Shown here: piece after piece, positions 1 to 54,925 of the stretch | Position numbering within the stretch: the first letter of the stretch is position 1 | How the letters are laid out: every line of letters begins with the position of its first letter | Assembly: GCA_964463705.1 (NCBI GenBank) | Contig: CAYXCH010000007.1 | Coordinates: 1 to 54,925, forward strand | Reading direction: 5' to 3' | Length of the DNA stretch: 54,925 bases | From: an uncultured Pseudobdellovibrionaceae bacterium | Lineage (GTDB): Bacteria > Patescibacteriota > Minisyncoccia > Moranbacterales > GCA-2747515 | Made by a program: the position numbers and the translations under genes | The notes under the pieces: model-generated | Databases searched by the model: none | The model's input: only the letters and a program-made list of their open reading frames with translations | Told to the model about the DNA's origin: nothing

Positions 1-33
1 ATCTGCATGATATCATAAAGACAATACGCAAAC

Positions 34-159
34 TTACCGCACCAAGCGCACCGCCGCTTTGCGGAGTTGCTCAAACATTTTCTCAAATCCTTCCGGTCCG
101 CCATAGTATGGGTCCGGCACGGGCGCGGACGGGTCAAAGTAAATGATTAATGCACTCAT
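34..159 (-). pseudogene. 41-aa ORF resembling only the C-terminal part of a low-molecular-weight protein-tyrosine phosphatase (remnant or microprotein)
   Basis: Manual translation MSALIIYFDPSAPVPDPYYGGPEGFEKMFEQLRKAAVRLVR. VPDPYYGG..GFE is the LMW-PTP general-acid loop. In-frame TAA at 169-171 upstream; no CxxxxxRS P-loop. Confidence 0.55.
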
Positions 160-213
160 ATAAAAACGTTAATTTTATCTGACTGAACAATTATCCTATA
201 CCTGATTACCATA

Positions 214-2022
214 TCACGATGATCTCTTCATTACGGCGAGGAATGCCGATGAGGGGATCTCCACCCGTCCGACACTTTGCATACGCTTTTTTCCCTTTTT
301 CTGTTTCTCCAATAATTTACGCTTTCGTGTAACATCACCGCCGTAAAGCTTTGCCGTCACATCCTTTCGAAATGCGCTGATGGTCTCGCGCGCAATAATC
401 GTACCCCCAATCGCCGCCTGCAATGCAATGGCAAAGTTCTGTCGTGGTAAGACGGTTTTTAATGTCTTAACAATATGTTTTCCTTCTCGTTGCGCTCGCT
501 CTCGCGGCACGATACGTGCAAACGCCTCCACTCGCTCTCCCGCTACCAATACATCCATTTTTACCAAATCACTTCCACGGTACTCTCGCACCTCATAATT
601 CATTGATGCATACCCGCTACTGACACTCTTTAACTGATCATGCAAATCAACAATAACATCCGCCAATGGAGCGTCAAATGTAAGCTGTACCCGCGTCTGA
701 TCAATATACTCTGTTGATGTATAGGTGGCACGGGTTCGTCCCATCAATTCCATAACATTGCCGAGATACGATGTTGGAACAATAATTTCCAGTGTCACAA
801 ACGGCTCGGCAATTTCCGCAATCACCGATGGATCCGGCAAATCCGACGGTGCGTAGACCATCACCGTCTCTCCCGATGTTTTTGTTACACGATACACAAC
901 ACTGGGAGCGGTAATTGTCGGCGTGATATCAAACTCTCGTTTTAATCGCTCTTGAATAATTTCCAAATGCAGAAGTCCCAAAAATCCGCAACGAAATCCT
1001 CGTCCCAATGCCGTATTATGCTCCGGCTCAAAAACAAACGCCGCATCGTTCAGGGAGAGTTTTTCCAATGCGTCACGCATAACATTGTATGCGTCACCAT
1101 CCACCGGATAGAATGATGCGTATACCATCGGACGTACCGTGCGATATCCACCCAACGCAGTCTCCGCCGGCCGCTTGGCGTCTGTCATCGTATCACCGAC
1201 ACGACACTCCGCCACCGTCTTAAACCCCGTCGCCACATATCCGATTTCCCCGACACGCAAAGATTTCGCTCGTTCATAGTGCGGAGATAACGTTCCCAAT
1301 TCCACAATCGTACTCTCCTCTCCGCTGGCCATCATGCGTAATTGCGCTCCGCTTCGCAATACACCATCCACTACGCGAACATACGCCACCACACCTTTGT
1401 ACGGATCATATACGCTATCAAATACCAATGCACGCGCCGCTCCATCAGCATCTCCTTTCGGCGCCGGCACACGCTCCACCACCGCCCCCAACAATGCATC
1501 CACTCCCTCTCCGGTTTTTCCGCTGACGGCCATAATATCGTCACGATCACACCCCAGCACATGAATAATTTCCTTTGCTACTCGCTCCGGATCCGCATTA
1601 GGCAAGTCGATTTTATTCATCACGGGAATAATTTCCAAGTCCTGTTCCAGTGCGGCATAAAGATTGGACAGTGTTTGCGCCTGTACACCTTGAGATGCGT
1701 CCACCAGAAGAATTGCACCCTCCACCGCCGCCAATGAACGACTCACTTCATATTGAAAATCCACATGTCCCGGCGTATCAATAAGATTTAATATATAGTC
1801 CCGCCCCTTGTGCGTATATCGCATGCGAACGGGTTGAAGCTTAATTGTAATGCCTCGCTCTCGCTCCAAGTCCATCTGGTCCAACAACTGATCCTTCATT
1901 TTGCGCTTTTCCACGGTTTGCGTCACATCCAAAAACCGGTCCGCCAGTGTACTTTTGCCGTGATCAATGTGTGCAATAATACAGAAATTTCGCATCTGTT
2001 GCTCTGAATCGGATATCGTCAT
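214..2022 (-). CDS. lepA: Elongation factor 4 (LepA)
   Basis: RNFCIIAHIDHGKSTLADR, LIDTPGHVDF, NKID, GFRCGFLGLLH, C-terminal KLYGGDVTRKRKLLEKQKKGKKRM; alternative start at 1995. Confidence 0.98.
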   Translation of the reverse strand: MTISDSEQQMRNFCIIAHIDHGKSTLADRFLDVTQTVEKRKMKDQLLDQMDLERERGITIKLQPVRMRYTHKGRDYILNLIDTPGHVDFQYEVSRSLAAVEGAILLVDASQGVQAQTLSNLYAALEQDLEIIPVMNKIDLPNADPERVAKEIIHVLGCDRDDIMAVSGKTGEGVDALLGAVVERVPAPKGDADGAARALVFDSVYDPYKGVVAYVRVVDGVLRSGAQLRMMASGEESTIVELGTLSPHYERAKSLRVGEIGYVATGFKTVAECRVGDTMTDAKRPAETALGGYRTVRPMVYASFYPVDGDAYNVMRDALEKLSLNDAAFVFEPEHNTALGRGFRCGFLGLLHLEIIQERLKREFDITPTITAPSVVYRVTKTSGETVMVYAPSDLPDPSVIAEIAEPFVTLEIIVPTSYLGNVMELMGRTRATYTSTEYIDQTRVQLTFDAPLADVIVDLHDQLKSVSSGYASMNYEVREYRGSDLVKMDVLVAGERVEAFARIVPRERAQREGKHIVKTLKTVLPRQNFAIALQAAIGGTIIARETISAFRKDVTAKLYGGDVTRKRKLLEKQKKGKKRMQSVGRVEIPSSAFLAVMKRSS

Positions 2023-2122
2023 ATACGAAAATATTTATCATACTTTAAAGTGTACCATACAGATACTATCTGCGGAATATCCACCATTGACGAGTAACGC
2101 TCAACACCGCATACTGAAAACA

Positions 2123-3238
2123 ATGAATATTTTTGCTATTGAAACAAGTTGTGATGAAACAGCGGCGGCTGTCGTTTGTCAAACCGATGACGGGATGCTG
2201 CATGTGCGAAGTTCTATCGTAGCATCGCAAATTGCGCTTCATGCTCAGTATGGTGGCGTTGTACCCAATCTTGCCGCTCGCGAACACGAATCCGCTATTA
2301 TGTCCGTTATGGACACCGCGTTGGAGGACGCGCACCTATCACCGGATGCTGTTGATCTTGTCGCCGTTACTCATGCACCCGGATTGATTCCGGCGCTGAT
2401 TGTCGGTGTCAGTGCCGCCAAGGCATTTGCCTGGGTTCATCGTCGTCCACTCATGGGCGTTCACCATCTGGCGGGACATATTTATGCGGCGCGATTGGAT
2501 GGTAACGCGCCATTTACATTTCCCGTCATGACACTGATTGTATCCGGTGGACATACACAATTGGTTCTCATGCGTGCAGAACATGATTATACAATCATTG
2601 GACAAACGGTTGATGATGCGGCGGGAGAGGCGTTTGACAAAGTAGCACGCATGTTGGGATTACCATACCCCGGTGGCCCGGCAATCAGTGCCGCCGCGGA
2701 GCGTCACACCGAAGACAATCTCTTTTCTCTCCCTCGCCCGATGCTGCATAGTGGTGATAATAATTTTTCTTTCTCCGGATTAAAAACCGCCGTGTTGTAC
2801 CGTCTTAACGAGTGGCGAGAGCGCCATGGCATTACTCCGGATACACCGCTGCCCGACACAGTTGTCACTGCCATGAGTGCTGAATTTCAAAATGCCGTTA
2901 CGGATGTATTGGTTAAAAAAACACTCCGCGCCGCTCAACAACACAACGCCCGTACCGTTATTCTGGCCGGTGGTGTCAGTGCCAATTCACAATTACGCAC
3001 AGCACTACGCACCGCCTGTACGGAAGCAAATATAGAATGCCGAATTCCTCCCCATAAATTCTGCGTAGACAATGCTGCCATGATTGCCGCTGCCGCCGCA
3101 ACGCGCTATACACTCCTAAGTGACATGGAACGACAACATTTACAGACAACCATCCACACACTGGATGCAACCGCTACATGCCCTCTGTCATCATCTGCCG
3201 CTTTCGGTATAAAGATGCCCTATTGTTCAACTACATAA
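2123..3238 (+). CDS. tsaD: tRNA N6-threonylcarbamoyladenosine synthesis protein TsaD
   Basis: IETSCDETAAAVV, HHLAGH, VSGGHT, DDAAGEAFDKVARMLGLPYPGGP, FSFSGLKT, DNAAMIA; start moved to the ATG at 2123. Confidence 0.96.
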   Translation: MNIFAIETSCDETAAAVVCQTDDGMLHVRSSIVASQIALHAQYGGVVPNLAAREHESAIMSVMDTALEDAHLSPDAVDLVAVTHAPGLIPALIVGVSAAKAFAWVHRRPLMGVHHLAGHIYAARLDGNAPFTFPVMTLIVSGGHTQLVLMRAEHDYTIIGQTVDDAAGEAFDKVARMLGLPYPGGPAISAAAERHTEDNLFSLPRPMLHSGDNNFSFSGLKTAVLYRLNEWRERHGITPDTPLPDTVVTAMSAEFQNAVTDVLVKKTLRAAQQHNARTVILAGGVSANSQLRTALRTACTEANIECRIPPHKFCVDNAAMIAAAAATRYTLLSDMERQHLQTTIHTLDATATCPLSSSAAFGIKMPYCSTT

Positions 3239-4456
3239 CGCATCTACCACTGAGGATAGTCCCACACCGTTTGATCCTTTGATAAGTACCGTGTCGCCGT
3301 CCCGGATAATACGACGCAATACTGCTGCGGCATCGGCAGCGGTGGAGCAATGATGTAATTCCGTAATTGTCCCGTTGTGACGTAATTGCCGATATGTTTC
3401 TTCCGTTGCTGTTCCCACGGTAACCACTACCGTGGCACCACTGTGAAGAATGTGCTGCGCCAGCTCCCGATGAGCGCGCCGCTCGTAATCCCCCAGTTCT
3501 CGCATATCTCCCACACAAACAACCCGCCGTGATGCCGGCAACGTCCTCAGCGTTTGCAATGCTCCCGCCATACTTGGCGGTGCCGCATTATATGTATCAT
3601 CGATTATTGTTACTCCATGACAGTGTTGCACTTGCATACGATGCGGAAGCATGGTAACTGCCGATAGAGCGGAACATATCCTATCACAGGATAGTCCGTA
3701 TGCACGCGCCGCCGCCGCCGCCAATGCAAATGACGGCACCAGCTGCGTTCCACAGATGTTTGGCAGGTGAACAGGATAGCGTTTGTTGTCACACGTAAGA
3801 TCAAATGATACGCCATCCCGAGTATTTCGCGCATTACTGTATACAAAATCTCCTTGTTCCGCGCTTACCCACCGTACATGAGGAGCGTCTGCCGCCATAG
3901 CGGCGACACGAGGATCATCAGCATTGAGTACCGCCACTCCTTCCGGCGGCAATGACTGAATCAGTACCGCTTTTTCCTTTGCAATCGCATCTTTGTCACC
4001 AATGTATTGTGCATGAACCGCATCCACCATCGTTACAACACCAATGTGAGGACGCGCCAACCGCACCAATTGCGCCATTTCACCGCGACGATCAATTCCC
4101 AATTCCACGACCACAACACGGGCAAATTCTCGCCGAACAATCGCCGTACCCAGCCGCCAAAACACGTCACACCAACGCCACACTGACGCCCCCGGAGCGG
4201 TATGAACACCGGCAATCGTCAATGGAACGCCATATACCGTATTAAAATTTCCGTGCGGAGCGCACACCGTTGTTTGCGAACGTAATATTGTAGCAATTGC
4301 CCGAACAGTGGTACTCTTCCCAACGGAACCGGTAACCGCAATAACCGTTGGCGCATGACGACGCAATACCGCTCGCGTCAATGCAAATAACACCGTACGA
4401 AGAACCGCTCGCGCACTCGCGCGTATGTTACTGCTGTACATCATCGGAATGATCAT
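3227..4456 (-). CDS. murF: Mur ligase, MurF-like
   Basis: AVTGSVGKSTT P-loop, NFNTVYGVPLT, ELGIDRRGEM, LNADD, IIDDTYNAAPPSM, GDMRELG, LIKGSNG; follows ftsI. Confidence 0.85.
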   Translation of the reverse strand: MIIPMMYSSNIRASARAVLRTVLFALTRAVLRRHAPTVIAVTGSVGKSTTVRAIATILRSQTTVCAPHGNFNTVYGVPLTIAGVHTAPGASVWRWCDVFWRLGTAIVRREFARVVVVELGIDRRGEMAQLVRLARPHIGVVTMVDAVHAQYIGDKDAIAKEKAVLIQSLPPEGVAVLNADDPRVAAMAADAPHVRWVSAEQGDFVYSNARNTRDGVSFDLTCDNKRYPVHLPNICGTQLVPSFALAAAAARAYGLSCDRICSALSAVTMLPHRMQVQHCHGVTIIDDTYNAAPPSMAGALQTLRTLPASRRVVCVGDMRELGDYERRAHRELAQHILHSGATVVVTVGTATEETYRQLRHNGTITELHHCSTAADAAAVLRRIIRDGDTVLIKGSNGVGLSSVVDALCS

Positions 4457-6260
4457 CGGAAGGCTGGTAAAACTCCACCGGCTCGGTGGGCTCTATATTG
4501 TAGTACGAGAAGAGAAATTGCACAATTTCACGAAATGTGGGCGCCGCCGTATAAAATGACCACGGAGCGGATGTTGGAGCGTCCAGTCGTACCGCCACCA
4601 CAAATTGCGGTGTATTTAACGGTGCAATTCCCATAAATGAATGAATGGTTTCTTTCTCCCGATATCCCGTTGCGCCACGACGGGCTACCTGTGCCGTTCC
4701 CGTCTTTCCCCCGATAGTGTACCCGGGAATTTTCACACGACGAAAATACTGATTCTCTACCACGCTGCCAAGCATCTCTCGTACTGCCCGCGCACTTTCC
4801 ACACTGATAACACGTCGCCGCTCCTCCGGAGGAAACGATTGTACAGTTCGTTCTCCGTCTCGCAACTCTGAAACAACGCGCGGGCGCATCATCATGCCAT
4901 CATTGGCGATAACAGCATATGCCTGAGCCATTTGTAACAGTGTCATTGTCACACCCTGTCCAAATGATGCCGTATAAAACTGTACGTCCCGATACGGTGG
5001 TCGCAGGTTACGAATTGTTCCCGATGCCTCCGCCGGTAAACGAATATCGGTATGCTCTCCAAATCCGAAACGTGCAAACATATCAGCAAACCGTTGATGT
5101 CCCACCCGACGTTCTACATAAATTACTCCGGTGTTAATGGATTTTTCCAACACCTGCGTCATCGTCTGCACTCCATAGACCTTCTCCTGTGCATTCCGAA
5201 TTGTATATCCACCGGATACAACGGCACCGGTATCCTTATACGTTGTTTCCGGTGTAATCACCCCCGCATCCAAGCCGATTGCCATGGTAATCGGCTTAAC
5301 AACCGATCCCGCTTCATACGCATCACTGACAATAGGGTTGCGAAACACTCCGATATCGTCCACCGTATTATACGCATTCGGATCAAATCCGGGAGTGGAC
5401 GCCATCGCAAGGATCGCTCCGTCACTCGGGCGTAACACCACCGCCATCGCCCGACGCGCTCCCGTGCGCTCCCGAGCCGCACGTAAAATATTCTCTACGG
5501 CATACTGTACTCCATAGTCTATGGTCAATATCACATCATATCCATCTCGTGCCGCCTGCTTAATCCGACGAGTCAACGTCATCCATCGTCCCGCCGCGTC
5601 ACGAGATTGTTCTACATACCCTGCCGTCCCGCGAAGAAAATTATCAAAAGATGCTTCTATTCCATACCGTCCGCGATAGGTCTCTCCATCTGATCCGACA
5701 AATCCAACCGTCTGTGCCGCCGTTTCTCCCGCCGGATAGTAACGAAATATCTCCTCTTGTACAGAAACACCCGACGGCGCATCCGCACGAATACGTTCCG
5801 CCAACTCATCATCTACACGACGAGCGATAACTTCATAAGGATCATCTTGCTTTGATACTTTGGCACGAACAACCGCTTTATCCACGCGATCGCCCAATAC
5901 ATCGGTAAGAAATGAAACAACAGCTTCTCGATTTTCCGGTGCGATGTCTCGTGGTACAACATAAACCAATGCAAATGCTTTATTAATCGCCAATGGATAC
6001 AGCGTATCTTTCTCGCGAGCGATAATTGCTCCCCGTGAAGGATCAAGTTGCGCACGAAGTGTATACTGTGCCGCCGCCTGCTTCCGATATTCTTCCCCAT
6101 GAACAACTTGCAATGAATACAGCCGTACAATAATTATGGCAATCACCAGTAATATTCCGGCAAATACCACTCGTATACGCCCCACTCCATGAACGGAACG
6201 ACGGGCGGGACGGCGCACCGGTCGTCGGCGTCGGCGAGTTGTCCGAGAGCGTCGTACCAT
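4428..6260 (-). CDS. ftsI: Class B penicillin-binding protein (FtsI/PBP3-like)
   Basis: N-terminal TM, RYYP, YEAGSVVKP (SxxK), KSIN (SxN), GGKTGTAQ; position in the mraZ-rsmH cluster. Confidence 0.85.
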   Translation of the reverse strand: MVRRSRTTRRRRRPVRRPARRSVHGVGRIRVVFAGILLVIAIIIVRLYSLQVVHGEEYRKQAAAQYTLRAQLDPSRGAIIAREKDTLYPLAINKAFALVYVVPRDIAPENREAVVSFLTDVLGDRVDKAVVRAKVSKQDDPYEVIARRVDDELAERIRADAPSGVSVQEEIFRYYPAGETAAQTVGFVGSDGETYRGRYGIEASFDNFLRGTAGYVEQSRDAAGRWMTLTRRIKQAARDGYDVILTIDYGVQYAVENILRAARERTGARRAMAVVLRPSDGAILAMASTPGFDPNAYNTVDDIGVFRNPIVSDAYEAGSVVKPITMAIGLDAGVITPETTYKDTGAVVSGGYTIRNAQEKVYGVQTMTQVLEKSINTGVIYVERRVGHQRFADMFARFGFGEHTDIRLPAEASGTIRNLRPPYRDVQFYTASFGQGVTMTLLQMAQAYAVIANDGMMMRPRVVSELRDGERTVQSFPPEERRRVISVESARAVREMLGSVVENQYFRRVKIPGYTIGGKTGTAQVARRGATGYREKETIHSFMGIAPLNTPQFVVAVRLDAPTSAPWSFYTAAPTFREIVQFLFSYYNIEPTEPVEFYQPSDDHSDDVQQ

Positions 6261-6273
6261 AAGATGTTACCAT

Positions 6274-6618
6274 TCACTGTGTCATCAGTGCCACTGCACG
6301 GGCACGGGCAGCCACAACGCGAACGTCTGTTTTATGATCAATAGCCACCAATTCATCGGTTTCCTGTGCAATCTGCGCAAGAGAGCGAGCACGAGCCTCA
6401 GCAATACGAAGTTGTGCAATATCATCTTTTTGTTGCGCAATAGTTCGCTCCACCGATCGCAATTCTGTCGCTTTAACGGCGGTGGTATTTGTTATGGCAA
6501 TAAATGCCGCGCCCATCAGGAAAAATCCCGCTCCGATCGCAAGGGCGGCGCGACGATAAGTGTGTTCACGTTGTTGTTGATGTCGTGTCATTGTGTATTG
6601 TATTTTTGATTTTTTCAA
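6274..6618 (-). CDS. FtsL-like bitopic membrane protein
   Basis: Basic N-terminus, one TM segment and a coiled coil; located between rsmH and ftsI (synteny-based). Confidence 0.6.
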   Translation of the reverse strand: MKKSKIQYTMTRHQQQREHTYRRAALAIGAGFFLMGAAFIAITNTTAVKATELRSVERTIAQQKDDIAQLRIAEARARSLAQIAQETDELVAIDHKTDVRVVAARARAVALMTQ

Positions 6619-7528
6619 TCACTCGCAAGCGCGCGCTACGTGCACGTGGATTGCGACGGATTTCCTCTTCGGTCGGGCGAATGGTCGCAATGGAACGCGC
6701 TTGTGGATGAGTGCAACGGCAAACAGGACTTTCCGGCGGACAGATACAGGATGCACAGGCAGTGCGAAACACTTGCTTAACAATGCGATCTTCACCGGAA
6801 TGAAATGTTACTACCGCCAGCCGTCCCCCCACGGCCAGAACTGACATCGCCTCCGATAAAAATGTCCGCAGTTGCGCCAACTCATCGTTTACGGCAATGC
6901 GCAATGCTTGAAATGTGCGTGTGGCAACATGGTGATTGCGACGGATGCGACGTGGTACGGCCGCCTCCACGATATCCGCCAACTGCCGTGTTCGCACAAT
7001 GGGCGTTCGCGCTCGCTCCGACACAATTGCCCGTGCAATACGCCGAGCATACGGTTCATCACCGTACTCACGCAGAAGACGCTCAATCTCCGATTCTTCC
7101 ATTGTTGCCAGGAGCTCTGCCGCCGTTGAGCGAATGCCATCGGCACCACCGTGCCGGTCCATACGCATATCCAGTGGCGCATCATGCAGAAAACTCAGTC
7201 CGCGAGATGGATCATCTAACTGGTCCGATGATAGCCCCAAGTCCGCCACAATGACATCGGGATGAACGGAGCGCTCGGCGCATACCGATGCAATCTGTGT
7301 AAAGTTGGCATGGACAAGGTCTGCGCACAGTCCCAATTCGGCACCATGTGCAATCGCTGTTGCATCACGGTCCAGTGCAATGACCATCCCATTGGGCGCG
7401 ACACCGTCACATAGTGATTGCGTGTATCCGCCCCCACCGAATGTCGCGTCTACCGCAATCATTCCGGAACGAAGCGATACCGCATCCATCACGGCGTCAC
7501 GCAGAACCGGGATATGGTGTGTTGTCAT
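6566..7528 (-). CDS. rsmH: 16S rRNA m4C1402 methyltransferase RsmH (MraW)
   Basis: HIPVL, DATFGGGGY, DLGLSSDQLD, PLDMRMD, TRTFQALRIAVNDEL, FHSGEDRIVK, NPRARSARLR; start moved to MTTHHIPVL. Confidence 0.97.
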   Translation of the reverse strand: MTTHHIPVLRDAVMDAVSLRSGMIAVDATFGGGGYTQSLCDGVAPNGMVIALDRDATAIAHGAELGLCADLVHANFTQIASVCAERSVHPDVIVADLGLSSDQLDDPSRGLSFLHDAPLDMRMDRHGGADGIRSTAAELLATMEESEIERLLREYGDEPYARRIARAIVSERARTPIVRTRQLADIVEAAVPRRIRRNHHVATRTFQALRIAVNDELAQLRTFLSEAMSVLAVGGRLAVVTFHSGEDRIVKQVFRTACASCICPPESPVCRCTHPQARSIATIRPTEEEIRRNPRARSARLRVIEKIKNTIHNDTTSTTT

Positions 7529-7620
7529 AGATCTGTTGCACACGTCACCCCCTCTGATGCGTGCAGTGAACAACTCTCTACTCCTGTCACCCCCTTTGGC
7601 AAGAGTAGTGGAACCGCTCA

Positions 7621-8055
7621 CTAGTACACTCCCATGTCACCCAGCCGTTGAGCAACCGTATCGGTATGACGCTCCGCATTCTCCTTGTACCGCCGCCATG
7701 CCGCCGTGTCCCAGATTTCCAACCGATTGTACAATCCCGCAATCGTCACCTGCTTGTCCAGCGTTGCGTACTCACGCAGGTATGCCGGAATCACGATGCG
7801 CCCCTGTTTATCCGGCGTACTATCACTGGCACCGGACAACATCAGTCGCACAAACGATCGCGTTGCCGCGTCACCGATAGACAACGAGCCGAGTTTTTCG
7901 GCAAGGGTGCGCCACTCTTTCATTGGATAAACAAATAAACAGTTATCCAATCCGCGCGTCACGACAACGGTCGCCCCCAGAGCCCGACGAAACCGTGACG
8001 GCATCGCCAGACGATTTTTTGCATCAATCGTGTGCTCGTATTCACCGATGAACAT
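7621..8055 (-). CDS. mraZ: Transcriptional regulator MraZ
   Basis: MFIGEYEHTIDAKNRL, TRGLDNCLFVYP, DKQGRIVIP, RLEIWD. Confidence 0.97.
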   Translation of the reverse strand: MFIGEYEHTIDAKNRLAMPSRFRRALGATVVVTRGLDNCLFVYPMKEWRTLAEKLGSLSIGDAATRSFVRLMLSGASDSTPDKQGRIVIPAYLREYATLDKQVTIAGLYNRLEIWDTAAWRRYKENAERHTDTVAQRLGDMGVY

Positions 8056-8097
8056 GACGCGCGGGCGGCGTGTAGGTAACTGCTCCCCCGGGCAATT

Positions 8098-8187
8098 CCC
8101 CACTTTTCACCACTTCAATGTCTTACATCCCCATTCTACACCACCTTGTGGGATTGTGCAAGAACTACAATAACCACAAAACTCCAC
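8098..8187 (-). promoter_or_regulatory. Putative MraZ operator: (G/A)TGG repeats with 10-bp phasing
   Basis: Minus strand GTGG at 8184-87 and 8174-77, GTGGTG 8139-44, ATGGGG 8129-34, GTGGTG 8108-13, GTGGGG 8098-8103, upstream of mraZ. Confidence 0.7.
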
Positions 8188-8190
8188 ATA

Positions 8191-8220
8191 CAAAAACGCC
8201 GCCCGAGGGCGACGTTCTTG
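8191..8220 (-). terminator. Probable intrinsic terminator after greA
   Basis: Inverted repeat aacgccgcc/ggcgacgtt followed by a T-run on the minus strand. Confidence 0.55.
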
Positions 8221-8239
8221 TTTATTTTGTATATTTCGA

Positions 8240-8695
8240 TTATGAAACGCTTTTTACCGTACACTGTGTTGTCCCGGTTGGCGTATTTACCTCCACCGTA
8301 TCTCCCGCATCATGCCCCATTAATGCCGCACCAAATGGAGACTCTGTAGATATTTTACCGCGAGATGGATCCGCCTCATTGGCACCAACAATCTCAAACT
8401 GTAACTCCTTACCATCACACTCCACTACCACGGTAGAACCGATTTGAACTCCGCGCTTGCGTCCATCATGCTTAACAACTTCCGCATCTTTGATTAATGC
8501 TTCCAACTGAGCCACACGCGCTTCATTCTCCGCTTGTTCTCGCTTTGCCTCCGCATATTCGGCATTCTCACTCAAATCTCCCTGCTCTTTCGCTTCCTTA
8601 ATAGCGGTAGCAATGCGTTGCCGTACAGTAGTGGTACGATGCGTATATTCATCTTTCAACTTCTCCAATCCTTCTTGTGTAACAACGTAACTCAT
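8240..8695 (-). CDS. greA: Transcription elongation factor GreA
   Basis: TQEGLEKLKDE, GDLSENAEYAEAK, ISTESPFGAALMG. Confidence 0.97.
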   Translation of the reverse strand: MSYVVTQEGLEKLKDEYTHRTTTVRQRIATAIKEAKEQGDLSENAEYAEAKREQAENEARVAQLEALIKDAEVVKHDGRKRGVQIGSTVVVECDGKELQFEIVGANEADPSRGKISTESPFGAALMGHDAGDTVEVNTPTGTTQCTVKSVS

Positions 8696-8767
8696 GGGTG
8701 TATTTCACAATAATTACTCCGTACAATGCGTTCGGTTGGTATCATTCTACTAAAATCATTCCGGGTG

Positions 8768-10669
8768 TCAATCTTGCGCAACGACGGATTCTGTGGTCCT
8801 ATGCTCTGCATACCATTCATAGAGCTGCCGTGCCACAACAATGCTCCCGGATGTTGTATTGCGTTGTGCCTCTACCAGCACAACAATCACAATTGTTGGC
8901 TTGTCATACGGCGCATATGTTGCCATCCATGAATGTGTACGATCCGCCGCACCAAACTGCGCCGTTCCCGTCTTTGCCGCAATCGGTAGTGATATTGATG
9001 ACAGTGCTCGCGCCGTCCCCTCTGTCACCGCCGCCCGCATTCCCTCCTGCGCCACTCGCAAAAACGGTTTCGCCATTATATGTGTCCGAACCGCCCTTGG
9101 TTTATATGATATGATAGATCCCTCTGATGTACGATGATATGCCAAAATATGAGGTCGCCACACCGTTCCTCCATTTGCAATTGCCGCCGTCATCACCGCC
9201 ACCTGTAATGGAGTAGCGGTCACGTATCCTTGACCGATAGCGGCATGATAACTGTTCCCGATTGTCCACCGCTCTCCAAACCGCTCTTGTTTCCATGCCG
9301 GATCGGGAATTAATCCCGTCACTTCTCCGGGAAGGTCAATACCGGTTTTTTGTCCAAATCCAAACAGCGTATAATATCGTTTCATCGTATCCATTCCCAT
9401 ACCGCGAATCCCCCCATAACCTCCTCCAATGGCATAGAAAAAGATGTCATGACTGACGGCAATTGCGCGCCGAACATCCGCTACTCCATTAGCGCGCCAA
9501 TCACGAAACGTATACCCCTGTACACGAATTGCTCCGGTACTGTTGACTGTCGTTGTTTCATCAATTACTCCCTCGGCAAGCGCAGCGGCGGCAAGCATTG
9601 GCTTTACCGTAGAACCGGGTGGATAGGCGCCGGCAATGGCACGATGGAACAATGGTCTATTTTCATCATTAATCAATGCCGAATAGTCCTTTGGATCGAT
9701 TCCGCCAATAAAAAGATTGTTGTCATAGGATGGAAGACTAACCAACGCACGAATACTGCCATCACGCGGATCCAGCGCAACTACCGCACCACGAGAAAGC
9801 CCAAAGCGTGTCAGTGATGCTTCCAATGCCTCTGTTGCCGCTTTTTGAAATGCCGCGTCAATTGTAAGAGAGAGGTCATTTCCCGGAACAACCGTACGAT
9901 CACGGGTAATGCGTTGCGGACGTAATCGGGCGTCCACCTCTACACCGGTCGCTCCATGACGCCCGCGCAAGAGATGTTCATAATATTTCTCCACACCGTT
10001 CCGCCCCACATGATCCGTCGGCAATAATGTCGGATCACGCTGAATATCTTCACGCTGAACAATTCCCGTGTATCCGATAATATGTGCAAAAATCGTACTG
10101 TCTATGTAGTGCCGTCTCGGTGTATGAACAAGGCGCACGCCCGGAAGCGTCGGTGCCGCCTCTGTAAATGCAAAGCGTTGTTCTTGAGACAAATTCTGTG
10201 CAATGACGACAATATTGTGCCGCTCTCGGATTGCCGTTTCCACCCGCTCCATCATATCCTCCCGATGTTCTCCCGTAATCTCCGCCACCTTCGCGAGCAC
10301 CGCCGCCCGTTTCGTTTCTTCACTTGGCAACTGTGTAGTCAGTGCCACAACATCGGTCTGTGGAACATTTTCCACTAACGGCTCGCCAAACCGATCCGTA
10401 ATCATTCCGCGCGGCGCAACGATAATATTATCTCGAACACTATTGGAGGCGGCGCGCAATACGTAACGCTCACTATCATATGTCATCATGTATACCGTTC
10501 GCAATGCCAACGCTCCCAATGCCACCACCATCACGGCAAACACACCGCGTAGTGCTCGCTTATTCAATTCAAATTCCATCTGTGCCACCTCGCGACGAGA
10601 TGCGGTTAATACCGTATCGCTGATTTCCGCACTATTATCCGGTCGCATTGCGGTCCGTCGTCGTCTCAT
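8768..10669 (-). CDS. mrdA: Penicillin-binding protein 2 (MrdA-like)
   Basis: APRGMITDR, YPPGSTVKP, VSHDIFFY, AAKTGTAQ; downstream of mreBC; start may be 10648. Confidence 0.9.
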   Translation of the reverse strand: MRRRRTAMRPDNSAEISDTVLTASRREVAQMEFELNKRALRGVFAVMVVALGALALRTVYMMTYDSERYVLRAASNSVRDNIIVAPRGMITDRFGEPLVENVPQTDVVALTTQLPSEETKRAAVLAKVAEITGEHREDMMERVETAIRERHNIVVIAQNLSQEQRFAFTEAAPTLPGVRLVHTPRRHYIDSTIFAHIIGYTGIVQREDIQRDPTLLPTDHVGRNGVEKYYEHLLRGRHGATGVEVDARLRPQRITRDRTVVPGNDLSLTIDAAFQKAATEALEASLTRFGLSRGAVVALDPRDGSIRALVSLPSYDNNLFIGGIDPKDYSALINDENRPLFHRAIAGAYPPGSTVKPMLAAAALAEGVIDETTTVNSTGAIRVQGYTFRDWRANGVADVRRAIAVSHDIFFYAIGGGYGGIRGMGMDTMKRYYTLFGFGQKTGIDLPGEVTGLIPDPAWKQERFGERWTIGNSYHAAIGQGYVTATPLQVAVMTAAIANGGTVWRPHILAYHRTSEGSIISYKPRAVRTHIMAKPFLRVAQEGMRAAVTEGTARALSSISLPIAAKTGTAQFGAADRTHSWMATYAPYDKPTIVIVVLVEAQRNTTSGSIVVARQLYEWYAEHRTTESVVAQD

Positions 10670-11484
10670 GGCGTGTGATTATCATTACCGGCACGAATCA
10701 ATGCCACGCGCCGTACCATCATCGGCAGTGTTGGCACCTGAACCATCGCCTCCTGAAACAACTTATCCGGCGTTTCATGCACCGTTCGTACCGTCCCAAT
10801 TAACAACCCTTCGGGAATGGCACCATCCCGGACCGTCACCAACTCCTCTCCCTCACTTAACGGCTGTGTCCGGTCTGCCAGCGTCGCCACAACCGCACCG
10901 TGTGCCGTTCCATGAACAACCAATGCCGTTCCATGTATTGCACCACGCGCCCGTACGACACTCTGTGCTTTCGCCACCGTTGCCACCCGAGAAACAACAG
11001 ACTTCACAGACACCACCGTTCCCAACAACACTCCCGATCCATCACTTACCGCATCTCCGACATGAACACCGTCCCGTGAACCACGATTAACAACAAACCA
11101 CTGCGGGATACGATGAGAGTCATACGCAATAATTCCGGCATATGTATACGGTGGTACTGGTGTTTCTACCGGAATCTCACACTCCGATTTCAACTGCGAC
11201 ACCTCGGTACGACAGGCAGACAATGCGGCATGATCTGCGCGTAACGCATGGTTCTCTCGTTCTAATTCCTCAATTCGTTGTGCCAATGTTTGTGCGGAAG
11301 AAAACGATGCACGCACTCGCTGCCATGAACGGGACACCATATGAACCCCCGTTGTTATCGGTTGAGTAACATAGGCGGCAAATGCTCCGATTGTCGTGTC
11401 GGTCCGACGAATAAGACTGATGCCAATCGCCACCAACACTATTCCAATCAGTGCGATTGTTCTGATACGCACCGTCATAATCAA
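10666..11484 (-). CDS. mreC: Rod shape-determining protein MreC
   Basis: TM, coiled coil, VNRGSRDGVHVGDAV, IPEGLLIGTV; follows mreB. Confidence 0.9.
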   Translation of the reverse strand: MIMTVRIRTIALIGIVLVAIGISLIRRTDTTIGAFAAYVTQPITTGVHMVSRSWQRVRASFSSAQTLAQRIEELERENHALRADHAALSACRTEVSQLKSECEIPVETPVPPYTYAGIIAYDSHRIPQWFVVNRGSRDGVHVGDAVSDGSGVLLGTVVSVKSVVSRVATVAKAQSVVRARGAIHGTALVVHGTAHGAVVATLADRTQPLSEGEELVTVRDGAIPEGLLIGTVRTVHETPDKLFQEAMVQVPTLPMMVRRVALIRAGNDNHTP

Positions 11485-12566
11485 TAGCGCTGTTGTACAA
11501 GAAGATCACCGTCATCCGTTTCAATCAGCACGGTGCGCAATGTCTCCAAATCATTCAAAACCGCTCCCGTTCCGCGCGCCACCGCCGTCAACGGCTCTTC
11601 CACACGCCGCACCGGCATTTCCGTCTGATCGGCAATCAATAAATCCAATCCGCGAATCAAACTTCCTCCGCCGGACAACACAATACCTCGCTGCATGATA
11701 TCGGCAATCAATTCCGGTGGCGTTTCTTCCACAATCGTCTTGATCGTATTTACAATAATACGAATCGCGTGAGAAAGTGCCGACCGAGCATCTTCCGATG
11801 TAATGGTCACCTCCTTCGGCAGTCCCGTCACAAGATCACGCCCGCGAACAACCGTTGTCAATTCCTTCTCCTGCGGAACAGCGGATCCGACGGCAATTTT
11901 TATCGCTTCGGCGGTTCGTTCCCCGATAAGCAAGTTATGATGATCTCGCACATAACGAATAATATCTTCATTCATCTCGTCTCCCGCTGTTCGCAAAGAA
12001 CGTGCCGTCACCACACCACCCAATGAAATAACGGCGATTTCCGACGTTCCACCACCAATGTCTACCACCATATTTCCCCCGGCATCGGTTACCGGCAACT
12101 GCGCACCGATTGCCACCGCCATCGGCTCATCAATCAAAAACGCTTCTCGCGCACCGGCACCATGCGCCGCCTCAATTACCGCTCGCTTTTCCACCGCCGT
12201 TACACCGGATGGAATACCGATAAGCACACGAGGGCGCAGAACACCGGAAAGAATCCCCGATGAACTTACCGCACCGATAAAGTGACGCAGCATTTGCTCC
12301 GTCACATCATAATCACTAATTACACCGTCCACCAACGGGCGCGTTGCCACAATATGTCCCGGCGTCTTTCCCACCATGTTTTTCGCCGCATGCCCGATTG
12401 CAAGAATTTGATTGGTTTTTTTATTGATTGCCACAACGGACGGCTCATTGATTACAATACCGCGTGACGCAACATACACCAATGTATTGGCGGTTCCCAA
12501 ATCAATTCCGATATCCTGTGTAAAGCGCTGCAATACACGCTGACGCATTCGTGATATTACCGACAT
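11481..12566 (-). CDS. mreB: Rod shape-determining protein MreB
   Basis: IGIDLGTANT, NEPSVVA, VDIGGGTSEIAVISLGG, LSGGGSL. Confidence 0.98.
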   Translation of the reverse strand: MSVISRMRQRVLQRFTQDIGIDLGTANTLVYVASRGIVINEPSVVAINKKTNQILAIGHAAKNMVGKTPGHIVATRPLVDGVISDYDVTEQMLRHFIGAVSSSGILSGVLRPRVLIGIPSGVTAVEKRAVIEAAHGAGAREAFLIDEPMAVAIGAQLPVTDAGGNMVVDIGGGTSEIAVISLGGVVTARSLRTAGDEMNEDIIRYVRDHHNLLIGERTAEAIKIAVGSAVPQEKELTTVVRGRDLVTGLPKEVTITSEDARSALSHAIRIIVNTIKTIVEETPPELIADIMQRGIVLSGGGSLIRGLDLLIADQTEMPVRRVEEPLTAVARGTGAVLNDLETLRTVLIETDDGDLLVQQRY

Positions 12567-13840
12567 AATGCCTGTGTATTCTCTTGTACCATCTCCGCAA
12601 TGCGCGCCGGCGCTTCCGCTACGGGAATACGCTGTGTTGTATCCGATACTCTATCCGTAACTTCCACCACACCGTCTCGCGCCGTCTTCTCTGACAAAAT
12701 AACCCGAATCGGACATCCAATCATATCCGCCTCGGCAAACTGCTCCCCCGCCCGACGATTACGATCATCCAGCAATACATCCACTCCGCGATCCGCACAC
12801 GCTTTCGCACATGCCAGTGCATCATCATTGCGTCCCAGACTCAATACATGCACCGCATATGGTGCAATACTGACGGGCCATACCATTGCGGACTCGGTTC
12901 CGAACAACTCCGCCGCCACCCCCATAACACGACCGGGACCGATCCCGTAAGATCCCATAACCACCGGTCTCTGCTCTCCCTCTTCATCGCGATAAAGTAA
13001 CTGGAACGCATCGGAAAATTTTGTTTTCAAAGAAAAAATATTTCCCACCTCCGCCGCCGTATGTTGGACAAGATCTTCACGACGAATGCCAAGATCGTTC
13101 AATACGTCATCAGACATCACCTCCTCATTGATGGCAATCTTTCGTTTCTCATCTACATAAATAACATCTTCTCCGGCATCACACAGTGTTTGAAACTCAT
13201 GAGAATACTTACTGAATGTCCCCCCACTGGCAAATGTCAAATATGTTGAATCACCAATTCCCACACGAGCAAAAATCCTCTCATACGCATTTTGTGCCCG
13301 GTTATAAAATTCCTCATGCTCTTCCGATGTTCGAGAAAACGAATATAAATCCTTCATTAAAAACTCTCGGCAGCGCATAATACCGCTCTTTGCTCGTGTC
13401 TCGTTACGAAACTTTGTCTGAATCTGAAACACGGAAAATGGCAAATCTTTATGCGACGATACCATGCGCGTAAACAGCCGAGTAACCGGCTCCTCATGTG
13501 TAAATCCCAGTCCCAACGGTGCACCGCTTTTCAACTGCGTCTTAAACCATACATCCACCACGTCATCACTCCACCGATTCGTCGTCTCCCAAATGGACGG
13601 ATCTTGCAATGCCGTCAAAAATATTTCTTGCGCTCCGAGAGACTCCATTTCTTCCCGAATAATCCCCATGATATTATTCATTACGCGCCATCCCAATGGA
13701 AGAAATGTATACACGCCCGCCATCTCTTTGGCAATAAATCCGGCACGCAAGAGAAGCTGCGCATTCTTGCTTACTTCATCCTTCGGCGCGAACCGCTCCA
13801 TGCGCACCGGAAGTGCACTCTGTCGTTGAACCGTGGACAT
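12557..13840 (-). CDS. proS: Proline--tRNA ligase, short form without INS editing domain
   Basis: GVYTFLPLG, THEE, QIQTKFRNETR, REFLMKDLYSF, EVGNIF, MGSYGIG, class IIa anticodon domain. Confidence 0.93.
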   Translation of the reverse strand: MSTVQRQSALPVRMERFAPKDEVSKNAQLLLRAGFIAKEMAGVYTFLPLGWRVMNNIMGIIREEMESLGAQEIFLTALQDPSIWETTNRWSDDVVDVWFKTQLKSGAPLGLGFTHEEPVTRLFTRMVSSHKDLPFSVFQIQTKFRNETRAKSGIMRCREFLMKDLYSFSRTSEEHEEFYNRAQNAYERIFARVGIGDSTYLTFASGGTFSKYSHEFQTLCDAGEDVIYVDEKRKIAINEEVMSDDVLNDLGIRREDLVQHTAAEVGNIFSLKTKFSDAFQLLYRDEEGEQRPVVMGSYGIGPGRVMGVAAELFGTESAMVWPVSIAPYAVHVLSLGRNDDALACAKACADRGVDVLLDDRNRRAGEQFAEADMIGCPIRVILSEKTARDGVVEVTDRVSDTTQRIPVAEAPARIAEMVQENTQALCR

Positions 13841-13845
13841 ACACA

Positions 13846-14007
13846 CTACTTTGTTACGGCTTTGTCTCCAAACAACCCCGCCATCATGGCAAAAAACTCA
13901 TGGAACGTTTCACGAATATATTCCATGGAGCCCTCAATGCTGACCAATCCTTTTGTGTACAGCCAATATACCAGCACAGCCAGTACGATTAGAATAATCC
14001 ATTTCAT
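13846..14007 (-). CDS. 53-aa small membrane protein (not in ORF track)
   Basis: Manual translation MKWIILIVLAVLVYWLYTKGLVSIEGSMEYIRETFHEFFAMMAGLFGDKAVTK; fills the mscS-proS gap co-directionally. Confidence 0.65.
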   Translation of the reverse strand: MKWIILIVLAVLVYWLYTKGLVSIEGSMEYIRETFHEFFAMMAGLFGDKAVTK

Positions 14008-14025
14008 AAATTGATGGTTAATTAT

Positions 14026-15084
14026 TTACGATGATTGCGTTATCGGCGCATGATACACCGTCTGCGTTGGATACGCCATCATGATACCATGATTTGCAAA
14101 CGCGCGCACGAGACCGATATTAACCGCATGTTGAACATTTAAATACGTCGTATAGTCTCGCGTCGGTACCGTATACACCGTTTCAAACACCAATGCCCAA
14201 TCGTCAAAAGAACGGAAATGTGTCCGTTGATGCTCCGCCGACGGTACGGAATTGATTACCGACGCAACAATCTCGGGAATTCGCTCCAATATCTCGGCAT
14301 CTGTCTCATATACCACTCCGATACGCTGCGTCACTCGTCGTGACTCCATTCGCTTAAAATTCCGCAGTGTCGCCGCCGTAATATCTTGATTGGGAACGAC
14401 AACCTCTTCACCGGAAAACGCCCGTAAGCGCGTTGTCTTAATTCCAATTCGTTGTACCGTCCCGCTAATCGCTCCATCTCCCACCTTCACATAATCTCCA
14501 ATGGTAAAGGGTTGATCAAAAAAGATGGAGAATGATGCAAATAGGTCCTTCAAAATTCCCTGAATTGCCAAGGCGACGGCAATTCCGCCAATCCCCAATC
14601 CGGCAAGCAACGAGGTAACATTCACCCCGAAGTATGCCACAACTGTCAATGCCGCCACCACCCAAATCATCAATGACGCCACACTTCCCAGCACTGTCAG
14701 CGCCCCCCGCATTCCGTGTGATTGTTCATCATTACGCAGAGTGCCAACCAATACATCCACCGCCCGACGCAATGCTCGCGTCACAACAATGGTAATCAAT
14801 ATTGCCGCCACCACTACCGATACCCGATGTACCATCACCGGAAACGGCGAAAACAACACGCTCAATGCAAGAGCGATGATTGCAAACGCACGATAAGACA
14901 CCGATGACACTGCCGCATGAATGGCGTCGTCCCATACTTGCGCACTCTTCGCAATCCGTTCAGACAATACGCGCAATACAATCATCCGCAAGATAATAAA
15001 TCCGCCGTAAATTGCCACAAAAATCACCGCCGACAAATACAGCGATGGTTGTACAGATACCAATAATGTTTCAAATAGTTCCAT
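14026..15084 (-). CDS. mscS: Small-conductance mechanosensitive channel (MscS family)
   Basis: LLAGLGIGGIAVALAIQGILKDLF, PFTIGDYV, IGIKTTRLR, VVVPN, VQHAVN, AYPTQTV. Confidence 0.92.
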   Translation of the reverse strand: MELFETLLVSVQPSLYLSAVIFVAIYGGFIILRMIVLRVLSERIAKSAQVWDDAIHAAVSSVSYRAFAIIALALSVLFSPFPVMVHRVSVVVAAILITIVVTRALRRAVDVLVGTLRNDEQSHGMRGALTVLGSVASLMIWVVAALTVVAYFGVNVTSLLAGLGIGGIAVALAIQGILKDLFASFSIFFDQPFTIGDYVKVGDGAISGTVQRIGIKTTRLRAFSGEEVVVPNQDITAATLRNFKRMESRRVTQRIGVVYETDAEILERIPEIVASVINSVPSAEHQRTHFRSFDDWALVFETVYTVPTRDYTTYLNVQHAVNIGLVRAFANHGIMMAYPTQTVYHAPITQSS

Positions 15085-15182
15085 TGCATCGTCTTTGTTT
15101 TTCAGTATACCACATGCGGCAACCATGACACACCCCAAAAACTATGATACAGTGACACCGTATTCCCATAATATGATCCACC

Positions 15183-15536
15183 ATGCGTGATTTACAAGAA
15201 GTATTCAATAAACGGCAACGGATTATTGATGACATCCGACGTATTCGTAAGGATTATCGTGATATGCTCGCCAATGATGGCGACTATGCACGCATTAAAG
15301 ATGCTTATGACGCGGCGCGCCGAGAGAAGAAAAACACCGAACTCGCCATTCAAGCAAGCATGGGCGGTGCCTATGAAAAACTTCAAGAACTATCCGATCA
15401 ACGACGCGCGCTGGAAGAAATGCTGAGCGACATTGCCATGACGCAACTAATGCGAGGAGAAACGATTGAATTGACTGATGATGACCATAACCGCTACGAA
15501 CCTCAATACAAAATCACTTTCAAAAAGTCCGCATAA
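15183..15536 (+). CDS. Hypothetical helical/coiled-coil protein
   Basis: 117-aa ORF with natural composition; first gene of a co-directional operon. Confidence 0.8.
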   Translation: MRDLQEVFNKRQRIIDDIRRIRKDYRDMLANDGDYARIKDAYDAARREKKNTELAIQASMGGAYEKLQELSDQRRALEEMLSDIAMTQLMRGETIELTDDDHNRYEPQYKITFKKSA

Positions 15537-15545
15537 TATGCGCAT

Positions 15546-16139
15546 ATGATTATTATCACACTCTCCGGAACGGATGGAAGCGGAAAAAGCACGCAGGCCC
15601 ATGCCGTGCGGGAATGGTTGACCGCCCGCGGAGAGCGCGTATGGATGTTCCACGCCGTTGAATTTTCCATTGCCAACCGCCTGTTACGTCAAACAGCGCC
15701 GAATCGATCCTCACGTAGCGTTACCCGTGCCGGCACTCTGCGAATCTTCTTACGGATCGTCGCTTTGCATATTGACTATATTCGCTTTGCATTTTTGCGA
15801 CGCCGACTGCGACGGCACGGATATACCGTAATACTGAGTGACCGATTTTTCTTTGATACGGTGGTAAACATTCGGTACTTACAACGCACAACGCGATGTG
15901 GCTACTTGGAGCGATGGGTTCCGCCCGTTGACTGTGCATTATATTTGGAAGTGGACGCCGAAACACTCCGCCACCGAGAACGTGTTCCCGAGCAAGGCGA
16001 GGAATACGCCCGAAAAAAATCCGCATTGTTTGCACAGCGACGTGACCGGTGGAATATGATTCTCATTGATGGCACGCAACCCATAGACACTGTCCGCAAT
16101 ACCATTATTCATACACTCACCCACCGCTGTTCACTATGA
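15546..16139 (+). CDS. Thymidylate-kinase-like NMP kinase
   Basis: LSGTDGSGKSTQA P-loop, ILSDRFFFD, DCALYLEV; substrate not certain. Confidence 0.75.
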   Translation: MIIITLSGTDGSGKSTQAHAVREWLTARGERVWMFHAVEFSIANRLLRQTAPNRSSRSVTRAGTLRIFLRIVALHIDYIRFAFLRRRLRRHGYTVILSDRFFFDTVVNIRYLQRTTRCGYLERWVPPVDCALYLEVDAETLRHRERVPEQGEEYARKKSALFAQRRDRWNMILIDGTQPIDTVRNTIIHTLTHRCSL

Positions 16140-17545
16140 AAACCGCTCGCGCCACAGTATTATTGGTAATTGCCGAAGGAGTGTTTACTCTCTCCGGATA
16201 CATTGTCAGTGCGGCATTGGGCCGTATACTGGGCGTGGCGGATTATGGACGCTATGCATTGGTTATCAGTTTAACAACATTGGTAACTGTCTTGGCGGGA
16301 CGTGCCATTCCCACGGCAATGGCACGTTATCTGGGGCGTTCCGTTGCCGCTCGTCGCAGTATTGTGCGCATGGCAGCAATACTGCAAGGCGGTTTTATTC
16401 TTTTTTTAACGACGGCGTTTTATTTCAGCGCCCCACTGATTGCGCGCGGACTTGGTGACGACTCCCTCCGTCCCTTACTGCATACGAGTGCGCTTATTAT
16501 TCCGGCCTTTGCCCTGTCATCATTTCATGTTTCTTATTTTAACGGATTAAAACATTTTGGCGCACAAGCAATACTGAAAATCAGTCGTGGAATATTTCGC
16601 GGTATATGGATTATTACATTGGGAGCACTGTTTGGCGTTGTCGGAGCAATCTCCGGTGCAATCATTGCTCCGCTCAGTGTCGCCGTCATCGCACAAATTA
16701 TTGACCGCGTTACCACTCCGCTTGCAAATAGCGGAACGGAGTCATTCCCCGCTCGCACACTATTACGATACGCTGCCTCCTTTGCCGTATTTACGGCAGT
16801 GTATGAACTTTATCTGCGAACAGATATTTACCTAATCAAAGCTATGATCGGACAAGACAGTGCCGTGGGACTATACAGTGCCGCCATGACCGTGGCGATG
16901 ATCCCGTACTACCTCAGTACGGCGGTGGCATTGATGCTGTTTCCCACCATTGCCACCGCCGACGCCAAACGACGCGGAAATGTACTTACACATGTGTTGC
17001 AACTCCTCGCAGTGATATTACCGGGAAGTGCATTACTTATGGCACTATATGCCACACCGCTACTAACACTATTGTTCGGATCATCATTTTCCGATGGTGC
17101 GCCGCTACTGGTGGCACTGCTTCCGGGAATGATATTTGGAACGCTGTTCTACGTACTGTCTGCGGCACTGAATGCCGCCGATGCTATGCGAGTAACCTCC
17201 ACACTCACTCTGTTGGGTATTGCCATTATTGTCACTGCCAATAGTTTGTTTTTGAAAGACGGAGGAACCATTGTGGCGGCAATCGCGTTCAGCGGAAGCG
17301 GAATATTTTTGGGAGTATGCGCACTGTTGGCGGTTCGTGTATTGTTCTCCGCTCAACTGCCATATTCCACTCTGGTCCGTTGTATTCCCGCCGCGCTTGC
17401 AACAGTAGCGACATCTCACGCCCTGGATACAATGGGCGTGCCACCACTGGTCGCACTTATCATCGCAACTGCAGTGTATGGATTAGGTTGCATGATTACC
17501 CGCGCGGTTCCACTCTCTTTGCTTCGTCTCCGTCATTCATCCTAA
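16136..17545 (+). CDS. Wzx/MOP-superfamily oligosaccharide flippase
   Basis: Many TM segments, YLRTDIYLIKAM, AVGLYSAA, LFPTI motifs. Confidence 0.85.
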   Translation: MKTARATVLLVIAEGVFTLSGYIVSAALGRILGVADYGRYALVISLTTLVTVLAGRAIPTAMARYLGRSVAARRSIVRMAAILQGGFILFLTTAFYFSAPLIARGLGDDSLRPLLHTSALIIPAFALSSFHVSYFNGLKHFGAQAILKISRGIFRGIWIITLGALFGVVGAISGAIIAPLSVAVIAQIIDRVTTPLANSGTESFPARTLLRYAASFAVFTAVYELYLRTDIYLIKAMIGQDSAVGLYSAAMTVAMIPYYLSTAVALMLFPTIATADAKRRGNVLTHVLQLLAVILPGSALLMALYATPLLTLLFGSSFSDGAPLLVALLPGMIFGTLFYVLSAALNAADAMRVTSTLTLLGIAIIVTANSLFLKDGGTIVAAIAFSGSGIFLGVCALLAVRVLFSAQLPYSTLVRCIPAALATVATSHALDTMGVPPLVALIIATAVYGLGCMITRAVPLSLLRLRHSS

Positions 17546-17555
17546 ATAAATATCT

Positions 17556-18080
17556 ATGAATATTGCTGTATTTTCCGATTCTCACGACAACACCGATGCG
17601 ATCACGTGGGTACTCCACCATGCAAGACAAGAGGGTTGTACATATGGTATTCACTGTGGAGATATTGTTGCCGGATTTTCCGCGCAACTTCTTGCGCAAT
17701 CACCCTTTCCAATAATTGCCGTATTTGGAAATAACGATGGTGATCATAAGTACTTGCGCCAGGTGGCGGCGGAAAGCAACGGGATACTGACATTCTCTGA
17801 TGACGGTGGAACGGGAACGGAAACAATTGACAACAGAACGATATTTATTAGCCACTACCCCGAACCGGCGCGCCATGCCGCCTCTACCGGACGCTATGAT
17901 GCCGTATTCTACGGCCATACCCACCATCATGCCATTGATGCCATCGGTAACACTCTTCTCTGCAATCCCGGTGAACTCTACGGTGGCCGAACGGGAACAA
18001 TCTCTTATCTTATTTATGACACGACGCGTCATACTGTCCGTACCATTTCTATTCCACGCACCGCTGTCAAATGCCAATAA
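17556..18080 (+). CDS. YfcE-family metallophosphoesterase
   Basis: FSDSHDN, HCGD, VFGNND, SHYP, YGHTH, NPG. Confidence 0.92.
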   Translation: MNIAVFSDSHDNTDAITWVLHHARQEGCTYGIHCGDIVAGFSAQLLAQSPFPIIAVFGNNDGDHKYLRQVAAESNGILTFSDDGGTGTETIDNRTIFISHYPEPARHAASTGRYDAVFYGHTHHHAIDAIGNTLLCNPGELYGGRTGTISYLIYDTTRHTVRTISIPRTAVKCQ

Positions 18081-18091
18081 ATACGAGACAC

Positions 18092-18125
18092 AAAAAAAAC
18101 CGCAGGGACATGCCCTGCGGTTTTT
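18092..18125. terminator. Bidirectional intrinsic terminator
   Basis: aaaaccgcaggg-acatg-ccctgcggtttt between convergent genes, with flanking A/T runs. Confidence 0.9.
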
Positions 18126-18141
18126 GGAAGTTGGAAGCGGA

Positions 18142-18555
18142 TTACTTCAACTCCACTTTTCCTCCGGCCTCTTCAATCTTTGTCTTGATCTCTTCGGCCT
18201 CCTCCTTCTTCACGCCTTCCTTGATCACCTTCGGCGCTCCGTCTACCATATCCTTGGCCTCTTTCAGACCCAGTCCGGTAACTTCACGAACCACCTTAAT
18301 CACCGCGATCTTCTTGTCGCCGGCGCTTGTCAACTCAATGTCAAACTCGCTCTTCTCCTCGGCAGCACCACCGTCCGCCGCACCGGCCGCACCCGGCATT
18401 GCCGCTACCGCCATCGGTGCCGCAGCGGATACACCAAACTTGTCCTCCAGAACTTTTACGAGCTCGGAGAGATCAAGAACGCTCATCTTCTCAATCTCTT
18501 CCACGATCCCCTTGAACTTCTCCGGGATCTCTACTGTTGTGTTCTCCTCCGTCAT
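18142..18555 (-). CDS. rplL: 50S ribosomal protein L7/L12
   Basis: [46 protein letters not shown]. Confidence 0.99.
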
Positions 18556-18576
18556 AGGATTATGATCATGTATTAC

Positions 18577-19098
18577 TTATGCTTTTTGATCCGCAACCGC
18601 CTTCAAGACGGTGACCAGACCACGCACGTTGCCGGCCAGGACGTTAACAAAGCCGGACAGCGGCGCATTGATGGTGCCCACAAGTTGAGCACGCAACTGT
18701 TCTTGCGATGGCAGTTTCGCGAGCGCCTCCATCTCTTGTTGTGACAAGAGCGTTGTTCCCAGCGCACCGCCGACAATCGTCACATTGGAATTCTCCTTGG
18801 CAAAGTCCGCGATCGCTTTCGGACCGGAAACTTCATCATCCGCGGAGATCGCAATGGCGATCTGCCCCTCAAACATGCGACGCTCATATCCGTCAATTCC
18901 CGCCTCTTTCATCGCCAAAGCCAACAGACTCTTCTTGATGATGCGAAGCGGAGCATTGACAGCATACAGGGACTTCTTCAACGCCACCATAGCGTTGGCA
19001 TCCAGTCCCTTGTAGTCAATCAGCGTCACACTTTTGCCATCCGTAATCGCAGTTGCGACATCGCGAACAATGTGTTCTTTTTGCTGTCGCGTCAACAT
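18577..19098 (-). CDS. rplJ: 50S ribosomal protein L10
   Basis: DYKGL, IIKKSL, LAKLPSQEQLRAQLVGTINAP; upstream of rplL. Confidence 0.97.
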   Translation of the reverse strand: MLTRQQKEHIVRDVATAITDGKSVTLIDYKGLDANAMVALKKSLYAVNAPLRIIKKSLLALAMKEAGIDGYERRMFEGQIAIAISADDEVSGPKAIADFAKENSNVTIVGGALGTTLLSQQEMEALAKLPSQEQLRAQLVGTINAPLSGFVNVLAGNVRGLVTVLKAVADQKA

Positions 19099-19171
19099 AC
19101 GTCAGGATGTCATGTGAGAAATTACAGATGTGCGCGCGTGGTTAGCCACCTGCGCACATGCCGTTTTCCCA

Positions 19172-19278
19172 CAAAAAAACGACACACATAATGTGTGTCG
19201 TCGGACAGGGGGCATGCCGCCTGTACTCGGTATCCTCGTGAGGTCTTACAACTCGCCCCATGTCTTCGGACACACAAT
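19172..19278 (-). ncRNA. L10 leader-like cis-regulatory RNA with attenuator
   Basis: Minus strand CCGAAGAC..GGGG..UAAGA.CCUCA.CGAGG core upstream of rplJ, followed by hairpin CGACACACA-UUA-UGUGUGUCG plus U7. Confidence 0.8.
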
Positions 19279-19300
19279 AATATTGATTGATTGTCAATGT

Positions 19301-19759
19301 CTAGCCTTCCGCTTTCTCCTTCGTTTCTTCTTCCGCCGGTGTTTCCTCCTTTGCTTCTTTTTCTGATCCTTCCGACGCTTCCGCCGTTTCCGCTGCCGCC
19401 ACTTCCGATTCTTCACTCGCTTCCGTATTCTCCTCTGCTACACTATCCGATGTCGTCTCCGCAGTATCCTTCGTCTCTTCTGTGTTCGGCGCTTCAACAG
19501 CCTTTCCTTTCGGGCGTTTCTTCCCGCGGATAATACCATTTTTTACCAATAGATTATGCACCGTATCCGACGGCTGTGCACCAACACTGAGCCAGTGCTG
19601 AATTGCCTCCGTTTTCAATACTGTCGTTTTTGTATGCGGGTCGTGACTACCGACAACAGCAACATGGCGACCTCCCGGCGCTGCCGTATGTTCCTGAACC
19701 ACAATACGATAGTAAACTTTATTGCGGCGACCAATCCGATTGAAGCGAATTTTCAGCAT
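19301..19759 (-). CDS. rpsP: 30S ribosomal protein S16 with acidic C-terminal extension
   Basis: MLKIRFNRIGRRN, YRIVV, GAQPSDTVHNLL; E/A/T-rich tail. Confidence 0.96.
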   Translation of the reverse strand: MLKIRFNRIGRRNKVYYRIVVQEHTAAPGGRHVAVVGSHDPHTKTTVLKTEAIQHWLSVGAQPSDTVHNLLVKNGIIRGKKRPKGKAVEAPNTEETKDTAETTSDSVAEENTEASEESEVAAAETAEASEGSEKEAKEETPAEEETKEKAEG

Positions 19760-19839
19760 AAGAATCTCTCAAACTCTCTATAAACAAAGAAACGCTGCAC
19801 ATGCAACTTCCCCCATCATAAAGCACCTGCGCATTCTTG

Positions 19840-22687
<2,848 letters not shown>

Positions 22688-22727
22688 AAAATTTATCCAT
22701 TAGTTTCTGCCTTATGTGGCAAACTAT

Positions 22728-23102
22728 TTAACATCCCGTTGCCGGAACATAACCGGCATCTCTTGCCGATTGTTCCGTAACAAAACACCGAAGATTTTCC
22801 GGCTTAATTCGACGAGCAAACCGACACGTCGGCGGATAATACTTGGTGGAATTTTTGCTTCCGACGAATGCACAGGTGCGTGAATCGGGTAGAGAGTGAT
22901 GTAGTTGCCGCCCATCGCCAATCGGGTTTGTCACCCGACAATCGGGAACATCTACTGCGGCATGTACCACCATTGGTGGAACATTTGCTCGTTGCGCATA
23001 ATAGAGTGCGCCAAATGCAAACCCTCCTCCGATACCGCTTAAAAACAGCGCCACTCCTCCTATGCGACGCAGGATATCTCGTGTCATGTTGACAGATTTC
23101 AT
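22728..23102 (-). CDS. Membrane-anchored protein with a degenerate Ada-type metal-binding domain
   Basis: N-terminal TM; FVGSKNSTKYYPPTC..A.RIKPENLRCF..A..AGY. Confidence 0.7.
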   Translation of the reverse strand: MKSVNMTRDILRRIGGVALFLSGIGGGFAFGALYYAQRANVPPMVVHAAVDVPDCRVTNPIGDGRQLHHSLPDSRTCAFVGSKNSTKYYPPTCRFARRIKPENLRCFVTEQSARDAGYVPATGC

Positions 23103-23173
23103 GCACGCTGATATTATAACAAACGACGGTGTGCTTTCATTGTAGCACATGTTTTTTGTCTAAGAAGACGGTT

Positions 23174-23455
23174 ATGGCTCATCGTAAAGCGGGCGGCTCT
23201 ACACGACTCGGACGCGACTCAATTTCCAAGCGCTTGGGCGTGAAACGATTCGGCTCTCAGCGTGTTAAAACCGGAGAAATTCTGGTCCGACAACGAGGAA
23301 CAAAGTTTCACCCGGGAGAAAATGTTAAGCGTACCGGTGATGATACGCTTATCGCATTGACGGACGGGACGGTACAGTTTGCCGTTAAAAAGGTTCGCGC
23401 ATTTACAGGAAAACTGGTTAAGCGACGGTTTATCAATGTGATTCGCGCACAGTAG
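23174..23455 (+). CDS. rpmA: 50S ribosomal protein L27
   Basis: [35 protein letters not shown]. Confidence 0.99.
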
Positions 23456-23461
23456 AACCAA

Positions 23462-23493
23462 ACAAAAAACAGCGTGGAAACGCTGTTTTTTTG
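23462..23493. terminator. Bidirectional intrinsic terminator
   Basis: aaaaaacagcgt-ggaa-acgctgtttttt between convergent rpmA and the ABC ATPase. Confidence 0.9.
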
Positions 23494-23508
23494 TATTATT
23501 CCCCTTTC

Positions 23509-24225
23509 TTACTGAACGCGCTCATCTCCAACAATGCGTCCGTCTCGCAACGACACCACCCGATCAACATACTTCCGATCATCTTCTTCATGCGTTACCA
23601 TCACGATAGTTTGTCCACCGGTTGCCAAATCACGCATCAGCGATAGCACCGTTTCCGCCGACTCTGAATCAAGATTTGCCGTAGGCTCATCGGCAAACAA
23701 TACCGCCGGACGATTCACCAATGCTCGCGCAATACTCACCCGCTGCTGTTCTCCACCGGACAACTCTGCCGGAACATTTGATATGCGATGAGACAGTCCC
23801 ACACGGGAAATAATATCACGAACATGCTTATGATCCTCAGAACGAACAACACGAGATGCCAACAGTGGCAACAGGACATTTTCATATAATGTCAATTCCG
23901 GCACCAACGCATAGTCTTGAAATACATACCCAATCGTCGTCAAACGAAGCTGTGATCGTTGTGCCGGCGACAGTGTCCGTGTATCAGTACCATTGAGAAA
24001 CACCGTACCCTGTGTCGGCCTATCCAACAATGCCAATTGATGAAGGAACGTACTCTTTCCACTCCCGCTTCTCCCCATCAATGCTGTAAACTCTCCGACA
24101 TAAAATGCACAGGATACATCTCGTAACGCATGAATCGGCTGCGTACTTTGTGCATGATATGTTCGGGAGACGCCGCGTGCCTCTACGGCCACGGGACGAG
24201 AGGTGTCTGTTATCGCATGAGCCAT
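23509..24225 (-). CDS. ABC transporter ATPase (LolD/MacB family)
   Basis: GRSGSGKST, LSGGEQQRV, FADEPTANLD, MVTH. Confidence 0.95.
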   Translation of the reverse strand: MAHAITDTSRPVAVEARGVSRTYHAQSTQPIHALRDVSCAFYVGEFTALMGRSGSGKSTFLHQLALLDRPTQGTVFLNGTDTRTLSPAQRSQLRLTTIGYVFQDYALVPELTLYENVLLPLLASRVVRSEDHKHVRDIISRVGLSHRISNVPAELSGGEQQRVSIARALVNRPAVLFADEPTANLDSESAETVLSLMRDLATGGQTIVMVTHEEDDRKYVDRVVSLRDGRIVGDERVQ

Positions 24226-25451
24226 AAGATTTCTTTTCGTGTTTCTCGCAATGCCGGTATCAGTGATCCGATAAAACCGGCAATGAGGAATAGAATCGCC
24301 GCCGCCCGAAGCGATTGCGAATCGGTAAATAATACCAATGGTCCCATCGGAAAATCAATCGGATGCGCGGAAAAGTATGTTGTTACTCCGTATCGCATGG
24401 TCATATATCCCAATACCATACCGACGATTGTATACACCATTCCGCGAATTACGTATGACAAAACAATACTGCTTCGTCGCACTCCGATTGCTTTAAGAAT
24501 ACCAATTTGTTTCCGACGATTAACAATATCAATAAATACGATAATAAAAATCACCAATCCCGCAACAAATGCCCCGATAACGCGCAGCATGGTACCAATC
24601 ATATCAAACGCTTGATTGATACTGCGCCCAAACGCCAATTTTGCATACCAATCACTGATTTTTACGGAATCTCCCAACAACGATCGCGCCAATGCCACCG
24701 TCTGCGCCGCCCGCTCTTTACGATCTAACCGCACAATAATTTCCGTCGCTTCCACATGTGTTCCCAACACGCTGTCCAAATCTCCACGCGGAACGATAAT
24801 CCGCGCATCGGTCTCAAAATTTTTCGTCTTAAAAATGCCGACAACATCATAATCACGCGTCACTCCATTCGTATATGCAATGGTAATTGTATCTCCCACC
24901 TGAACACCGCCAAGGTCATTTTGAAATACTGAACTTCCATATCCTCCGGCAATCTCCGCACCAACCAACGCCACCCCGCGCTCATTGGCATGAATATACC
25001 GACCATCCAACAATGACCCCGGAATATCAATTGCTGCCGCCTCCGCTTCCGGATCCACTCCCATGATAGACGCACCCATACTGTTTACTTCCCGCCCGTC
25101 ACCAACCGGATCAAATGTGACGGTGGAATTGGAAAATAGATGAATGGAAATGGCACGAACCCCGGGAAGATTTCTCAATATATCCACAACATGCGGTGCA
25201 TCGGCAATAATCTTCTCATCATCCGCCGCCTCCACAATCATTTCTCCAAACTGATATTCAATTTTTGTTTGGTCCATTGTTGCGGAAACACCGGTAAACA
25301 CGGAATCAATAAATAACAGATTTAAAAACACCGCCGCCAAAATCACCACCGTCATTATCAACGATCCGCGATCTGCGCGACGAAGAGCGCGAAACGCAAG
25401 AAATACCGCAACAACAACTGTTCGGATTCCTTTTTTCAATTCACTTACCAT
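24210..25451 (-). CDS. ABC permease (FtsX/MacB-like)
   Basis: One TM, large extracellular domain, three TMs; RRKQIGILKAIG. Confidence 0.9.
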   Translation of the reverse strand: MVSELKKGIRTVVVAVFLAFRALRRADRGSLIMTVVILAAVFLNLLFIDSVFTGVSATMDQTKIEYQFGEMIVEAADDEKIIADAPHVVDILRNLPGVRAISIHLFSNSTVTFDPVGDGREVNSMGASIMGVDPEAEAAAIDIPGSLLDGRYIHANERGVALVGAEIAGGYGSSVFQNDLGGVQVGDTITIAYTNGVTRDYDVVGIFKTKNFETDARIIVPRGDLDSVLGTHVEATEIIVRLDRKERAAQTVALARSLLGDSVKISDWYAKLAFGRSINQAFDMIGTMLRVIGAFVAGLVIFIIVFIDIVNRRKQIGILKAIGVRRSSIVLSYVIRGMVYTIVGMVLGYMTMRYGVTTYFSAHPIDFPMGPLVLFTDSQSLRAAAILFLIAGFIGSLIPALRETRKEILWLMR

Positions 25452-26437
25452 CGCTGTGCGATCACCGTGTCCTCATCCAATCCGCTGCGCACGACAATTC
25501 CATCATCTCCAACCATTTCCACTTCAATACGTTGGGGCTGAAACAATCCGTCCTCTGTACGCACGCGAACATACCACCCATCATCGCGACGCTGAGCACT
25601 TTCTCGCGGAATTCGTAAACTTCGCTCCCGACGCTCCACAACAATCCACACATCGGCGGATAATCCTTCTCGCAACACTTCATGAGGAATGCCATTTGCC
25701 ACGATGCGAGCAATAACATATGAACTGTTTTGTCGCTGAATCACCGAGGGCTCCACGGATTCAATTGTGCCAAAAAATTCTTGATTTCCCAGTGCATCAA
25801 AAACTATTCGTACTTGTTGTCCGCGTGAAATTTCACCGCTGTCCACTTCCGGAACCAATGCTTCCAGCATAAGGGAGGACGGATCAATGATACGCACCAG
25901 CACCCCCCGGGCCAGTGCACCAATGTCCGGAACATCACCAACAACAAGTCCATCCATCGGAGCACGTAGTACGGACTTGCTCGCCGCAATCTTCGCCGCT
26001 CGCGCCGCTGATCGCGCCTGCTCACTTGCCGATACAAGACGTGTACGATCCTCCGGCTTTAATCGTTCCCAATGACGGCGCGCTCGTTGCTCCGCCGCTT
26101 CCGCCTGCCGTACCGCTTCCTCATACTGCGCCACTCGTTCCGCCGCTTCCCGAATATCGGTACGCAATATGATTTGCCCGGCAGTGACATAATCTCCCGT
26201 TGCCACCGATACGGATGTAATGCGTAACGGTACCTCACTCTCCACCACGGCAGCACGTTGCGCCCGCAATGTCGCATCAGCGGTAACAGTTCGTTGCACC
26301 GCGGCATACGTCGGACGTATTGTCGGTGTTTCCGCACTGACAATATTTTGCGTCCGTTTATGAGATACGAAAAGCACTCCCCATACCGCACCAACAACAC
26401 ATAGCGCAATCAACGTATACAGCGTCGCTTTCTTCAT
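25445..26437 (-). CDS. Membrane fusion protein / efflux adaptor (HlyD/MacA-like)
   Basis: N-terminal anchor, alpha-hairpin, LRAPMDGLV, GQQVRIVFDAL, GLSADV. Confidence 0.88.
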   Translation of the reverse strand: MKKATLYTLIALCVVGAVWGVLFVSHKRTQNIVSAETPTIRPTYAAVQRTVTADATLRAQRAAVVESEVPLRITSVSVATGDYVTAGQIILRTDIREAAERVAQYEEAVRQAEAAEQRARRHWERLKPEDRTRLVSASEQARSAARAAKIAASKSVLRAPMDGLVVGDVPDIGALARGVLVRIIDPSSLMLEALVPEVDSGEISRGQQVRIVFDALGNQEFFGTIESVEPSVIQRQNSSYVIARIVANGIPHEVLREGLSADVWIVVERRERSLRIPRESAQRRDDGWYVRVRTEDGLFQPQRIEVEMVGDDGIVVRSGLDEDTVIAQRW

Positions 26438-26549
26438 ATAATTTCATATTACACACAACGCCGCCCCCACAATATTATGCATAAACACTATGGCAGGTGC
26501 CAAAACACCAAGAAACACCGTTTTCGCGGCATGAATATGAACGTATCTA

Positions 26550-26912
26550 CTAGAGATCCAGTTCCCCAACAACTTCATCCAGTGTTTTTCGGCTCGGTGT
26601 CGCCTCTTCTTGCTGTGATTCCCGTTGCTCAGACCGCTCATGTCGTCGTCGCTCCGATCCTTCCGGCTCGTTGATCTTGAGATTGACGCGCGCATTGTCT
26701 CGCGCTCCCACGGTACGCAACAATGTCCGAATCGCCTTTGCCGTTGCACCTTCGCGCCCAATAACCATCCCCATGTCTTGCGGATCCACTGTCAGCGTAA
26801 TCAATACGCCCATTTCATCCACCGTGCGATCCACCTGTACCGCCTCCGGCTTATCTACAATTTGCTTTACCACAAACTCCACGAACTCTTGGTCCGTCAC
26901 ACGCTGTGTCAT
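26550..26912 (-). CDS. khpA: KH-domain RNA-binding protein KhpA
   Basis: VKQIVDKP..V, DMGMVIGREGATAKAIRTLL. Confidence 0.9.
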   Translation of the reverse strand: MTQRVTDQEFVEFVVKQIVDKPEAVQVDRTVDEMGVLITLTVDPQDMGMVIGREGATAKAIRTLLRTVGARDNARVNLKINEPEGSERRRHERSEQRESQQEEATPSRKTLDEVVGELDL

Positions 26913-26965
26913 ACTCGTTTCTTAAAAACCTTCTTACCCATGCGCACATGTGCACACGTACTTTC

Positions 26966-26994
26966 ATTGTATGGCACACCGTGAACAACGTCAA
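26966..26994 (-). promoter_or_regulatory. Sigma70-type promoter for khpA
   Basis: TTGACG-N17-TACAAT on the minus strand. Confidence 0.75.
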
Positions 26995-28169
26995 TACGCC
27001 GGCGTCGGTTTAATAAGCGCATTACCACCAAAAATATTCCATAAATACTTCTTTAATGCAAAAGTCTTGGGGTGCGCCAGATAATCCTCTATACCACGTG
27101 CATGCACATTCCCGGTAATAAGAGATACTTTTTCACCATGATTACCACGCTGCATTGCATCCATTACATCTAAACTATTTTTTAACATTAACACTGTGCG
27201 CCCGTCAGCAACATGTGACAGAAAAAAGCGTTCTGGTATATTAAATTTATAATTTAATGAAACATCTGCAATAGCGCCATACTTGCTGTATAATGATATT
27301 GGAATTGCCAATGCTATACGCGCAAGACGATCTTCATGTTTCTGTGCATATAATGCAAGAAATGTTGACATAGTAAAAGCTGTAATTTCAAGCGCTTTAT
27401 ACGCATCTACACTATGCGCAATATCAACATAAAATGCCTTCTTCCCCTTCTCTTGTGCATAATCTGCAAGCGCATCAAAATATCCTCTTCCATATTCCAA
27501 AAGTGCAACATCGGCTGTACGAATTGCTTGAGAAAGTAAAATGTAATCACGATTATTATAGAAATGTTTCCAATCATGTGCTATGCCAATATTATGTAGT
27601 TGTGCATGATCAATGTCATGAAACTGATTTACAAAACTCCCTTCATTATATTGTGGTATGACATTTGACTCTTCCTCTCTTAGGCATATGAGCATCATAT
27701 TTCTCTCCCTATCCAACTTTTGATTGGGAGCTTTATTTAATAGTTTTGCACCGATTCCGCTCATGCCGAACACTACCGCAGCCACTACTGCATCCTCTTT
27801 ATAGAGAAATGACGGTGGGGCGATAAATCCGCTCTGCGGGGCTACGTCTTCCCTCTCCATCTCTGTAATGTCATGGAGAGAAGTATGTAACTCTTCTTCC
27901 GCGGCATCATAAAGCTCTTGTAAATGTGCATCTTTATGCAATGCATCTGCAACCTCTTCCACCTCAGAACTCTCCACAAGACGGGCAAGTGCCGCGTGTT
28001 GATCGTCCGTATTATCCAACTGTGCAATATCACTCATGGAGTGTCTGATACGTGATAGGGGCGCAGCATACCGCTCCGTCACTACCGACGAACCAAACAC
28101 GGTATCCGGCGACGCCGCCATTGCCGCCGCCCCTGCTGCCGCCGCTTTAAGAAAATCTCTACGATCCAT
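26991..28169 (-). CDS. Orphan with twin-arginine-like N-terminus and TraB/GumN/Tiki-like motifs
   Basis: MDRRDFLKAAAAGAAAMAA; IGIAH..DVALLE, GRTVLM, LITGNVHARGI; TAATG overlap with gltX. Confidence 0.6.
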   Translation of the reverse strand: MDRRDFLKAAAAGAAAMAASPDTVFGSSVVTERYAAPLSRIRHSMSDIAQLDNTDDQHAALARLVESSEVEEVADALHKDAHLQELYDAAEEELHTSLHDITEMEREDVAPQSGFIAPPSFLYKEDAVVAAVVFGMSGIGAKLLNKAPNQKLDRERNMMLICLREEESNVIPQYNEGSFVNQFHDIDHAQLHNIGIAHDWKHFYNNRDYILLSQAIRTADVALLEYGRGYFDALADYAQEKGKKAFYVDIAHSVDAYKALEITAFTMSTFLALYAQKHEDRLARIALAIPISLYSKYGAIADVSLNYKFNIPERFFLSHVADGRTVLMLKNSLDVMDAMQRGNHGEKVSLITGNVHARGIEDYLAHPKTFALKKYLWNIFGGNALIKPTPAY

Positions 28170-29659
28170 TATGCTATTGTATCAATTGCTTGAACTATGC
28201 GCTCCAATGTTTCCTCTTTTCCCAAAACCCATGCACACTCAAACGGACTCGGACTTCGTTTTGCGCCGGTAAGCGCAACACGCACGGGCCATAAAAGATC
28301 TCCGCGCTTCTCTCCCGCCGCCTCCATCAACTCGCGCTCTATCGCTTCCCGTGTCCACTCATCCTCCGGAATCGCACGCAATACCGTTAACGCGTGACTC
28401 AGTGCCGCTCGTGTCTCTTCGTCCGTATTCTTCTTCCATCGCAACATATTTACATCGGAAATCTCCGGACGAGCAAAGAAATATGCCGCTTGTTCAACAC
28501 CAAACTCCGCCAGTGTCTCCAATCGCTCTCGTACAACCGCCGCCACACGGTACAAATATTCAGAATGCGTATACCGCTCATCGGCGACACGAAAGAACTC
28601 TTGGGTTTGCAAGAATGGCAGTGCCGCCTCCACCAACTGTTGTGGATTCATGCGTTTAATATGTTGCATATTAAACCAACGCAGGCGAGAGAGATCACAG
28701 ACCGCCCCCGACGCATTCACATCATGCAATGAAAATCGCTCTTGCAATTCCTCCATGGTAAAAATCTCCTGCGTTTCTCCTTTTCCGGGATTCCATCCCA
28801 ACAACGCCACAAAATTCACCAATGCCTGCGGTAGAAATCCCTTCTCCTTGTAGTCTTCCACCGCCACATCACCCTGCCGCTTGGAAAGCTTGCTCCGGTC
28901 CGGATTGAGTAGCAGAGGAACATGGGCAAACCGCGGAGCGTCCCACCCGAATGCACGATATAACAATATATGCTTTGGAGTGCTGGGTAACCACTCTTCA
29001 CCGCGAATTACATGGGTGATGCGCATTTCATGATCATCCACCACGCTCGCCAAATGATACGTCGGAAACCCATCGGATTTAAGAAGTACTTGATCATCAA
29101 TCGTATCCGTTTCCACGGTAATCCGTCCGCGTACTTCATCATCAATAACAATCGTCTCCCCGCGCGGAACCGCCAGTCGTACAACATATGATGCACCCTC
29201 CCGAACTCGTTTCTCCGCCTCTTCAGAAGCAATTCCGCGACAATGTCCATCATACATCGGAGGTTGCTTGGCCGCTTGCTGTGCCGCTCGCACCGCCTGT
29301 AACCGTTCCGCATCGCAAAAGCAATAATAGGCATCACCGGATTCAATCAGTCGTCTCACTTGCACACGATAACGCTCCAATCGCTGAGATTGTGTGTACG
29401 GCCCATACGCTCCCACCTCGCTCTGCACACCGTCTTGCATCAATACCCCCTCATCCGGAACAATTCCCGCCCATTCCAGTGAGCGCAACATATTGTCCAC
29501 CGCGCCATCCACACTGCGCGATTGATCCGTATCCTCCACTCGCAATACAAACGTCCCACCCCGCGCTTTGGCAAACAAATAATTATACAGTGCCGTTCGT
29601 AATCCTCCGATGTGCAAATACCCCGTCGGCGAAGGCGCAAACCGTGTCCGTACCGTCAT
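28169..29659 (-). CDS. gltX: Glutamate--tRNA ligase
   Basis: RFAPSPTGYLHIGG, LRVEDTD, THVIRGEEW, KLSKR. Confidence 0.98.
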   Translation of the reverse strand: MTVRTRFAPSPTGYLHIGGLRTALYNYLFAKARGGTFVLRVEDTDQSRSVDGAVDNMLRSLEWAGIVPDEGVLMQDGVQSEVGAYGPYTQSQRLERYRVQVRRLIESGDAYYCFCDAERLQAVRAAQQAAKQPPMYDGHCRGIASEEAEKRVREGASYVVRLAVPRGETIVIDDEVRGRITVETDTIDDQVLLKSDGFPTYHLASVVDDHEMRITHVIRGEEWLPSTPKHILLYRAFGWDAPRFAHVPLLLNPDRSKLSKRQGDVAVEDYKEKGFLPQALVNFVALLGWNPGKGETQEIFTMEELQERFSLHDVNASGAVCDLSRLRWFNMQHIKRMNPQQLVEAALPFLQTQEFFRVADERYTHSEYLYRVAAVVRERLETLAEFGVEQAAYFFARPEISDVNMLRWKKNTDEETRAALSHALTVLRAIPEDEWTREAIERELMEAAGEKRGDLLWPVRVALTGAKRSPSPFECAWVLGKEETLERIVQAIDTIA

Positions 29660-29711
29660 ACCAAAGTAATCACTGATTACCTTTGTATACTACATGGAAT
29701 TATACAATCTA

Positions 29712-30320
29712 TCAATTAGTGATGATACGAAGGGCATCGTGATGATTATCACATATCGTTACATGCCGAATATAATAATCCCAGTCCGCTACCGTATTAT
29801 AATGCGCTGTTGCCGTCCGCATCCAATCAAAAAGACCGTCCCAATAGTCATGTTTGATACAAATGACCGGAACTGCCGAAGCAAGATCCGCGGAAAACAG
29901 TGCCAGCACTTCAAAAATTTCATCCATTGTTCCAAATGCTCCGGGGTAGAATACCAGCGCTTGACTATATTGTGCCATTATAATTCGTCGCAATGCCAAA
30001 TCACGCACCGTGATAATATGCGTCAAAATACCATCATCCGACGTCTCCAGATCTGAAAGTGCGGGAACGCGAACTCCAATAGATGATGTACCGGCCGCCA
30101 TAGCACCGGCATTTGCCGCCGACATCACACCGGGACCACCACCGGTTACAATTCCATATCCTCGCTTTCCCAATGCCTCCGCTAACGCATAGGCATCACG
30201 ATATGATGTGGACTGTGGCGTGAACCGATGTGAACCATACACTGTTACAAGCGGAGTCTTCATCTTCCGCAGCGCTCGTAAACCGTCACGATACGTGGAA
30301 AAACATAATTGCTGTGACAT
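29712..30320 (-). CDS. LOG-family nucleotide-monophosphate phosphoribohydrolase (divergent)
   Basis: VTVYGS.R, VTGGGPGVM.AAN.GA, RR, YPGAFGTMDEIFE (PGxxGTxxE). Confidence 0.9.
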   Translation of the reverse strand: MSQQLCFSTYRDGLRALRKMKTPLVTVYGSHRFTPQSTSYRDAYALAEALGKRGYGIVTGGGPGVMSAANAGAMAAGTSSIGVRVPALSDLETSDDGILTHIITVRDLALRRIIMAQYSQALVFYPGAFGTMDEIFEVLALFSADLASAVPVICIKHDYWDGLFDWMRTATAHYNTVADWDYYIRHVTICDNHHDALRIITN

Positions 30321-30345
30321 AGAGATAAATTCTACTTATGGTGAC

Positions 30346-31269
30346 TTAGGATTTCTTTCCATAATTACTGTTAAAGAACGCTTGGAACAACGGACCAACA
30401 CCAACCACGCCGGACTGCGAAAATGTTGGTTCGTATTTCGATATGCGAAAATGCTCATAACGAAAATCATCCAAGGTCATCGGAGCATCCTCCGTCAAAT
30501 GCAATTGCGGCAATGGCGTCTTTGGATTATACAGACGTAACATCTTCCTTGCTAATTTACGATTCTCATCGTAAATATGAGCATCGGCAATATTATAGAA
30601 GAGTGTTCCCACTTGCAACCCCGTAATATGTGCGACAATATGAGTCAGAAGTGCATAAACAACAATGTCATAGGGAGCACCAAAGACGAGGTCCGCCGCC
30701 CGCTGAGTTAGATGACAGTAAAGCGTTCTATCGGCAACCATAAACTGAAAGATATGCGGACAAGGGGGCAATGACATTGTGTCCAATGCCCCCACATTCC
30801 ACGAACTGACCACTAACCGTTTTGAGTACGGATGTTCACGAATTTCATCCACAATTGTTTGCAATTGATCATAAACACGATCACCGCTCTCCCAATGTCG
30901 CCATTGATACATATGTCCAACATATCCATCGTCATCAGCAAAGTTATCCCAAATATGGATATTGTTCTTCAGCAGATAGTCAATCGTGTCGTCTCCACGC
31001 AAAATCCATAGCATCTCGTGTGCCGCAATACGAAAAGAAATTTTGCGTAAGGTGGTAAGAGGAAACTCACGAGAGAGATCAATCGACATTTGTACTCCGA
31101 AAAGCGAGTGTTGTCGTCCGCTGCGTGACGGTTTGAAAATACCCCGCTCTAAGCAACGACGTAATAATGCCGCATACTGTGCGTCATATCGCAACACATT
31201 TTCAGTATTCATTACCATTGTCATATAGTTGATTAATAGAAGCATCTTGCGCTCTATACATCCCGACAC
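30346..31269 (-). CDS. Thymidylate-synthase-fold protein with cytidylate-type active site (putative CMP/dCMP C5-methylase or hydroxymethylase)
   Basis: TS motifs HEMLW, IWD, QWR.W, VSSWN, LPPC, DAHIY; substitutions QRAAD, PYD (Asn177->Asp) and SKR; start may be 31224. Confidence 0.85.
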   Translation of the reverse strand: MSGCIERKMLLLINYMTMVMNTENVLRYDAQYAALLRRCLERGIFKPSRSGRQHSLFGVQMSIDLSREFPLTTLRKISFRIAAHEMLWILRGDDTIDYLLKNNIHIWDNFADDDGYVGHMYQWRHWESGDRVYDQLQTIVDEIREHPYSKRLVVSSWNVGALDTMSLPPCPHIFQFMVADRTLYCHLTQRAADLVFGAPYDIVVYALLTHIVAHITGLQVGTLFYNIADAHIYDENRKLARKMLRLYNPKTPLPQLHLTEDAPMTLDDFRYEHFRISKYEPTFSQSGVVGVGPLFQAFFNSNYGKKS

Positions 31270-32096
31270 GGAGTAAGTTTATACAATACAAACTCTACCT
31301 CACCGCCCTCATCGCCCACACTACGCTTCACTTCGCTCAGTTCCACATTAGCATCAGCACAAATCTCTCGCAGCTCCTTCTCATCACCAAAGTTGCCAAA
31401 TCCGAGATACCCGACACCATCATCAGAGAGATGTTGTGAAAGACCGACAATAAACCGACGAAGGGCACTATATCCGGGATCATACAATCCATATTGCAAT
31501 AAGTCCTTGTGCCGAAAATCCTCCGGCTTTTCAATCCACGGGTGATTCCAATAGATTACGTCATATTTTGTTCCGGGAGAAAGCGCATCATAAACATCAC
31601 TCTCTAATGCCATACACTGGGAACCACATTGCAATAACTCAATGTTATGACGACAGTTCCGTACAGCAGCATCAGATATATCTGTAAGTGTGACAGGGGC
31701 AACGCGTCCGGTTTTATATAAGGACAGACCTGTAATTCCGGAACCCGCACCAATCTCCAATAATGACGGAGTCACTCCGTTATGACGCTTCTTATAGTCA
31801 TCCAATTCCTCAAAGAGTGTCGGCGTAAACAATTCATGTCCATGAAAAATTTCCGGTGAAAATACATCGGGAAGCACATCAATTGTTTTCTCTGTGCCGT
31901 GAAGTGGAACAGAATGCCTTCCACGGTCACGATTCTCATCCAGAATCTCTTCGGAAATATCCGCCTGAGCCAAAACCCACTGTTGGTGTGTATCTGCCAC
32001 TTCATCACAATGGCCGGATTCACCATTGTCGCCTGTCGTCGCCGTCACAGGTGCATGTGAAGCATATGGTGTAGGAATATTTTTATCGTTCATCAT
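31254..32096 (-). CDS. Class I SAM-dependent methyltransferase
   Basis: LEIGAGSGI, TDIS, SDVY, DVIYWNHPW, YDPGY. Confidence 0.9.
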   Translation of the reverse strand: MMNDKNIPTPYASHAPVTATTGDNGESGHCDEVADTHQQWVLAQADISEEILDENRDRGRHSVPLHGTEKTIDVLPDVFSPEIFHGHELFTPTLFEELDDYKKRHNGVTPSLLEIGAGSGITGLSLYKTGRVAPVTLTDISDAAVRNCRHNIELLQCGSQCMALESDVYDALSPGTKYDVIYWNHPWIEKPEDFRHKDLLQYGLYDPGYSALRRFIVGLSQHLSDDGVGYLGFGNFGDEKELREICADANVELSEVKRSVGDEGGEVEFVLYKLTPCRDV

Positions 32097-32282
32097 ATTA
32101 ACGCTTATTAATTATCACAAACCTCCTATACATTCAGCGAACCATTTTTGTAAAAACATAACAAATATTTATATATGTCAACTACAAATATTTCCTTCTG
32201 TTAAGCCAAAAATAGAACTATCCCTCTCTTATTCATAAATGTTGTACACCAGGCACTTCTTGGTTTATACTGAAATATATAA

Positions 32283-33050
32283 ATGAATCTTTCCATTATG
32301 AATACCCAACATCTTCTCCTAAAACTTCAGCATCTCGGCATGACCGAACGTGAAGCGATTATTTATCTCTCTCTTTTAAAACTGGGACAAGCAACAGCAT
32401 ATAAAGTCGGAAAAATTGCCGGTATGCGTGTTTCTTCCACATATGTTATTTTGGAAAAACTTCATGCGGATGGATTTGTCTTAAAAACACCGGGAACAAA
32501 AAAAATAACATTCTCTGCAAGAAAGCCACAGGAACTCCTCTCTGATTTCCGCGCTAAAGTAAATGAATTTGAGGATATCATTCCGCTACTTCAACGTGAA
32601 GCGCAGAATAATCCCATATCGGATACACTTATCTTTAGTGGATATGATGGAATTGCAGAGGCGCTGAATTATCGCTATGATACTACTTGCCGCACATCTA
32701 CCGCCTGCCTTTATTCAAGTATTCCAAGCAATGATCCCAAGCTGCTTTCTCTCTATACGACATGGGATCGCAAAGCTATTACGGATGGGGCGATATTTAC
32801 AATCATCCTTCCAAAGACTCGCGATATTGTAAAATTCACAGAAATTGTTCCGGAAAAATATGAAAATTCTCGCTACATTGATCCAAAATACTACTTTATT
32901 GAAAGTGCGATTGAAATTATCGGTACCGCGTTCGTTCGGATTATTTCCCATGAAAAAAAGACCGCCACTATTATTGACGATGTCCACACGGCACAAACAA
33001 TGCGTCAAATTTTTACACTAATTTATGATAATATTTCACAACCTTGGTAA
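32283..33050 (+). CDS. TrmB-family transcriptional regulator
   Basis: LQHLGMTEREAIIYLSLLKLG..TA..VG..AGM..SSTY..LEKL wHTH; FSARKPQELL; C-terminal effector-type domain. Confidence 0.9.
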   Translation: MNLSIMNTQHLLLKLQHLGMTEREAIIYLSLLKLGQATAYKVGKIAGMRVSSTYVILEKLHADGFVLKTPGTKKITFSARKPQELLSDFRAKVNEFEDIIPLLQREAQNNPISDTLIFSGYDGIAEALNYRYDTTCRTSTACLYSSIPSNDPKLLSLYTTWDRKAITDGAIFTIILPKTRDIVKFTEIVPEKYENSRYIDPKYYFIESAIEIIGTAFVRIISHEKKTATIIDDVHTAQTMRQIFTLIYDNISQPW

Positions 33051-33824
33051 CTATTGTCGCCATAATAGGCGATAAATGCTTTGTAACACTCTATTGTAAA
33101 TTATAATTACCGGAAATACTACCACACTCCGTAGCATTTTGCCCAGGCGGTGAGGCTGGTGGATGGTGCGGTATATCCACTCCACGCCCCACCGACGCAT
33201 CCACCGCGGAGCACGAGGAACGGCACCGGTAAGAAAATCCACGGCACCGCCAACGCCCACCGCAACACCGGTTGCGCCCTGTGCTCGCAACGCCTCCAAA
33301 AAATACTCCTGTTGCGGTGCGCCGAAATTTGCAATATATATCGCCGGTGCCTTGTGAATGGAGGATGAAGAGTATGCCTCTATTCCTTCACACCGAACAT
33401 CTTCACCCGTTACCTGCAATTGCGGGTACCGCTCTCGCACTACCCGTTGAACCGTATGCCATTGTGACAATCCGTCCGCACGACAAAAAAAGTGTACCGA
33501 CCATCCTTCTTTCTCCGCTGCGTCCAATATATCAAAGAAAAGATCCGCGCCGGCATAGCGTTGCACGGGACGATGCATTAGCCGTGCCATTAACGCTACC
33601 CCCACCCCGTCGGCAATACACATATCCGCTTGTTTTAGTACGGCACGAAATTTCTCATTACTCCGCGCCAAAAGCAAAAATTCCGGATTGACCGTCGCAA
33701 TACGCAAAAATTCTCCTGTTTCTCGCATTGCCTCATCAATACGACATCTCGCCACATCCGGTGAGCACAAATCCGGCTGATAAAATACCGATGATAATTT
33801 TCCGAAACACCGACTCATATGCAA
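33051..33824 (-). CDS. WecG/TagA/CpsF-family glycosyltransferase (GT26)
   Basis: TVNPEF, ADGVG, GADL, FGAPQQE, GVGGAVDF, RAPRWM..GVEWIYR. Confidence 0.93.
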   Translation of the reverse strand: MHMSRCFGKLSSVFYQPDLCSPDVARCRIDEAMRETGEFLRIATVNPEFLLLARSNEKFRAVLKQADMCIADGVGVALMARLMHRPVQRYAGADLFFDILDAAEKEGWSVHFFCRADGLSQWHTVQRVVRERYPQLQVTGEDVRCEGIEAYSSSSIHKAPAIYIANFGAPQQEYFLEALRAQGATGVAVGVGGAVDFLTGAVPRAPRWMRRWGVEWIYRTIHQPHRLGKMLRSVVVFPVIIIYNRVLQSIYRLLWRQ

Positions 33825-35027
33825 TTATGATGATGCTCTATGATCTGCATCAACACTGCACGTCTCCATCACAGAATGTACCGTATGTTTCCATGCAAAT
33901 CGTTTACTCTGCGCAATTGCCCGTGAACGCAACGCCTCCCGCACCGCTTTATCGCAAACGACACGACGCAGCGCCTGATAAAGAGACGTCACATCGGACG
34001 GATCACAATACTCCACCGCGTCTCCACCAACTTCGGGAATGGAGGAAACGGTTCCCGCCACCACCGGTGTCCCAACACTGAGCGCTTCCAGCACCGGTAA
34101 GCCAAATCCTTCATATAGTGATGGATATACAAACACCATTGCTCCGGCATATAACGCCGGAAGATGTTCTTGCGGTACAAATCCTACCACTCGCACATGA
34201 TCCGATAAATCCATTTCTTGCACCAATCGCTCCACGTCGGTAATCAATGGAGCAAGATGCGGCATCAATGCACCGGAAATAACCAGTGGCGGCACCACGC
34301 ACGGTTTCTCTGTCCGTAACCGTGCATACGCACGCAACAGCGTTGTCACATTTTTGCGCACATCCAATCCTCCACCAAAATACAGATAATCGCCGTCTTG
34401 CACACCGTACAAATCCAAAATACGATGACGCTCCTCCGATGATGGTGGCGAGGATTTAAACATTGGATCACAATCAATATGCTGTACGGTAATCCGTGTA
34501 GACGGTACACCCAACAGACGCACGACATCATCCCGCGTATGATTGGAAATGGCGATCAGTGCATCTGCACGAACAATGGCACGCTCCGTCAAATACTGGT
34601 AGAATCGCTTGCGTACATTATTGAGATACTGTGGAAATATATGCGGCACAAGATCATGCACAACCATAACATGGTGCACGCCCTGTATGATGGTCGGACA
34701 CTGGTACAACGATAAGAACACATCACAGCCGTCCGCTCGCACCCGACGCGGCAATAATACACGCTCCCATAAAATTTTCCGTACCAAGTCATCTCGCGTA
34801 TACAACGGAGGAAGGAACGCTCGCACCGTACAGCGTTCCCGCACCGATGACGGCAGCGATTGCACCATGGCACGGATAGACTCTTCCTCCGCATAAAATA
34901 CAATCTGTATATCACCATACTTCCCCCGCTGCATGTCCTCCAAGAGTGTGCGCACAAAATGATACGTCACTTCCCCGATACCACTCCCTCGCTTCCGCAG
35001 AAACGATACATTAATACCAATCTTCAT
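33825..35027 (-). CDS. GT4 glycosyltransferase
   Basis: VHDLVP, IAISNHT, RKNV, PSLYEGFGLPVLEALSVGTPV. Confidence 0.93.
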   Translation of the reverse strand: MKIGINVSFLRKRGSGIGEVTYHFVRTLLEDMQRGKYGDIQIVFYAEEESIRAMVQSLPSSVRERCTVRAFLPPLYTRDDLVRKILWERVLLPRRVRADGCDVFLSLYQCPTIIQGVHHVMVVHDLVPHIFPQYLNNVRKRFYQYLTERAIVRADALIAISNHTRDDVVRLLGVPSTRITVQHIDCDPMFKSSPPSSEERHRILDLYGVQDGDYLYFGGGLDVRKNVTTLLRAYARLRTEKPCVVPPLVISGALMPHLAPLITDVERLVQEMDLSDHVRVVGFVPQEHLPALYAGAMVFVYPSLYEGFGLPVLEALSVGTPVVAGTVSSIPEVGGDAVEYCDPSDVTSLYQALRRVVCDKAVREALRSRAIAQSKRFAWKHTVHSVMETCSVDADHRASS

Positions 35028-35092
35028 AAAACACTCCTTCTTGTTACCCTTCTTTCATCCTACCATACCTACGTAGTGTGAAACCGCCGACA

Positions 35093-35314
35093 CTACCGAA
35101 CCTCATCTTCTCCATCAAGTAAAGCATATATTCCGCTCCGTTCATTGACACGAGCGTTCCGCACAAGATCATCCCGCCTAAGAAGTTGTGCATACTTTTG
35201 ATGTGAAGGTTTTTCTGACGCACCGATTACTTTTTCCGCGACAATAACAGACACTTTTGCGGGATCATTTTTTATACTATTATCAACGTTTATTTCGCTT
35301 TTTTTATGTATCAT
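35093..35314 (-). CDS. Possible 73-aa small protein
   Basis: Open frame MIHKKSEINVD...EDEVR in a 335-bp intergenic gap; no recognisable motif. Confidence 0.25.
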   Translation of the reverse strand: MIHKKSEINVDNSIKNDPAKVSVIVAEKVIGASEKPSHQKYAQLLRRDDLVRNARVNERSGIYALLDGEDEVR

Positions 35315-35362
35315 GTATAATGCATAAAAGTGCAATAATAAAAATCCTATAAATGTTTTGGT

Positions 35363-36676
35363 ATGACACAGGAGACACGTCACATCACAAAGGATAAAAC
35401 AATCGTAGTCGTTGGACTGGGATATGTCGGGCTGCCATTGGCGTTGCTGGCACGAGAAGCCGGCTATGATGTTATCGGGCTTGATGTGCGAAAAGAATGG
35501 GTGGATATGATCAACCAAGGAACCTGTCCTATCAATGATGATGAGAAGGTTACAGACAAATTTGAGCGCTTCCGCTTCCCCGCAACGATAGATCCTGCGG
35601 AAATCGCCAAAGGAGATATCATCTTGATTGCCGTACCAACACCGGTTGATGAGAATCAAAACCCCGTTTATGACTATGTCGTCGATGCATCAACAACCGT
35701 TGCGGAAAACATGAAAGCGGGAGCACTTGTTGTCCTGGAATCCACCGTCAATCCCGGTACCTGTGAAACCATCGTTCGTCCGATTTTTGAGCGTGCCGGA
35801 TTTACCATCGGAACAGACGTGGACATCGCCCACTGTCCGGAACGAATTGATCCCGGAAAGTCATCATTTAGCGCCGGGTATCATATTGGAAATACGGCAC
35901 GGGTGGTCGGTGCGTTTACTCCGGACGGAACAACGCGAGCGGCGGAATTTTATCGATCTATCATTGATGCGGAAATTCGGGAAATGAAGTCCATTCGCGA
36001 GGCGGAGGCGGTGAAAATTTTGGAAAACTCATTCCGAGATATCAATATTGCATTTATCAATGAAATTGCACAGAGCTTTGACCATCTCGGGATTGACGTA
36101 TTGGATGTTATTGAGGGCGCAAAAACAAAGCCGTATGCATTTATGGCACACTACCCCAGTTGCGGCGTTGGCGGTCACTGCATTCCCGTTGATCCGTATT
36201 ACTTGATTGAAAGCGCACAACGCAGCGGGTTTGATCACCAGTTTATGCGACAAGCGCGCAAGGTCAATAACTTTATGCCGGAGTATTCCGTAGAACGCAT
36301 GCAGGATGCTCTCAATGACATTAAACGCCCGATGAACGGTGAGACAATCGGACTCCTGGGACTGGCATATAAAGCCAATGTTGATGATATGCGTGAATCT
36401 CCTTCGTTCAAAATCATTAAACACCTACGCAAGCACGGAGCAAATGTCATCACCTATGACCCACACATTCTTCACAAATCGGACAGACAGACACTGGAAG
36501 ATGTACTGAACGATGTTGATCACGTCTTCATCGCCACAAACCACGATGAATTTGTGGATATGGATCTCTCATTACTAAAAAAGCACGATATCAAGATTGT
36601 ATTGGATGGAAAGAATTGTATGGATAAAGACGCCATTGAGGCCATGGGCATCATTTATCGCGGAATTGGTCGGTAG
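35363..36676 (+). CDS. UDP-N-acetylhexosamine 6-dehydrogenase (WecC/TviB family)
   Basis: VVGLGYVGLP, LESTVNPG, PERIDPG, KILENSFRDINIA, GVGGHCIPVDP, AYKANVDDMRESP. Confidence 0.92.
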   Translation: MTQETRHITKDKTIVVVGLGYVGLPLALLAREAGYDVIGLDVRKEWVDMINQGTCPINDDEKVTDKFERFRFPATIDPAEIAKGDIILIAVPTPVDENQNPVYDYVVDASTTVAENMKAGALVVLESTVNPGTCETIVRPIFERAGFTIGTDVDIAHCPERIDPGKSSFSAGYHIGNTARVVGAFTPDGTTRAAEFYRSIIDAEIREMKSIREAEAVKILENSFRDINIAFINEIAQSFDHLGIDVLDVIEGAKTKPYAFMAHYPSCGVGGHCIPVDPYYLIESAQRSGFDHQFMRQARKVNNFMPEYSVERMQDALNDIKRPMNGETIGLLGLAYKANVDDMRESPSFKIIKHLRKHGANVITYDPHILHKSDRQTLEDVLNDVDHVFIATNHDEFVDMDLSLLKKHDIKIVLDGKNCMDKDAIEAMGIIYRGIGR

Positions 36677-36689
36677 AAAAACCATCATT

Positions 36690-36722
36690 AAAAAGACTGC
36701 TCATACTGTGCAGTCTTTTTTT
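36690..36722 (+). terminator. Intrinsic terminator
   Basis: aaaagactgc-N9-gcagtc followed by a T-run. Confidence 0.8.
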
Positions 36723-36778
36723 GCCTAATTCCGTTTTTCCATTTAAAATAGAACTATAATTCTTTTGGATGATTCTTT

Positions 36779-37705
36779 ATGAAGCTGATTGTAAACATGC
36801 CGGGATACAATGAGGAGAAGCACATCGCAGAGACAATTCGGCGTGTACCGCGAACGATTGATGGAATTGATGAAGTATTGGTACAGGTAATTGACGATGG
36901 GTCGGTAGACCGCACCGTAGAAGAAGCACGAGCAGGCGGTGCGGATATTATTATTTCTCATGATGGTAATCGTGGACTCGGTGTAATGTTTCGCACGATG
37001 CGACAAAGCGCATTGGAACACGGAGCGGACATTATGGTAAATATTGATGCGGACGGACAGTTTGATCCACAGGATATTAAAAAACTTATCCGTCCAATTT
37101 TAGAGAAAACGGCAGATATTGTCATTGCGGACCGCTTCTCCAAGAGTACGGCAAAGAATATCCCCTTCCTCAAAGATAAGCTGAATCGTCTGGGTGCATG
37201 GCTTGTCGCCAAAGCCACCGGTGTTCCGGTTGTAGATCTTACCTGTGGATTTCGAGCACATAGCCGAGAGGCGATGTTGCGATTGAGTGATCCGGCGGGA
37301 TTTACCTATACACAAGAAACAATCATTGACGCGATCGGTAAAAATCTCAAACTTCAATGGGTTCCGGTTGTTGTACACTATCATGCTCAACGCAAGAGCC
37401 GTGTTGTCAAGACAATTTGGAATTATGTCAATAACAGTGCGCGAATTATCATTCGTGCGTTTCGCGATATCCAACCAATGAAGTTTTTTGCCATTCCGGG
37501 TATTTTGTTTATGATCGCATCCGCTGTGGGATTTTTCATTCTTCGTGGCGCCTATCCACTGACAACGGTGGCTTTCTTTCTCGTTGGTATGCAGTTCTTA
37601 ACATTCGGATTGATCGCCGATATGATGCGAGGAACACGAATGCAAAATGAGGAAGTTCTCTATCGCCTGCGCCGTAACGAATGGCGTGAAAATCACAAAC
37701 ACTAA
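36779..37705 (+). CDS. GT2 glycosyltransferase (DPM1-like, polyprenol-phosphate glycosyltransferase type)
   Basis: PGYNEE, IDDGSVD, DADGQ, DLTCGFRA, two C-terminal TMs. Confidence 0.88.
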   Translation: MKLIVNMPGYNEEKHIAETIRRVPRTIDGIDEVLVQVIDDGSVDRTVEEARAGGADIIISHDGNRGLGVMFRTMRQSALEHGADIMVNIDADGQFDPQDIKKLIRPILEKTADIVIADRFSKSTAKNIPFLKDKLNRLGAWLVAKATGVPVVDLTCGFRAHSREAMLRLSDPAGFTYTQETIIDAIGKNLKLQWVPVVVHYHAQRKSRVVKTIWNYVNNSARIIIRAFRDIQPMKFFAIPGILFMIASAVGFFILRGAYPLTTVAFFLVGMQFLTFGLIADMMRGTRMQNEEVLYRLRRNEWRENHKH

Positions 37706-37709
37706 CCCT

Positions 37710-38813
37710 ATGCCTACATCTGATACTCCGCGCATTCTCTTTCTCTCTCGCGCCTACCCGCCGGTTACCGGTGGTATTGAGAATCAAAATTATGAAATCT
37801 CCCGCGCTCTCGCCCGGCGTGTTCCATGCACGGTTATCGCAAACAAGCATGGAAAACGCGCGCTCCCTCTCTTTCTTCCCTATGCGTTAATCGTAACTCT
37901 GTGGAACATGCGTACGCATGATGTGTTATTGCTGGGCGATGGCGTATTGGGAATTATCGGCGGGTTTGTAAAAATCTTCTACGGCAACCGCAAGAAAGTC
38001 TTATGTATTGTTCACGGACTTGATTTGACATTCAACAACAATATCTATCAAAATTTCTGGGTCAAACAATTTATTCCCGATGCCGATCGCCTTATTGCCG
38101 TCGGTAATCAAACAATTAAAGAAGGTGTGACTCGCGGAATTCCGGAAGAAAAATTTGTTTTTGTTCCCAATGGTGTTGATGTGAAAAAATTTGCCCTCGG
38201 AACACCGGATCGCAAAGCACTGTCTGTACTACTGAAAAAAGATCTTAGCGATGATACTCGTGTTCTTTTTACCGGCGGACGGTTGGTAAAACGCAAGGGT
38301 GTGGCATGGTTTATCCGGACCATTCTACCCACTCTACCGGACAATATTATTTATGCTGTTGCCGGAGACGGCCCCGATCGCACAAATATTGAGGCGGCGA
38401 TTCGGGAAAATGGTATGCAAGACCGTGTTGTGCTATTAGGATATGTCAGTGATGACGATCGCCGGACACTCCTCCACAGTTGCGACCTCTTTATTCAGCC
38501 AAATATTCCGGTAGAGGGTGATATGGAAGGATTCGGGTTGGTGGTGCTGGAAGCCGGTAGCAGCGGCATTGTTGTCGTAGCTTCACGATTGGAAGGATTG
38601 AAGGATGCGATTCATGATGGTAAAAACGGAATTCTTGTTCCTCCGGAAGATGCTGATGCGTGGAAGGAAACCGTTATAACACTTCTGAGTGATGACGATA
38701 AACGGACGGCGATGGGACGTGCGGCACACGAATATATTACAAAACACTTTACATGGGACGCCATCGCCGCTCGCTATGTAGAAGTGATTGAACAAACACC
38801 GGCACGACGGTAA
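37710..38813 (+). CDS. GT4 glycosyltransferase
   Basis: YPPVTGGIE, GRLVKRKG, EGFGLVVLEA; start moved to MPTSDTPRILF. Confidence 0.92.
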   Translation: MPTSDTPRILFLSRAYPPVTGGIENQNYEISRALARRVPCTVIANKHGKRALPLFLPYALIVTLWNMRTHDVLLLGDGVLGIIGGFVKIFYGNRKKVLCIVHGLDLTFNNNIYQNFWVKQFIPDADRLIAVGNQTIKEGVTRGIPEEKFVFVPNGVDVKKFALGTPDRKALSVLLKKDLSDDTRVLFTGGRLVKRKGVAWFIRTILPTLPDNIIYAVAGDGPDRTNIEAAIRENGMQDRVVLLGYVSDDDRRTLLHSCDLFIQPNIPVEGDMEGFGLVVLEAGSSGIVVVASRLEGLKDAIHDGKNGILVPPEDADAWKETVITLLSDDDKRTAMGRAAHEYITKHFTWDAIAARYVEVIEQTPARR

Positions 38814-38841
38814 AAACCTTTATTACAACACATTTTTCGTA

Positions 38842-38871
38842 TTGACGCACGTTGTGCTTTAGCGGTACAAT
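38842..38871 (+). promoter_or_regulatory. Sigma70-type promoter
   Basis: TTGACG-N18-TACAAT. Confidence 0.7.
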
Positions 38872-38885
38872 ACACTATGGCGCTT

Positions 38886-38996
38886 TGTGAAAAGTGCCAT
38901 CCCGTTGGTGCTTCGGCACCATCTATGAATGGGCCCGTTCGTTCACAGTAAAAGAGATAAAGACCTCATCGATGTATGTGGATTTCCATGTACATC
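38886..38996 (+). ncRNA. Candidate structured 5' leader RNA
   Basis: TGTGAA/TTCACA closing stem, GGTGC-TTCG-GCACC tetraloop hairpin, GAATGGG/CCCGTTC and an 11-bp hairpin at 38971-38996. Confidence 0.4.
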
Positions 38997-39011
38997 ATGA
39001 GTCATGAAGCT

Positions 39012-39734
39012 ATGACCGAAGAATATCGCGACGATATTGAGGAGATGGAAGAGGATGATGATCGTACCTTCGGCGAGTGGCTGCAAGACAATTTGCGCGT
39101 GATTATCAGCGTGATTATTGTGTTGCTGCTGGCGCTGGGCATCTACTCCTACTCCAAGCGTTCGCAGGAGGCGCGCATGGTTGCCGACACCTCCGGCGCA
39201 AACACCGCTACGGAAACATCTGCACAAGATGATGGTGGCGTGATGGCGCAAATTGGTGATGCCGTAACGGGTGGAGCAAAGAAAGCGGCGGATACCGCTG
39301 CTGCTGCCGCCGGTGCGGCTAAAGATGCGGCAACAGGTGCTGTAGAAACTGCGAAGAACAGCATGAAGAAGGATGATGCACCGCAAGTTATGGCACAAGA
39401 TGACGCACGCAACACAACGGCTGCACGCGACACCTTAACGGGTGATGCATACACCTTGGTGGCGCGAGCCGGGGATGGTAAAACACATCTGGCGCGACGC
39501 GCACTATCCGGATATCTGGCACAACACCCGGTAGACGGATTGACCGCAGCACATAAGGTCTACATTGAAGACTACCTGCAAAAGGCAGTTGGAGGACCGA
39601 CGATGCTACGGATTGGACAAGAGGTACGCTTCTCAACGGACTTGATTAAACAAGCCATTGAGCGAGCGCAACGCCTCAATGACATGCAGCTGCGCAACTT
39701 GCAGAAGTATGCGGCCGCCGCTTCTCTCTCCTAG
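39012..39734 (+). CDS. Membrane-anchored hypothetical protein
   Basis: Acidic N-terminus, one TM, Ala/Thr-rich linker, C-terminal globular domain; flanked by a promoter and a terminator. Confidence 0.85.
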   Translation: MTEEYRDDIEEMEEDDDRTFGEWLQDNLRVIISVIIVLLLALGIYSYSKRSQEARMVADTSGANTATETSAQDDGGVMAQIGDAVTGGAKKAADTAAAAAGAAKDAATGAVETAKNSMKKDDAPQVMAQDDARNTTAARDTLTGDAYTLVARAGDGKTHLARRALSGYLAQHPVDGLTAAHKVYIEDYLQKAVGGPTMLRIGQEVRFSTDLIKQAIERAQRLNDMQLRNLQKYAAAASLS

Positions 39735-39786
39735 ACGTCTGTGACGAACACTTACAGGGAAAACGCAACAGCTTCATGTCCTTTAC

Positions 39787-39816
39787 AAAAAACACCGCCA
39801 GCGTGCGGTGTTTTTT
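39787..39816. terminator. Bidirectional intrinsic terminator
   Basis: aaaaaacaccgc-cagcgt-gcggtgtttttt. Confidence 0.9.
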
Positions 39817-39818
39817 AT

Positions 39819-40307
39819 TTATGGACGATTGGCGGGAACAACACTAATGCGTGTACCGAGTGTTGCACCGTACGAGCGTATTGCGCCGTGCGGCAATTCA
39901 AGAACATACCGTGCCGGCAACCGTGGTCGCAAGATTGTGGAATCAAACGGAACTCCACTGCGAATATCTACAATTTCCCACCGTGCGTTAATCCATACGA
40001 TATCCAATGGAATAGATGTTTTATTCATCCAAAACGCATGACGGGCGCTGGACGGAAATACGAATAACATTCCGCATTGTTTACATAGTTGTGAATGATG
40101 TTGTAGTCCGCGACGACGGGTTTCCTCTCTTGCCGCCACTGTCGCTACAACAACGGCATCGTTAATACTTATACGCACCGTATCGCCATCGGCATACTCC
40201 TCAATACCATCTATATCATCTATCGCCCCCGGCAGCGGACTTAACAGACCGATACAGAGTACTACCGTGAAGAAGATTTTACCGTAGGTTGTGTATGTTC
40301 CACCCAT
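39819..40307 (-). CDS. DUF192-family protein
   Basis: RRRGL, GMLFVF, FWMNKTSIPLDIVWI, YVLELP. Confidence 0.92.
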   Translation of the reverse strand: MGGTYTTYGKIFFTVVLCIGLLSPLPGAIDDIDGIEEYADGDTVRISINDAVVVATVAAREETRRRGLQHHSQLCKQCGMLFVFPSSARHAFWMNKTSIPLDIVWINARWEIVDIRSGVPFDSTILRPRLPARYVLELPHGAIRSYGATLGTRISVVPANRP

Positions 40308-41293
40308 AAAAGTAAACCGATCATGATGATTGCAACAGTGACAACCACTGTTGCTTTAACGGTAACTGTTGCATGAACCGAGCCAAACGCCACTGCCCCA
40401 ATCAGTCCCGCATACAGTAACGCAATATGTCGTGAAGACCATCCGCGATCCGCTAAACGATAATGTAAATGTCGTCGATCCGGCGCAAACGGTGAGACAC
40501 CGGCACGAAGACGGGAAAAGATTACCCATACCGCATCCACTAACGGAACAATCATTACCAATAGCGTTGTCGCGATTTTCGCACCGGCGATAATCGCCAA
40601 TGACGCCACCACCACTCCCCAGAAAAATGCTCCCGTTGTCCCCGCAATGATGCGAGATGGCGCCCAGTTCCATACAAGAAATCCGCCGGTTGCACCCATG
40701 AGTGCCGCGGCGGCAATCGCCACCGGCGGCTGATGAACATGAGGCAACAGTGCGGTGGCAAAGATTGTTCCTCCCGCTACCAGCGCCACCATTCCGCCCA
40801 GTCCGTCCACACCATCCAACCAATTCATCACATTCATAATCCCGACAACCCACAGAATCGTAAGAACAAAACTTGTCAATGAAAACACGGTATCGGGTGA
40901 AAATACAATCATTGCATCGCGAAATGGATGAGATACCGCCGTAATCCGAATCTCACCGATAAACAATAACATTGCAATCCATACATGTGCAGCTAACTGC
41001 GTCCGCCAGGTTACGACACGATAATCATCCCACAATCCGACAAGCACGACTCCGCCCAATGCAATCAACAATATCACCCACCGAGTGTCCGGAACAAAAT
41101 TCGGATGCACCAAAAGAGCAATAACAAATGCCGCCACCATCGCCACACCGCCCAGTCGCACCGGATGAGATACCGGACGACGTGCCTCCACTCGGCGAGA
41201 AGGCAAATATCGCGCCACACCGACCAGTGCGGCGCATCCAATCACCGCTATGCCCCACGCCGTTAAAAATGCTGTTACATACATCATGAGCAT
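40262..41293 (-). CDS. WecA/TagO-type undecaprenyl-phosphate GlcNAc-1-P transferase (MraY superfamily)
   Basis: RLGGVA, GLWDD, NVMNWLDGVDGL, FLVWN, PLVD, DRRHLHYRL. Confidence 0.9.
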   Translation of the reverse strand: MLMMYVTAFLTAWGIAVIGCAALVGVARYLPSRRVEARRPVSHPVRLGGVAMVAAFVIALLVHPNFVPDTRWVILLIALGGVVLVGLWDDYRVVTWRTQLAAHVWIAMLLFIGEIRITAVSHPFRDAMIVFSPDTVFSLTSFVLTILWVVGIMNVMNWLDGVDGLGGMVALVAGGTIFATALLPHVHQPPVAIAAAALMGATGGFLVWNWAPSRIIAGTTGAFFWGVVVASLAIIAGAKIATTLLVMIVPLVDAVWVIFSRLRAGVSPFAPDRRHLHYRLADRGWSSRHIALLYAGLIGAVAFGSVHATVTVKATVVVTVAIIMIGLLLWVEHTQPTVKSSSR

Positions 41294-42723
41294 CGCTCAA
41301 ATAATAGCGTGTTCTGTCGCTGTATAATTGCCTCCGCTGTCTGTGGCAAGAACGGGCGTATCACTGTCCCCAATACCGCCACATCATCAACAAAGGACTG
41401 CATCACTGTTTGGTACGCCTCAGGATCCGTCTTCCGAAGTGTCCACGGCGCCTGTTGCTCCATTCGGGTATTCATTTCATTTACCATCTCCCAAATAACA
41501 GCCAATGCCTCTCGCATTTCCATTCGGCGCACCAGTGGAATAATTCGTGCCTTCATTTCCGCAATTCGCGCAGATCCATCCGATGGTGTCATTCCTTCTG
41601 GCGTAAGAGCGGCAATGCGACGAACAAGATTTCCCAACCCATTGACAAGATCCGCCGTGTACGTTGCATCCATTCGATCCCACGATAAATCACTATCGTC
41701 TCCAAACGCCGACAGCGTCAATAATACATACCGTGTTCCGTCCACACCGTAACGCTCTACCATTTCGGATGGAGAAATAACATTTCCCAACGACTTACTC
41801 ATTTTCTGACCATCCACGCTGATAAATCCGTTAATAAACACCTGCCGGCTTGGCGGAAGCCCCGCCGCCAGTAACATCGCTTGCCACATCGCACTCTGTT
41901 GTCGCAGATTGTCTTTCCCGGCGATTTGTATGGCGCGCGGCTCTGTCGGCGTTCCCCAAAATCGCACAAACCGATCCTCATCATCCGGCCAGTGCAATGT
42001 GGAAATATAATTAGTCAATGCGTCAAACCACACATACATCACATGTTCATCATCACCGGGAACGGGAACGCCCCACGGAACCTTCCGTCGTAATCGTGAA
42101 ATGGAAAAATCCTGCAATCCGCGCTCCACAAACGATCGCACCTCATTCAATCGCTTCTGCGGAACAACAAAATCCGTATAACGATTGTAAAGTTCCAACA
42201 GCGGCTCTTGAAATGCACTGAACCGAAAGAAGTAATTTTCTTCCTCCCCTTCTTGCAGCGGCCGGTCCGGATGAAACGGGCACCGCCCATGATCCAACTC
42301 ACTGTCCGTCTTTTCCAACTCACATCCAATACAATACTTTGTATAATAGGTCTTTTTATAGATATATCCATTGGCATCTACTCGCCGCCACAACTCTTGC
42401 GCCGCCGCCTTATGATATGCATCCGTGGTACGAATAAACTGTGTCGGTGATACATTTAACAACGTCTCCAACTCCCGGAACGTCTTTGCGTACTGATCCA
42501 CATAATCCTGCGGGGGCACCTTTGCCTCCTGTGCTTTCTCATAAATTTTTGCCCCATGCTCATCCGTTCCGGTATTAAAGACAACATCACGTCCTTCCGC
42601 TCGCTCCATTCGCGCCCGCACATCCGCCAAAACAATCTCCCATGCAAAACCGATATGCGGCGCCGCATTAACGTAGGGTAACGTTGTTGTAATATAGAAT
42701 GCCTCTCGTTGTGTTGAATTCAT
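41284..42723 (-). CDS. metG: Methionine--tRNA ligase (short form)
   Basis: TTTLPYVNAAPHIG, TGTDEHGAK, YVWFDAL, KMSKSLGN. Confidence 0.97.
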   Translation of the reverse strand: MNSTQREAFYITTTLPYVNAAPHIGFAWEIVLADVRARMERAEGRDVVFNTGTDEHGAKIYEKAQEAKVPPQDYVDQYAKTFRELETLLNVSPTQFIRTTDAYHKAAAQELWRRVDANGYIYKKTYYTKYCIGCELEKTDSELDHGRCPFHPDRPLQEGEEENYFFRFSAFQEPLLELYNRYTDFVVPQKRLNEVRSFVERGLQDFSISRLRRKVPWGVPVPGDDEHVMYVWFDALTNYISTLHWPDDEDRFVRFWGTPTEPRAIQIAGKDNLRQQSAMWQAMLLAAGLPPSRQVFINGFISVDGQKMSKSLGNVISPSEMVERYGVDGTRYVLLTLSAFGDDSDLSWDRMDATYTADLVNGLGNLVRRIAALTPEGMTPSDGSARIAEMKARIIPLVRRMEMREALAVIWEMVNEMNTRMEQQAPWTLRKTDPEAYQTVMQSFVDDVAVLGTVIRPFLPQTAEAIIQRQNTLLFERCS

Positions 42724-42733
42724 AACGGTTGTA

Positions 42734-43432
42734 TTAAGAAGGATTACACGGTGATACACCGGTCGTTACAAGAAGGGAGAACTCTCCGCGAACCGTTTCG
42801 GGATGCTCTGCAAAGTGATGGCGAACAGTGGCGATATCTCCCCGCACAAACTCCTCATGTACTTTTGTCATTTCTCGTCCGACAACCAACTGTGCCGTCG
42901 GTAAAACGTCCTCCAACAGTGCGAGATTTTTCTCCACACGATGGACACTATCATAATATACCACCGCCATTTGCTCCCGCTCCACCCACTCTGCAAGACG
43001 TGTAAAAAATGTTACCCTCCCCTTCTTATGTGGCGGATACGCCAAAAATATACACCGCTGCGTATCTACTCCCGCCACACTCATCAATGCACCCACCGCC
43101 GTCGGTCCCGGCACGGGACATACATCAACCCCCGCACATACCGCCGCTGCGACAAGACGATTTCCCGGATCACTCACACCCGGTGTGCCGGCATCCGTCA
43201 CCAACGCCATCACCTCTCCGCGTCGTAACCGCTCAACAATCTGTGCAAGACGTCCCGAAGCGGTGTGATGATGTACCGCCACCATCGGTGTCGTGATATC
43301 ATAGTGCGCCAACAACGTACGAGTCACCCGTGTGTCCTCACACAATATCGTTTCCGCTTGTTTCAACACACGAACGGCGCGATACGTTATGTCCTCCAAA
43401 TTTCCAATTGGCGTTGCCACAACATACAGCAT
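42734..43432 (-). CDS. rsmI: 16S rRNA C1402 2'-O-methyltransferase RsmI
   Basis: LYVVATPIGNLEDIT, CEDTR, DAGTPGVSDPG, REMTKVHEE, GEF. Confidence 0.97.
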   Translation of the reverse strand: MLYVVATPIGNLEDITYRAVRVLKQAETILCEDTRVTRTLLAHYDITTPMVAVHHHTASGRLAQIVERLRRGEVMALVTDAGTPGVSDPGNRLVAAAVCAGVDVCPVPGPTAVGALMSVAGVDTQRCIFLAYPPHKKGRVTFFTRLAEWVEREQMAVVYYDSVHRVEKNLALLEDVLPTAQLVVGREMTKVHEEFVRGDIATVRHHFAEHPETVRGEFSLLVTTGVSPCNPS

Positions 43433-43434
43433 AG

Positions 43435-44448
43435 TTACCCGATTTTACGCTCCAATACATCTTTAACAAACAAACTGACCGCGCCCGCAAGTGGAACAGC
43501 GATAATCACTCCGATTAATCCCGCAATTTTCGCACCGACAAGCAGTGCCAGAATTACCGCCACGGGATTTAACCCGACCGCCTTATTCATAATTTGCGGA
43601 ATCAGAATGTGATTCTCCACCAAATTCACCAACATATATCCCGCGAGCACACCGAATCCCACCATCGGCGATACGGAAAATCCCAACATTGCCGCGGGAA
43701 TGACACTCAATACCGGACCCAGATACGGCACAATTTCCAACAATCCCCCCAATACCGCCAACACCAATGCATACGGCACTCCCAACAGTGCCAAAATAAT
43801 ATAGTAAAACACACCGACAAACACCATCGTAACCACTTGTCCCGCCATCCATCGCCCGAAATTTTCTTGAATACGCTGTGCCAAAGAAATAACATACGCC
43901 TGATGTTGTTGCGGCGTCAATGATACCAAAAAGTGCTTTATACCATCCTTCTGCAACGACATGTAAAATGCCATGGACAGTGTCGCCAGTACCGCCACCA
44001 ATACGGAAAATACCGATGCCGTCCGAGAAAATACGTCACCAAAAGAGCCGGAAAATATCGTATGGATTTGGGAAAGAACATTTGCACTTCCGAGATTGGT
44101 GCCGAATATCATACCCAATGCGCTGTCCGGTGCAAATACCGTCTGTTGCGTCAATCTCTCCGCAAACGCATTAAGCTGTGCCGTTAATGATGGAACAATA
44201 AATGATACCAATAAACTCAGTATTGCAAAAAATGCCACGTAGACCAGCGTAACCGTCAGCGCGCGCGGTATATGCCATCGCTGAAACACCGTGATAATCG
44301 GTCCCAATGCCGCCGCAATAATCACCGCAATCATCAACAATGCCAAAATATCCCGCACCAAATACAGAAACCACAGCGTACACACAACAACAACAATTCG
44401 GAGAATTGTTTGTGTGGAAATTGTTATGTTGTGCTCACCGTGAACCAT
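43435..44448 (-). CDS. AI-2E family transporter
   Basis: Hydrophobic; EIVPYLGP, ENHILIPQIM, GLNPV, IIAVPL. Confidence 0.92.
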   Translation of the reverse strand: MVHGEHNITISTQTILRIVVVVCTLWFLYLVRDILALLMIAVIIAAALGPIITVFQRWHIPRALTVTLVYVAFFAILSLLVSFIVPSLTAQLNAFAERLTQQTVFAPDSALGMIFGTNLGSANVLSQIHTIFSGSFGDVFSRTASVFSVLVAVLATLSMAFYMSLQKDGIKHFLVSLTPQQHQAYVISLAQRIQENFGRWMAGQVVTMVFVGVFYYIILALLGVPYALVLAVLGGLLEIVPYLGPVLSVIPAAMLGFSVSPMVGFGVLAGYMLVNLVENHILIPQIMNKAVGLNPVAVILALLVGAKIAGLIGVIIAVPLAGAVSLFVKDVLERKIG

Positions 44449-44452
44449 GTGT

Positions 44453-45745
44453 TCAGTATGACATGTTTAAGAGAGATTGCAAGCGATTGCGCGTTGCCGC
44501 TCCGTGTGGACCAATGATTGCAAGTGTATACCGTGAGGGAATAAAAAGATCGTTTGCCACTCGTCGGATATCATCGGCGGTAACTGCATTGATGCGACGG
44601 ATTATCTCTTGTGCGGACATAATGCGCCGATGATAAATTTCTTGTCCGGTAATAAAGTATGCTATATCATCGGACGTTTCCAATCCCAATACCAATCGTC
44701 CGCTAAGGTATTCCTTTGCCGTCTTAATTTCTTTTTCCGACGGAGTTCGCCGCGTCAATAACGCACACTCTCGCAAAATAATCCGTAGTACATCATCAAG
44801 ATGTGCATGATCAATACCCGCGGAAACATAAAATGCACCGGTTTCGGCATACGAATCTATTGATGCATGAATACTGTACGCCAGTCCGCGATTTTCACGC
44901 ACGCGAACAAACAAACGACTACTCATTCCCCCGCCGAGAATTGCTGTCAGTACTCGTAATGCATACCGATCGGGGTGATGAACTCCATATGCCGGAACAC
45001 CAAACATGCACTGTGTCTGATCTGTACGTTTATGCCGAATGGTTACGCGGGGCGATGACTGACGGCGCGGAACAAACGGAACGGCGGAGCGTGGCGGCGC
45101 GGACGACATTGCTCCAAATTCTTTACGAATCTTTGCGTGAACGGCTCGGAGAGGAAATTTACCTGCTACACAGACGATTGTATTGTTTGCCGTATAGCAC
45201 TGCCGACGATACGCCAATATATCTCGACGCGTAAATGTTTTAATGTTTTTTTCCGGACCCAAAATGGTCCGCCCCAACGGATGGCGCGTGCCAAATACCG
45301 CCGCATCAAATATGTGGTGAATTTCTCGAGATGGCGCATCTCGATACATGCGAATTTCTTGCAAAATCGCCCCGCGTTCTCGCTCAATATCTCGTGATAA
45401 TAATCGGGAATTTAGGAACATATCACTTAGTACATCCAACGCCGTTATCGCATGAGTGGACCGTACTTTAGCATGGTATACCGTATAATCTTTACCGGTA
45501 GCGGCATTGTATGCACCACCAATCCCATCAAGCTCCGCGCTGATATGACGCGGTGTTGGGCGACGAGGCGTCCCTTTAAAAAACATATGTTCCAGGAAGT
45601 GCGCCAATCCATTCTCCCGCGCATCTTCATGACGAGAACCGGTCGTAACGGCAATCATCACCGTTACCGTTTCAACATCCGCCATTGGCACAAATATCAC
45701 GCGCACTCCGTTACGCAATGTATGAGTCTGATAGTTCATAACCAT
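44453..45745 (-). CDS. M16 family zinc peptidase
   Basis: GSRHE, AHFLEHMFFKGT (HxxEH), LGGGMSSRLF..VRE.RGLAY. Confidence 0.95.
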   Translation of the reverse strand: MVMNYQTHTLRNGVRVIFVPMADVETVTVMIAVTTGSRHEDARENGLAHFLEHMFFKGTPRRPTPRHISAELDGIGGAYNAATGKDYTVYHAKVRSTHAITALDVLSDMFLNSRLLSRDIERERGAILQEIRMYRDAPSREIHHIFDAAVFGTRHPLGRTILGPEKNIKTFTRRDILAYRRQCYTANNTIVCVAGKFPLRAVHAKIRKEFGAMSSAPPRSAVPFVPRRQSSPRVTIRHKRTDQTQCMFGVPAYGVHHPDRYALRVLTAILGGGMSSRLFVRVRENRGLAYSIHASIDSYAETGAFYVSAGIDHAHLDDVLRIILRECALLTRRTPSEKEIKTAKEYLSGRLVLGLETSDDIAYFITGQEIYHRRIMSAQEIIRRINAVTADDIRRVANDLFIPSRYTLAIIGPHGAATRNRLQSLLNMSY

Positions 45746-45786
45746 CTACAATAACTCCGTTTTTCATCTACCGTCGGTACCGCGCG

Positions 45787-47196
45787 CTAATGACGTCGAC
45801 GTGACAGTAAAACCGTTGTCAACAACCGGACGCCATCACCGCTACTTCCCGGTGATAACTGCTCATCACTGCCGGCAGTCATCCGTGGTGCCATATCAAT
45901 ATGCGCCCACGGAACCGATGAATCCACAAATCGCTTCAAAAATGCTCCCGCCGTAATTGTTCCGGCGTACCGATCTCGCGATCCGCTACTAACATTGGCA
46001 AGGTCCGCTCGCGTACTTTTGAGATATGCATCATACTCATCCCATAATGGAAGCGGCCATACCCGATCCCCGCTCTCCTCACCGGCGGCACAAATCGCCG
46101 AACGAAGTATATTGTGCTCTTCTCGCGTCATTACCGCATGTGCCTCCTCTCCCAATGCCACCAATGACGCACCGGTCAATGTCGCAATATCCAGTAGTTG
46201 CGCCGGCGCATATGTCCGCTGTGCATACGTCAGCGCATCCGCCAAAATCAATCGCCCCTCTGCATCAGTGTTGCGAATTTCCACTGTTGTTCCGCTCATC
46301 ATGCGAAGAATATCACCCGGTCGCATACTGCTGCCGGACGGCATATTTTCCACTGCCGGAACCACCGCCACCGCATGAACACGTGCTCGCAACTGCGCCA
46401 ATGCCAATACACTGCAAATCGCCACCGCTCCGCCACTCATATCCATCATCATCTCTGTTGCATGCGGATATGGCTTAACGTCCAACCCGCCACTGTCAAA
46501 CGTCACTCCTTTTCCGACAATAACGGTTGGCGCAGTGTTTGCTCCGGCATACTCCACAATAATTACACGAGGAGTTGCATTGCTCCCCTGTCCAACCGCC
46601 AGAATACCGTTCATTTTTTTCGCCCGAATTTGCTTGGGGGTCAATACGCGCACGCGTACACCGGAAACGGTTCGTGCAAGAGAACGTACGGTGCGCGCAA
46701 AGGATGCCGGCGTTAAATCGCCTCCCGGTGTATTGGCAAGATCGCGGGCGTGATTTGTCCATGTTGCAACAATTGTTCCGTGTCGGATACCGGAACGAAT
46801 GGCACGACGAACAGCGGCGGAATCACAAAGAATGGTAACGGTTCGTACCGGCGGCGCCTCCTCATCAGATGGTGATCGGTATGCGGTAAACTCGTATGCC
46901 GCCATAATTATTGCCTCCGCACATTGTTGCGCACTCCGCTCCGTCTCCGTCTCCCGCTTACCGACTATATCATTCCAAGAGATGGCAAGAGATGTTATAT
47001 GATGCGTGCGTGCCGTCCGCACCAATGATCGGAGATCACGAATCCATTGAACACGAGACTTTGTTCGCGGAGAGCGTATATGCAATGTTTCCGTTGTTCC
47101 GCGACGTACAAACCGCGCCGCTCCCTGATGCGTTGGCGTTGCCCGAACAAGAACAGCGGTGCGCGGAACGGAGGAAGAAACGGTAATACGAATCAT
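45787..47196 (-). CDS. pepA: Leucyl aminopeptidase (M17)
   Basis: VGKGVTFDSGG, DMSGGA, NTDAEGRLILAD, ATLTGA. Confidence 0.95.
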   Translation of the reverse strand: MIRITVSSSVPRTAVLVRATPTHQGAARFVRRGTTETLHIRSPRTKSRVQWIRDLRSLVRTARTHHITSLAISWNDIVGKRETETERSAQQCAEAIIMAAYEFTAYRSPSDEEAPPVRTVTILCDSAAVRRAIRSGIRHGTIVATWTNHARDLANTPGGDLTPASFARTVRSLARTVSGVRVRVLTPKQIRAKKMNGILAVGQGSNATPRVIIVEYAGANTAPTVIVGKGVTFDSGGLDVKPYPHATEMMMDMSGGAVAICSVLALAQLRARVHAVAVVPAVENMPSGSSMRPGDILRMMSGTTVEIRNTDAEGRLILADALTYAQRTYAPAQLLDIATLTGASLVALGEEAHAVMTREEHNILRSAICAAGEESGDRVWPLPLWDEYDAYLKSTRADLANVSSGSRDRYAGTITAGAFLKRFVDSSVPWAHIDMAPRMTAGSDEQLSPGSSGDGVRLLTTVLLSRRRH

Positions 47197-48602
47197 ACGC
47201 TATGACTTTTATCAGAATTTACATGATCACGAAGGTATGCCACCACTTGCGCAATTGATACTCGCTCCTGTTGCATCGTATCCCGATCACGCACCGTTAC
47301 CGTATCATCTTCCAGTGTTTGAAAATCCACCGTAATACAAAACGGGGTTCCGATTTCATCTTGACGCCGATACCGCTTTCCAACATTGCCATGGTCGTCA
47401 AATTCACACATATAGTGCATGCTGAGATGTTCATATATCGCCTGCGCTCGTGTAACAAGTTCCGGCTTGTTTCGCAATAAGGGGAAGATTGCCGCCGTAA
47501 TGGGGGCAAGGTGTCGCGCCACACGCAACACAGTTCGTGTATTCCCCTCCCCAAGATCTTCCTCCGTATACGCATCACATAATACCGCCAACACTGTCCG
47601 ATCCACTCCGACCGATGTCTCCACAATATGCGGCACATAAGAAGTTCCCGTTTTCGGATCACGATACGTCAAATCCACGCCGGACGCTTGCATATGCTGC
47701 GTCAAGTCATAGTCTCCGCGCGCATGTACTCCCTCCAACTCCTTAAATCCGAATGGATACCGATATTCAATATCATGCGCCGCCCGCGCATAGAACACCA
47801 AATTCTCATGCTCATGCCAACGGATATTCTCCGCCCGCAGACCCAGGACATTTGTATAATACGCAAAACGTTTCTCCCGCCACTCCTCATATGCATCGGC
47901 GGCGGCATCCGGGTGAACAAAGTATTGCATCTCCATTTGCTCAAATTCCCGTTTACGGAAGATGAACTGCCGGGCGGTAATTTCATTGCGAAACGCCTTC
48001 CCGATTTGCGCGATACCAAACGGCACTTTAACTCGCGCCGTATTCATCACATTCTTGACATTTACATAAATTCCCTGACAAGTCTCTCCTCGCAAATACG
48101 TCGGCGATGCCTCCCAGTTTCCGGTAAAATTTCCCAGATTGGATTGCACAAGCAGGTTGAATTGCTTTGCATCGGTAAACTCCTTTTGTCCACATGCCGG
48201 ACACCGTAAGCGCTCGGCGTTATTGCGTAATAATTCATTGATTTCCTCCTCGCTCATTTTTTCATCGGCAAATACGCCGGCATCTTCCAATAAATGATCC
48301 ACTCGTACGCGTGCATGACATTGCTTGCACTCTGCCAGCGGATCACTGAAATTCCGTACATGTCCCGATGCCTCCCATACCTTTGGAGACATGAAAATAC
48401 TACTGTCCAATCCAACAATATTGGCATGCTTTTGTACCATTTCTCGCCACCATGCCTCCCGAATATTACGCGCCAACAATGTGCCATACGGACCGTAGTC
48501 ATATACCGCGGCAAATCCTCCGTAAATTTCGCTACTGGGAAATACAAACCCGCGCCGCTTGGCAAACGCCGTCAATGTCTCCATGGAAACCGTCTGTGTC
48601 AT
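47193..48602 (-). CDS. glyQS: Glycine--tRNA ligase (homodimeric type)
   Basis: KRRGFVFPSSEIYGG, LRGETCQG, IGKAFRNEIT, REFEQME, YRRQDEIGTPFCITVD. Confidence 0.97.
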   Translation of the reverse strand: MTQTVSMETLTAFAKRRGFVFPSSEIYGGFAAVYDYGPYGTLLARNIREAWWREMVQKHANIVGLDSSIFMSPKVWEASGHVRNFSDPLAECKQCHARVRVDHLLEDAGVFADEKMSEEEINELLRNNAERLRCPACGQKEFTDAKQFNLLVQSNLGNFTGNWEASPTYLRGETCQGIYVNVKNVMNTARVKVPFGIAQIGKAFRNEITARQFIFRKREFEQMEMQYFVHPDAAADAYEEWREKRFAYYTNVLGLRAENIRWHEHENLVFYARAAHDIEYRYPFGFKELEGVHARGDYDLTQHMQASGVDLTYRDPKTGTSYVPHIVETSVGVDRTVLAVLCDAYTEEDLGEGNTRTVLRVARHLAPITAAIFPLLRNKPELVTRAQAIYEHLSMHYMCEFDDHGNVGKRYRRQDEIGTPFCITVDFQTLEDDTVTVRDRDTMQQERVSIAQVVAYLRDHVNSDKSHSV

Positions 48603-48654
48603 ACACTCAGTATTATTCTTAACTTATCTTATCATACCACATATCGCTTCACTA

Positions 48655-48683
48655 TTGCATACCCGTGCACGTCGGCGTATAAT
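48655..48683 (+). promoter_or_regulatory. Sigma70-type promoter of the basic miniprotein gene
   Basis: TTGCAT-N17-TATAAT; Shine-Dalgarno AAGGAGGTGATC at 48723-48734. Confidence 0.8.
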
Positions 48684-48737
48684 ACAAATAACAGTCCACG
48701 GGATTGTATAACCCTTACCGGAAAGGAGGTGATCTCC

Positions 48738-48938
48738 ATGCCGACAAAGAAAAAAACAACGCGGAAGCGAACGGCGGCAAAGAAAACCACCGCGCGCAAA
48801 AAGACCGCAGTGAAGAAGACGACGCGAACGCGAGCGACGACAAAAAAGACGACGCGAACGTCTGCTGCAAAGAAAACAACGCGGAAGCGAACGACGGCAA
48901 AGAAAACCACCGCACGACGCACTACACGTCGCCGCTAA
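48738..48938 (+). CDS. Histone H1-like Lys/Arg/Thr-rich basic protein (66 aa)
   Basis: MPTKKKTTRKRTAAKK...; 17 K + 13 R, 23 T, no acidic residue; strong SD, promoter and terminator. Confidence 0.85.
   Translation: MPTKKKTTRKRTAAKKTTARKKTAVKKTTRTRATTKKTTRTSAAKKTTRKRTTAKKTTARRTTRRR
48753..48913 (+). repeat. 41-nt direct repeat (48753-48793 and 48873-48913) within the basic protein gene
   Basis: aaaacaacgcggaagcgaacg(g/a)cggcaaagaaaaccaccgc, one mismatch, 120 nt apart. Confidence 0.9.
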
Positions 48939-48943
48939 CATAC

Positions 48944-48976
48944 AAACACCGCCTCTTATTGGAGACGGTGTTTTGT
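48944..48976. terminator. Terminator between the basic protein gene and prfA
   Basis: aaacaccgcctc-ttattg-gagacggtgtttt. Confidence 0.75.
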
Positions 48977-48983
48977 ATTTGTT

Positions 48984-50084
48984 CTATGCATCGTTCCGCG
49001 CCGCATCCATTGCCGCCGCCGTTCGCGCTTGCGCATCCGCCGCACGCAATGTTTGCACGATATCATCCAATGCTCCATCCAAAATTGCCGGCAAGTTACT
49101 CCAATTTTTCTTCACTCGGTGATCCGTAATACGATCCTGCGGATAGTTATATGTACGAATTTTTTCACTGCGATCACCGCTGCCGATTTGCGCCCGACGC
49201 GCATCTCCCACTTCTTTGGCCCGCTTCTCCTCTTCCGCCTGTTTAATCCGCGCCCGCAATACACTCATCGCACGGTCCTTATTTTTGTGTTGTGATTTCT
49301 CGTCCTGACAAGATACGACAATCCCCGTCGGAAGGTGAGTAATACGCACGGCACTCATTGTTGTATTGACACTCTGTCCACCGGGACCGGACGAAGCAAA
49401 TGTATCAATACGCAAATCCTTCGGATCAATCTGTACGTCCACCTCCTCCGCCTCCGGCAATACCGCAACTGTCACGGTGGATGTATGGACTCGCCCCTGT
49501 TTTTCCGTTTCGGGAATTCGTTGCACCCGATGCACACCGGACTCATATTTCATTGAACCGTACACACTATGCGCCGCCCCACCGCGCGCCGTTAGTTGAA
49601 AAATGATTTCCTTGTATCCCCCACCATCCGTGGCGTGACTGTTCAAAACCGTTACATCCCACTGCTGTGTCGCGGCGTAGCGCGTATACATGCGAAACAT
49701 ATCCGCCGCAAACAATGCCGCTTCATCACCACCGGCACCGGCGCGAATCTCTACAATCGCATCCTTATCATCGTCCGGATCTTTTGGAACCAGTGCTTGC
49801 TCAATCGCTCGCGCCAACGCCTCCTCCTCACGAGACAGTGCAATGTTTTCCTCGGCGGCAAGTTGCGCCAATTCCGCATCATCGCCACTTAACAGCGCCG
49901 CATTATCACGTAACTGCGCTTGTATTTCATCCAATCGTGCAACGTTTTCCAATAGTGATGAGAGCTCTGCGTGTCTTCGCTGCAATTGCGCCATCACTTT
50001 AATGTCACGCGCGCACTCCGGATCTTGCAATTTCCGTTCAATGTCCGCGAACTCCTCCCGACGTTTTTTAATTAACGCTTCCAT
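48984..50084 (-). CDS. prfA: Peptide chain release factor 1
   Basis: EIRAGAGGDEA, ESGVHRVQRIPETE (PxT), SGPGGQSVN, RSEKIRTYNYPQDR. Confidence 0.98.
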   Translation of the reverse strand: MEALIKKRREEFADIERKLQDPECARDIKVMAQLQRRHAELSSLLENVARLDEIQAQLRDNAALLSGDDAELAQLAAEENIALSREEEALARAIEQALVPKDPDDDKDAIVEIRAGAGGDEAALFAADMFRMYTRYAATQQWDVTVLNSHATDGGGYKEIIFQLTARGGAAHSVYGSMKYESGVHRVQRIPETEKQGRVHTSTVTVAVLPEAEEVDVQIDPKDLRIDTFASSGPGGQSVNTTMSAVRITHLPTGIVVSCQDEKSQHKNKDRAMSVLRARIKQAEEEKRAKEVGDARRAQIGSGDRSEKIRTYNYPQDRITDHRVKKNWSNLPAILDGALDDIVQTLRAADAQARTAAAMDAARNDA

Positions 50085-50085
50085 A

Positions 50086-50892
50086 TTATTGACAGGTCTC
50101 CTTCATCCGTTGCCGGAAGGCTTCAATATACTCTTCAACAGATACCCCCTCCTTCCGTGCAACCGACGTAATAATATTAATCAAGTACGCACACGTTTCT
50201 TTGTACGTGATAATTTCACGCAACGCGTCTTCCAGCTGACGTGTCGCCGCTTGCATTGCCGCAATCTCATCCCGAAGACGCTCTCGCTGAATAAACGGAT
50301 TTTCATCTCCTTTTAGTTTTTTATCTACCGCCCATACATCTACAATGGTATACACCACGTCTTTCATTGCCTCGGACACTTTGGAAAAATCTCCCGTCTC
50401 CTCAGCATGAGAAATGATAGTAGAGAGTTGTTCTTGTGCATGTTTAATCTTTGACACCGATATATCTAAAACTCTTCGTGCACGATAAGTATACAGTCCG
50501 TACTCTTCACTCGGTGTCCTTCCATGCTTTTCTAAATACTTTTTGGACTCTTCTATCATTGACTGCAATGCTGTAGACATCCTATCGGAAAGTATCTGTG
50601 CGGCGGGGTCCATAGAATAATCAATTGGAACATGCGCTGATGGACGAGATTTTCCCTCACTGTCCGTTTCCCATGTAACATGGACAGTGGGCGAACGTTG
50701 CTCTATCGTCGCACTTGATGCCTCCACCGTCCGATCCGGAAATGATGTAATTGTCGGTGGCGATGGTGTGGCATCAATATCGGTACTTAACGCCGCAAGT
50801 ATAGCGGTAATTGCGGCACTCTTCGCCGATGGAGGATTTTCAGGATTATTGCCATGGCCACCGGCATCCGATGGTGAAAATGGTTCTTTCAT
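50086..50892 (-). CDS. Hypothetical protein (disordered N-terminus, helical C-terminus)
   Basis: 268-aa ORF with its own extended -10 (TGATAGAAT 50920-28) and a GAGGAG upstream. Confidence 0.75.
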   Translation of the reverse strand: MKEPFSPSDAGGHGNNPENPPSAKSAAITAILAALSTDIDATPSPPTITSFPDRTVEASSATIEQRSPTVHVTWETDSEGKSRPSAHVPIDYSMDPAAQILSDRMSTALQSMIEESKKYLEKHGRTPSEEYGLYTYRARRVLDISVSKIKHAQEQLSTIISHAEETGDFSKVSEAMKDVVYTIVDVWAVDKKLKGDENPFIQRERLRDEIAAMQAATRQLEDALREIITYKETCAYLINIITSVARKEGVSVEEYIEAFRQRMKETCQ

Positions 50893-50976
50893 GAGTTATA
50901 TCTAAACTATTTACTCCTCATTCTATCATGTTTATCTAATCTGTCACGTGGTATACTGTACACAAATATTTTTTCT

Positions 50977-52005
50977 ATGCAAACAACTATTCTCATCACC
51001 GGCGGTGCCGGCTACATCGGATCTCATACCGCGGTTGCACTGCAAGAACACGGCTACACTCCCCTCATCTTGGATAATTTCAGCAATACGCACCGTGATG
51101 TTCCGGATGGAATTCGCGCCATTACCGGAACACCCGTCCGCTGTATTGAAGGAGATTGTCGCGATACAAAACTTCTGGAACATCTCTTTGCTCATGAGCG
51201 GATTGGCGGCGTCATTCACTTTGCGGCGTTAAAAGCCGTGGGTGAATCTGTTCATCGCCCACTAGACTACTATGAGAACAATTTAATGTCGCTCCTTGCG
51301 CTCTTGCGTGTTGCTACCGCACATGCCACAGCACACAATACCACCCTGCCCGTCATTTTTTCCTCCAGTGCCACCGTCTATGGCGATGCGGACACCATGC
51401 CCGTTACCGAGGATACGCCGCGCCGACCCGCCACCAACCCCTATGGAAATACCAAAGCGATTGCGGAAGATATTTTGCGCGACACTGTCACTGCTGATGC
51501 GCCTCTCTGTGCGATTGCACTTCGCTACTTCAACCCCATCGGTGCTCATCCCTCCGGTCATATCGGCGAACGCCCCACCGGTACACCGGCAAATCTCGTC
51601 CCCTACCTCACGCAAGCCGCCGCCGGGCTTCGTTCCACACTTACCATCCATGGTAACGATTACGACACTCCGGACGGCACCGGCATCCGTGATTACATTC
51701 ACGTCATGGACCTGGCAACGGCCCACGTCGCCGCCCTCCGCCATGCCGAGCGGACGACCGCACCGCAGTATGATGTCTTCAATATCGGCACCGGACGCGG
51801 AACCAGTGTTAACGAACTCATCACCACTTTCCATAATGTCACCGGCGTCTCTGTTCCCCACACCGTTGGACCGCGCCGCCCCGGTGATGTCGCCACTTGC
51901 TACGCCGATGTCACCAAGGCTCATCGCATTCTCCAATGGCGCGCTCAATACACGATTGCCGATGCTCTCCGTGATGCCTGGAACTTCCAACAGCGCCAAC
52001 GATAA
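50977..52005 (+). CDS. galE: UDP-glucose 4-epimerase
   Basis: TGGAGYIGSH, HFAALKAVGES, FSSSATVYG, YGNTK, LRYFNPIGAH, RDYIHVMDLA. Confidence 0.97.
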   Translation: MQTTILITGGAGYIGSHTAVALQEHGYTPLILDNFSNTHRDVPDGIRAITGTPVRCIEGDCRDTKLLEHLFAHERIGGVIHFAALKAVGESVHRPLDYYENNLMSLLALLRVATAHATAHNTTLPVIFSSSATVYGDADTMPVTEDTPRRPATNPYGNTKAIAEDILRDTVTADAPLCAIALRYFNPIGAHPSGHIGERPTGTPANLVPYLTQAAAGLRSTLTIHGNDYDTPDGTGIRDYIHVMDLATAHVAALRHAERTTAPQYDVFNIGTGRGTSVNELITTFHNVTGVSVPHTVGPRRPGDVATCYADVTKAHRILQWRAQYTIADALRDAWNFQQRQR

Positions 52006-52123
52006 ACTCCCTCCTCTACACTGTGCTGAATTAATCACACCGAGAAATTATTCCACTATCGTAACTATACTCGGTTATTTATTAATCGCTCCGGTACCAC
52101 CATCATGCATCATGACTATTTAT

Positions 52124-53416
52124 TTAAAGAAAATAATCATCTTTTGCAATAAATACGGTATAGGTCAGCATACAGAGAGCCAATGCATACGCAATCTGCA
52201 TCCACAGCACCCGACGCGGGATGCGCATCCACAGTAAATACAAAACAATCGGCACAATTGCGTATCGCGGTTCAATCAACCAGTGCAATGACAGTGCCAA
52301 AAGCGCAAATGGCAGAAAAACCAGCGCATCTACCGGACGACGCCATCGCGCACCGATAAGAGCGGCAATTCCGACAACAATCACACCGTAAGATATGATC
52401 TTCGCCCACTGGTGCGTTGCAATCGCAATGAGGATGTCGTTATGTAGAAAGCGATCATTTACCACCCAATTATACGCATGGTCAATAACGAATGTGTGAC
52501 TATAGAAAACATAACCGCCACAAAGTGCACCCACTATAAGTATGCAGCGCGTCCATGAGCATGACATTGTGCGCACTAAACGTAGGAGATGATATCCCAC
52601 AATGGGCAACATCGTAACAACAAAGACAATTAGAGCAAAATAGATATTCCCCCAGTGCAATGAACCTGACGGGTGTGCATGCCGATCAGACACGGCGACA
52701 CCGCCATTGATGACAACAAAGGCAATAAACGCCCCGGCAAGGAGATAATACGGTATATAGCGCACCGAAAGAACGTACTTCACGACACGCCGCACATCCC
52801 TCCATATCGGCATCCGCAATCGTGTTCCATACGTCGCGCGAATACCATCAATTGCCACCACCGCCGCAATGTACAAAATCATATCCTGTCGTATCAAAAG
52901 AGATAAAAGAAACGCTATTGCGGCATATCCATGACGTTTACGAAGAAGCAATCCATAGCCAAGCAAAAAGAATGCCAACGCGGGAATGTCCGTGTAAACA
53001 AGAAAAGTGAATAAAAAAATCACCGGCATACTTGCAAGAACGATAAACACCTCCCGCCGGTGGGCAAGCAGATGCACAACACCGGAGAGAACTATGACAA
53101 AAAGTGATCCAAAAATCGTTGCGCTAAGATAACGATTATATCGGTGCTTTAAACGAAATTCATCATTAAACCATAGCGCTCCACGAGCAATGGTTCCCAA
53201 TGCAATATGATAACCGGGAATATTCGTGAGATTTTCAAGATCCGCTCTTGTCTGCAATTGCTGTGCAAACACCTTCTTAATGATACGACTGTGTACTTTC
53301 TCATCCCGCCGATGCCCGGATTCCGTCATAAGCAAAAAGATGGCAATGCACTGTACGATAAGGAGCATACCAAGAACAACTCGATGACGCTGTATAAAAT
53401 GACGTACCGCTTGCAT
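52124..53416 (-). CDS. ALG10/DIE2-like GT-C integral membrane glycosyltransferase
   Basis: DEKVH, LTNIPGY, FLVYTD, IRQ, FVVINGGVAVSDRHAH, H..N.YF, IEPRY, in the same order as ALG10 motifs. Confidence 0.75.
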   Translation of the reverse strand: MQAVRHFIQRHRVVLGMLLIVQCIAIFLLMTESGHRRDEKVHSRIIKKVFAQQLQTRADLENLTNIPGYHIALGTIARGALWFNDEFRLKHRYNRYLSATIFGSLFVIVLSGVVHLLAHRREVFIVLASMPVIFLFTFLVYTDIPALAFFLLGYGLLLRKRHGYAAIAFLLSLLIRQDMILYIAAVVAIDGIRATYGTRLRMPIWRDVRRVVKYVLSVRYIPYYLLAGAFIAFVVINGGVAVSDRHAHPSGSLHWGNIYFALIVFVVTMLPIVGYHLLRLVRTMSCSWTRCILIVGALCGGYVFYSHTFVIDHAYNWVVNDRFLHNDILIAIATHQWAKIISYGVIVVGIAALIGARWRRPVDALVFLPFALLALSLHWLIEPRYAIVPIVLYLLWMRIPRRVLWMQIAYALALCMLTYTVFIAKDDYFL

Positions 53417-53419
53417 AGA

Positions 53420-54925
53420 CTATAATGGTATTTCCATACCAAAGATATTACGAGCACGAGGCGTCGGAAGTTGTTCATACCGATTTCGCAACTCAGCATC
53501 GTCCATTGCGCGCACATCATCCGGCGAAATATTTAAAAGCTGTGCAATTTTCTCCACCGCAACCCATAGCGTTACACGATCTTTTGTAAAGATGACACGA
53601 TACCGTCCGCTCTCCTCCACAGAATCACGATACGATAATTTCCGCGTCTCCAATGCCGGACGTTTTTCTTTCCTCTTCTCTGCATATTTACTACGTTTGA
53701 GTAAAACATAGTCTGTAAATTGACGATTATCCGGAAGAAAAAATTCTGCGCGTCGATTAACGTGGGGACCGATTGATGCATCCGCTGTAACACTCCCGCC
53801 ATCCTTAATCCAAACAATCGCCGCATCCAATGCCGTACGATGAATACTTGTTTTAAAATCCATGCGATCTATAAAATGCGGAATTCCGATTATAACAATC
53901 CACGCACTTACTACGCCCAGAAGAAATGGCGACCGAATCCCCCATTCTCGCACAGATGCTTGTACCCACTGCGGCAAACGTAAACGGCGCGCCCACCGCG
54001 CATCCAGTGCGCGTCCCGTATCGCTCCGAAACCGATCCACCAGCTCCACAAAAATCATGATCAGAATCGGTGGAATCAATACAAAAACATGAGATCCTCC
54101 ACTAATTCGTCCATAGATGATGATAAACAACACAATTGCCAGCGATGGCGCAAGCAGCAGAGCATACCGTGACAACAACGGCAACACCACGCCTAACGGT
54201 AGCAACCATTCATAGACACGCTTTACGCGCTTGGTAAATTTCGGCACGTCCAGAGCCAATGCATCGTGAAAGCGTTCTCGCAGATACTCCGCAGAACCAA
54301 AACCAACCGTAATGAACACCTTTGCCACCAATTGCAACAACGCCCCGGCCACCATTGGCGGAAGTATCCACCGCCAAGAACGCCGGTGCCATAATGCCAA
54401 CACACCGACAAGGAAAAGTGTCGGCGCAACAAACTCACTGACAAGCGCAAGCGCACAACACAGTACAACAAACCGCCCGTACCACCGTTCCCGATACGCC
54501 ATCAATAGCCATAAAAACAACGGACCGCCAATCGCCACCACATGCATCGGACCAATCACCTGTTTAAGAACCAACGGATGCAATAACCATAGCAGCAAGG
54601 CAATCCACGCCGCAACGACACCGATACGCGCATAGACATACCGCCATATCGTCCACGCTGCAAATGCAAAGAACACCTGAATGACCGCAAACAGTGTCAA
54701 TGTATGCGGAACAACAGCATAAAACGGCACATACAAAAACTGTACAATGTTGAGATGTTCTCGCAGATTAAACTCATTGCCGATGAGGAAGCTTTGATGA
54801 AAGAGTCGTCCCGTAAAAATCGTATTCCAAATCGCTTGCTCCGCTACCGCCGTATCTCCCGTACCAAACACATAGCCGTCATATTTTTCATGCGTCGCCC
54901 ACATCCACGCCATCATCACGCCGAT
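53420..54925 (-). CDS. DUF2079-like (GT-C-type) membrane protein, possibly 5'-truncated by the window
   Basis: GDTAVAEQAIWN, H....FLYVPFY..P..TL..IQ, many TMs. Confidence 0.7.
   Translation of the reverse strand: MGVMMAWMWATHEKYDGYVFGTGDTAVAEQAIWNTIFTGRLFHQSFLIGNEFNLREHLNIVQFLYVPFYAVVPHTLTLFAVIQVFFAFAAWTIWRYVYARIGVVAAWIALLLWLLHPLVLKQVIGPMHVVAIGGPLFLWLLMAYRERWYGRFVVLCCALALVSEFVAPTLFLVGVLALWHRRSWRWILPPMVAGALLQLVAKVFITVGFGSAEYLRERFHDALALDVPKFTKRVKRVYEWLLPLGVVLPLLSRYALLLAPSLAIVLFIIIYGRISGGSHVFVLIPPILIMIFVELVDRFRSDTGRALDARWARRLRLPQWVQASVREWGIRSPFLLGVVSAWIVIIGIPHFIDRMDFKTSIHRTALDAAIVWIKDGGSVTADASIGPHVNRRAEFFLPDNRQFTDYVLLKRSKYAEKRKEKRPALETRKLSYRDSVEESGRYRVIFTKDRVTLWVAVEKIAQLLNISPDDVRAMDDAELRNRYEQLPTPRARNIFGMEIPL

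Follow-up and report, generated by a model that had tools for sequence, protein, structure and literature searches.

Four neighbouring genes, encoding a LOG-type hydrolase, a thymidylate synthase (TS)-fold protein, a SAM methyltransferase and a TrmB-type regulator, raise the question of whether they form a dedicated pathway for a modified cytosine base and, if so, which base would be made. The first-pass annotation of the window (the whole stretch of DNA analysed, 54,925 nucleotides) had proposed an undescribed cytosine-nucleotide pathway in which a CMP-type TS homologue hydroxymethylates its substrate, a LOG protein stands in for MilB and a BcmC-like methyltransferase modifies the product, with a nucleotide-draining defence among the conceivable functions. 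Our analysis supported this interpretation as regards the pathway, the CMP-type TS, the LOG role and the co-occurrence of the genes, and spoke against it as regards hydroxymethylation, the BcmC-like methyltransferase and the defence match. Judged from sequence, we favour, with somewhat better than even confidence, a three-enzyme pathway that would lead from CMP to a free methylated 5-methylcytosine-type base under a dedicated TrmB-type regulator; no description of it was found in the searchable literature.

Locus, setting and control region

All four proposed open reading frames were present, three on the minus strand and the TrmB gene divergent from them, in the following arrangement:

28169-29659: gltX, flanking gene (TIGR00464, 524 bits)
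29712-30320, minus strand: LOG gene (202 aa)
30346-31269, minus strand: gene for a ThyA-derived TS-fold protein (PF00303)
31254-32096, minus strand: gene for a class-I SAM methyltransferase of the MTS/RsmC/HemK type (PF05175)
32097-32282, no strand: divergent intergenic control region between the methyltransferase operon and trmB
32283-33050, plus strand: gene for a TrmB-family HTH regulator (255 aa; PF01978)
33051-33824: WecG/TagA glycosyltransferase gene, flanking gene

The cassette is thus bracketed by gltX and the WecG glycosyltransferase gene in a housekeeping neighbourhood, and it has the lowest GC content in the window, which suggests lateral transfer. The closest relatives of the window GltX belong to Moraniibacteriota, Peregrinibacteria and other Patescibacteria (50-52% identity), in agreement with the "CPR-like" genome assumed earlier. 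The regulator, a winged-helix protein, matched PF01978 at E 7.6e-13 and is presumed to be specific for the cassette. The intergenic region has a GC content of 28% and contains an imperfect palindrome, AAATATTTATA-N9-TACAAATATTT, at 32163-32193, which may be a chance product of AT-rich DNA. Promoter-like matches in this region did not exceed the shuffled expectation, and no intergenic motif common to other loci was found.

Predicted roles of the three enzymes

The TS homologue matched PF00303 at E 1.8e-76 in the profile search. Its open reading frame reaches as far as a GTG (31269); the start chosen by the gene caller is an ATG at 31245 (299 aa), and homologues start near 31209. It shares 47% identity with ThyA and 26% with BcmA over 177 aa, and neither MilA nor T4 dCH was among its top 60 PDB matches. 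Against TIGR03284 it scored 235 bits (cut-off 108), and it stayed under the cut-offs of NF002497, NF002499, NF002496 and NF002495. The clade is very rare: in a set of 5.8 billion proteins it is represented by about 11 clusters, separated by scores of at least 413 bits from ThyA (at most 332 bits), and there are only 2-4 clusters at 50% identity among 1.84 billion representatives.

Residues at the substrate-binding site were compared between seven aligned family members and five ThyA controls, all five of which carry N/S/R at the positions concerned. Core members including the window copy show the substitutions R126K, S167A and N177D (E. coli numbering), with K126, A167 and D177 in 7/7 aligned members; the N177D change claimed in the first-pass annotation is real, as D177 is seen in the alignment ("GAPYDIVVY" in the window versus "GLPFNIASY" in ThyA). 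Catalytic Cys146, R21, R127, R166, E58, Y94, H207 and Y209 are intact in all seven, as are the substrate motifs "QRA(A/G)D" and "SKR". Similar motifs occur in MilA ("DSKR") and in BcmA ("DTKR", "MRAND" and the Asp position in "GIISDVF"). The preference of MilA for CMP comes from Ala176 and Lys133', and cytosine is specified by Asp186 (PMC5175136). The window TS carries the three published determinants of CMP over dUMP, as do MilA and BcmA, and the idea of a CMP-type enzyme was borne out at this level. Two outliers relax the K/A signature (P0354 is K/S/D and P0367 is T/S/D), which counts against the pathway reading.

The window LOG protein matched PF03641 (E 3e-21) and PF18306 (E 6e-18) and reached 105.6 bits against TIGR00730, over the cut-off of 96.35; with the equivalog models of cytokinin LOG and of PpnN it scored below the cut-off. 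In the PDB it comes closest to TT1465 (1WEK, E 8e-35) and to phosphoribohydrolases of the type-II LOG group; the alignment to these shows "GGGPGVM", "PGAFGTMDE" and the Arg-Arg pair preserved, and we therefore take the enzyme to be active. It is predicted to be a type-II LOG-like nucleoside 5'-monophosphate N-glycosidase that would release a modified cytosine base and ribose 5-phosphate. Its score against TIGR00730 and its motifs of the GGGxGxM and PGGxGTxxE type tie it to the known LOG and PpnN proteins, type-II LOGs being the nearest. However, the bases freed by known LOGs are cytokinins or purines, and PpnN acts as a nucleosidase on NMPs in general, whereas the window LOG, judging from the fusions described below, is putatively dedicated to C5-modified CMP. 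Since sister modules hold a BcmB-like CMP N-glycosidase domain in the place of LOG, the window LOG would fill the MilB/BcmB role, just as had been suggested. BcmB itself differs in having a nucleoside 2-deoxyribosyltransferase fold, the window glycosidase being of the SLOG fold, and tblastn found no BcmB homologue in the window.

The methyltransferase matched PF05175, with weak HemK and RsmC matches and no equivalog cut-off reached. Compared with its homologues it is about 55 aa longer at the N-terminus. It has a motif I "LEIGAGSG" and a motif IV "NHPW" (N-x-P-F/W), and the N-x-P-(F/W) and "VFSP" motifs are invariant in the family alignment. Among its best PDB profile matches, the top one was the uncharacterised MJ0882 and the named enzymes were all N-methyltransferases (GenN, HemK, RsmC, RlmG, METTL5, PRMTs and ToxA), and the enzyme is predicted to N-methylate a cytosine-type base. 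With RsmC, RlmG, HemK and GenN (MTS, PF05175) it shares the SAM fold, a "GVFS"-like N-terminal motif and the N-x-P-F/W motif IV. It differs from them in being tied to a nucleotide-base pathway, with relatives fused to LOG or BcmB-like domains, and its substrate is presumably a free pyrimidine base, whereas RsmC/HemK-type enzymes act on rRNA or protein. The BcmC-like methyltransferase originally envisaged was not recovered: in hhalign, only 75 SAM-binding columns align with BcmC, a Methyltransf_25/UbiE-type enzyme that lacks the N-x-P-F/W motif. As the window enzyme resembles N-methyltransferases and not BcmC, a bacimethrin-type 2-O-methyl product is not indicated.

Recurrence of the module and its sister forms

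The TS, LOG and methyltransferase genes cluster far beyond chance. They recur side by side in about 10 independent dereplicated contexts with shuffled gene order: methyltransferase beside TS-LOG (L001, L004, L008, L113), TS beside LOG-methyltransferase (L006, L012), methyltransferase, TS and LOG as separate genes (the window, L099), and LOG, TS, methyltransferase (L016). TS-LOG fusion proteins were found in P0003, P0004, P0005 and L113, and LOG domains fused to the methyltransferase in L006, L012 and L109. The methyltransferase adjoins or is fused to a glycosidase or C5-methylase in about 15 of the 19 informative loci, and the neighbours of the module are housekeeping genes in all contexts. 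Orthologous TrmB genes stand divergently beside the module in L006, L007/L099/L121, L009, L012 and the RsmF-type module L100; co-occurrence of the four genes in other genomes, on which the initial proposal depended, thus holds, with TrmB in five of the roughly 10 contexts. Several loci count against the pathway reading. In the Saccharibacteria loci L010 and L017, a TS variant has no LOG or methyltransferase gene within 6 kb and adjoins genes for a radical-SAM enzyme and a thymidylate-kinase-like protein; strong methyltransferase-family members lack recognisable partners in L101, L105 and L118; and in L106 only a radical-SAM enzyme and TrmB are near the methyltransferase.

An alternative explanation takes the TS homologue for the thymidylate synthase on which the organism relies, or for a dCMP methylase feeding DNA precursors or DNA modification, next to unrelated housekeeping LOG and methyltransferase genes. 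Its 47% ThyA identity, the one generic TS model cut-off exceeded (TIGR03284), the housekeeping neighbourhood and the lone variant beside a thymidylate-kinase-like gene in L010 and L017 would fit this explanation, and the N229D mutant of L. casei TS is reportedly a dCMP methylase. We nevertheless consider it improbable, because N177D, S167A and R126K in core members point to cytosine and ribose, the protein falls below four ThyA equivalog cut-offs, fusions to LOG, whose activity would break down the nucleotide product, are found in four or more lineages, and linkage is conserved despite the shuffled order.

A further set of loci relates the favoured CMP pathway to other enzyme combinations. L100, L103, L104, L115, L123 and L124 combine a member of the methyltransferase family (311-357 bits) with an RsmB/F-type SAM-dependent C5-cytosine methylase in which the two Cys motifs of the active site are conserved and to which either LOG or a BcmB-like glycosidase is fused. 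The BcmB-like domain is present in sister modules L100, L115, L120 and L129 (4JEN at E 5e-5), and NMT1/THI5-like (ThiY-family) binding proteins of an ABC importer adjoin the MT-NDT sister modules L115, L120 and L129. RsmB/F enzymes normally act on RNA, so their equivalence to the TS step is putative, a point against the favoured pathway. CPR bacteria, DPANN archaea and some Proteobacteria share a wider family of such modules, of which the window cassette is the TS/LOG version: the methyltransferase is constant, the C5-methylase is TS-like or RsmB/F-like and the glycosidase is LOG or BcmB-like.

We also considered an anti-phage or conflict system that would deplete or poison the CMP pool, with nucleotides methylated and then cleaved on induction. 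LOG/SLOG and nucleotide-cleaving enzymes are known from defence systems, weak PADLOC matches were obtained for LOG (LOG-PsyrA, 21.8 bits) and the methyltransferase (mad2, 42 bits), and the low GC content, with the lateral transfer it suggests, would suit such a system. Against this, PADLOC-DB 2.0 returned no specific defence-system match, the LOG and methyltransferase matches being weak and at the level of a generic fold and TS and TrmB having none, and the defence function raised in the first-pass annotation found no backing there. Moreover, sensor, effector and toxin-antitoxin-like partners are absent, the neighbours are housekeeping genes throughout, the coupling of sister modules to an ABC importer fits metabolism, and depletion needs no third, methylating step. 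We regard a defence role as very improbable, the least probable of the explanations considered.

The C5 group and the proposed route

The published signature of hydroxymethylases consists of Asp/Glu at Cys-3, Ser/Thr at Tyr-2 for water activation and a C-terminus without a tail. The window TS has Leu at Cys-3 (Leu143, "SLPPC") and no Ser/Thr at Tyr-2 ("GHMY"), and it retains Asp169 and the C-terminal tail. Across the family, the Cys-3 residue is Leu, or Val in L010, whereas hydroxymethylases carry Asp (D145 in T4 dCH, "IDVAC" in MilA, "IDVSC" in BcmA) and BcmA has Thr at Tyr-2 ("GTAY"). In ThyA, the chain ends at residue 264 and its C-terminus closes over folate with Trp83; here position 83 is Phe, and family members extend past the ThyA end by 10-25 residues ("VGPLFxxFF..."; "VGPLFQAFF" in the window). 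A DHFR gene lies 3 nt (L113) and 9 nt (L008) past the TS-LOG gene; this adjacency is limited to 2 of about 11 contexts, and the thyA-folA linkage could be an inherited arrangement. The missing signature, the DHFR neighbours and the substitution of RsmB/F-type methylases for TS led us to conclude that the C5 group added is most likely methyl, contrary to the hydroxymethylation first assumed.

The opposing explanation would have the TS homologue hydroxymethylate CMP, as MilA and BcmA do; LOG would then free 5-hydroxymethylcytosine and the methyltransferase would make a bacimethrin-like thiamine antimetabolite. The K/A/D determinants are the same as in both enzymes, and the NMT1/THI5-like importer proteins hint at thiamine-pyrimidine-like ligands. 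TS mutants with altered folate closure can let water in, and relative to ThyA the folate-closure region of the window TS is changed (W83F, H147P and F176Y, the loss of two residues after Tyr94, and the longer C-terminus), which gives hydroxymethylation some probability. However, none of the signature features is there, DHFR adjoins in two loci, the SAM-dependent C5-methylases that replace TS are unable to hydroxymethylate, and the methyltransferase shares only SAM-fold columns with BcmC. ThiD/BcmD and thiaminase I also gave no tblastn match at E <= 1e-3 in the window or any module locus, and their absence argues in the same direction. On this evidence we consider hydroxymethylation unlikely.

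The likely route would then run from CMP via 5-methyl-CMP and 5-methylcytosine to an N-methylated base. In the first step, going by the sequence signatures, the ThyA-derived enzyme would bind CMP, with Asp177 reading cytosine and Ala167 and Lys126' accommodating the ribose, and would transfer and reduce the one-carbon unit of 5,10-methylene-THF to give 5-methyl-CMP and dihydrofolate. Such reductive methylation with CH2-THF as in ThyA is likely, as the enzyme shares with ThyA and the N177D/N229D "dCMP methylase" the fold, Cys146, Glu58, Tyr94, Asp169, Leu143 and the phosphate-binding arginines. It differs from ThyA in N177D, S167A, R126K, H147P, W83F, F176Y, the post-Tyr94 deletion and the longer C-terminus, in its linkage (in relatives, fusion) to LOG and in its predicted substrate, the ribonucleotide CMP. 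In the second step, family membership and the fusions suggest that LOG would hydrolyse the N-glycosidic bond to yield 5-methylcytosine and ribose 5-phosphate. In the third, the MTS-type methyltransferase would add a second methyl group from SAM, most likely to a nitrogen; our guess is exocyclic N4 or a ring N that deglycosylation exposes. The second and third steps may also run in the reverse order, and the base could serve in signalling, as an antimetabolite or as a required metabolite.

The cassette would extend the logic of bacimethrin and mildiomycin biosynthesis (MilA/MilB) as a distinct variant. TS-fold C5 modification of CMP and a nucleotide N-glycosidase are common to these systems, the bacimethrin pathway has in common with the cassette a SAM methylation too (the BcmC step) and shares the BcmB-like glycosidase domain with the sister modules, and our search recovered the Clostridium botulinum BcmA/BcmB/BcmC cluster itself (L132). 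In contrast to BcmA and MilA, the window TS is a ThyA derivative without the hydroxymethylase Asp at Cys-3 and therefore probably methylates; its methyltransferase is MTS-type and not UbiE/Methyltransf_25-type like BcmC, and the ThiD-type kinase and thiaminase I of the bacimethrin cluster are absent from the window.

If the proposed pathway is correct, free methylated 5-methylcytosine bases would be a new class of natural metabolite, made with the help of two new enzyme activities, C5 methylation of CMP by a ThyA derivative and cleavage of a modified pyrimidine nucleotide by a LOG committed to it. Three substitutions would have switched a TS active site from dUMP to CMP, in an event separate from that in MilA and BcmA. 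The pathway would also be modular and common to the two large radiations of ultra-small prokaryotes that depend on hosts, and the specialised metabolism of these groups is, to our knowledge, hardly known. Only tentatively, and with less than even confidence, do we extend this to a previously unknown pathway of interchangeable parts shared by CPR, DPANN and a few Proteobacteria. In this extended form, the ThyA derivative would be the first enzyme to methylate C5 of CMP with folate, and the RsmB/F-like proteins would be the first of the NSUN type to act on a mononucleotide. The pathway would end in a cytosine base with two methyl groups, such as N4,5-dimethylcytosine or a different N/O-methyl-5-methylcytosine, acting as a signal, antimetabolite or metabolite exchanged between ultra-small symbionts and their hosts.

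The cassette and its host

The four ORFs reported in the first-pass annotation were all present, and profile matches assigned each to its family.

Genes of the cassette in the window
29712-30320, minus strand: LOG-family protein, 202 aa (PF03641/PF18306; TIGR00730 above cut-off)
30346-31269, minus strand: thymidylate synthase (TS)-fold protein (PF00303, E 1.8e-76)
31254-32096, minus strand: class-I SAM methyltransferase (MT), MTS/HemK-like by family assignment
32283-33050, plus strand: TrmB-type regulator (PF01978)

The cassette lies between gltX (TIGR00464) and a WecG/TagA glycosyltransferase gene. The nearest relatives of the window GltX (50-52%) came from Moraniibacteriota, Peregrinibacteria and unclassified Patescibacteria, and we assign the host organism to the Patescibacteria (CPR). 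The surrounding genes are housekeeping genes (MraZ, GreA, ribosomal L10 and S16, a UMP-kinase-like protein (AA_kinase) and cell-envelope enzymes); ThyX, DHFR and dCMP deaminase were absent from the ten small window ORFs checked, which included the first five of these. Across the 55 kb, scanned in 258 sliding windows of 3.3 kb, G+C content averaged 0.493 (sd 0.021) and was lowest in the cassette (0.426), with values of 0.387 for trmB and 0.28 for the divergent intergenic region, which is compatible with lateral acquisition. An Rfam scan of the whole 55 kb matched no tRNA, rRNA or other family. Directly downstream of gltX, a minus-strand gene (26991-28169) encodes a protein of 392 aa in which a twin-arginine (TAT) signal was the only family match. 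Positive GC skew was confined to 35000-40000; in a window whose genes otherwise lie on the minus strand, this stretch coincides with a plus-strand block encoding glycosyltransferases and a nucleotide-sugar dehydrogenase.

Linkage of the three enzymes and substrate residues of the TS homologue

Relatives of the cassette were compared across loci from other genomes and contigs (L-numbers).

Gene arrangement at loci with a TS-clade member
Window, L099, L007, L121: TrmB, then MT, TS, LOG
L009: TrmB, then MT, TS, where the contig ends
L001-3, L004/5, L008, L113: MT, then a TS-LOG fusion
L006, L012: TrmB, then TS and a LOG-MT fusion, in either order
L016: LOG, TS and a convergent MT

Approximately ten dereplicated contexts thus differed in their fusions and in the order of TS, LOG and MT, which is classical Rosetta-stone evidence and indicates that the three enzymes form one functional unit. 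The glycosidase was fused to TS in some loci and to MT in others, which fits a role as the middle step. The exception was a TS variant in a Saccharibacteria MAG (L010/L017; GCA_964403365.1) without LOG or MT within 6 kb; in the region around this Asp177-type TS (L010 5983-9275; L017 6105-9397), its neighbours are a 567-aa radical-SAM protein, a thymidylate-kinase-family gene, an M20 peptidase and a pair of GNAT acetyltransferases, and the modified nucleotide may serve another purpose here. No shared TrmB operator was found in the divergent intergenic regions, where only unrelated AT-rich palindromes were seen and promoter-like matches were at chance level. Other neighbours included, in L012, an RVT_1 reverse transcriptase with bAvd, a diversity-generating-retroelement-like pair (7785-9155) approximately 3.6 kb downstream of the module. 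In L016, LOG-TS is directly preceded by a 108-aa PF01035 (MGMT-type DNA_binding_1) protein (540-866) and a 205-aa ORF without annotation.

The window TS homologue shares 47% identity with genuine ThyA proteins of bacteria; in the PDB, all of its best matches were thymidylate synthases. Its family profile nevertheless separated clade members (≥413 bits) from ThyA (≤332 bits) by a sharp gap. The clade is small: when 1.84 billion representatives clustered at 50% identity were scanned exhaustively with HMMER, strong matches came from two clusters only, alongside one fragment and the outlier P0354, and a single member, lacking the module partners, was found among the GTDB species representatives. 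All seven aligned members keep the catalytic Cys146, Glu58, Tyr94, Asp169, His207, Tyr209 and Arg21/127/166 (E. coli ThyA numbering), and all seven differ from ThyA by R126K, S167A, N177D, H147P, W83F and F176Y, by a deletion of two residues after Tyr94 and by a conserved C-terminal extension (…VGPLFxxFF…). These signature residues, together with the fusions and the conserved linkage, led us to reject a plain ThyA with chance neighbours.

The MilA structure showed that Ala176 and Lys133' (TS Ser167 and Arg126') set the preference for CMP over dCMP in MilA and BcmA, and that Asp186 (TS Asn177) specifies cytosine (PMC5175136). The first-pass annotation had read the TS homologue as a MilA/BcmA-like CMP hydroxymethylase; orthology was rejected, as the window protein is only 26% identical to BcmA and both MilA and T4 dCH fell outside its top PDB matches. 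That it carries the same K/A/D residues indicates that the window enzyme gained the three CMP determinants of MilA/BcmA independently. The K/A signature is relaxed in outlying clade members: P0354 and P0367 keep Asp177 with Ser at 167, P0367 also has Thr at 126, and the two may be intermediates on the path from ThyA to a CMP-type enzyme. In another member, P0121, the Arg127 position is occupied by His.

C5 chemistry and the sister modules

The ternary complex of T4 dCMP hydroxymethylase defines a signature of Asp/Glu three positions ahead of the catalytic Cys (Cys-3), which activates the water, Ser/Thr two positions ahead of the catalytic Tyr (Tyr-2) and no C-terminal tail; in TS, Leu143 occupies the Cys-3 position instead (PMC6400193). 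MilA ('IDVAC'; PMC6400193 supplement) and BcmA ('IDVSC' and 'GTAY') both carry the Cys-3 residue. The hydroxymethylation proposed at first pass does not agree with the window family, in which the Cys-3 residue is Leu ('SLPPC'; Val in L010), Met/Ile precedes the Tyr and a C-terminal tail is present. Two independent loci had a DHFR gene right behind the TS-LOG gene: in L113 it encodes a canonical FolA (PF00186, E 3e-55) and starts 3 nt past it, and in L008 it encodes a DHFR/RibD_C protein and starts 9 nt past it. A methylase that yields DHF would be expected to pair with DHFR, and a hydroxymethylase that yields THF would not; as a general module partner DHFR was rejected, being found in these two loci only. 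The C5 chemistry thus probably differs from that of BcmA/MilA; with its altered folate-closure region, the window TS homologue may still hydroxymethylate.

The MT family, with >120 clusters, is far larger than the TS family, and its members in other genomes adjoin a cytosine-C5 methylase of the RsmB/F (NOL1/NOP2/Sun) type, which depends on SAM and retains both catalytic Cys motifs.

Fusions in the sister modules
L103, L104, L123, L124 (DPANN archaea): RsmB/F-type methylase fused to a LOG domain
L100 (1.05-Mb CPR contig with an orthologous TrmB): RsmB/F-type methylase fused to a BcmB-like glycosidase domain
L115: 792-aa triple fusion, MT-glycosidase-RsmB/F
L120, L129: MT-glycosidase fusions

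The best profile match of the BcmB-like domain was the C. botulinum CMP N-glycosidase BcmB (4JEN, E 5e-5), the remaining matches all being DNPH1/Rcl. These architectures indicate that, around a constant MT, non-homologous analogues took the place of the C5-modifying enzyme and of the glycosidase alike. RsmB/F enzymes, whose usual substrate is RNA, can only methylate, and because of this the common intermediate of both module types would most simply be a 5-methylcytosine nucleotide.

In proteobacterial versions the module follows genes for an ABC importer whose binding protein is NMT1/THI5-like, which suggests that the metabolite is also taken up. The importer, made up of an ATPase, a permease and a substrate-binding protein from the family to which ThiY belongs, is encoded directly upstream of the MT-glycosidase(-RsmB/F) fusion gene in three separate lineages (L115 553-3166, L120 882-3341, L129 385-2826); in L129 a transposase follows the fusion gene. 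In L100 (2761-12150), three divergent units follow one another, all with a TrmB-type regulator at the head: one carries a 526-aa radical-SAM enzyme, another the glycosidase-RsmB/F fusion and MT, and the third a Methyltransf_12-like and an HMGL-like protein. The stretch looks like a TrmB-controlled specialised-metabolism island. In a Methanosarcinales MAG (L106 5188-7714), a TrmB-like regulator and a 332-aa radical-SAM enzyme diverge, with an MT-family gene behind the latter, and neither a glycosidase nor a C5-methylase was recognised there. Radical-SAM enzymes recurred near modules in L106, L017 and L100.

The methyltransferase and a pathway model

The window LOG was nearest to type-II LOGs (TT1465, E 8e-35), with intact nucleotide-binding and catalytic motifs. 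Motif IV of the MT reads N-x-P-F/W, taking the form NHPW in the window and NPPF in L006. Among solved structures the top relative of the MT is the uncharacterised MJ0882, and all named enzymes among the closest ones are N-methyltransferases (GenN, HemK, RsmC, RlmG, METTL5, PRMTs, ToxA). The parallel drawn earlier with BcmC extends to the SAM-binding core only, and a BcmC-like O-methyltransferase was rejected. Together, these features make methylation of a base nitrogen, exocyclic N4 or ring N, our best guess for what is the least secure step.

Similar to the early steps of bacimethrin and mildiomycin synthesis, the cassette would combine C5 modification of CMP, an N-glycosidase and a methyltransferase, yet none of its three proteins is orthologous to BcmA/B/C. 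ThiD, thiaminase and BcmB were not found in the window or the module loci. The first-pass interpretation was thus supported in part: its linkage and cytosine-nucleotide logic stood, the latter with the K/A/D determinants, while hydroxymethylation and a BcmC-type MT were not supported. PADLOC gave the cassette no specific match to a known defence system. Searches of the literature on LOG with hydroxymethylase, SLOG with TS, 5hmC in Patescibacteria, CMP methylase and 5-methyl-CMP turned up neither this module nor a CMP C5-methylase. In our best model, which we hold with moderate confidence, CMP would be converted to 5-methyl-CMP, then to 5-methylcytosine and finally to an N-methylated base, under TrmB control, all of this chemistry being deduced from sequence signatures and gene context.

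Some MT-family members had no recognisable partners. More distant MT relatives (230-245 bits) on Acidobacteriota-type contigs (L102 5676-8968, L116, L117, L119) were flanked by an EryCIII-like glycosyltransferase and a Rieske oxygenase, a different, natural-product-like context.

Follow-up and report, generated by a model that had tools for sequence, protein, structure and literature searches.

A ThyA-fold enzyme of CPR bacteria with predicted CMP specificity, encoded in an operon with a LOG-type N-glycosidase and a methyltransferase

A ThyA-fold enzyme encoded in the 54,925-nt stretch of DNA analyzed here (the window), judged by its specificity residues, most likely modifies CMP instead of making dTMP. 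Its gene is translationally coupled to that of a LOG-type N-glycosidase, and a divergent TrmB-type regulator probably controls the operon. The best explanation as a whole, regarded as moderately probable, is that an enzyme retargeted from dUMP to CMP is followed by base release through the LOG protein and by a second methylation, under TrmB control. The ThyA-like enzyme almost certainly does not make dTMP and is not the dTMP source of the cell. A switch to CMP had been predicted in a sequence-only reading of this DNA, and it is supported by the positions of the substituted residues, by coupling and fusion to LOG proteins, and by the replacement of the ThyA-like enzyme with a cytosine-C5 methyltransferase in sister modules.

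The longest ORF of the ThyA-like gene encodes 307 residues from a GTG start, and the gene as annotated in the public collection encodes 299 residues from ATG 31245. Later candidate ATG codons are found at 31224, 31218 and 31212. The true start is uncertain because homologues begin near residue 27, and it is likely either ATG 31245 or one of the three later ATG codons. The protein matches Pfam PF00303 (E 1.8e-76) and aligns by BLASTP with E. coli ThyA, represented by a sequence identical to PDB 1aob_A, at 41% identity (E 5e-69); this alignment is free of gaps across query residues 147–248. Foldseek gave TM-scores of up to 0.89 against bacterial ThyA, which corresponds to the full TS fold, and the nearest solved structures in a PDB sequence search are all true ThyA proteins (E 1e-62 to 1e-43). 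The ORF passes TIGR03284 with 235 bits (cut-off 108) and scores below the cut-offs of four close ThyA equivalog models of NCBIfam (NF002497, NF002499, NF002496 and NF002495). Its relatives are named 'thymidylate synthase' by JGI, and this naming and the TIGR03284 score agree with the earlier expectation that automated annotation would probably say thyA.

The substitutions of the ThyA-like protein are located at positions that control nucleotide preference in MilA. MilA residues Lys133', Ala176 and Asp186 have been equated with TS residues Arg126', Ser167 and Asn177, and they govern the preference between CMP and dCMP and between cytosine and uracil (PMC5175136). MilA Ala176 makes room for the 2'- and 3'-hydroxyls of the ribose, and the A176S/K133R double mutation reversed the CMP preference to dCMP (PMC5175136). 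In the BLASTP alignment, Asp201 is placed exactly at Asn177, where the sequence-only reading had assigned an Asp from the GAC codon. The other proposed exchanges are reproduced in the same alignment, with Ala191 at Ser167, Lys150 at Arg126 and Pro171 at His147, three positions of the nucleotide pocket. The assumed equivalence to MilA K133 and A176 also holds in a transitive alignment through E. coli TS, the route used in the MilA paper (PMC5175136). Additional changes on the ThyA scaffold of the clade are Phe176→Tyr and a two-residue deletion after Tyr94. Replacement of Trp83 by Phe, considered as a feature peculiar to the clade and connected with its altered C-terminus, was dropped, given that Phe is found in 34 of 270 relatives.

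The catalytic site is retained. His231 and Tyr233 of the ThyA-like protein correspond to His207 and Tyr209, and Glu58, Arg21, Tyr94, Arg127, Arg166 and Asp169 (E. coli numbering) are kept. Across the clade, the catalytic and phosphate-binding residues (Cys146, Glu58, Tyr94, Arg21, Arg127', Arg166, Asp169, His207 and Tyr209) are invariant, as had been claimed for the equivalents of the Cys, Glu58, His207 and Tyr209 residues in the window protein. Retention of the catalytic residues and of the phosphate-binding Arg21, Arg127 and Arg166 residues predicts a mononucleotide substrate and suggests that the enzyme should be active.

The C-terminus of the ThyA-like protein differs from that of TS. The TS tail seals the active site for hydride transfer (PMC6400193). 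Unlike TS chains, which end at ..PVAI/V with a terminal carboxylate that closes the active site, the ThyA-like chain runs 16 residues past the tail. This terminus had been described as replaced by an extension; the extension is present, but the TS-like tail is retained directly before it. The extension, modeled with low confidence (pLDDT below 40), has a GPLFxxFF pattern shared across the clade; in fusion proteins it continues into the linker that precedes the LOG domain. Pyrimidine hydroxymethylases of the T4 type carry a signature of Asp or Glu at Cys-3, Ser or Thr at Tyr-2 and a missing C-terminal tail (PMC6400193). In the clade, Cys-3 is occupied by Leu in the ThyA-like protein (Leu167, a TS-like residue just upstream of the PPCPH motif) and in five other members and by Val in L011, Tyr-2 varies among His, Pro, Ala and Arg, and the tail is kept; the T4-type signature is absent.

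The substitution set defines a small clade. Among about 20,000 family representatives, Lys, Pro, Ala and Asp at positions 126, 147, 167 and 177 were found together in 8 sequences, all from CPR/Patescibacteria. The canonical Arg, His, Ser and Asn residues occupy these positions in 247 of the 270 aligned nearest family members, and the substituted quartet, which is invariant in the clade, occurs only in its 8 members. Because of this restriction, the substitution set is not a product of chance. Asn177, the residue that recognizes O4 and N3 of uracil in TS, is kept by 258 of the 270 nearest members, and Pro147 accompanies Asp177 in 14 of the 17 sequences that bear Asp177. Two outlying relatives, P0121 and the LOG fusion P0132, keep Ser167, and P0132 also contains Thr126, which shows that partnership with a glycosidase does not require the Lys/Ala pair.

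The nearest relatives are canonical ThyA proteins (45–47% identity), and the clade groups next to ordinary bacterial ThyA, well away from both MilA and T4 gp42. The MilA structures (5b6d and 5jnh) are absent from the top 60 PDB sequence matches and the top 50 fold matches of the ThyA-like protein, and a PDB search with T4 gp42 as the query reaches MilA at an E value of only 0.004. These comparisons indicate that a true ThyA protein acquired the Lys/Ala/Asp switch independently and that the ThyA-like protein is no relative of MilA. A scan of GTDB species genomes yielded one true clade member, L011; a second TS-like gene of a Clostridiaceae genome from the same scan (L012) encodes canonical Arg, Ser and Asn residues and is irrelevant. 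A phage origin of the ThyA-like gene was rejected, as the viral contigs contain no clade member and the best 80 viral matches all have the canonical residues.

Table 1. Operon features and their positions in the window
Feature	Coordinates	Strand	Basis
ThyA-fold enzyme, predicted CMP C5 one-carbon transferase	30346..31269	-	PF00303 and alignment to E. coli ThyA
Asp201 = E. coli Asn177, uracil-to-cytosine specificity switch; codon GAC	30667..30669	-	alignment; PMC5175136, PMC6400193
Ala191 = Ser167; codon GCG	30697..30699	-	alignment; PMC5175136
Lys150 = Arg126' (MilA Lys133'); codon AAA	30820..30822	-	alignment; PMC5175136
PPCPH motif: catalytic Cys170 (= Cys146), Pro171 (= His147), His172 (= Ala148)	30754..30768	-	alignment
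Clade-specific C-terminal extension GPLFQAFF..., 16 residues GPLFQAFFNSNYGKKS	30349..30396	-	alignment within clade
TS-like tail GVVGV, directly before the extension	30397-30411	-	alignment
LOG-family (TIGR00730) nucleotide 5'-monophosphate N-glycosidase	29712..30320	-	TIGR00730, 105.6 bits (cut-off 96.35)
LOG motif TGGGPGVM	30123-30146	-	GGGxGxM type
LOG motif PGAFGTMDE	29919-29945	-	PGGxGTxxE type, one Gly→Ala change
Class I SAM methyltransferase, HemK/RsmC/MTS type	31254..32096	-	profile, motif and structure comparison
Methyltransferase motif I LEIGAGSG	31737-31760	-	GxGxG type
Methyltransferase motif IV YWNHPW, (N/D)PP(Y/F/W) variant	31536-31553	-	motif comparison
TrmB-family HTH regulator, divergently transcribed	32283..33050	+	domain match
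AT-rich 186-nt divergent intergenic region, presumed promoter/operator	32097..32282	.	position between regulator and operon

The ThyA-like gene is closely packed between its partners. The LOG gene starts 25 nt past the ThyA-like stop codon, and the methyltransferase stop codon is located 8 nt before ATG 31245. The closest solved relatives of the window LOG protein are type-II LOG phosphoribohydrolases. The closest sequence and structure neighbors of the methyltransferase are mostly N-methyltransferases (the carbamoyl N-methyltransferase Asc-Orf2, GenN, HemK/HemK2, PrmA, RsmC and METTL5). Weak matches to RsmD (PF03602), MTS and HemK all score far below the curated family cut-offs, and JGI labels the protein a release-factor methyltransferase. 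Its motif IV reads N-H-P-W in the window, N-[MTY]-P-[FW] in relatives and the canonical NPPF in L007. The divergent TrmB arrangement recurs in L007, L008, L009/L021/L026 and L016; an inverted-repeat search of the intergenic regions between regulator and operon found AT-rich repeats only and no operator motif common across loci.

The operon is flanked by housekeeping genes of a cellular chromosome. By a LepA search, the window is placed close to Moranbacteria within Patescibacteria. The 55-kb window, which is part of the genome, contains no other thyA or thyX and no folA, though a methylase would yield dihydrofolate. UDP-glucose dehydrogenase and glycosyltransferase genes at 33–39 kb were considered for a role in coupling a sugar to the base, as in blasticidin and mildiomycin, and were set aside because no other locus of the module retains them. 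A known defense system was also rejected; PADLOC returned only generic domain similarity for the module (the PsyrA SLOG domain and the mad2 methyltransferase).

Gene fusions in relatives tie the three activities together. The methyltransferase, the ThyA-like gene and the LOG gene occur together in the window and in L001, L004, L008, L021 and L024 amid unrelated flanking genes, and the sister lineage L013 retains the pair. Module genes are separated by gaps or overlaps of only 4–25 nt. The ThyA-like and LOG domains are fused in P0003, P0004, P0005 and L024 and in the fragment P0132, and an SLOG::methyltransferase fusion adjoins the ThyA-like gene in L007. In other loci, the same methyltransferase family is paired with fusions of a glycosidase-like domain to RsmF, either SLOG4::RsmF (L022, L028 and L030) or NDT-like::RsmF (L016 and L037), and a single ORF of L033 combines methyltransferase, NDT-like and RsmF domains, so that all three activities are fused. 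Across loci, five fusion architectures link the three activities.

An RsmB/F-type SAM cytosine-C5 methyltransferase thus replaces the ThyA-like enzyme in the sister modules by non-orthologous displacement, and the methyltransferases of the two variants intermix in their tree. This displacement and the intermixed tree support cytosine C5 as the target and favor methyl as the product. Taken with the coupling and fusion to LOG, the exchange of one C5 enzyme for another implies that the cytosine nucleotide is not destined for DNA. The methyltransferase is found without its partners in L017, L019, L025, L034 and L035, about 3 kb from prfA in one genome, and it may act more broadly or on another substrate. 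The clade member L011 has neither LOG nor methyltransferase nearby and adjoins a B12-binding radical SAM enzyme and a Tmk-like kinase.

These observations are consistent with a three-step pathway. In the first step, Cys170 would attack CMP at C6, and 5,10-methylene-tetrahydrofolate would donate its one-carbon unit to C5. The fold and the catalytic residues for this chemistry are in place, and its substrate and product are predicted. The product is probably 5-methyl-CMP, with 5-hydroxymethyl-CMP an appreciable possibility; the methyl product is favored because of the RsmB/F replacement, Leu at Cys-3 and the retained TS-like tail. In the second step, the adjacent LOG phosphoribohydrolase would cut the N-glycosidic bond to yield a free C5-modified cytosine and ribose 5-phosphate. 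The LOG protein has the family profile and motifs of such an enzyme, and its fusion and coupling to a pyrimidine C5-modifying enzyme imply modified CMP as its substrate. In the third step, the upstream HemK/RsmC-like methyltransferase, linked to the module across loci, would add a second methyl, most likely on nitrogen; presumed target atoms are N4 and N1, the latter being the site freed by base release. Methylation could alternatively precede the second step. We infer that the operon may release a free methylated pyrimidine base, and the end product could serve as an antimetabolite, a signal or a precursor.

A CMP 5-hydroxymethylase like MilA or BcmA, acting in a bacimethrin-like route from CMP through 5-hydroxymethyl-CMP and 5-hydroxymethylcytosine to a methylated product, is conceivable but rather unlikely; its end product would be an antimetabolite of the thiamin-pyrimidine kind or a comparable compound. 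MilA and BcmA carry the identical Lys/Ala/Asp triad (PMC5175136), and the combination of a TS-like enzyme, an N-glycosidase and a methyltransferase parallels the bacimethrin operon. A chain that no longer ends at the TS tail could open the site to water, and the two-residue deletion after Tyr94 and Pro in place of His147 also fit a hydroxymethylase. However, the signature proposed for hydroxymethylases is missing, with the TS residue Leu at Cys-3 and a variable Tyr-2 position, and the sister modules use a SAM-dependent C5 methyltransferase that is able to make methyl only. The bacimethrin route is further opposed by the lack of a ThiD-type kinase and thiaminase I in the window, by the resemblance of the methyltransferase to N- and not O-methyltransferases, and by a glycosidase of the LOG family instead of the nucleoside 2-deoxyribosyltransferase type to which BcmB and MilB belong.

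Three further alternatives carry little weight beside the retargeted CMP enzyme with LOG base release. It is very unlikely that the enzyme is a dCMP methylase or hydroxymethylase providing DNA with a modified deoxynucleotide, as in T4- or Xp12-type phages or in host DNA modification. Asp177 is common to T4 gp42, other ThyA-like proteins that combine Asp177 with Ser167 occur at scattered positions within bacterial ThyA, and the Tmk-like kinase near L011 could in principle phosphorylate a modified nucleotide, but Ala167 and Lys126 favor ribose and the fused N-glycosidase would destroy the nucleotide. The cellular surroundings of the operon, the viral contigs searched and the PADLOC result, with no DNA-modification or defense signature, also argue against a DNA role. 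An RNA-acting module is highly improbable; the methyltransferase would be a housekeeping enzyme of the RsmC/RsmD/HemK kind, the RsmB/F-like partners would form m5C in rRNA, and the ThyA-like and LOG proteins would either be only loosely associated or act on a polynucleotide. RsmB/F enzymes are known RNA methyltransferases, and the weak RsmD, MTS and HemK matches and the solitary occurrence of the methyltransferase, once near prfA, are compatible with such a role. Those family scores are far below the cut-offs, however, the TS fold retains its 5'-monophosphate-binding arginines, LOG and NDT-type domains are mononucleotide N-glycosidases, the five fusion architectures bind the activities together, and a dedicated regulator is unusual for a housekeeping rRNA methyltransferase. 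An ordinary divergent thymidylate synthase with unrelated neighbors is extremely unlikely. The complete TS fold and catalytic residues, the TIGR03284 match and the lack of another thyA or thyX in the window would suit such an enzyme, but Asn177 is nearly universal in the nearest relatives and its Asp mutant in L. casei TS was crystallized with dCMP. The invariant quartet, the four failed ThyA equivalog cut-offs, and the LOG fusions and conserved operon, which speak against coincidence, likewise oppose dTMP synthesis.

A protein that scores above the cut-off of a curated thymidylate synthase model yet almost certainly does not make dTMP is an annotation trap, and metabolic reconstructions of reduced CPR genomes would wrongly credit these bacteria with thymidylate synthesis. 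The three-residue solution to CMP recognition, independent and on a genuine ThyA scaffold, is a natural experiment in the evolution of TS specificity. The module joins one-carbon transfer to cytosine C5, release of the base and a further methylation in several architectures with swapped enzyme families, and it points to a methylated pyrimidine as a metabolite of bacteria in which small molecules have hardly been studied. A joint reading of the material, put forward tentatively, is that CPR/Patescibacteria carry a previously undescribed modular pathway to a free cytosine base bearing two methyl groups, such as N4,5- or 1,5-dimethylcytosine. Its C5 step would be interchangeable between a ThyA-derived folate-dependent CMP methylase and an RsmB/F SAM enzyme acting on a mononucleotide, both of which would be the first of their kind, and its glycosidase step would be interchangeable among LOG, SLOG-cluster-4 and BcmB-like domains. 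The product of this joint reading would be a diffusible metabolite that acts as either signal or antimetabolite in an epibiont lifestyle. The proposed pathway consists of three small soluble proteins that would use commercial substrates and is therefore directly testable.

The operon is classed as a variant of MilA/MilB and bacimethrin logic that is assembled from different parts. In mildiomycin biosynthesis of Streptomyces rimofaciens, the CMP 5-hydroxymethylase MilA and the CMP/hydroxymethyl-CMP N-glycosidase MilB likewise combine a TS-fold enzyme, bearing Lys, Ala and Asp at Arg126', Ser167 and Asn177, with an enzyme that cuts the base off modified CMP (PMC5175136, PMC4081090). In contrast to that pair, the window glycosidase belongs to the LOG/SLOG group and not to the nucleoside 2-deoxyribosyltransferase type, a methyltransferase belongs to the system as its third component, the product may carry methyl in place of hydroxymethyl, and the hosts are CPR bacteria and not actinomycetes. 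The window protein is also not a close relative of MilA and lies outside the MilA sequence lineage, with canonical ThyA proteins as its nearest relatives.

The bacimethrin enzymes BcmA, BcmB and BcmC (Clostridium botulinum and Paenibacillus) comprise, in the same sequence of tasks as predicted for the window operon, a TS-like CMP modifier, a base-releasing N-glycosidase and a SAM methyltransferase acting on the base. BcmA shares the Lys/Ala/Asp triad (PMC5175136). BcmB is of the nucleoside 2-deoxyribosyltransferase type, the bcm operon contains thiaminase I and a pyrimidine kinase that are absent from the window, and the O2-methylation needed there contrasts with the N-methyltransferase appearance of the window enzyme. 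Of the parts of a bacimethrin operon, the window has just a TS-like enzyme and a methyltransferase.

T4 gp42, a dCMP hydroxymethylase, shares with the window protein the TS fold, the cytosine-recognizing Asp at the Asn177 position and the conserved Cys, Glu, His and Tyr residues, but the two are only 22% identical. The deoxyribose-specific gp42 keeps Ser169 and Arg123 and has Asp at Cys-3, Ser at Tyr-2 and no C-terminal tail; in the window protein, Cys-3 is Leu, Tyr-2 is a residue other than Ser, and the tail is present and extended. Asn→Asp mutants of TS (L. casei N229D and E. coli N177D) act as dCMP methylases in which hydride transfer is kept, and the L. casei N229D structure with dCMP bound is PDB 1njc. 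Like the clade enzyme, these mutants are genuine ThyA scaffolds redirected to a cytosine nucleotide. The clade enzyme differs in adding Ser167→Ala, Arg126→Lys, His147→Pro, Phe176→Tyr, the deletion at Tyr94 and the C-terminal extension and in being predicted to work in a pathway with a glycosidase. The window LOG protein, in turn, resembles LOG/PpnN phosphoribohydrolases in passing TIGR00730, in both motif types and in its proximity to type-II LOG structures; known members release cytokinins or unmodified bases, whereas the window protein is tied to a pyrimidine C5 modifier.

The ThyA-like ORF of the window encodes a thymidylate synthase (TS) homolog. The ORF covers nearly the full Pfam Thymidylat_synt model (E 1.8e-76), and the solved structures that match it best are those of bacterial thymidylate synthases (E 1e-62 to 1e-59). 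When superposed on bacterial ThyA, the AlphaFold model (pLDDT 75, pTM 0.80) reaches TM-scores of 0.89. The ATG of the public gene call is located 8 nt past the stop codon of the upstream gene, and homologues begin ~26 residues further into the protein, so translation may start at this ATG or at a later codon. A BLASTP alignment to E. coli ThyA (41% identity; reference sequence identical to PDB 1aob_A) is gap-free over query residues 147-248 and confirmed the manual alignment of the sequence-only reading. Lys150, Ala191 and Asp201 (GAC codon, 30667-30669) replace E. coli Arg126, Ser167 and Asn177, and Pro171 replaces His147, each as claimed. Cys170, His231 and Tyr233 correspond to Cys146, His207 and Tyr209, and the equivalents of Glu58, Arg21, Tyr94, Arg127, Arg166 and Asp169 are also kept, in line with the claimed retention of the catalytic Cys, Glu58, His207 and Tyr209. 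The C-terminal extension (GPLFQAFFNSNYGKKS) is present, but it follows a TS-like GVVGV tail aligned to residues 260-264 of E. coli ThyA.

In the CMP 5-hydroxymethylase MilA, Lys133', Ala176 and Asp186 correspond to TS Arg126', Ser167 and Asn177 and are common to BcmA of the bacimethrin pathway; the A176S mutant is less active on CMP and more active on dCMP, and the A176S/K133R double mutant has no activity left on CMP (PMC5175136). Asp is the cytosine determinant in T4 dCMP hydroxymethylase (dCH, gp42; PMC6400193). Because Lys, Ala and Asp occupy the MilA-equivalent positions, the ThyA-like protein carries, as judged by alignment, the complete published signature of a CMP-directed enzyme. The earlier CMP-directed reading is thus supported by the MilA-equivalent residues and extended by the operon and fusion context.

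The ThyA-like protein belongs to a small clade. Only six close relatives (51-55% identity) were found among 5.8 billion proteins, beyond which scores fall sharply to ordinary ThyA (≤47% identity, ≤238 bits). A profile search over 1.84 billion cluster representatives yielded 20,287 family members, only four of which score with the clade (P0005, P0006, the more distant P0121 and the fragment P0132). The C-terminal extension is matched only by P0005, P0006 and P0132; the P0121 match runs beyond the canonical end without the GPLF motif, and matches to canonical proteins end where the extension starts. In an alignment of the 270 nearest sequences, positions 126/147/167/177 read Arg/His/Ser/Asn in 247 and Lys/Pro/Ala/Asp in exactly 8, the clade itself (the window protein, five full-length relatives, one partial relative and a Saccharibacteria MAG protein from a GTDB scan). 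Of the 17 sequences with Asp177, 14 also have Pro147, which is therefore probably part of the cytosine switch. Ser167 is found in two outlying relatives; the sister lineage P0121 reads Lys/Pro/Ser/Asp with His207 changed to Gln. None of the best 80 viral matches, all canonical, has the clade residues.

In a neighbour-joining tree, the clade and P0121 form a single branch next to canonical bacterial ThyA. The other proteins with Asp177 are dispersed among canonical ThyA, and T4 gp42, at 22% identity, branches far off as an outgroup. The ThyA-like scaffold is much nearer to true ThyA than to MilA, which does not appear among the top 60 PDB sequence matches or the top 50 fold matches. On these comparisons, the CMP-type triad was acquired independently of MilA, by convergence. 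Among the dispersed Asp177 proteins, P0125, P0163, P0181 and P0215 (Arg/Pro/Ser/Asp) and P0076 and P0179 (Arg/His/Ser/Asp) are of ThyA length with a normal ThyA tail and are candidate natural dCMP methylases that would likewise be annotated as thymidylate synthase. In the Clostridiaceae locus L012, a second TS-like gene (301 aa), divergent in sequence, stands back to back with a canonical thyA-folA pair; it keeps Arg126, Ser167 and Asn177, has Val147/Tyr148 and an altered C-terminus and may be a dUMP-modifying paralogue.

The ThyA-like gene is located on a cellular chromosome; the housekeeping genes of the window include lepA, tsaD, mraZ/mraW, mreBC and ligA, together with those for penicillin-binding proteins, several aminoacyl-tRNA synthetases, ribosomal proteins and a release factor. 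LepA is closest to Patescibacteria, and its named relatives are Moranbacteria. No second thyA, ThyX motif or FolA-like sequence is found within the 55-kb window. The LOG protein passed the TIGR00730 cut-off (105.6 versus 96.35 bits), contains the TGGGPGVM and PGAFGTMDE motifs and has TT1465 and type-II LOG phosphoribohydrolases as its best solved relatives.

Coordinates of the features in the window and in loci from other genomes
Feature	Location	Strand	Description
ThyA-like ORF	window 30346-31269	-	307 aa from GTG; 299 aa from ATG 31245 in public gene call
Class I SAM methyltransferase	window 31254-32096	-	280 aa; upstream of ThyA-like gene
LOG-family protein	window 29712-30320	-	202 aa; downstream, start 25 nt past ThyA-like stop
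TrmB-family regulator	window 32283-33050		divergent from operon
Weak thymidylate-kinase-like (Tmk-like) ORF	window 15546-16139	+	Pfam 30 bits; heads + strand group
Twin-arginine signal peptide protein	window 26991-28169	-	392 aa; otherwise without recognisable domain; directly downstream of gltX
Large envelope glycan gene set	window 33051-41293 and 50977-54919
Methyltransferase::NDT-like::RsmB/F	L033:3018-5414		uninterrupted 799-residue stop-to-stop frame
Three consecutive small operons	L016:761-10150		JGI Ga0606628_0000001, 1.05-Mb contig
Tandem AsnC/Lrp-type HTH regulator	L022:3907-4890, L023:47-1030		divergent from SLOG4::RsmB/F variant
Clade member locus	L011:5983-9275		uncultured Candidatus Saccharibacteria bacterium MAG, CAYOFM010000020.1
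thyA-folA and second TS-like gene	L012:4334-6873		uncultured Clostridiaceae MAG

The same module recurs elsewhere with a ThyA-like enzyme and a LOG or SLOG protein (variant A). P0003, P0004 and P0005, three distinct proteins of ~505 aa, are ThyA-like::LOG fusions, L024 contains a fourth and P0132 is a fragment of another; a methyltransferase gene precedes each fusion with an overlap or gap of 4 nt. The exact window layout (divergent TrmB, methyltransferase, ThyA-like, LOG) is observed in L021 (one organism with L009 and L026), and L007 has a divergent TrmB gene followed by ThyA-like and SLOG::methyltransferase fusion genes. P0121 adjoins an orthologous methyltransferase (hhalign E 1e-44), with no LOG at the locus. 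Because each locus has different flanking genes, the linkage is selected rather than inherited synteny. In L011, neither LOG nor the methyltransferase is found near the clade member, which has the full Lys/Pro/Ala/Asp quartet. The next gene there encodes a 567-aa B12-binding radical SAM enzyme, with a Tmk-like nucleotide kinase on the opposite strand, and the modified nucleotide may be further alkylated and phosphorylated instead of undergoing base release.

Scoring every ORF in extra neighbourhoods of the methyltransferase family with custom HMMs revealed a variant B, in which an RsmB/F-type protein takes the place of the ThyA-like enzyme. The methyltransferase family (~50 members) is larger than the ThyA-like clade. 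Its genes precede SLOG-cluster-4::RsmB/F fusions in L022/L023, L028 and L030 (partial copies in L029 and L032) and adjoin NDT-like::RsmB/F fusions in L016 and L037; the module is at its most compact in the L033 triple fusion. The RsmB/F parts clearly belong to the family (170 and 115 bits) and retain both catalytic cysteines. The NDT-like domain is only weakly recognisable: its best match among 177,635 PDB sequences (E 0.008) is 4jen, 'CMP N-glycosidase', ahead of DNPH1-type N-hydrolases, and hhalign to a 4jen fragment (E 2e-4) aligns the catalytic Glu, which is at most suggestive. The L022/L023 regulator is of the AsnC/Lrp type, not TrmB, and the module is therefore set under different regulators. 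Each L016 operon has a divergent TrmB-type regulator at its head; one encodes a 526-aa radical SAM enzyme related to that of L011, and the others encode NDT-like::RsmB/F with the methyltransferase and a Methyltransf_12-like protein with an HMGL-like enzyme. The region resembles an island of regulated genes for small-molecule modification. Family members stand alone in L017, L019, L025, L034 and L035, where the methyltransferase may have another job.

Motif IV of the methyltransferase is N-H-P-W in the window, N-[MTY]-P-[FW] in relatives and canonical NPPF in L007. PDB profile matches include MJ0882, the gentamicin N-methyltransferase GenN, PrmA, HemK, RlmG, RsmC, PRMTs and METTL5, and the structures nearest to the confident predicted model (pLDDT 87.6) are those of the carbamoyl N-methyltransferase Asc-Orf2, GenN and HemK2/N6AMT1. 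These neighbours mostly transfer the methyl to nitrogen, in two cases on a small molecule, and N-methylation at N4, or at N1 once the base is freed, is therefore the inferred reaction. O2-methylation, as in bacimethrin, is conceivable, but the resemblance is to N-methyltransferases.

Three activities recur in five fusion architectures with swapped enzyme families. They would be an N-glycosidase, the methyltransferase and an enzyme that transfers, Cys-dependently, a one-carbon unit to C5 of an N1-substituted cytosine. Both C5 enzyme types require the glycosidic bond for chemistry and the TS fold requires the 5'-phosphate, which would force the order: CMP would be modified at C5, and the base would be released afterwards, with the methyltransferase acting before or after release. 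We infer this substrate, product and role from the sequences and their gene context.

To our knowledge, RsmB/F chemistry yields only a methyl group, and variant B thus implies 5-methylcytosine. The methyltransferases of the two variants are intermixed in the tree, which suggests that both variants may do the same job; if so, the ThyA-like enzyme would be a CMP methylase. The hydroxymethylase signature proposed on the basis of the T4 ternary complex combines Asp/Glu at Cys-3 with Ser/Thr at Tyr-2 and the lack of a tail (PMC6400193). This signature is absent from the ThyA-like protein, which has a TS-like Leu at Cys-3 and retains the tail, in agreement with a methylase. A methyl product is, on these grounds, somewhat favoured. 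A hydroxymethyl product is the less probable but still plausible outcome, given the exact MilA/BcmA triad and a TS-like tail that no longer ends the chain.

The window system resembles MilA/MilB and BcmA/BcmB in predicted function, with a TS-family enzyme modifying CMP and a glycosidase freeing the base, and BcmA/BcmB/BcmC in that a methyltransferase completes the base. However, it lies outside these families: the ThyA-like enzyme is a separate offshoot of ThyA, the glycosidase is LOG/SLOG, unlike MilB/BcmB, and the accessory genes of the bacimethrin operon are missing in the window. In a literature search outside subscription journals, no paper was found on a TS homologue linked with LOG or on such a module in Patescibacteria.

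Elsewhere in the window, the group headed by the Tmk-like ORF, which resembles the Tmk-like gene of L011, also contains a Wzx-like flippase and a metallophosphoesterase. The glycan set encodes WecG/TagA-type, GT4 and GT2 glycosyltransferases, UDP-glucose 6-dehydrogenase, an epimerase, an MraY-like transferase and membrane proteins of the DIE2/ALG10-like and DUF2079 types. At 35-39 kb, genes are on the + strand, and the GC skew, strongly negative elsewhere, changes sign.

What the first reader, a model, noticed from the sequence alone, without database searches (positions are those of the whole stretch)
52124..53416. Bacterial homolog of the eukaryotic ER glucosyltransferase ALG10/DIE2
Motifs match human/yeast ALG10 in order: DEKVH (DEIFH), LTNIPGY (ITTLPGLY), FLVYTD (FLYYT[DE]), IRQ (RQTN), FVVINGGVAVSDRHAH (FVVVNGGIVIGDRSSH), LIEPRY (LLEFRY). 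ALG10 is known mainly from eukaryotic N-glycan assembly using Dol-P-Glc. A CPR-like bacterial version implies extracytoplasmic glucosylation from a polyprenol-P-sugar, and is relevant to the origin or transfer of this family.
Basis: partly seen in the sequence, partly recalled or inferred. Interest (0 to 1): 0.7.

Follow-up and report, generated by a model that had tools for sequence, protein, structure and literature searches.

The report
Bacterial ALG10-like membrane glycosyltransferase
This gene encodes a genuine bacterial relative of ALG10, the enzyme that adds the last glucose to the eukaryotic N-glycan precursor; it belongs to a large, uncharacterised prokaryotic branch of a family that the literature treats as eukaryote-only.

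Summary
Window 52124-53416 (-) is a 430-aa ORF that hits Pfam DIE2_ALG10 (76.7 bits, cut-off 27) and no other GT-C family. D38, E39, R95, R176, Q177, N237, R384 and Y385 are near-invariant in 159 prokaryotic and 16 eukaryotic sequences. A confident AF2 model (pLDDT 90.7) has 13 TM helices with all conserved motifs on the outer face; its best PDB matches are GT-C enzymes. It is not rare: an exhaustive search finds 3,901 representative clusters, and IMG already auto-labels them "alpha-1,2-glucosyltransferase". Relatives occur in CPR (Moraniibacteriota, the closest), Proteobacteria, Myxococcota, Gemmatimonadota and Bacteroidota. Animals plus plants form a separate clan (200/200 bootstraps), so this is not a recent eukaryotic transfer. 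The gene lies 3 nt downstream of a DUF2079 membrane protein and next to GalE, a trio conserved in the nearest MAGs. The most likely function is extracytoplasmic hexose transfer from a polyprenyl-phosphate sugar to an envelope glycan. The sugar and acceptor are unknown.

The parts
52124..53416 (-). ALG10/DIE2-like GT-C membrane glycosyltransferase (430 aa, 13 predicted TM helices, N-terminus in, C-terminus out). Candidate catalytic D38-E39 lie in the first outer loop.
   Evidence: ORF; Pfam PF04922 76.7 bits; hhalign against vertebrate ALG10 99.9%, E 2.9e-33; AF2 pLDDT 90.7, pTM 0.92; Foldseek top hits are all GT-C; topology; residue conservation.
53420..54925 (-). DUF2079 polytopic membrane protein, immediately upstream on the same strand. 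Its TAG stop lies 3 nt before the ALG10-like ATG, so the two are probably co-transcribed. The gene's 5' end, about 25-33 codons including TM1, lies beyond the window end.
   Evidence: Pfam PF09852 78.8 bits; junction sequence; orthologue alignment shows the missing N-terminus and a conserved TGDTAVAEQAIWN motif; adjacency is conserved in L002, L022, L027, L028, L029 and L031.
50977..52005 (+). UDP-glucose 4-epimerase GalE, convergent with the ALG10-like gene across a 118-nt spacer. Likely supplies or interconverts the UDP-Glc/UDP-Gal that feeds the lipid-linked donor.
   Evidence: NCBIfam TIGR01179 galE 388 bits, cut-off 262; a GalE-type neighbour is conserved in L001, L002, L022, L027 and L028.
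36779..37705 (+). Candidate donor synthase: a GT2 enzyme of the polyprenyl-phosphate-sugar synthase type (GT-A domain plus two C-terminal TM helices). It is about 15 kb away, so the link is inferred.
   Evidence: Pfam Glycos_transf_2. Best NCBIfam matches, all below the equivalog cut-offs, are AglJ (106.8 bits, full length), PpgS, Dol-P-hexose transferase and ArnC. TM helices at 234-261 and 260-283.
16136..17545 (+). Wzx/MOP-type polysaccharide flippase. A possible translocase for lipid-linked sugars; the link is weak.
   Evidence: Pfam Polysacc_synt and Polysacc_synt_3. No GtrA-like small ORF was found in the window.
33051..41293 (.). Scattered envelope-glycopolymer genes that could build the acceptor: TagA/WecG-type GT26 (33051-33824 -), GT4 (33825-35027 -), UDP-ManNAc/UDP-Glc dehydrogenase family (35363-36676 +), GT4 (37647-38813 +) and a WecA/TagO-like phosphotransferase (40262-41293 -).
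   Evidence: Pfam and NCBIfam scans. The association with the ALG10-like gene is inferred from function only.

Best explanation
The gene encodes an active GT-C-fold integral membrane glycosyltransferase. It belongs to a prokaryotic sister branch of the DIE2/ALG10 family (CAZy GT59: inverting, lipid-phosphate-monosaccharide donor). Homology, fold class, topology and the conserved residue set are shown here. The mechanism is inferred. A membrane-anchored GT2 (candidate: 36779-37705) loads a hexose from a UDP-sugar onto polyprenyl phosphate at the cytoplasmic face, with GalE setting the UDP-Glc/UDP-Gal balance. The lipid-linked sugar is flipped outward. [quoted passage not shown] It probably acts in concert with, or sequentially to, the co-transcribed DUF2079 membrane protein. 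[quoted passage not shown]
For: Family assignment rests on the Pfam hit, the end-to-end profile alignment to authentic ALG10, and the absence of any other GT-C family hit. Residues D38, E39, R95, R176, Q177, N237, H313, R384 and Y385 are conserved in at least 150 of 159 prokaryotic and 16 of 16 eukaryotic sequences, which argues for a retained active site. The AF2 model has pLDDT 90.7, and its best PDB matches are ALG12, ALG6, ArnT, Pmt4, ALG9 and EmbC. The protein has 13 TM helices, obeys the positive-inside rule, and carries every conserved motif on an outer loop. This matches the published 13-TMD 1-8-4 ALG10 model (PMC6801728). GT59 is listed as inverting with a lipid-P-monosaccharide donor (PMC10920833). 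The DUF2079-ALG10-like-GalE arrangement is conserved, with a 3-nt gap to DUF2079. The window holds a GtrB/ArnC-type GT2 with two C-terminal TM helices. Neighbours across 20 loci are enriched for other GT-C genes (PMT_2, DUF2079) and sugar epimerases. The framework is described in PMC8035078.
Against: No biochemical data exist for any prokaryotic member. The candidate donor synthase and flippase are 15-36 kb away, not clustered with the gene, and no GtrA-type flippase is seen. Outside CPR the genomic context is heterogeneous and often housekeeping: GlnD/DapD, ribosomal protein L17, GGDEF. Structural matches to solved GT-C enzymes are weak (E 0.07-0.6, TM 0.34-0.42). The GT-C nature of DUF2079 could not be tested. 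The ALG10-like protein diverges faster than its neighbours (43-47% against 64-68% identity), so specificity may differ even among close relatives.
Confidence: 0.6

Rival explanations
1. It is a protein glycosyltransferase. The enzyme would use the same lipid-linked donor chemistry but glycosylate secreted or surface proteins (S-layer, pili, lipoproteins), functionally like PMT rather than ALG10.
For: In CPR loci the gene sits among arrays of PMT_2-type GT-C paralogues. GT-C families repeatedly switch between lipid-linked glycan and protein acceptors (PMC6801728). No acceptor-pathway gene is tightly linked to it.
Against: Every characterised member of the DIE2/ALG10 family acts on a lipid-linked oligosaccharide. 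The protein has no large soluble outer domain of the kind PMTs use (MIR). The model is almost entirely transmembrane, and its largest loop is about 59 aa.
Confidence: 0.2
2. It is a true functional ALG10 equivalent: it caps a lipid-linked oligosaccharide with alpha-1,2-glucose ahead of en-bloc transfer by an oligosaccharyltransferase, in a bacterial N-glycosylation pathway.
For: The active-site residue set is shared with eukaryotic ALG10. IMG's automatic annotation names these proteins alpha-1,2-glucosyltransferase.
Against: The 55-kb window holds no STT3/PglB, ALG6/ALG8 (GT57) or other lumenal ALG homologue. The prokaryotic sequences form a separate clan from the eukaryotic ones. They carry their own signature residues (Y69, N257, N316, N326) where eukaryotes have L, Q, L and R/K, and they lack the eukaryotic loop insert and C-terminal tail. 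The automatic name is a transfer by homology only.
Confidence: 0.07
3. It is eukaryotic contamination, or a recent horizontal transfer from a eukaryote into this genome.
For: The family was defined on eukaryotic sequences, and the literature calls it eukaryote-specific (PMC4973528).
Against: The gene is embedded in an ordinary bacterial chromosome segment: mraZ-mraW-PBP-mur, mreBC, aminoacyl-tRNA synthetases and RF1. It lies 3 nt from a bacterial DUF2079 gene, and that synteny is conserved in several MAGs. Animals plus plants form a clan in 200 of 200 bootstraps, excluding all 63 prokaryotic sequences, and identity to eukaryotes is only about 20%. There are 3,901 representative clusters, including complete genomes of cultured bacteria.
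Confidence: 0.01
4. It is a catalytically dead scaffold or a lipid-linked-sugar-binding or transport protein that merely keeps the ALG10 fold.
For: No activity has been measured. It is paired with a second polytopic protein that could be the real enzyme.
Against: The acidic EL1 dyad and the other motif residues are near-invariant across 159 divergent prokaryotic representatives with a mean pairwise identity of about 30%. That is the pattern expected of a maintained active site.
Confidence: 0.04

Closest known systems
Eukaryotic ALG10/DIE2 (Dol-P-Glc:Glc2Man9GlcNAc2-PP-Dol alpha-1,2-glucosyltransferase; Pfam PF04922; CAZy GT59)
   Same: Same Pfam family. The two are colinear over essentially the whole length (hhalign E 2.9e-33). 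They share the invariant residues D38/E39, R95, P131, Y141, R176, F230, N237 and R384/Y385. Both have the predicted 13-TM, N-in topology with the motifs in outer loops.
   Different: Identity is only about 20%, and the Pfam score is 77 bits against 435-449 for animal and plant ALG10. The bacterial protein is shorter (430 against about 470-510 aa): it lacks the insert in the long loop between the RQ and NGG motifs, the LLADNRHY segment and the C-terminal QWP...QRF[MI]W tail. It has prokaryote-specific residues Y69, N257, N316 and N326. It branches outside the animal-plant clan. It sits in a bacterial operon with DUF2079, and its natural acceptor cannot be Glc2Man9GlcNAc2-PP-Dol.
Bacterial multi-component (three-component) transmembrane glycosylation systems, e.g. 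GtrA/GtrB/Gtr(type), CsbB/GtcA/YfhO, GtlA/GtcA/GtlB, GacI/GacK/GacL
   Same: The proposed working logic is the same: a membrane-anchored GT-A enzyme makes a C55-P-sugar, a flippase moves it outward, and a polytopic GT-C enzyme transfers the sugar to an envelope polymer outside the membrane (PMC8035078). The window has a GtrB/ArnC-type GT2 and a Wzx-type flippase.
   Different: There is no sequence relationship to YfhO-, GtrX- or GacL-type GT-Cs (no such Pfam hits). The three components are not clustered, and no GtrA-type flippase is present. This resemblance is in how it would work, not in family membership.
Other GT-C families with solved structures (ALG6 GT57, ALG9/ALG12 GT22, ArnT GT83, PMT GT39, EmbC GT53)
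   Same: These are the best structural matches to the AF2 model, consistent with a shared GT-C fold and an acidic residue in the first outer loop.
   Different: The similarity is weak (TM 0.34-0.42, E 0.07-0.6, 11-13% identity), and there are no sequence-profile hits. No GT59 structure is present in the PDB copy searched.

Membership tests
DIE2/ALG10 family (Pfam PF04922, CAZy GT59) | Whole-protein score above the curated Pfam gathering threshold, with near-full-length coverage | tested here: met
   76.7 bits against a cut-off of 27; protein residues 82-394 on profile positions 49-390 of 391. Nine other prokaryotic members score 70-123 bits.
DIE2/ALG10 family (Pfam PF04922, CAZy GT59) | Colinear homology to experimentally anchored eukaryotic ALG10 over the whole protein | tested here: met
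   hhalign of the bacterial profile against the vertebrate ALG10 profile: 99.9% probability, E 2.9e-33, 374 columns, query 26-408 on template 19-460.
DIE2/ALG10 family (Pfam PF04922, CAZy GT59) | Conserved acidic motif (D-E..H) in the first extracytoplasmic loop, plus the YT[DE], RQ, NGG..D..H and E.RY loop motifs | tested here: met
   D38, E39, Y141, R176, N237, R384 and Y385 are invariant in the joint alignment, and they are kept in at least 150 of 159 prokaryotic and 16 of 16 eukaryotic sequences.
DIE2/ALG10 family (Pfam PF04922, CAZy GT59) | 13-TMD (1-8-4) topology with cytoplasmic N-terminus and the motifs in EL1, EL2, EL3 and EL6 | tested here: met
   AF2 helices, hydropathy and the positive-inside rule give 13 TM helices, N-in and C-out, with the motifs on outer loops. 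The reference model is PMC6801728. This is a prediction only.
DIE2/ALG10 family (Pfam PF04922, CAZy GT59) | GT-C fold | tested here: met
   The top Foldseek PDB hits are ALG12, ALG6, ArnT, Pmt4, ALG9 and EmbC, with probabilities of 0.5-1.0 but weak TM scores of 0.28-0.42.
DIE2/ALG10 family (Pfam PF04922, CAZy GT59) | Orthology: branching inside the eukaryotic ALG10 clade | tested here: not met
   Vertebrate plus plant ALG10 form a clan in 200 of 200 NJ bootstraps, excluding all 63 prokaryotic sequences. The window protein belongs to a separate prokaryotic branch, so it is a family member but not an orthologue.
DIE2/ALG10 family (Pfam PF04922, CAZy GT59) | Activity: alpha-1,2-glucosyl transfer from Dol-P-Glc to Glc2Man9GlcNAc2-PP-Dol | not testable with these tools
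   This needs yeast alg10 complementation or an in vitro assay. No ALG6/ALG8 or OST homologue is present in the 55-kb window.
Multi-component transmembrane glycosylation system (GT-A C55-P-sugar synthase + flippase + GT-C) | Polytopic GT-C transferase with outward-facing catalytic loops | tested here: met
Multi-component transmembrane glycosylation system (GT-A C55-P-sugar synthase + flippase + GT-C) | Membrane-anchored GT-A polyprenyl-P-sugar synthase and a GtrA- or Wzx-type flippase genetically linked to the GT-C | tested here: inconclusive
   A GtrB/ArnC/AglJ-like GT2 with two C-terminal TM helices lies at 36779-37705, and a Wzx-type gene lies at 16136-17545. They are 15-36 kb away. No GtrA-like ORF was found, and only 2 of 80 neighbours across 20 loci are GT2.
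PMT / PMT_2 / ArnT (GT39, GT83) families | Significant match to the PMT, PMT_2 or ArnT-type profiles | tested here: not met
   No such family is reported at E<=1 for the window protein or nine relatives.

The most novel reading that the evidence does not exclude
The widespread, deeply diverged prokaryotic ALG10-like branch is the stock from which eukaryotic ALG10 (GT59) was acquired. That would mean at least one of the 'eukaryote-specific' lumenal N-glycan glycosyltransferases has a direct bacterial ancestor, rather than arising by duplication of a PMT-like enzyme inside the eukaryotic stem. The supporting observations are these. The branch spans CPR, Proteobacteria, Myxococcota, Gemmatimonadota and Bacteroidota. 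Mean identity within it is about 30%, lower than the 34% between animals and plants. A related possibility is that the bacterial enzymes glucosylate lipid-linked glycans in an as yet undescribed envelope pathway together with DUF2079.
Probability: 0.35. Interest if true: 0.7.

Novelty: new variant of a known kind. Interest (0 to 1): 0.5.

Why it matters
The principal evolutionary analysis of N-glycosylation (Lombard 2016, PMC4973528) states that Alg3/9/12/6/8/10 appear unique to eukaryotes, that BLASTP finds no prokaryotic homologues, and that the lumenal enzymes probably arose from a PMT-like ancestor. Here one of those enzymes has a specific, full-length, active-site-conserving prokaryotic sister family with thousands of members, some in cultivable and genetically tractable bacteria. 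This makes the origin of ALG10 directly testable by rooted phylogeny. It offers small bacterial orthologues as targets for the first GT59 structure, since the PDB copy searched contains none. It also points to an unstudied envelope-glycosylation module (DUF2079 + ALG10-like + GalE) in CPR bacteria, whose surfaces mediate their episymbiotic lifestyle. The interest is tempered: the family is already visible in Pfam- and IMG-style automatic annotation, this gene is one ordinary member of it, and no function has been shown.

Tried and rejected
PDB sequence searches with the protein and with the family profile returned only noise, so no GT59 structure is available for comparison.

NCBIfam has no model for the protein.

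Rfam found nothing in the window.

The exact-sequence contig look-ups for the window protein and for the Dyella homologue returned nothing.

tblastn against the plasmid and phage collections found no match, so there is no sign of a mobile or serotype-converting origin.

The promoter and terminator scan around the locus was at background level and uninformative.

The test of whether DUF2079 is GT-C-like failed in three ways. hhalign against the ALG10-like profile gave 0.4% probability. The PDB profile search found nothing.

The first genome scan with the 20-sequence alignment failed for lack of a conserved stretch. I repeated it with 8 closer sequences, so the phyletic list is biased towards close relatives and says nothing about archaea.

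The supplement of PMC6801728 did not contain the eukaryotic alignments I had hoped to use.

Literature searches for PF04922, DIE2_ALG10, GT59 with bacteria, DUF2079, and Patescibacteria with GT-C found no description of prokaryotic members.

I considered and rejected eukaryotic contamination, a generic PMT/ArnT assignment, and a pseudoenzyme; the reasons are given under the rival explanations.
Full report
**The observation**

Window 52124-53416 holds a 430-aa ORF on the minus strand, with an ATG start and the stop included in the coordinates.

Pfam PF04922 (DIE2_ALG10) matches at E 2.8e-21 and 76.7 bits against a gathering score of 27, covering profile positions 49-390 of 391. No other family is reported even at E<=1. 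NCBIfam has no model for the protein, and the PDB has no sequence relative.

**Direct comparison with real ALG10**

The eukaryotic motifs in the finding were recalled from memory, so I retrieved authentic records. I used recalled human-like and Arabidopsis-like sequences only as bait. The searches returned database proteins named dol-P-Glc:Glc(2)Man(9)GlcNAc(2)-PP-Dol alpha-1,2-glucosyltransferase from vertebrates and plants.

- BLASTP of the window protein against a bat ALG10 gives 28% identity over 149 aa, E 4e-7.
- A profile of 20 prokaryotic relatives against a profile of 11 vertebrate ALG10 gives hhalign probability 99.9%, E 2.9e-33, over 374 columns, essentially end to end.
- In that alignment and in a joint MAFFT alignment, the motifs pair as follows: RDEKVH with MDEIFH, LTNIPGY with ITTLPGLY, FLVYTD with FLYYT[DE], IRQD with FRQTN, FVVINGGVAVSDRHAH with FVVVNGGIVVGDRSSH, and LIEPRY with LLEFRY.
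- Across 159 prokaryotic representatives and 16 eukaryotes, D38, E39, R95, R176, Q177, N237, H313, R384 and Y385 are kept in at least 150 of 159 and 16 of 16 sequences.
- Prokaryotes carry their own signature (Y69, N257, N316, N326) where eukaryotes have L, Q, L and R/K.
- Prokaryotes lack the eukaryotic loop insert between the RQ and NGG motifs and the C-terminal QWP...QRF[MI]W tail.
- Pfam scores put this in proportion: 449 and 435 bits for bat and Arabidopsis ALG10, 70-123 bits for prokaryotic members, and 76.7 bits for the window protein.

**Structure and topology**

AlphaFold2 on the joint alignment gives a confident model, with pLDDT 90.7 and pTM 0.92. Its best matches among solved structures are all GT-C enzymes: ALG12, ALG6, ArnT, Pmt4, ALG9 and EmbC. 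The matches are weak, with TM 0.28-0.42 and E 0.07-0.6. So the model has the GT-C fold, and no close solved relative exists.

The model's helices, hydropathy and the positive-inside rule give 13 TM helices with the N-terminus in and the C-terminus out. The DE/IPGY, YTD, RQ, NGG..D..H, H.YN and E.RY motifs all lie on outer loops. This is the 13-TMD '1-8-4' topology proposed for ALG10 (PMC6801728). GT59 is catalogued as inverting with a lipid-P-monosaccharide donor (PMC10920833).

**How common the family is**

The word-indexed search found 21 relatives, all carrying PF04922, including one from a complete Dyella genome. The exhaustive profile search of 1.84 billion representatives found 3,901 clusters at E<=1e-3 and 1,057 at E<=1e-30. 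The best 150 are nearly all about 380-460 aa. A few are longer fusions (547-747 aa) with the ALG10-like domain at the C-terminus.

A pattern-limited scan of GTDB species genomes found 26 loci. The closest are Candidatus Moraniibacteriota MAGs at 44-47% identity. The rest are Rhodanobacter, Motilimonas, Jeongeupia, Dokdonella, Luteimonas, Teredinibacter, Corallococcus/Myxococcaceae, Gemmatimonadetes, Flavobacteriaceae and Peribacteraceae. IMG already auto-names members 'alpha-1,2-glucosyltransferase'. The gene is therefore one member of a large, catalogued but uncharacterised prokaryotic family.

**Relation to eukaryotes**

On a 404-column trimmed alignment of 63 prokaryotic, 8 vertebrate and 8 plant sequences, the mean identities are as follows:

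| Comparison | Mean identity |
|---|---|
| Prokaryote-prokaryote | 0.30 |
| Prokaryote-vertebrate | 0.20 |
| Prokaryote-plant | 0.22 |
| Vertebrate-plant | 0.34 |

In neighbour-joining trees with Poisson distances, vertebrates plus plants form a clan in 200 of 200 bootstraps, and the midpoint root falls between eukaryotes and prokaryotes. The window protein groups with P0002-P0004 in 200 of 200 replicates.

This excludes contamination and recent transfer from animals or plants. It does not give the direction of any ancient transfer. There are four caveats: the method is a distance method, no fungi or protists were sampled, there is no outgroup, and the prokaryotic sample came from a prokaryote-built profile.

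**Genomic context**

The window is an ordinary bacterial chromosome segment. It carries lepA, tsaD, a mur ligase, two PBPs, mraW, mraZ, greA, mreC, mreB, several aminoacyl-tRNA synthetases, ligA and prfA.

The ALG10-like ATG lies 3 nt after the TAG stop of a DUF2079 gene on the same strand, and the gene is convergent with galE (TIGR01179, 388 bits). The DUF2079-ALG10-like adjacency recurs in L002, L022, L027, L028, L029 and L031. A GalE-type epimerase recurs in L001, L002, L022, L027 and L028.

The window's GalE and DUF2079 are 64-68% identical to the MAG orthologues, whereas the ALG10-like protein is only 43-47% identical. This supports a Moraniibacteriota-like origin for the window. It also shows that the ALG10-like protein evolves faster than its partners.

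Across 20 loci, the commonest families among 80 flanking ORFs are PMT_2 (7), SDR epimerases (4), hexapeptide transferases (3), DUF2079 (2) and GT2 (2). In Proteobacteria the context is heterogeneous and often housekeeping.

Elsewhere in the window there are several further glycan genes:

- a GT2 whose best matches are polyprenyl-P-sugar synthases (AglJ, PpgS, Dol-P-hexose transferase, ArnC), with two C-terminal TM helices;
- a Wzx-type flippase;
- a WecA/TagO-like phosphotransferase;
- a TagA-like GT26;
- a UDP-ManNAc dehydrogenase-like enzyme;
- two GT4 enzymes.

**Mechanism**

Homology, fold class, predicted topology and active-site conservation are shown. The rest is inferred. [quoted passage not shown] This follows the logic of multi-component transmembrane glycosylation systems (PMC8035078). 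GalE suggests glucose or galactose as the sugar. The acceptor is unknown and cannot be the eukaryotic Glc2Man9GlcNAc2-PP-Dol.

The rivals, with my estimates, are a protein acceptor (0.2), a true ALG10 equivalent in a bacterial N-glycosylation pathway (0.07), a pseudoenzyme (0.04), and contamination or recent transfer (0.01).

**Novelty**

Lombard 2016 states that the lumenal GTs, including Alg10, appear unique to eukaryotes and that BLASTP finds no prokaryotic homologues (PMC4973528). My literature searches found no description of prokaryotic GT59 members or of DUF2079.

The family-level point is therefore of real but moderate interest: a specific, widespread prokaryotic sister branch of ALG10 that includes cultivable hosts. 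This particular gene is an ordinary member of that branch. I rate it as a new variant of a known kind, with interest 0.5.

Noticed in passing
window 53420-54925 (-): The DUF2079 ORF listed as starting at a GTG at 54919 lacks the roughly 25-33 N-terminal residues, including TM1, that all its orthologues have, so the gene runs off the window end. It also carries an insertion of about 27 aa (SDTGRALDARWARRLRLPQWVQASVREWGI) that is absent from six orthologues.
   Followed up: partly
window 52124-53416 compared with 50977-52005 and 53420-54919: The ALG10-like protein is only 43-47% identical to its orthologues in the nearest MAGs, while the flanking GalE and DUF2079 are 64-68% identical. The glycosyltransferase evolves much faster than its partners, as would be expected if its acceptor specificity is diversifying.
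   Followed up: partly
L002 8001-9307: In the Moraniibacteriota MAG JALVQA010000009 the ALG10-like gene is split into two reading frames, with HSPs at 8001-8834 and 8915-9307. This is either a frameshifted pseudogene or an assembly error.
   Followed up: no
P0012 (717 aa, L032 2700-4853), P0058 (659 aa), P0061 (747 aa), P0097, P0151: Some family members are fusions that carry an extra N-terminal polytopic region of about 140-340 residues ahead of the ALG10-like domain. In L032 a UbiA prenyltransferase gene lies nearby.
   Followed up: no
L006, L007, L012, L026, L031: In other CPR genomes the ALG10-like gene sits beside tandem arrays of three to five paralogous membrane proteins of about 540-620 aa. 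At least some of these are PMT_2-type GT-C enzymes. This suggests large batteries of extracytoplasmic glycosyltransferases in these small genomes.
   Followed up: partly
L018 5491-11516 (Teredinibacter waterburyi): Here the ALG10-like gene is flanked by a GH94 glycan phosphorylase-family gene and a DUF2298 polytopic membrane protein. This context differs from the CPR one.
   Followed up: no
window 50086-50892 (-), 38976-39734 (+), 26991-28169 (-): Three sizeable ORFs have no family assignment. One is a 268-aa protein between prfA and galE. One is a 252-aa protein inside the glycan gene region. The third is a 392-aa protein with only a TAT signal hit.
   Followed up: no
window 1-54925: GC skew is negative in almost every 2-kb bin (the exception is 36-40 kb) and most genes are on the minus strand, so the window lies within a single replichore. 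GC content of about 45-54% is high for a CPR genome.
   Followed up: no
window 3227-12566 (-): The window carries mraZ-mraW-PBP-mur ligase and mreB-mreC-PBP2 clusters, so the organism has both division/cell-wall and rod-shape machinery.
   Followed up: no
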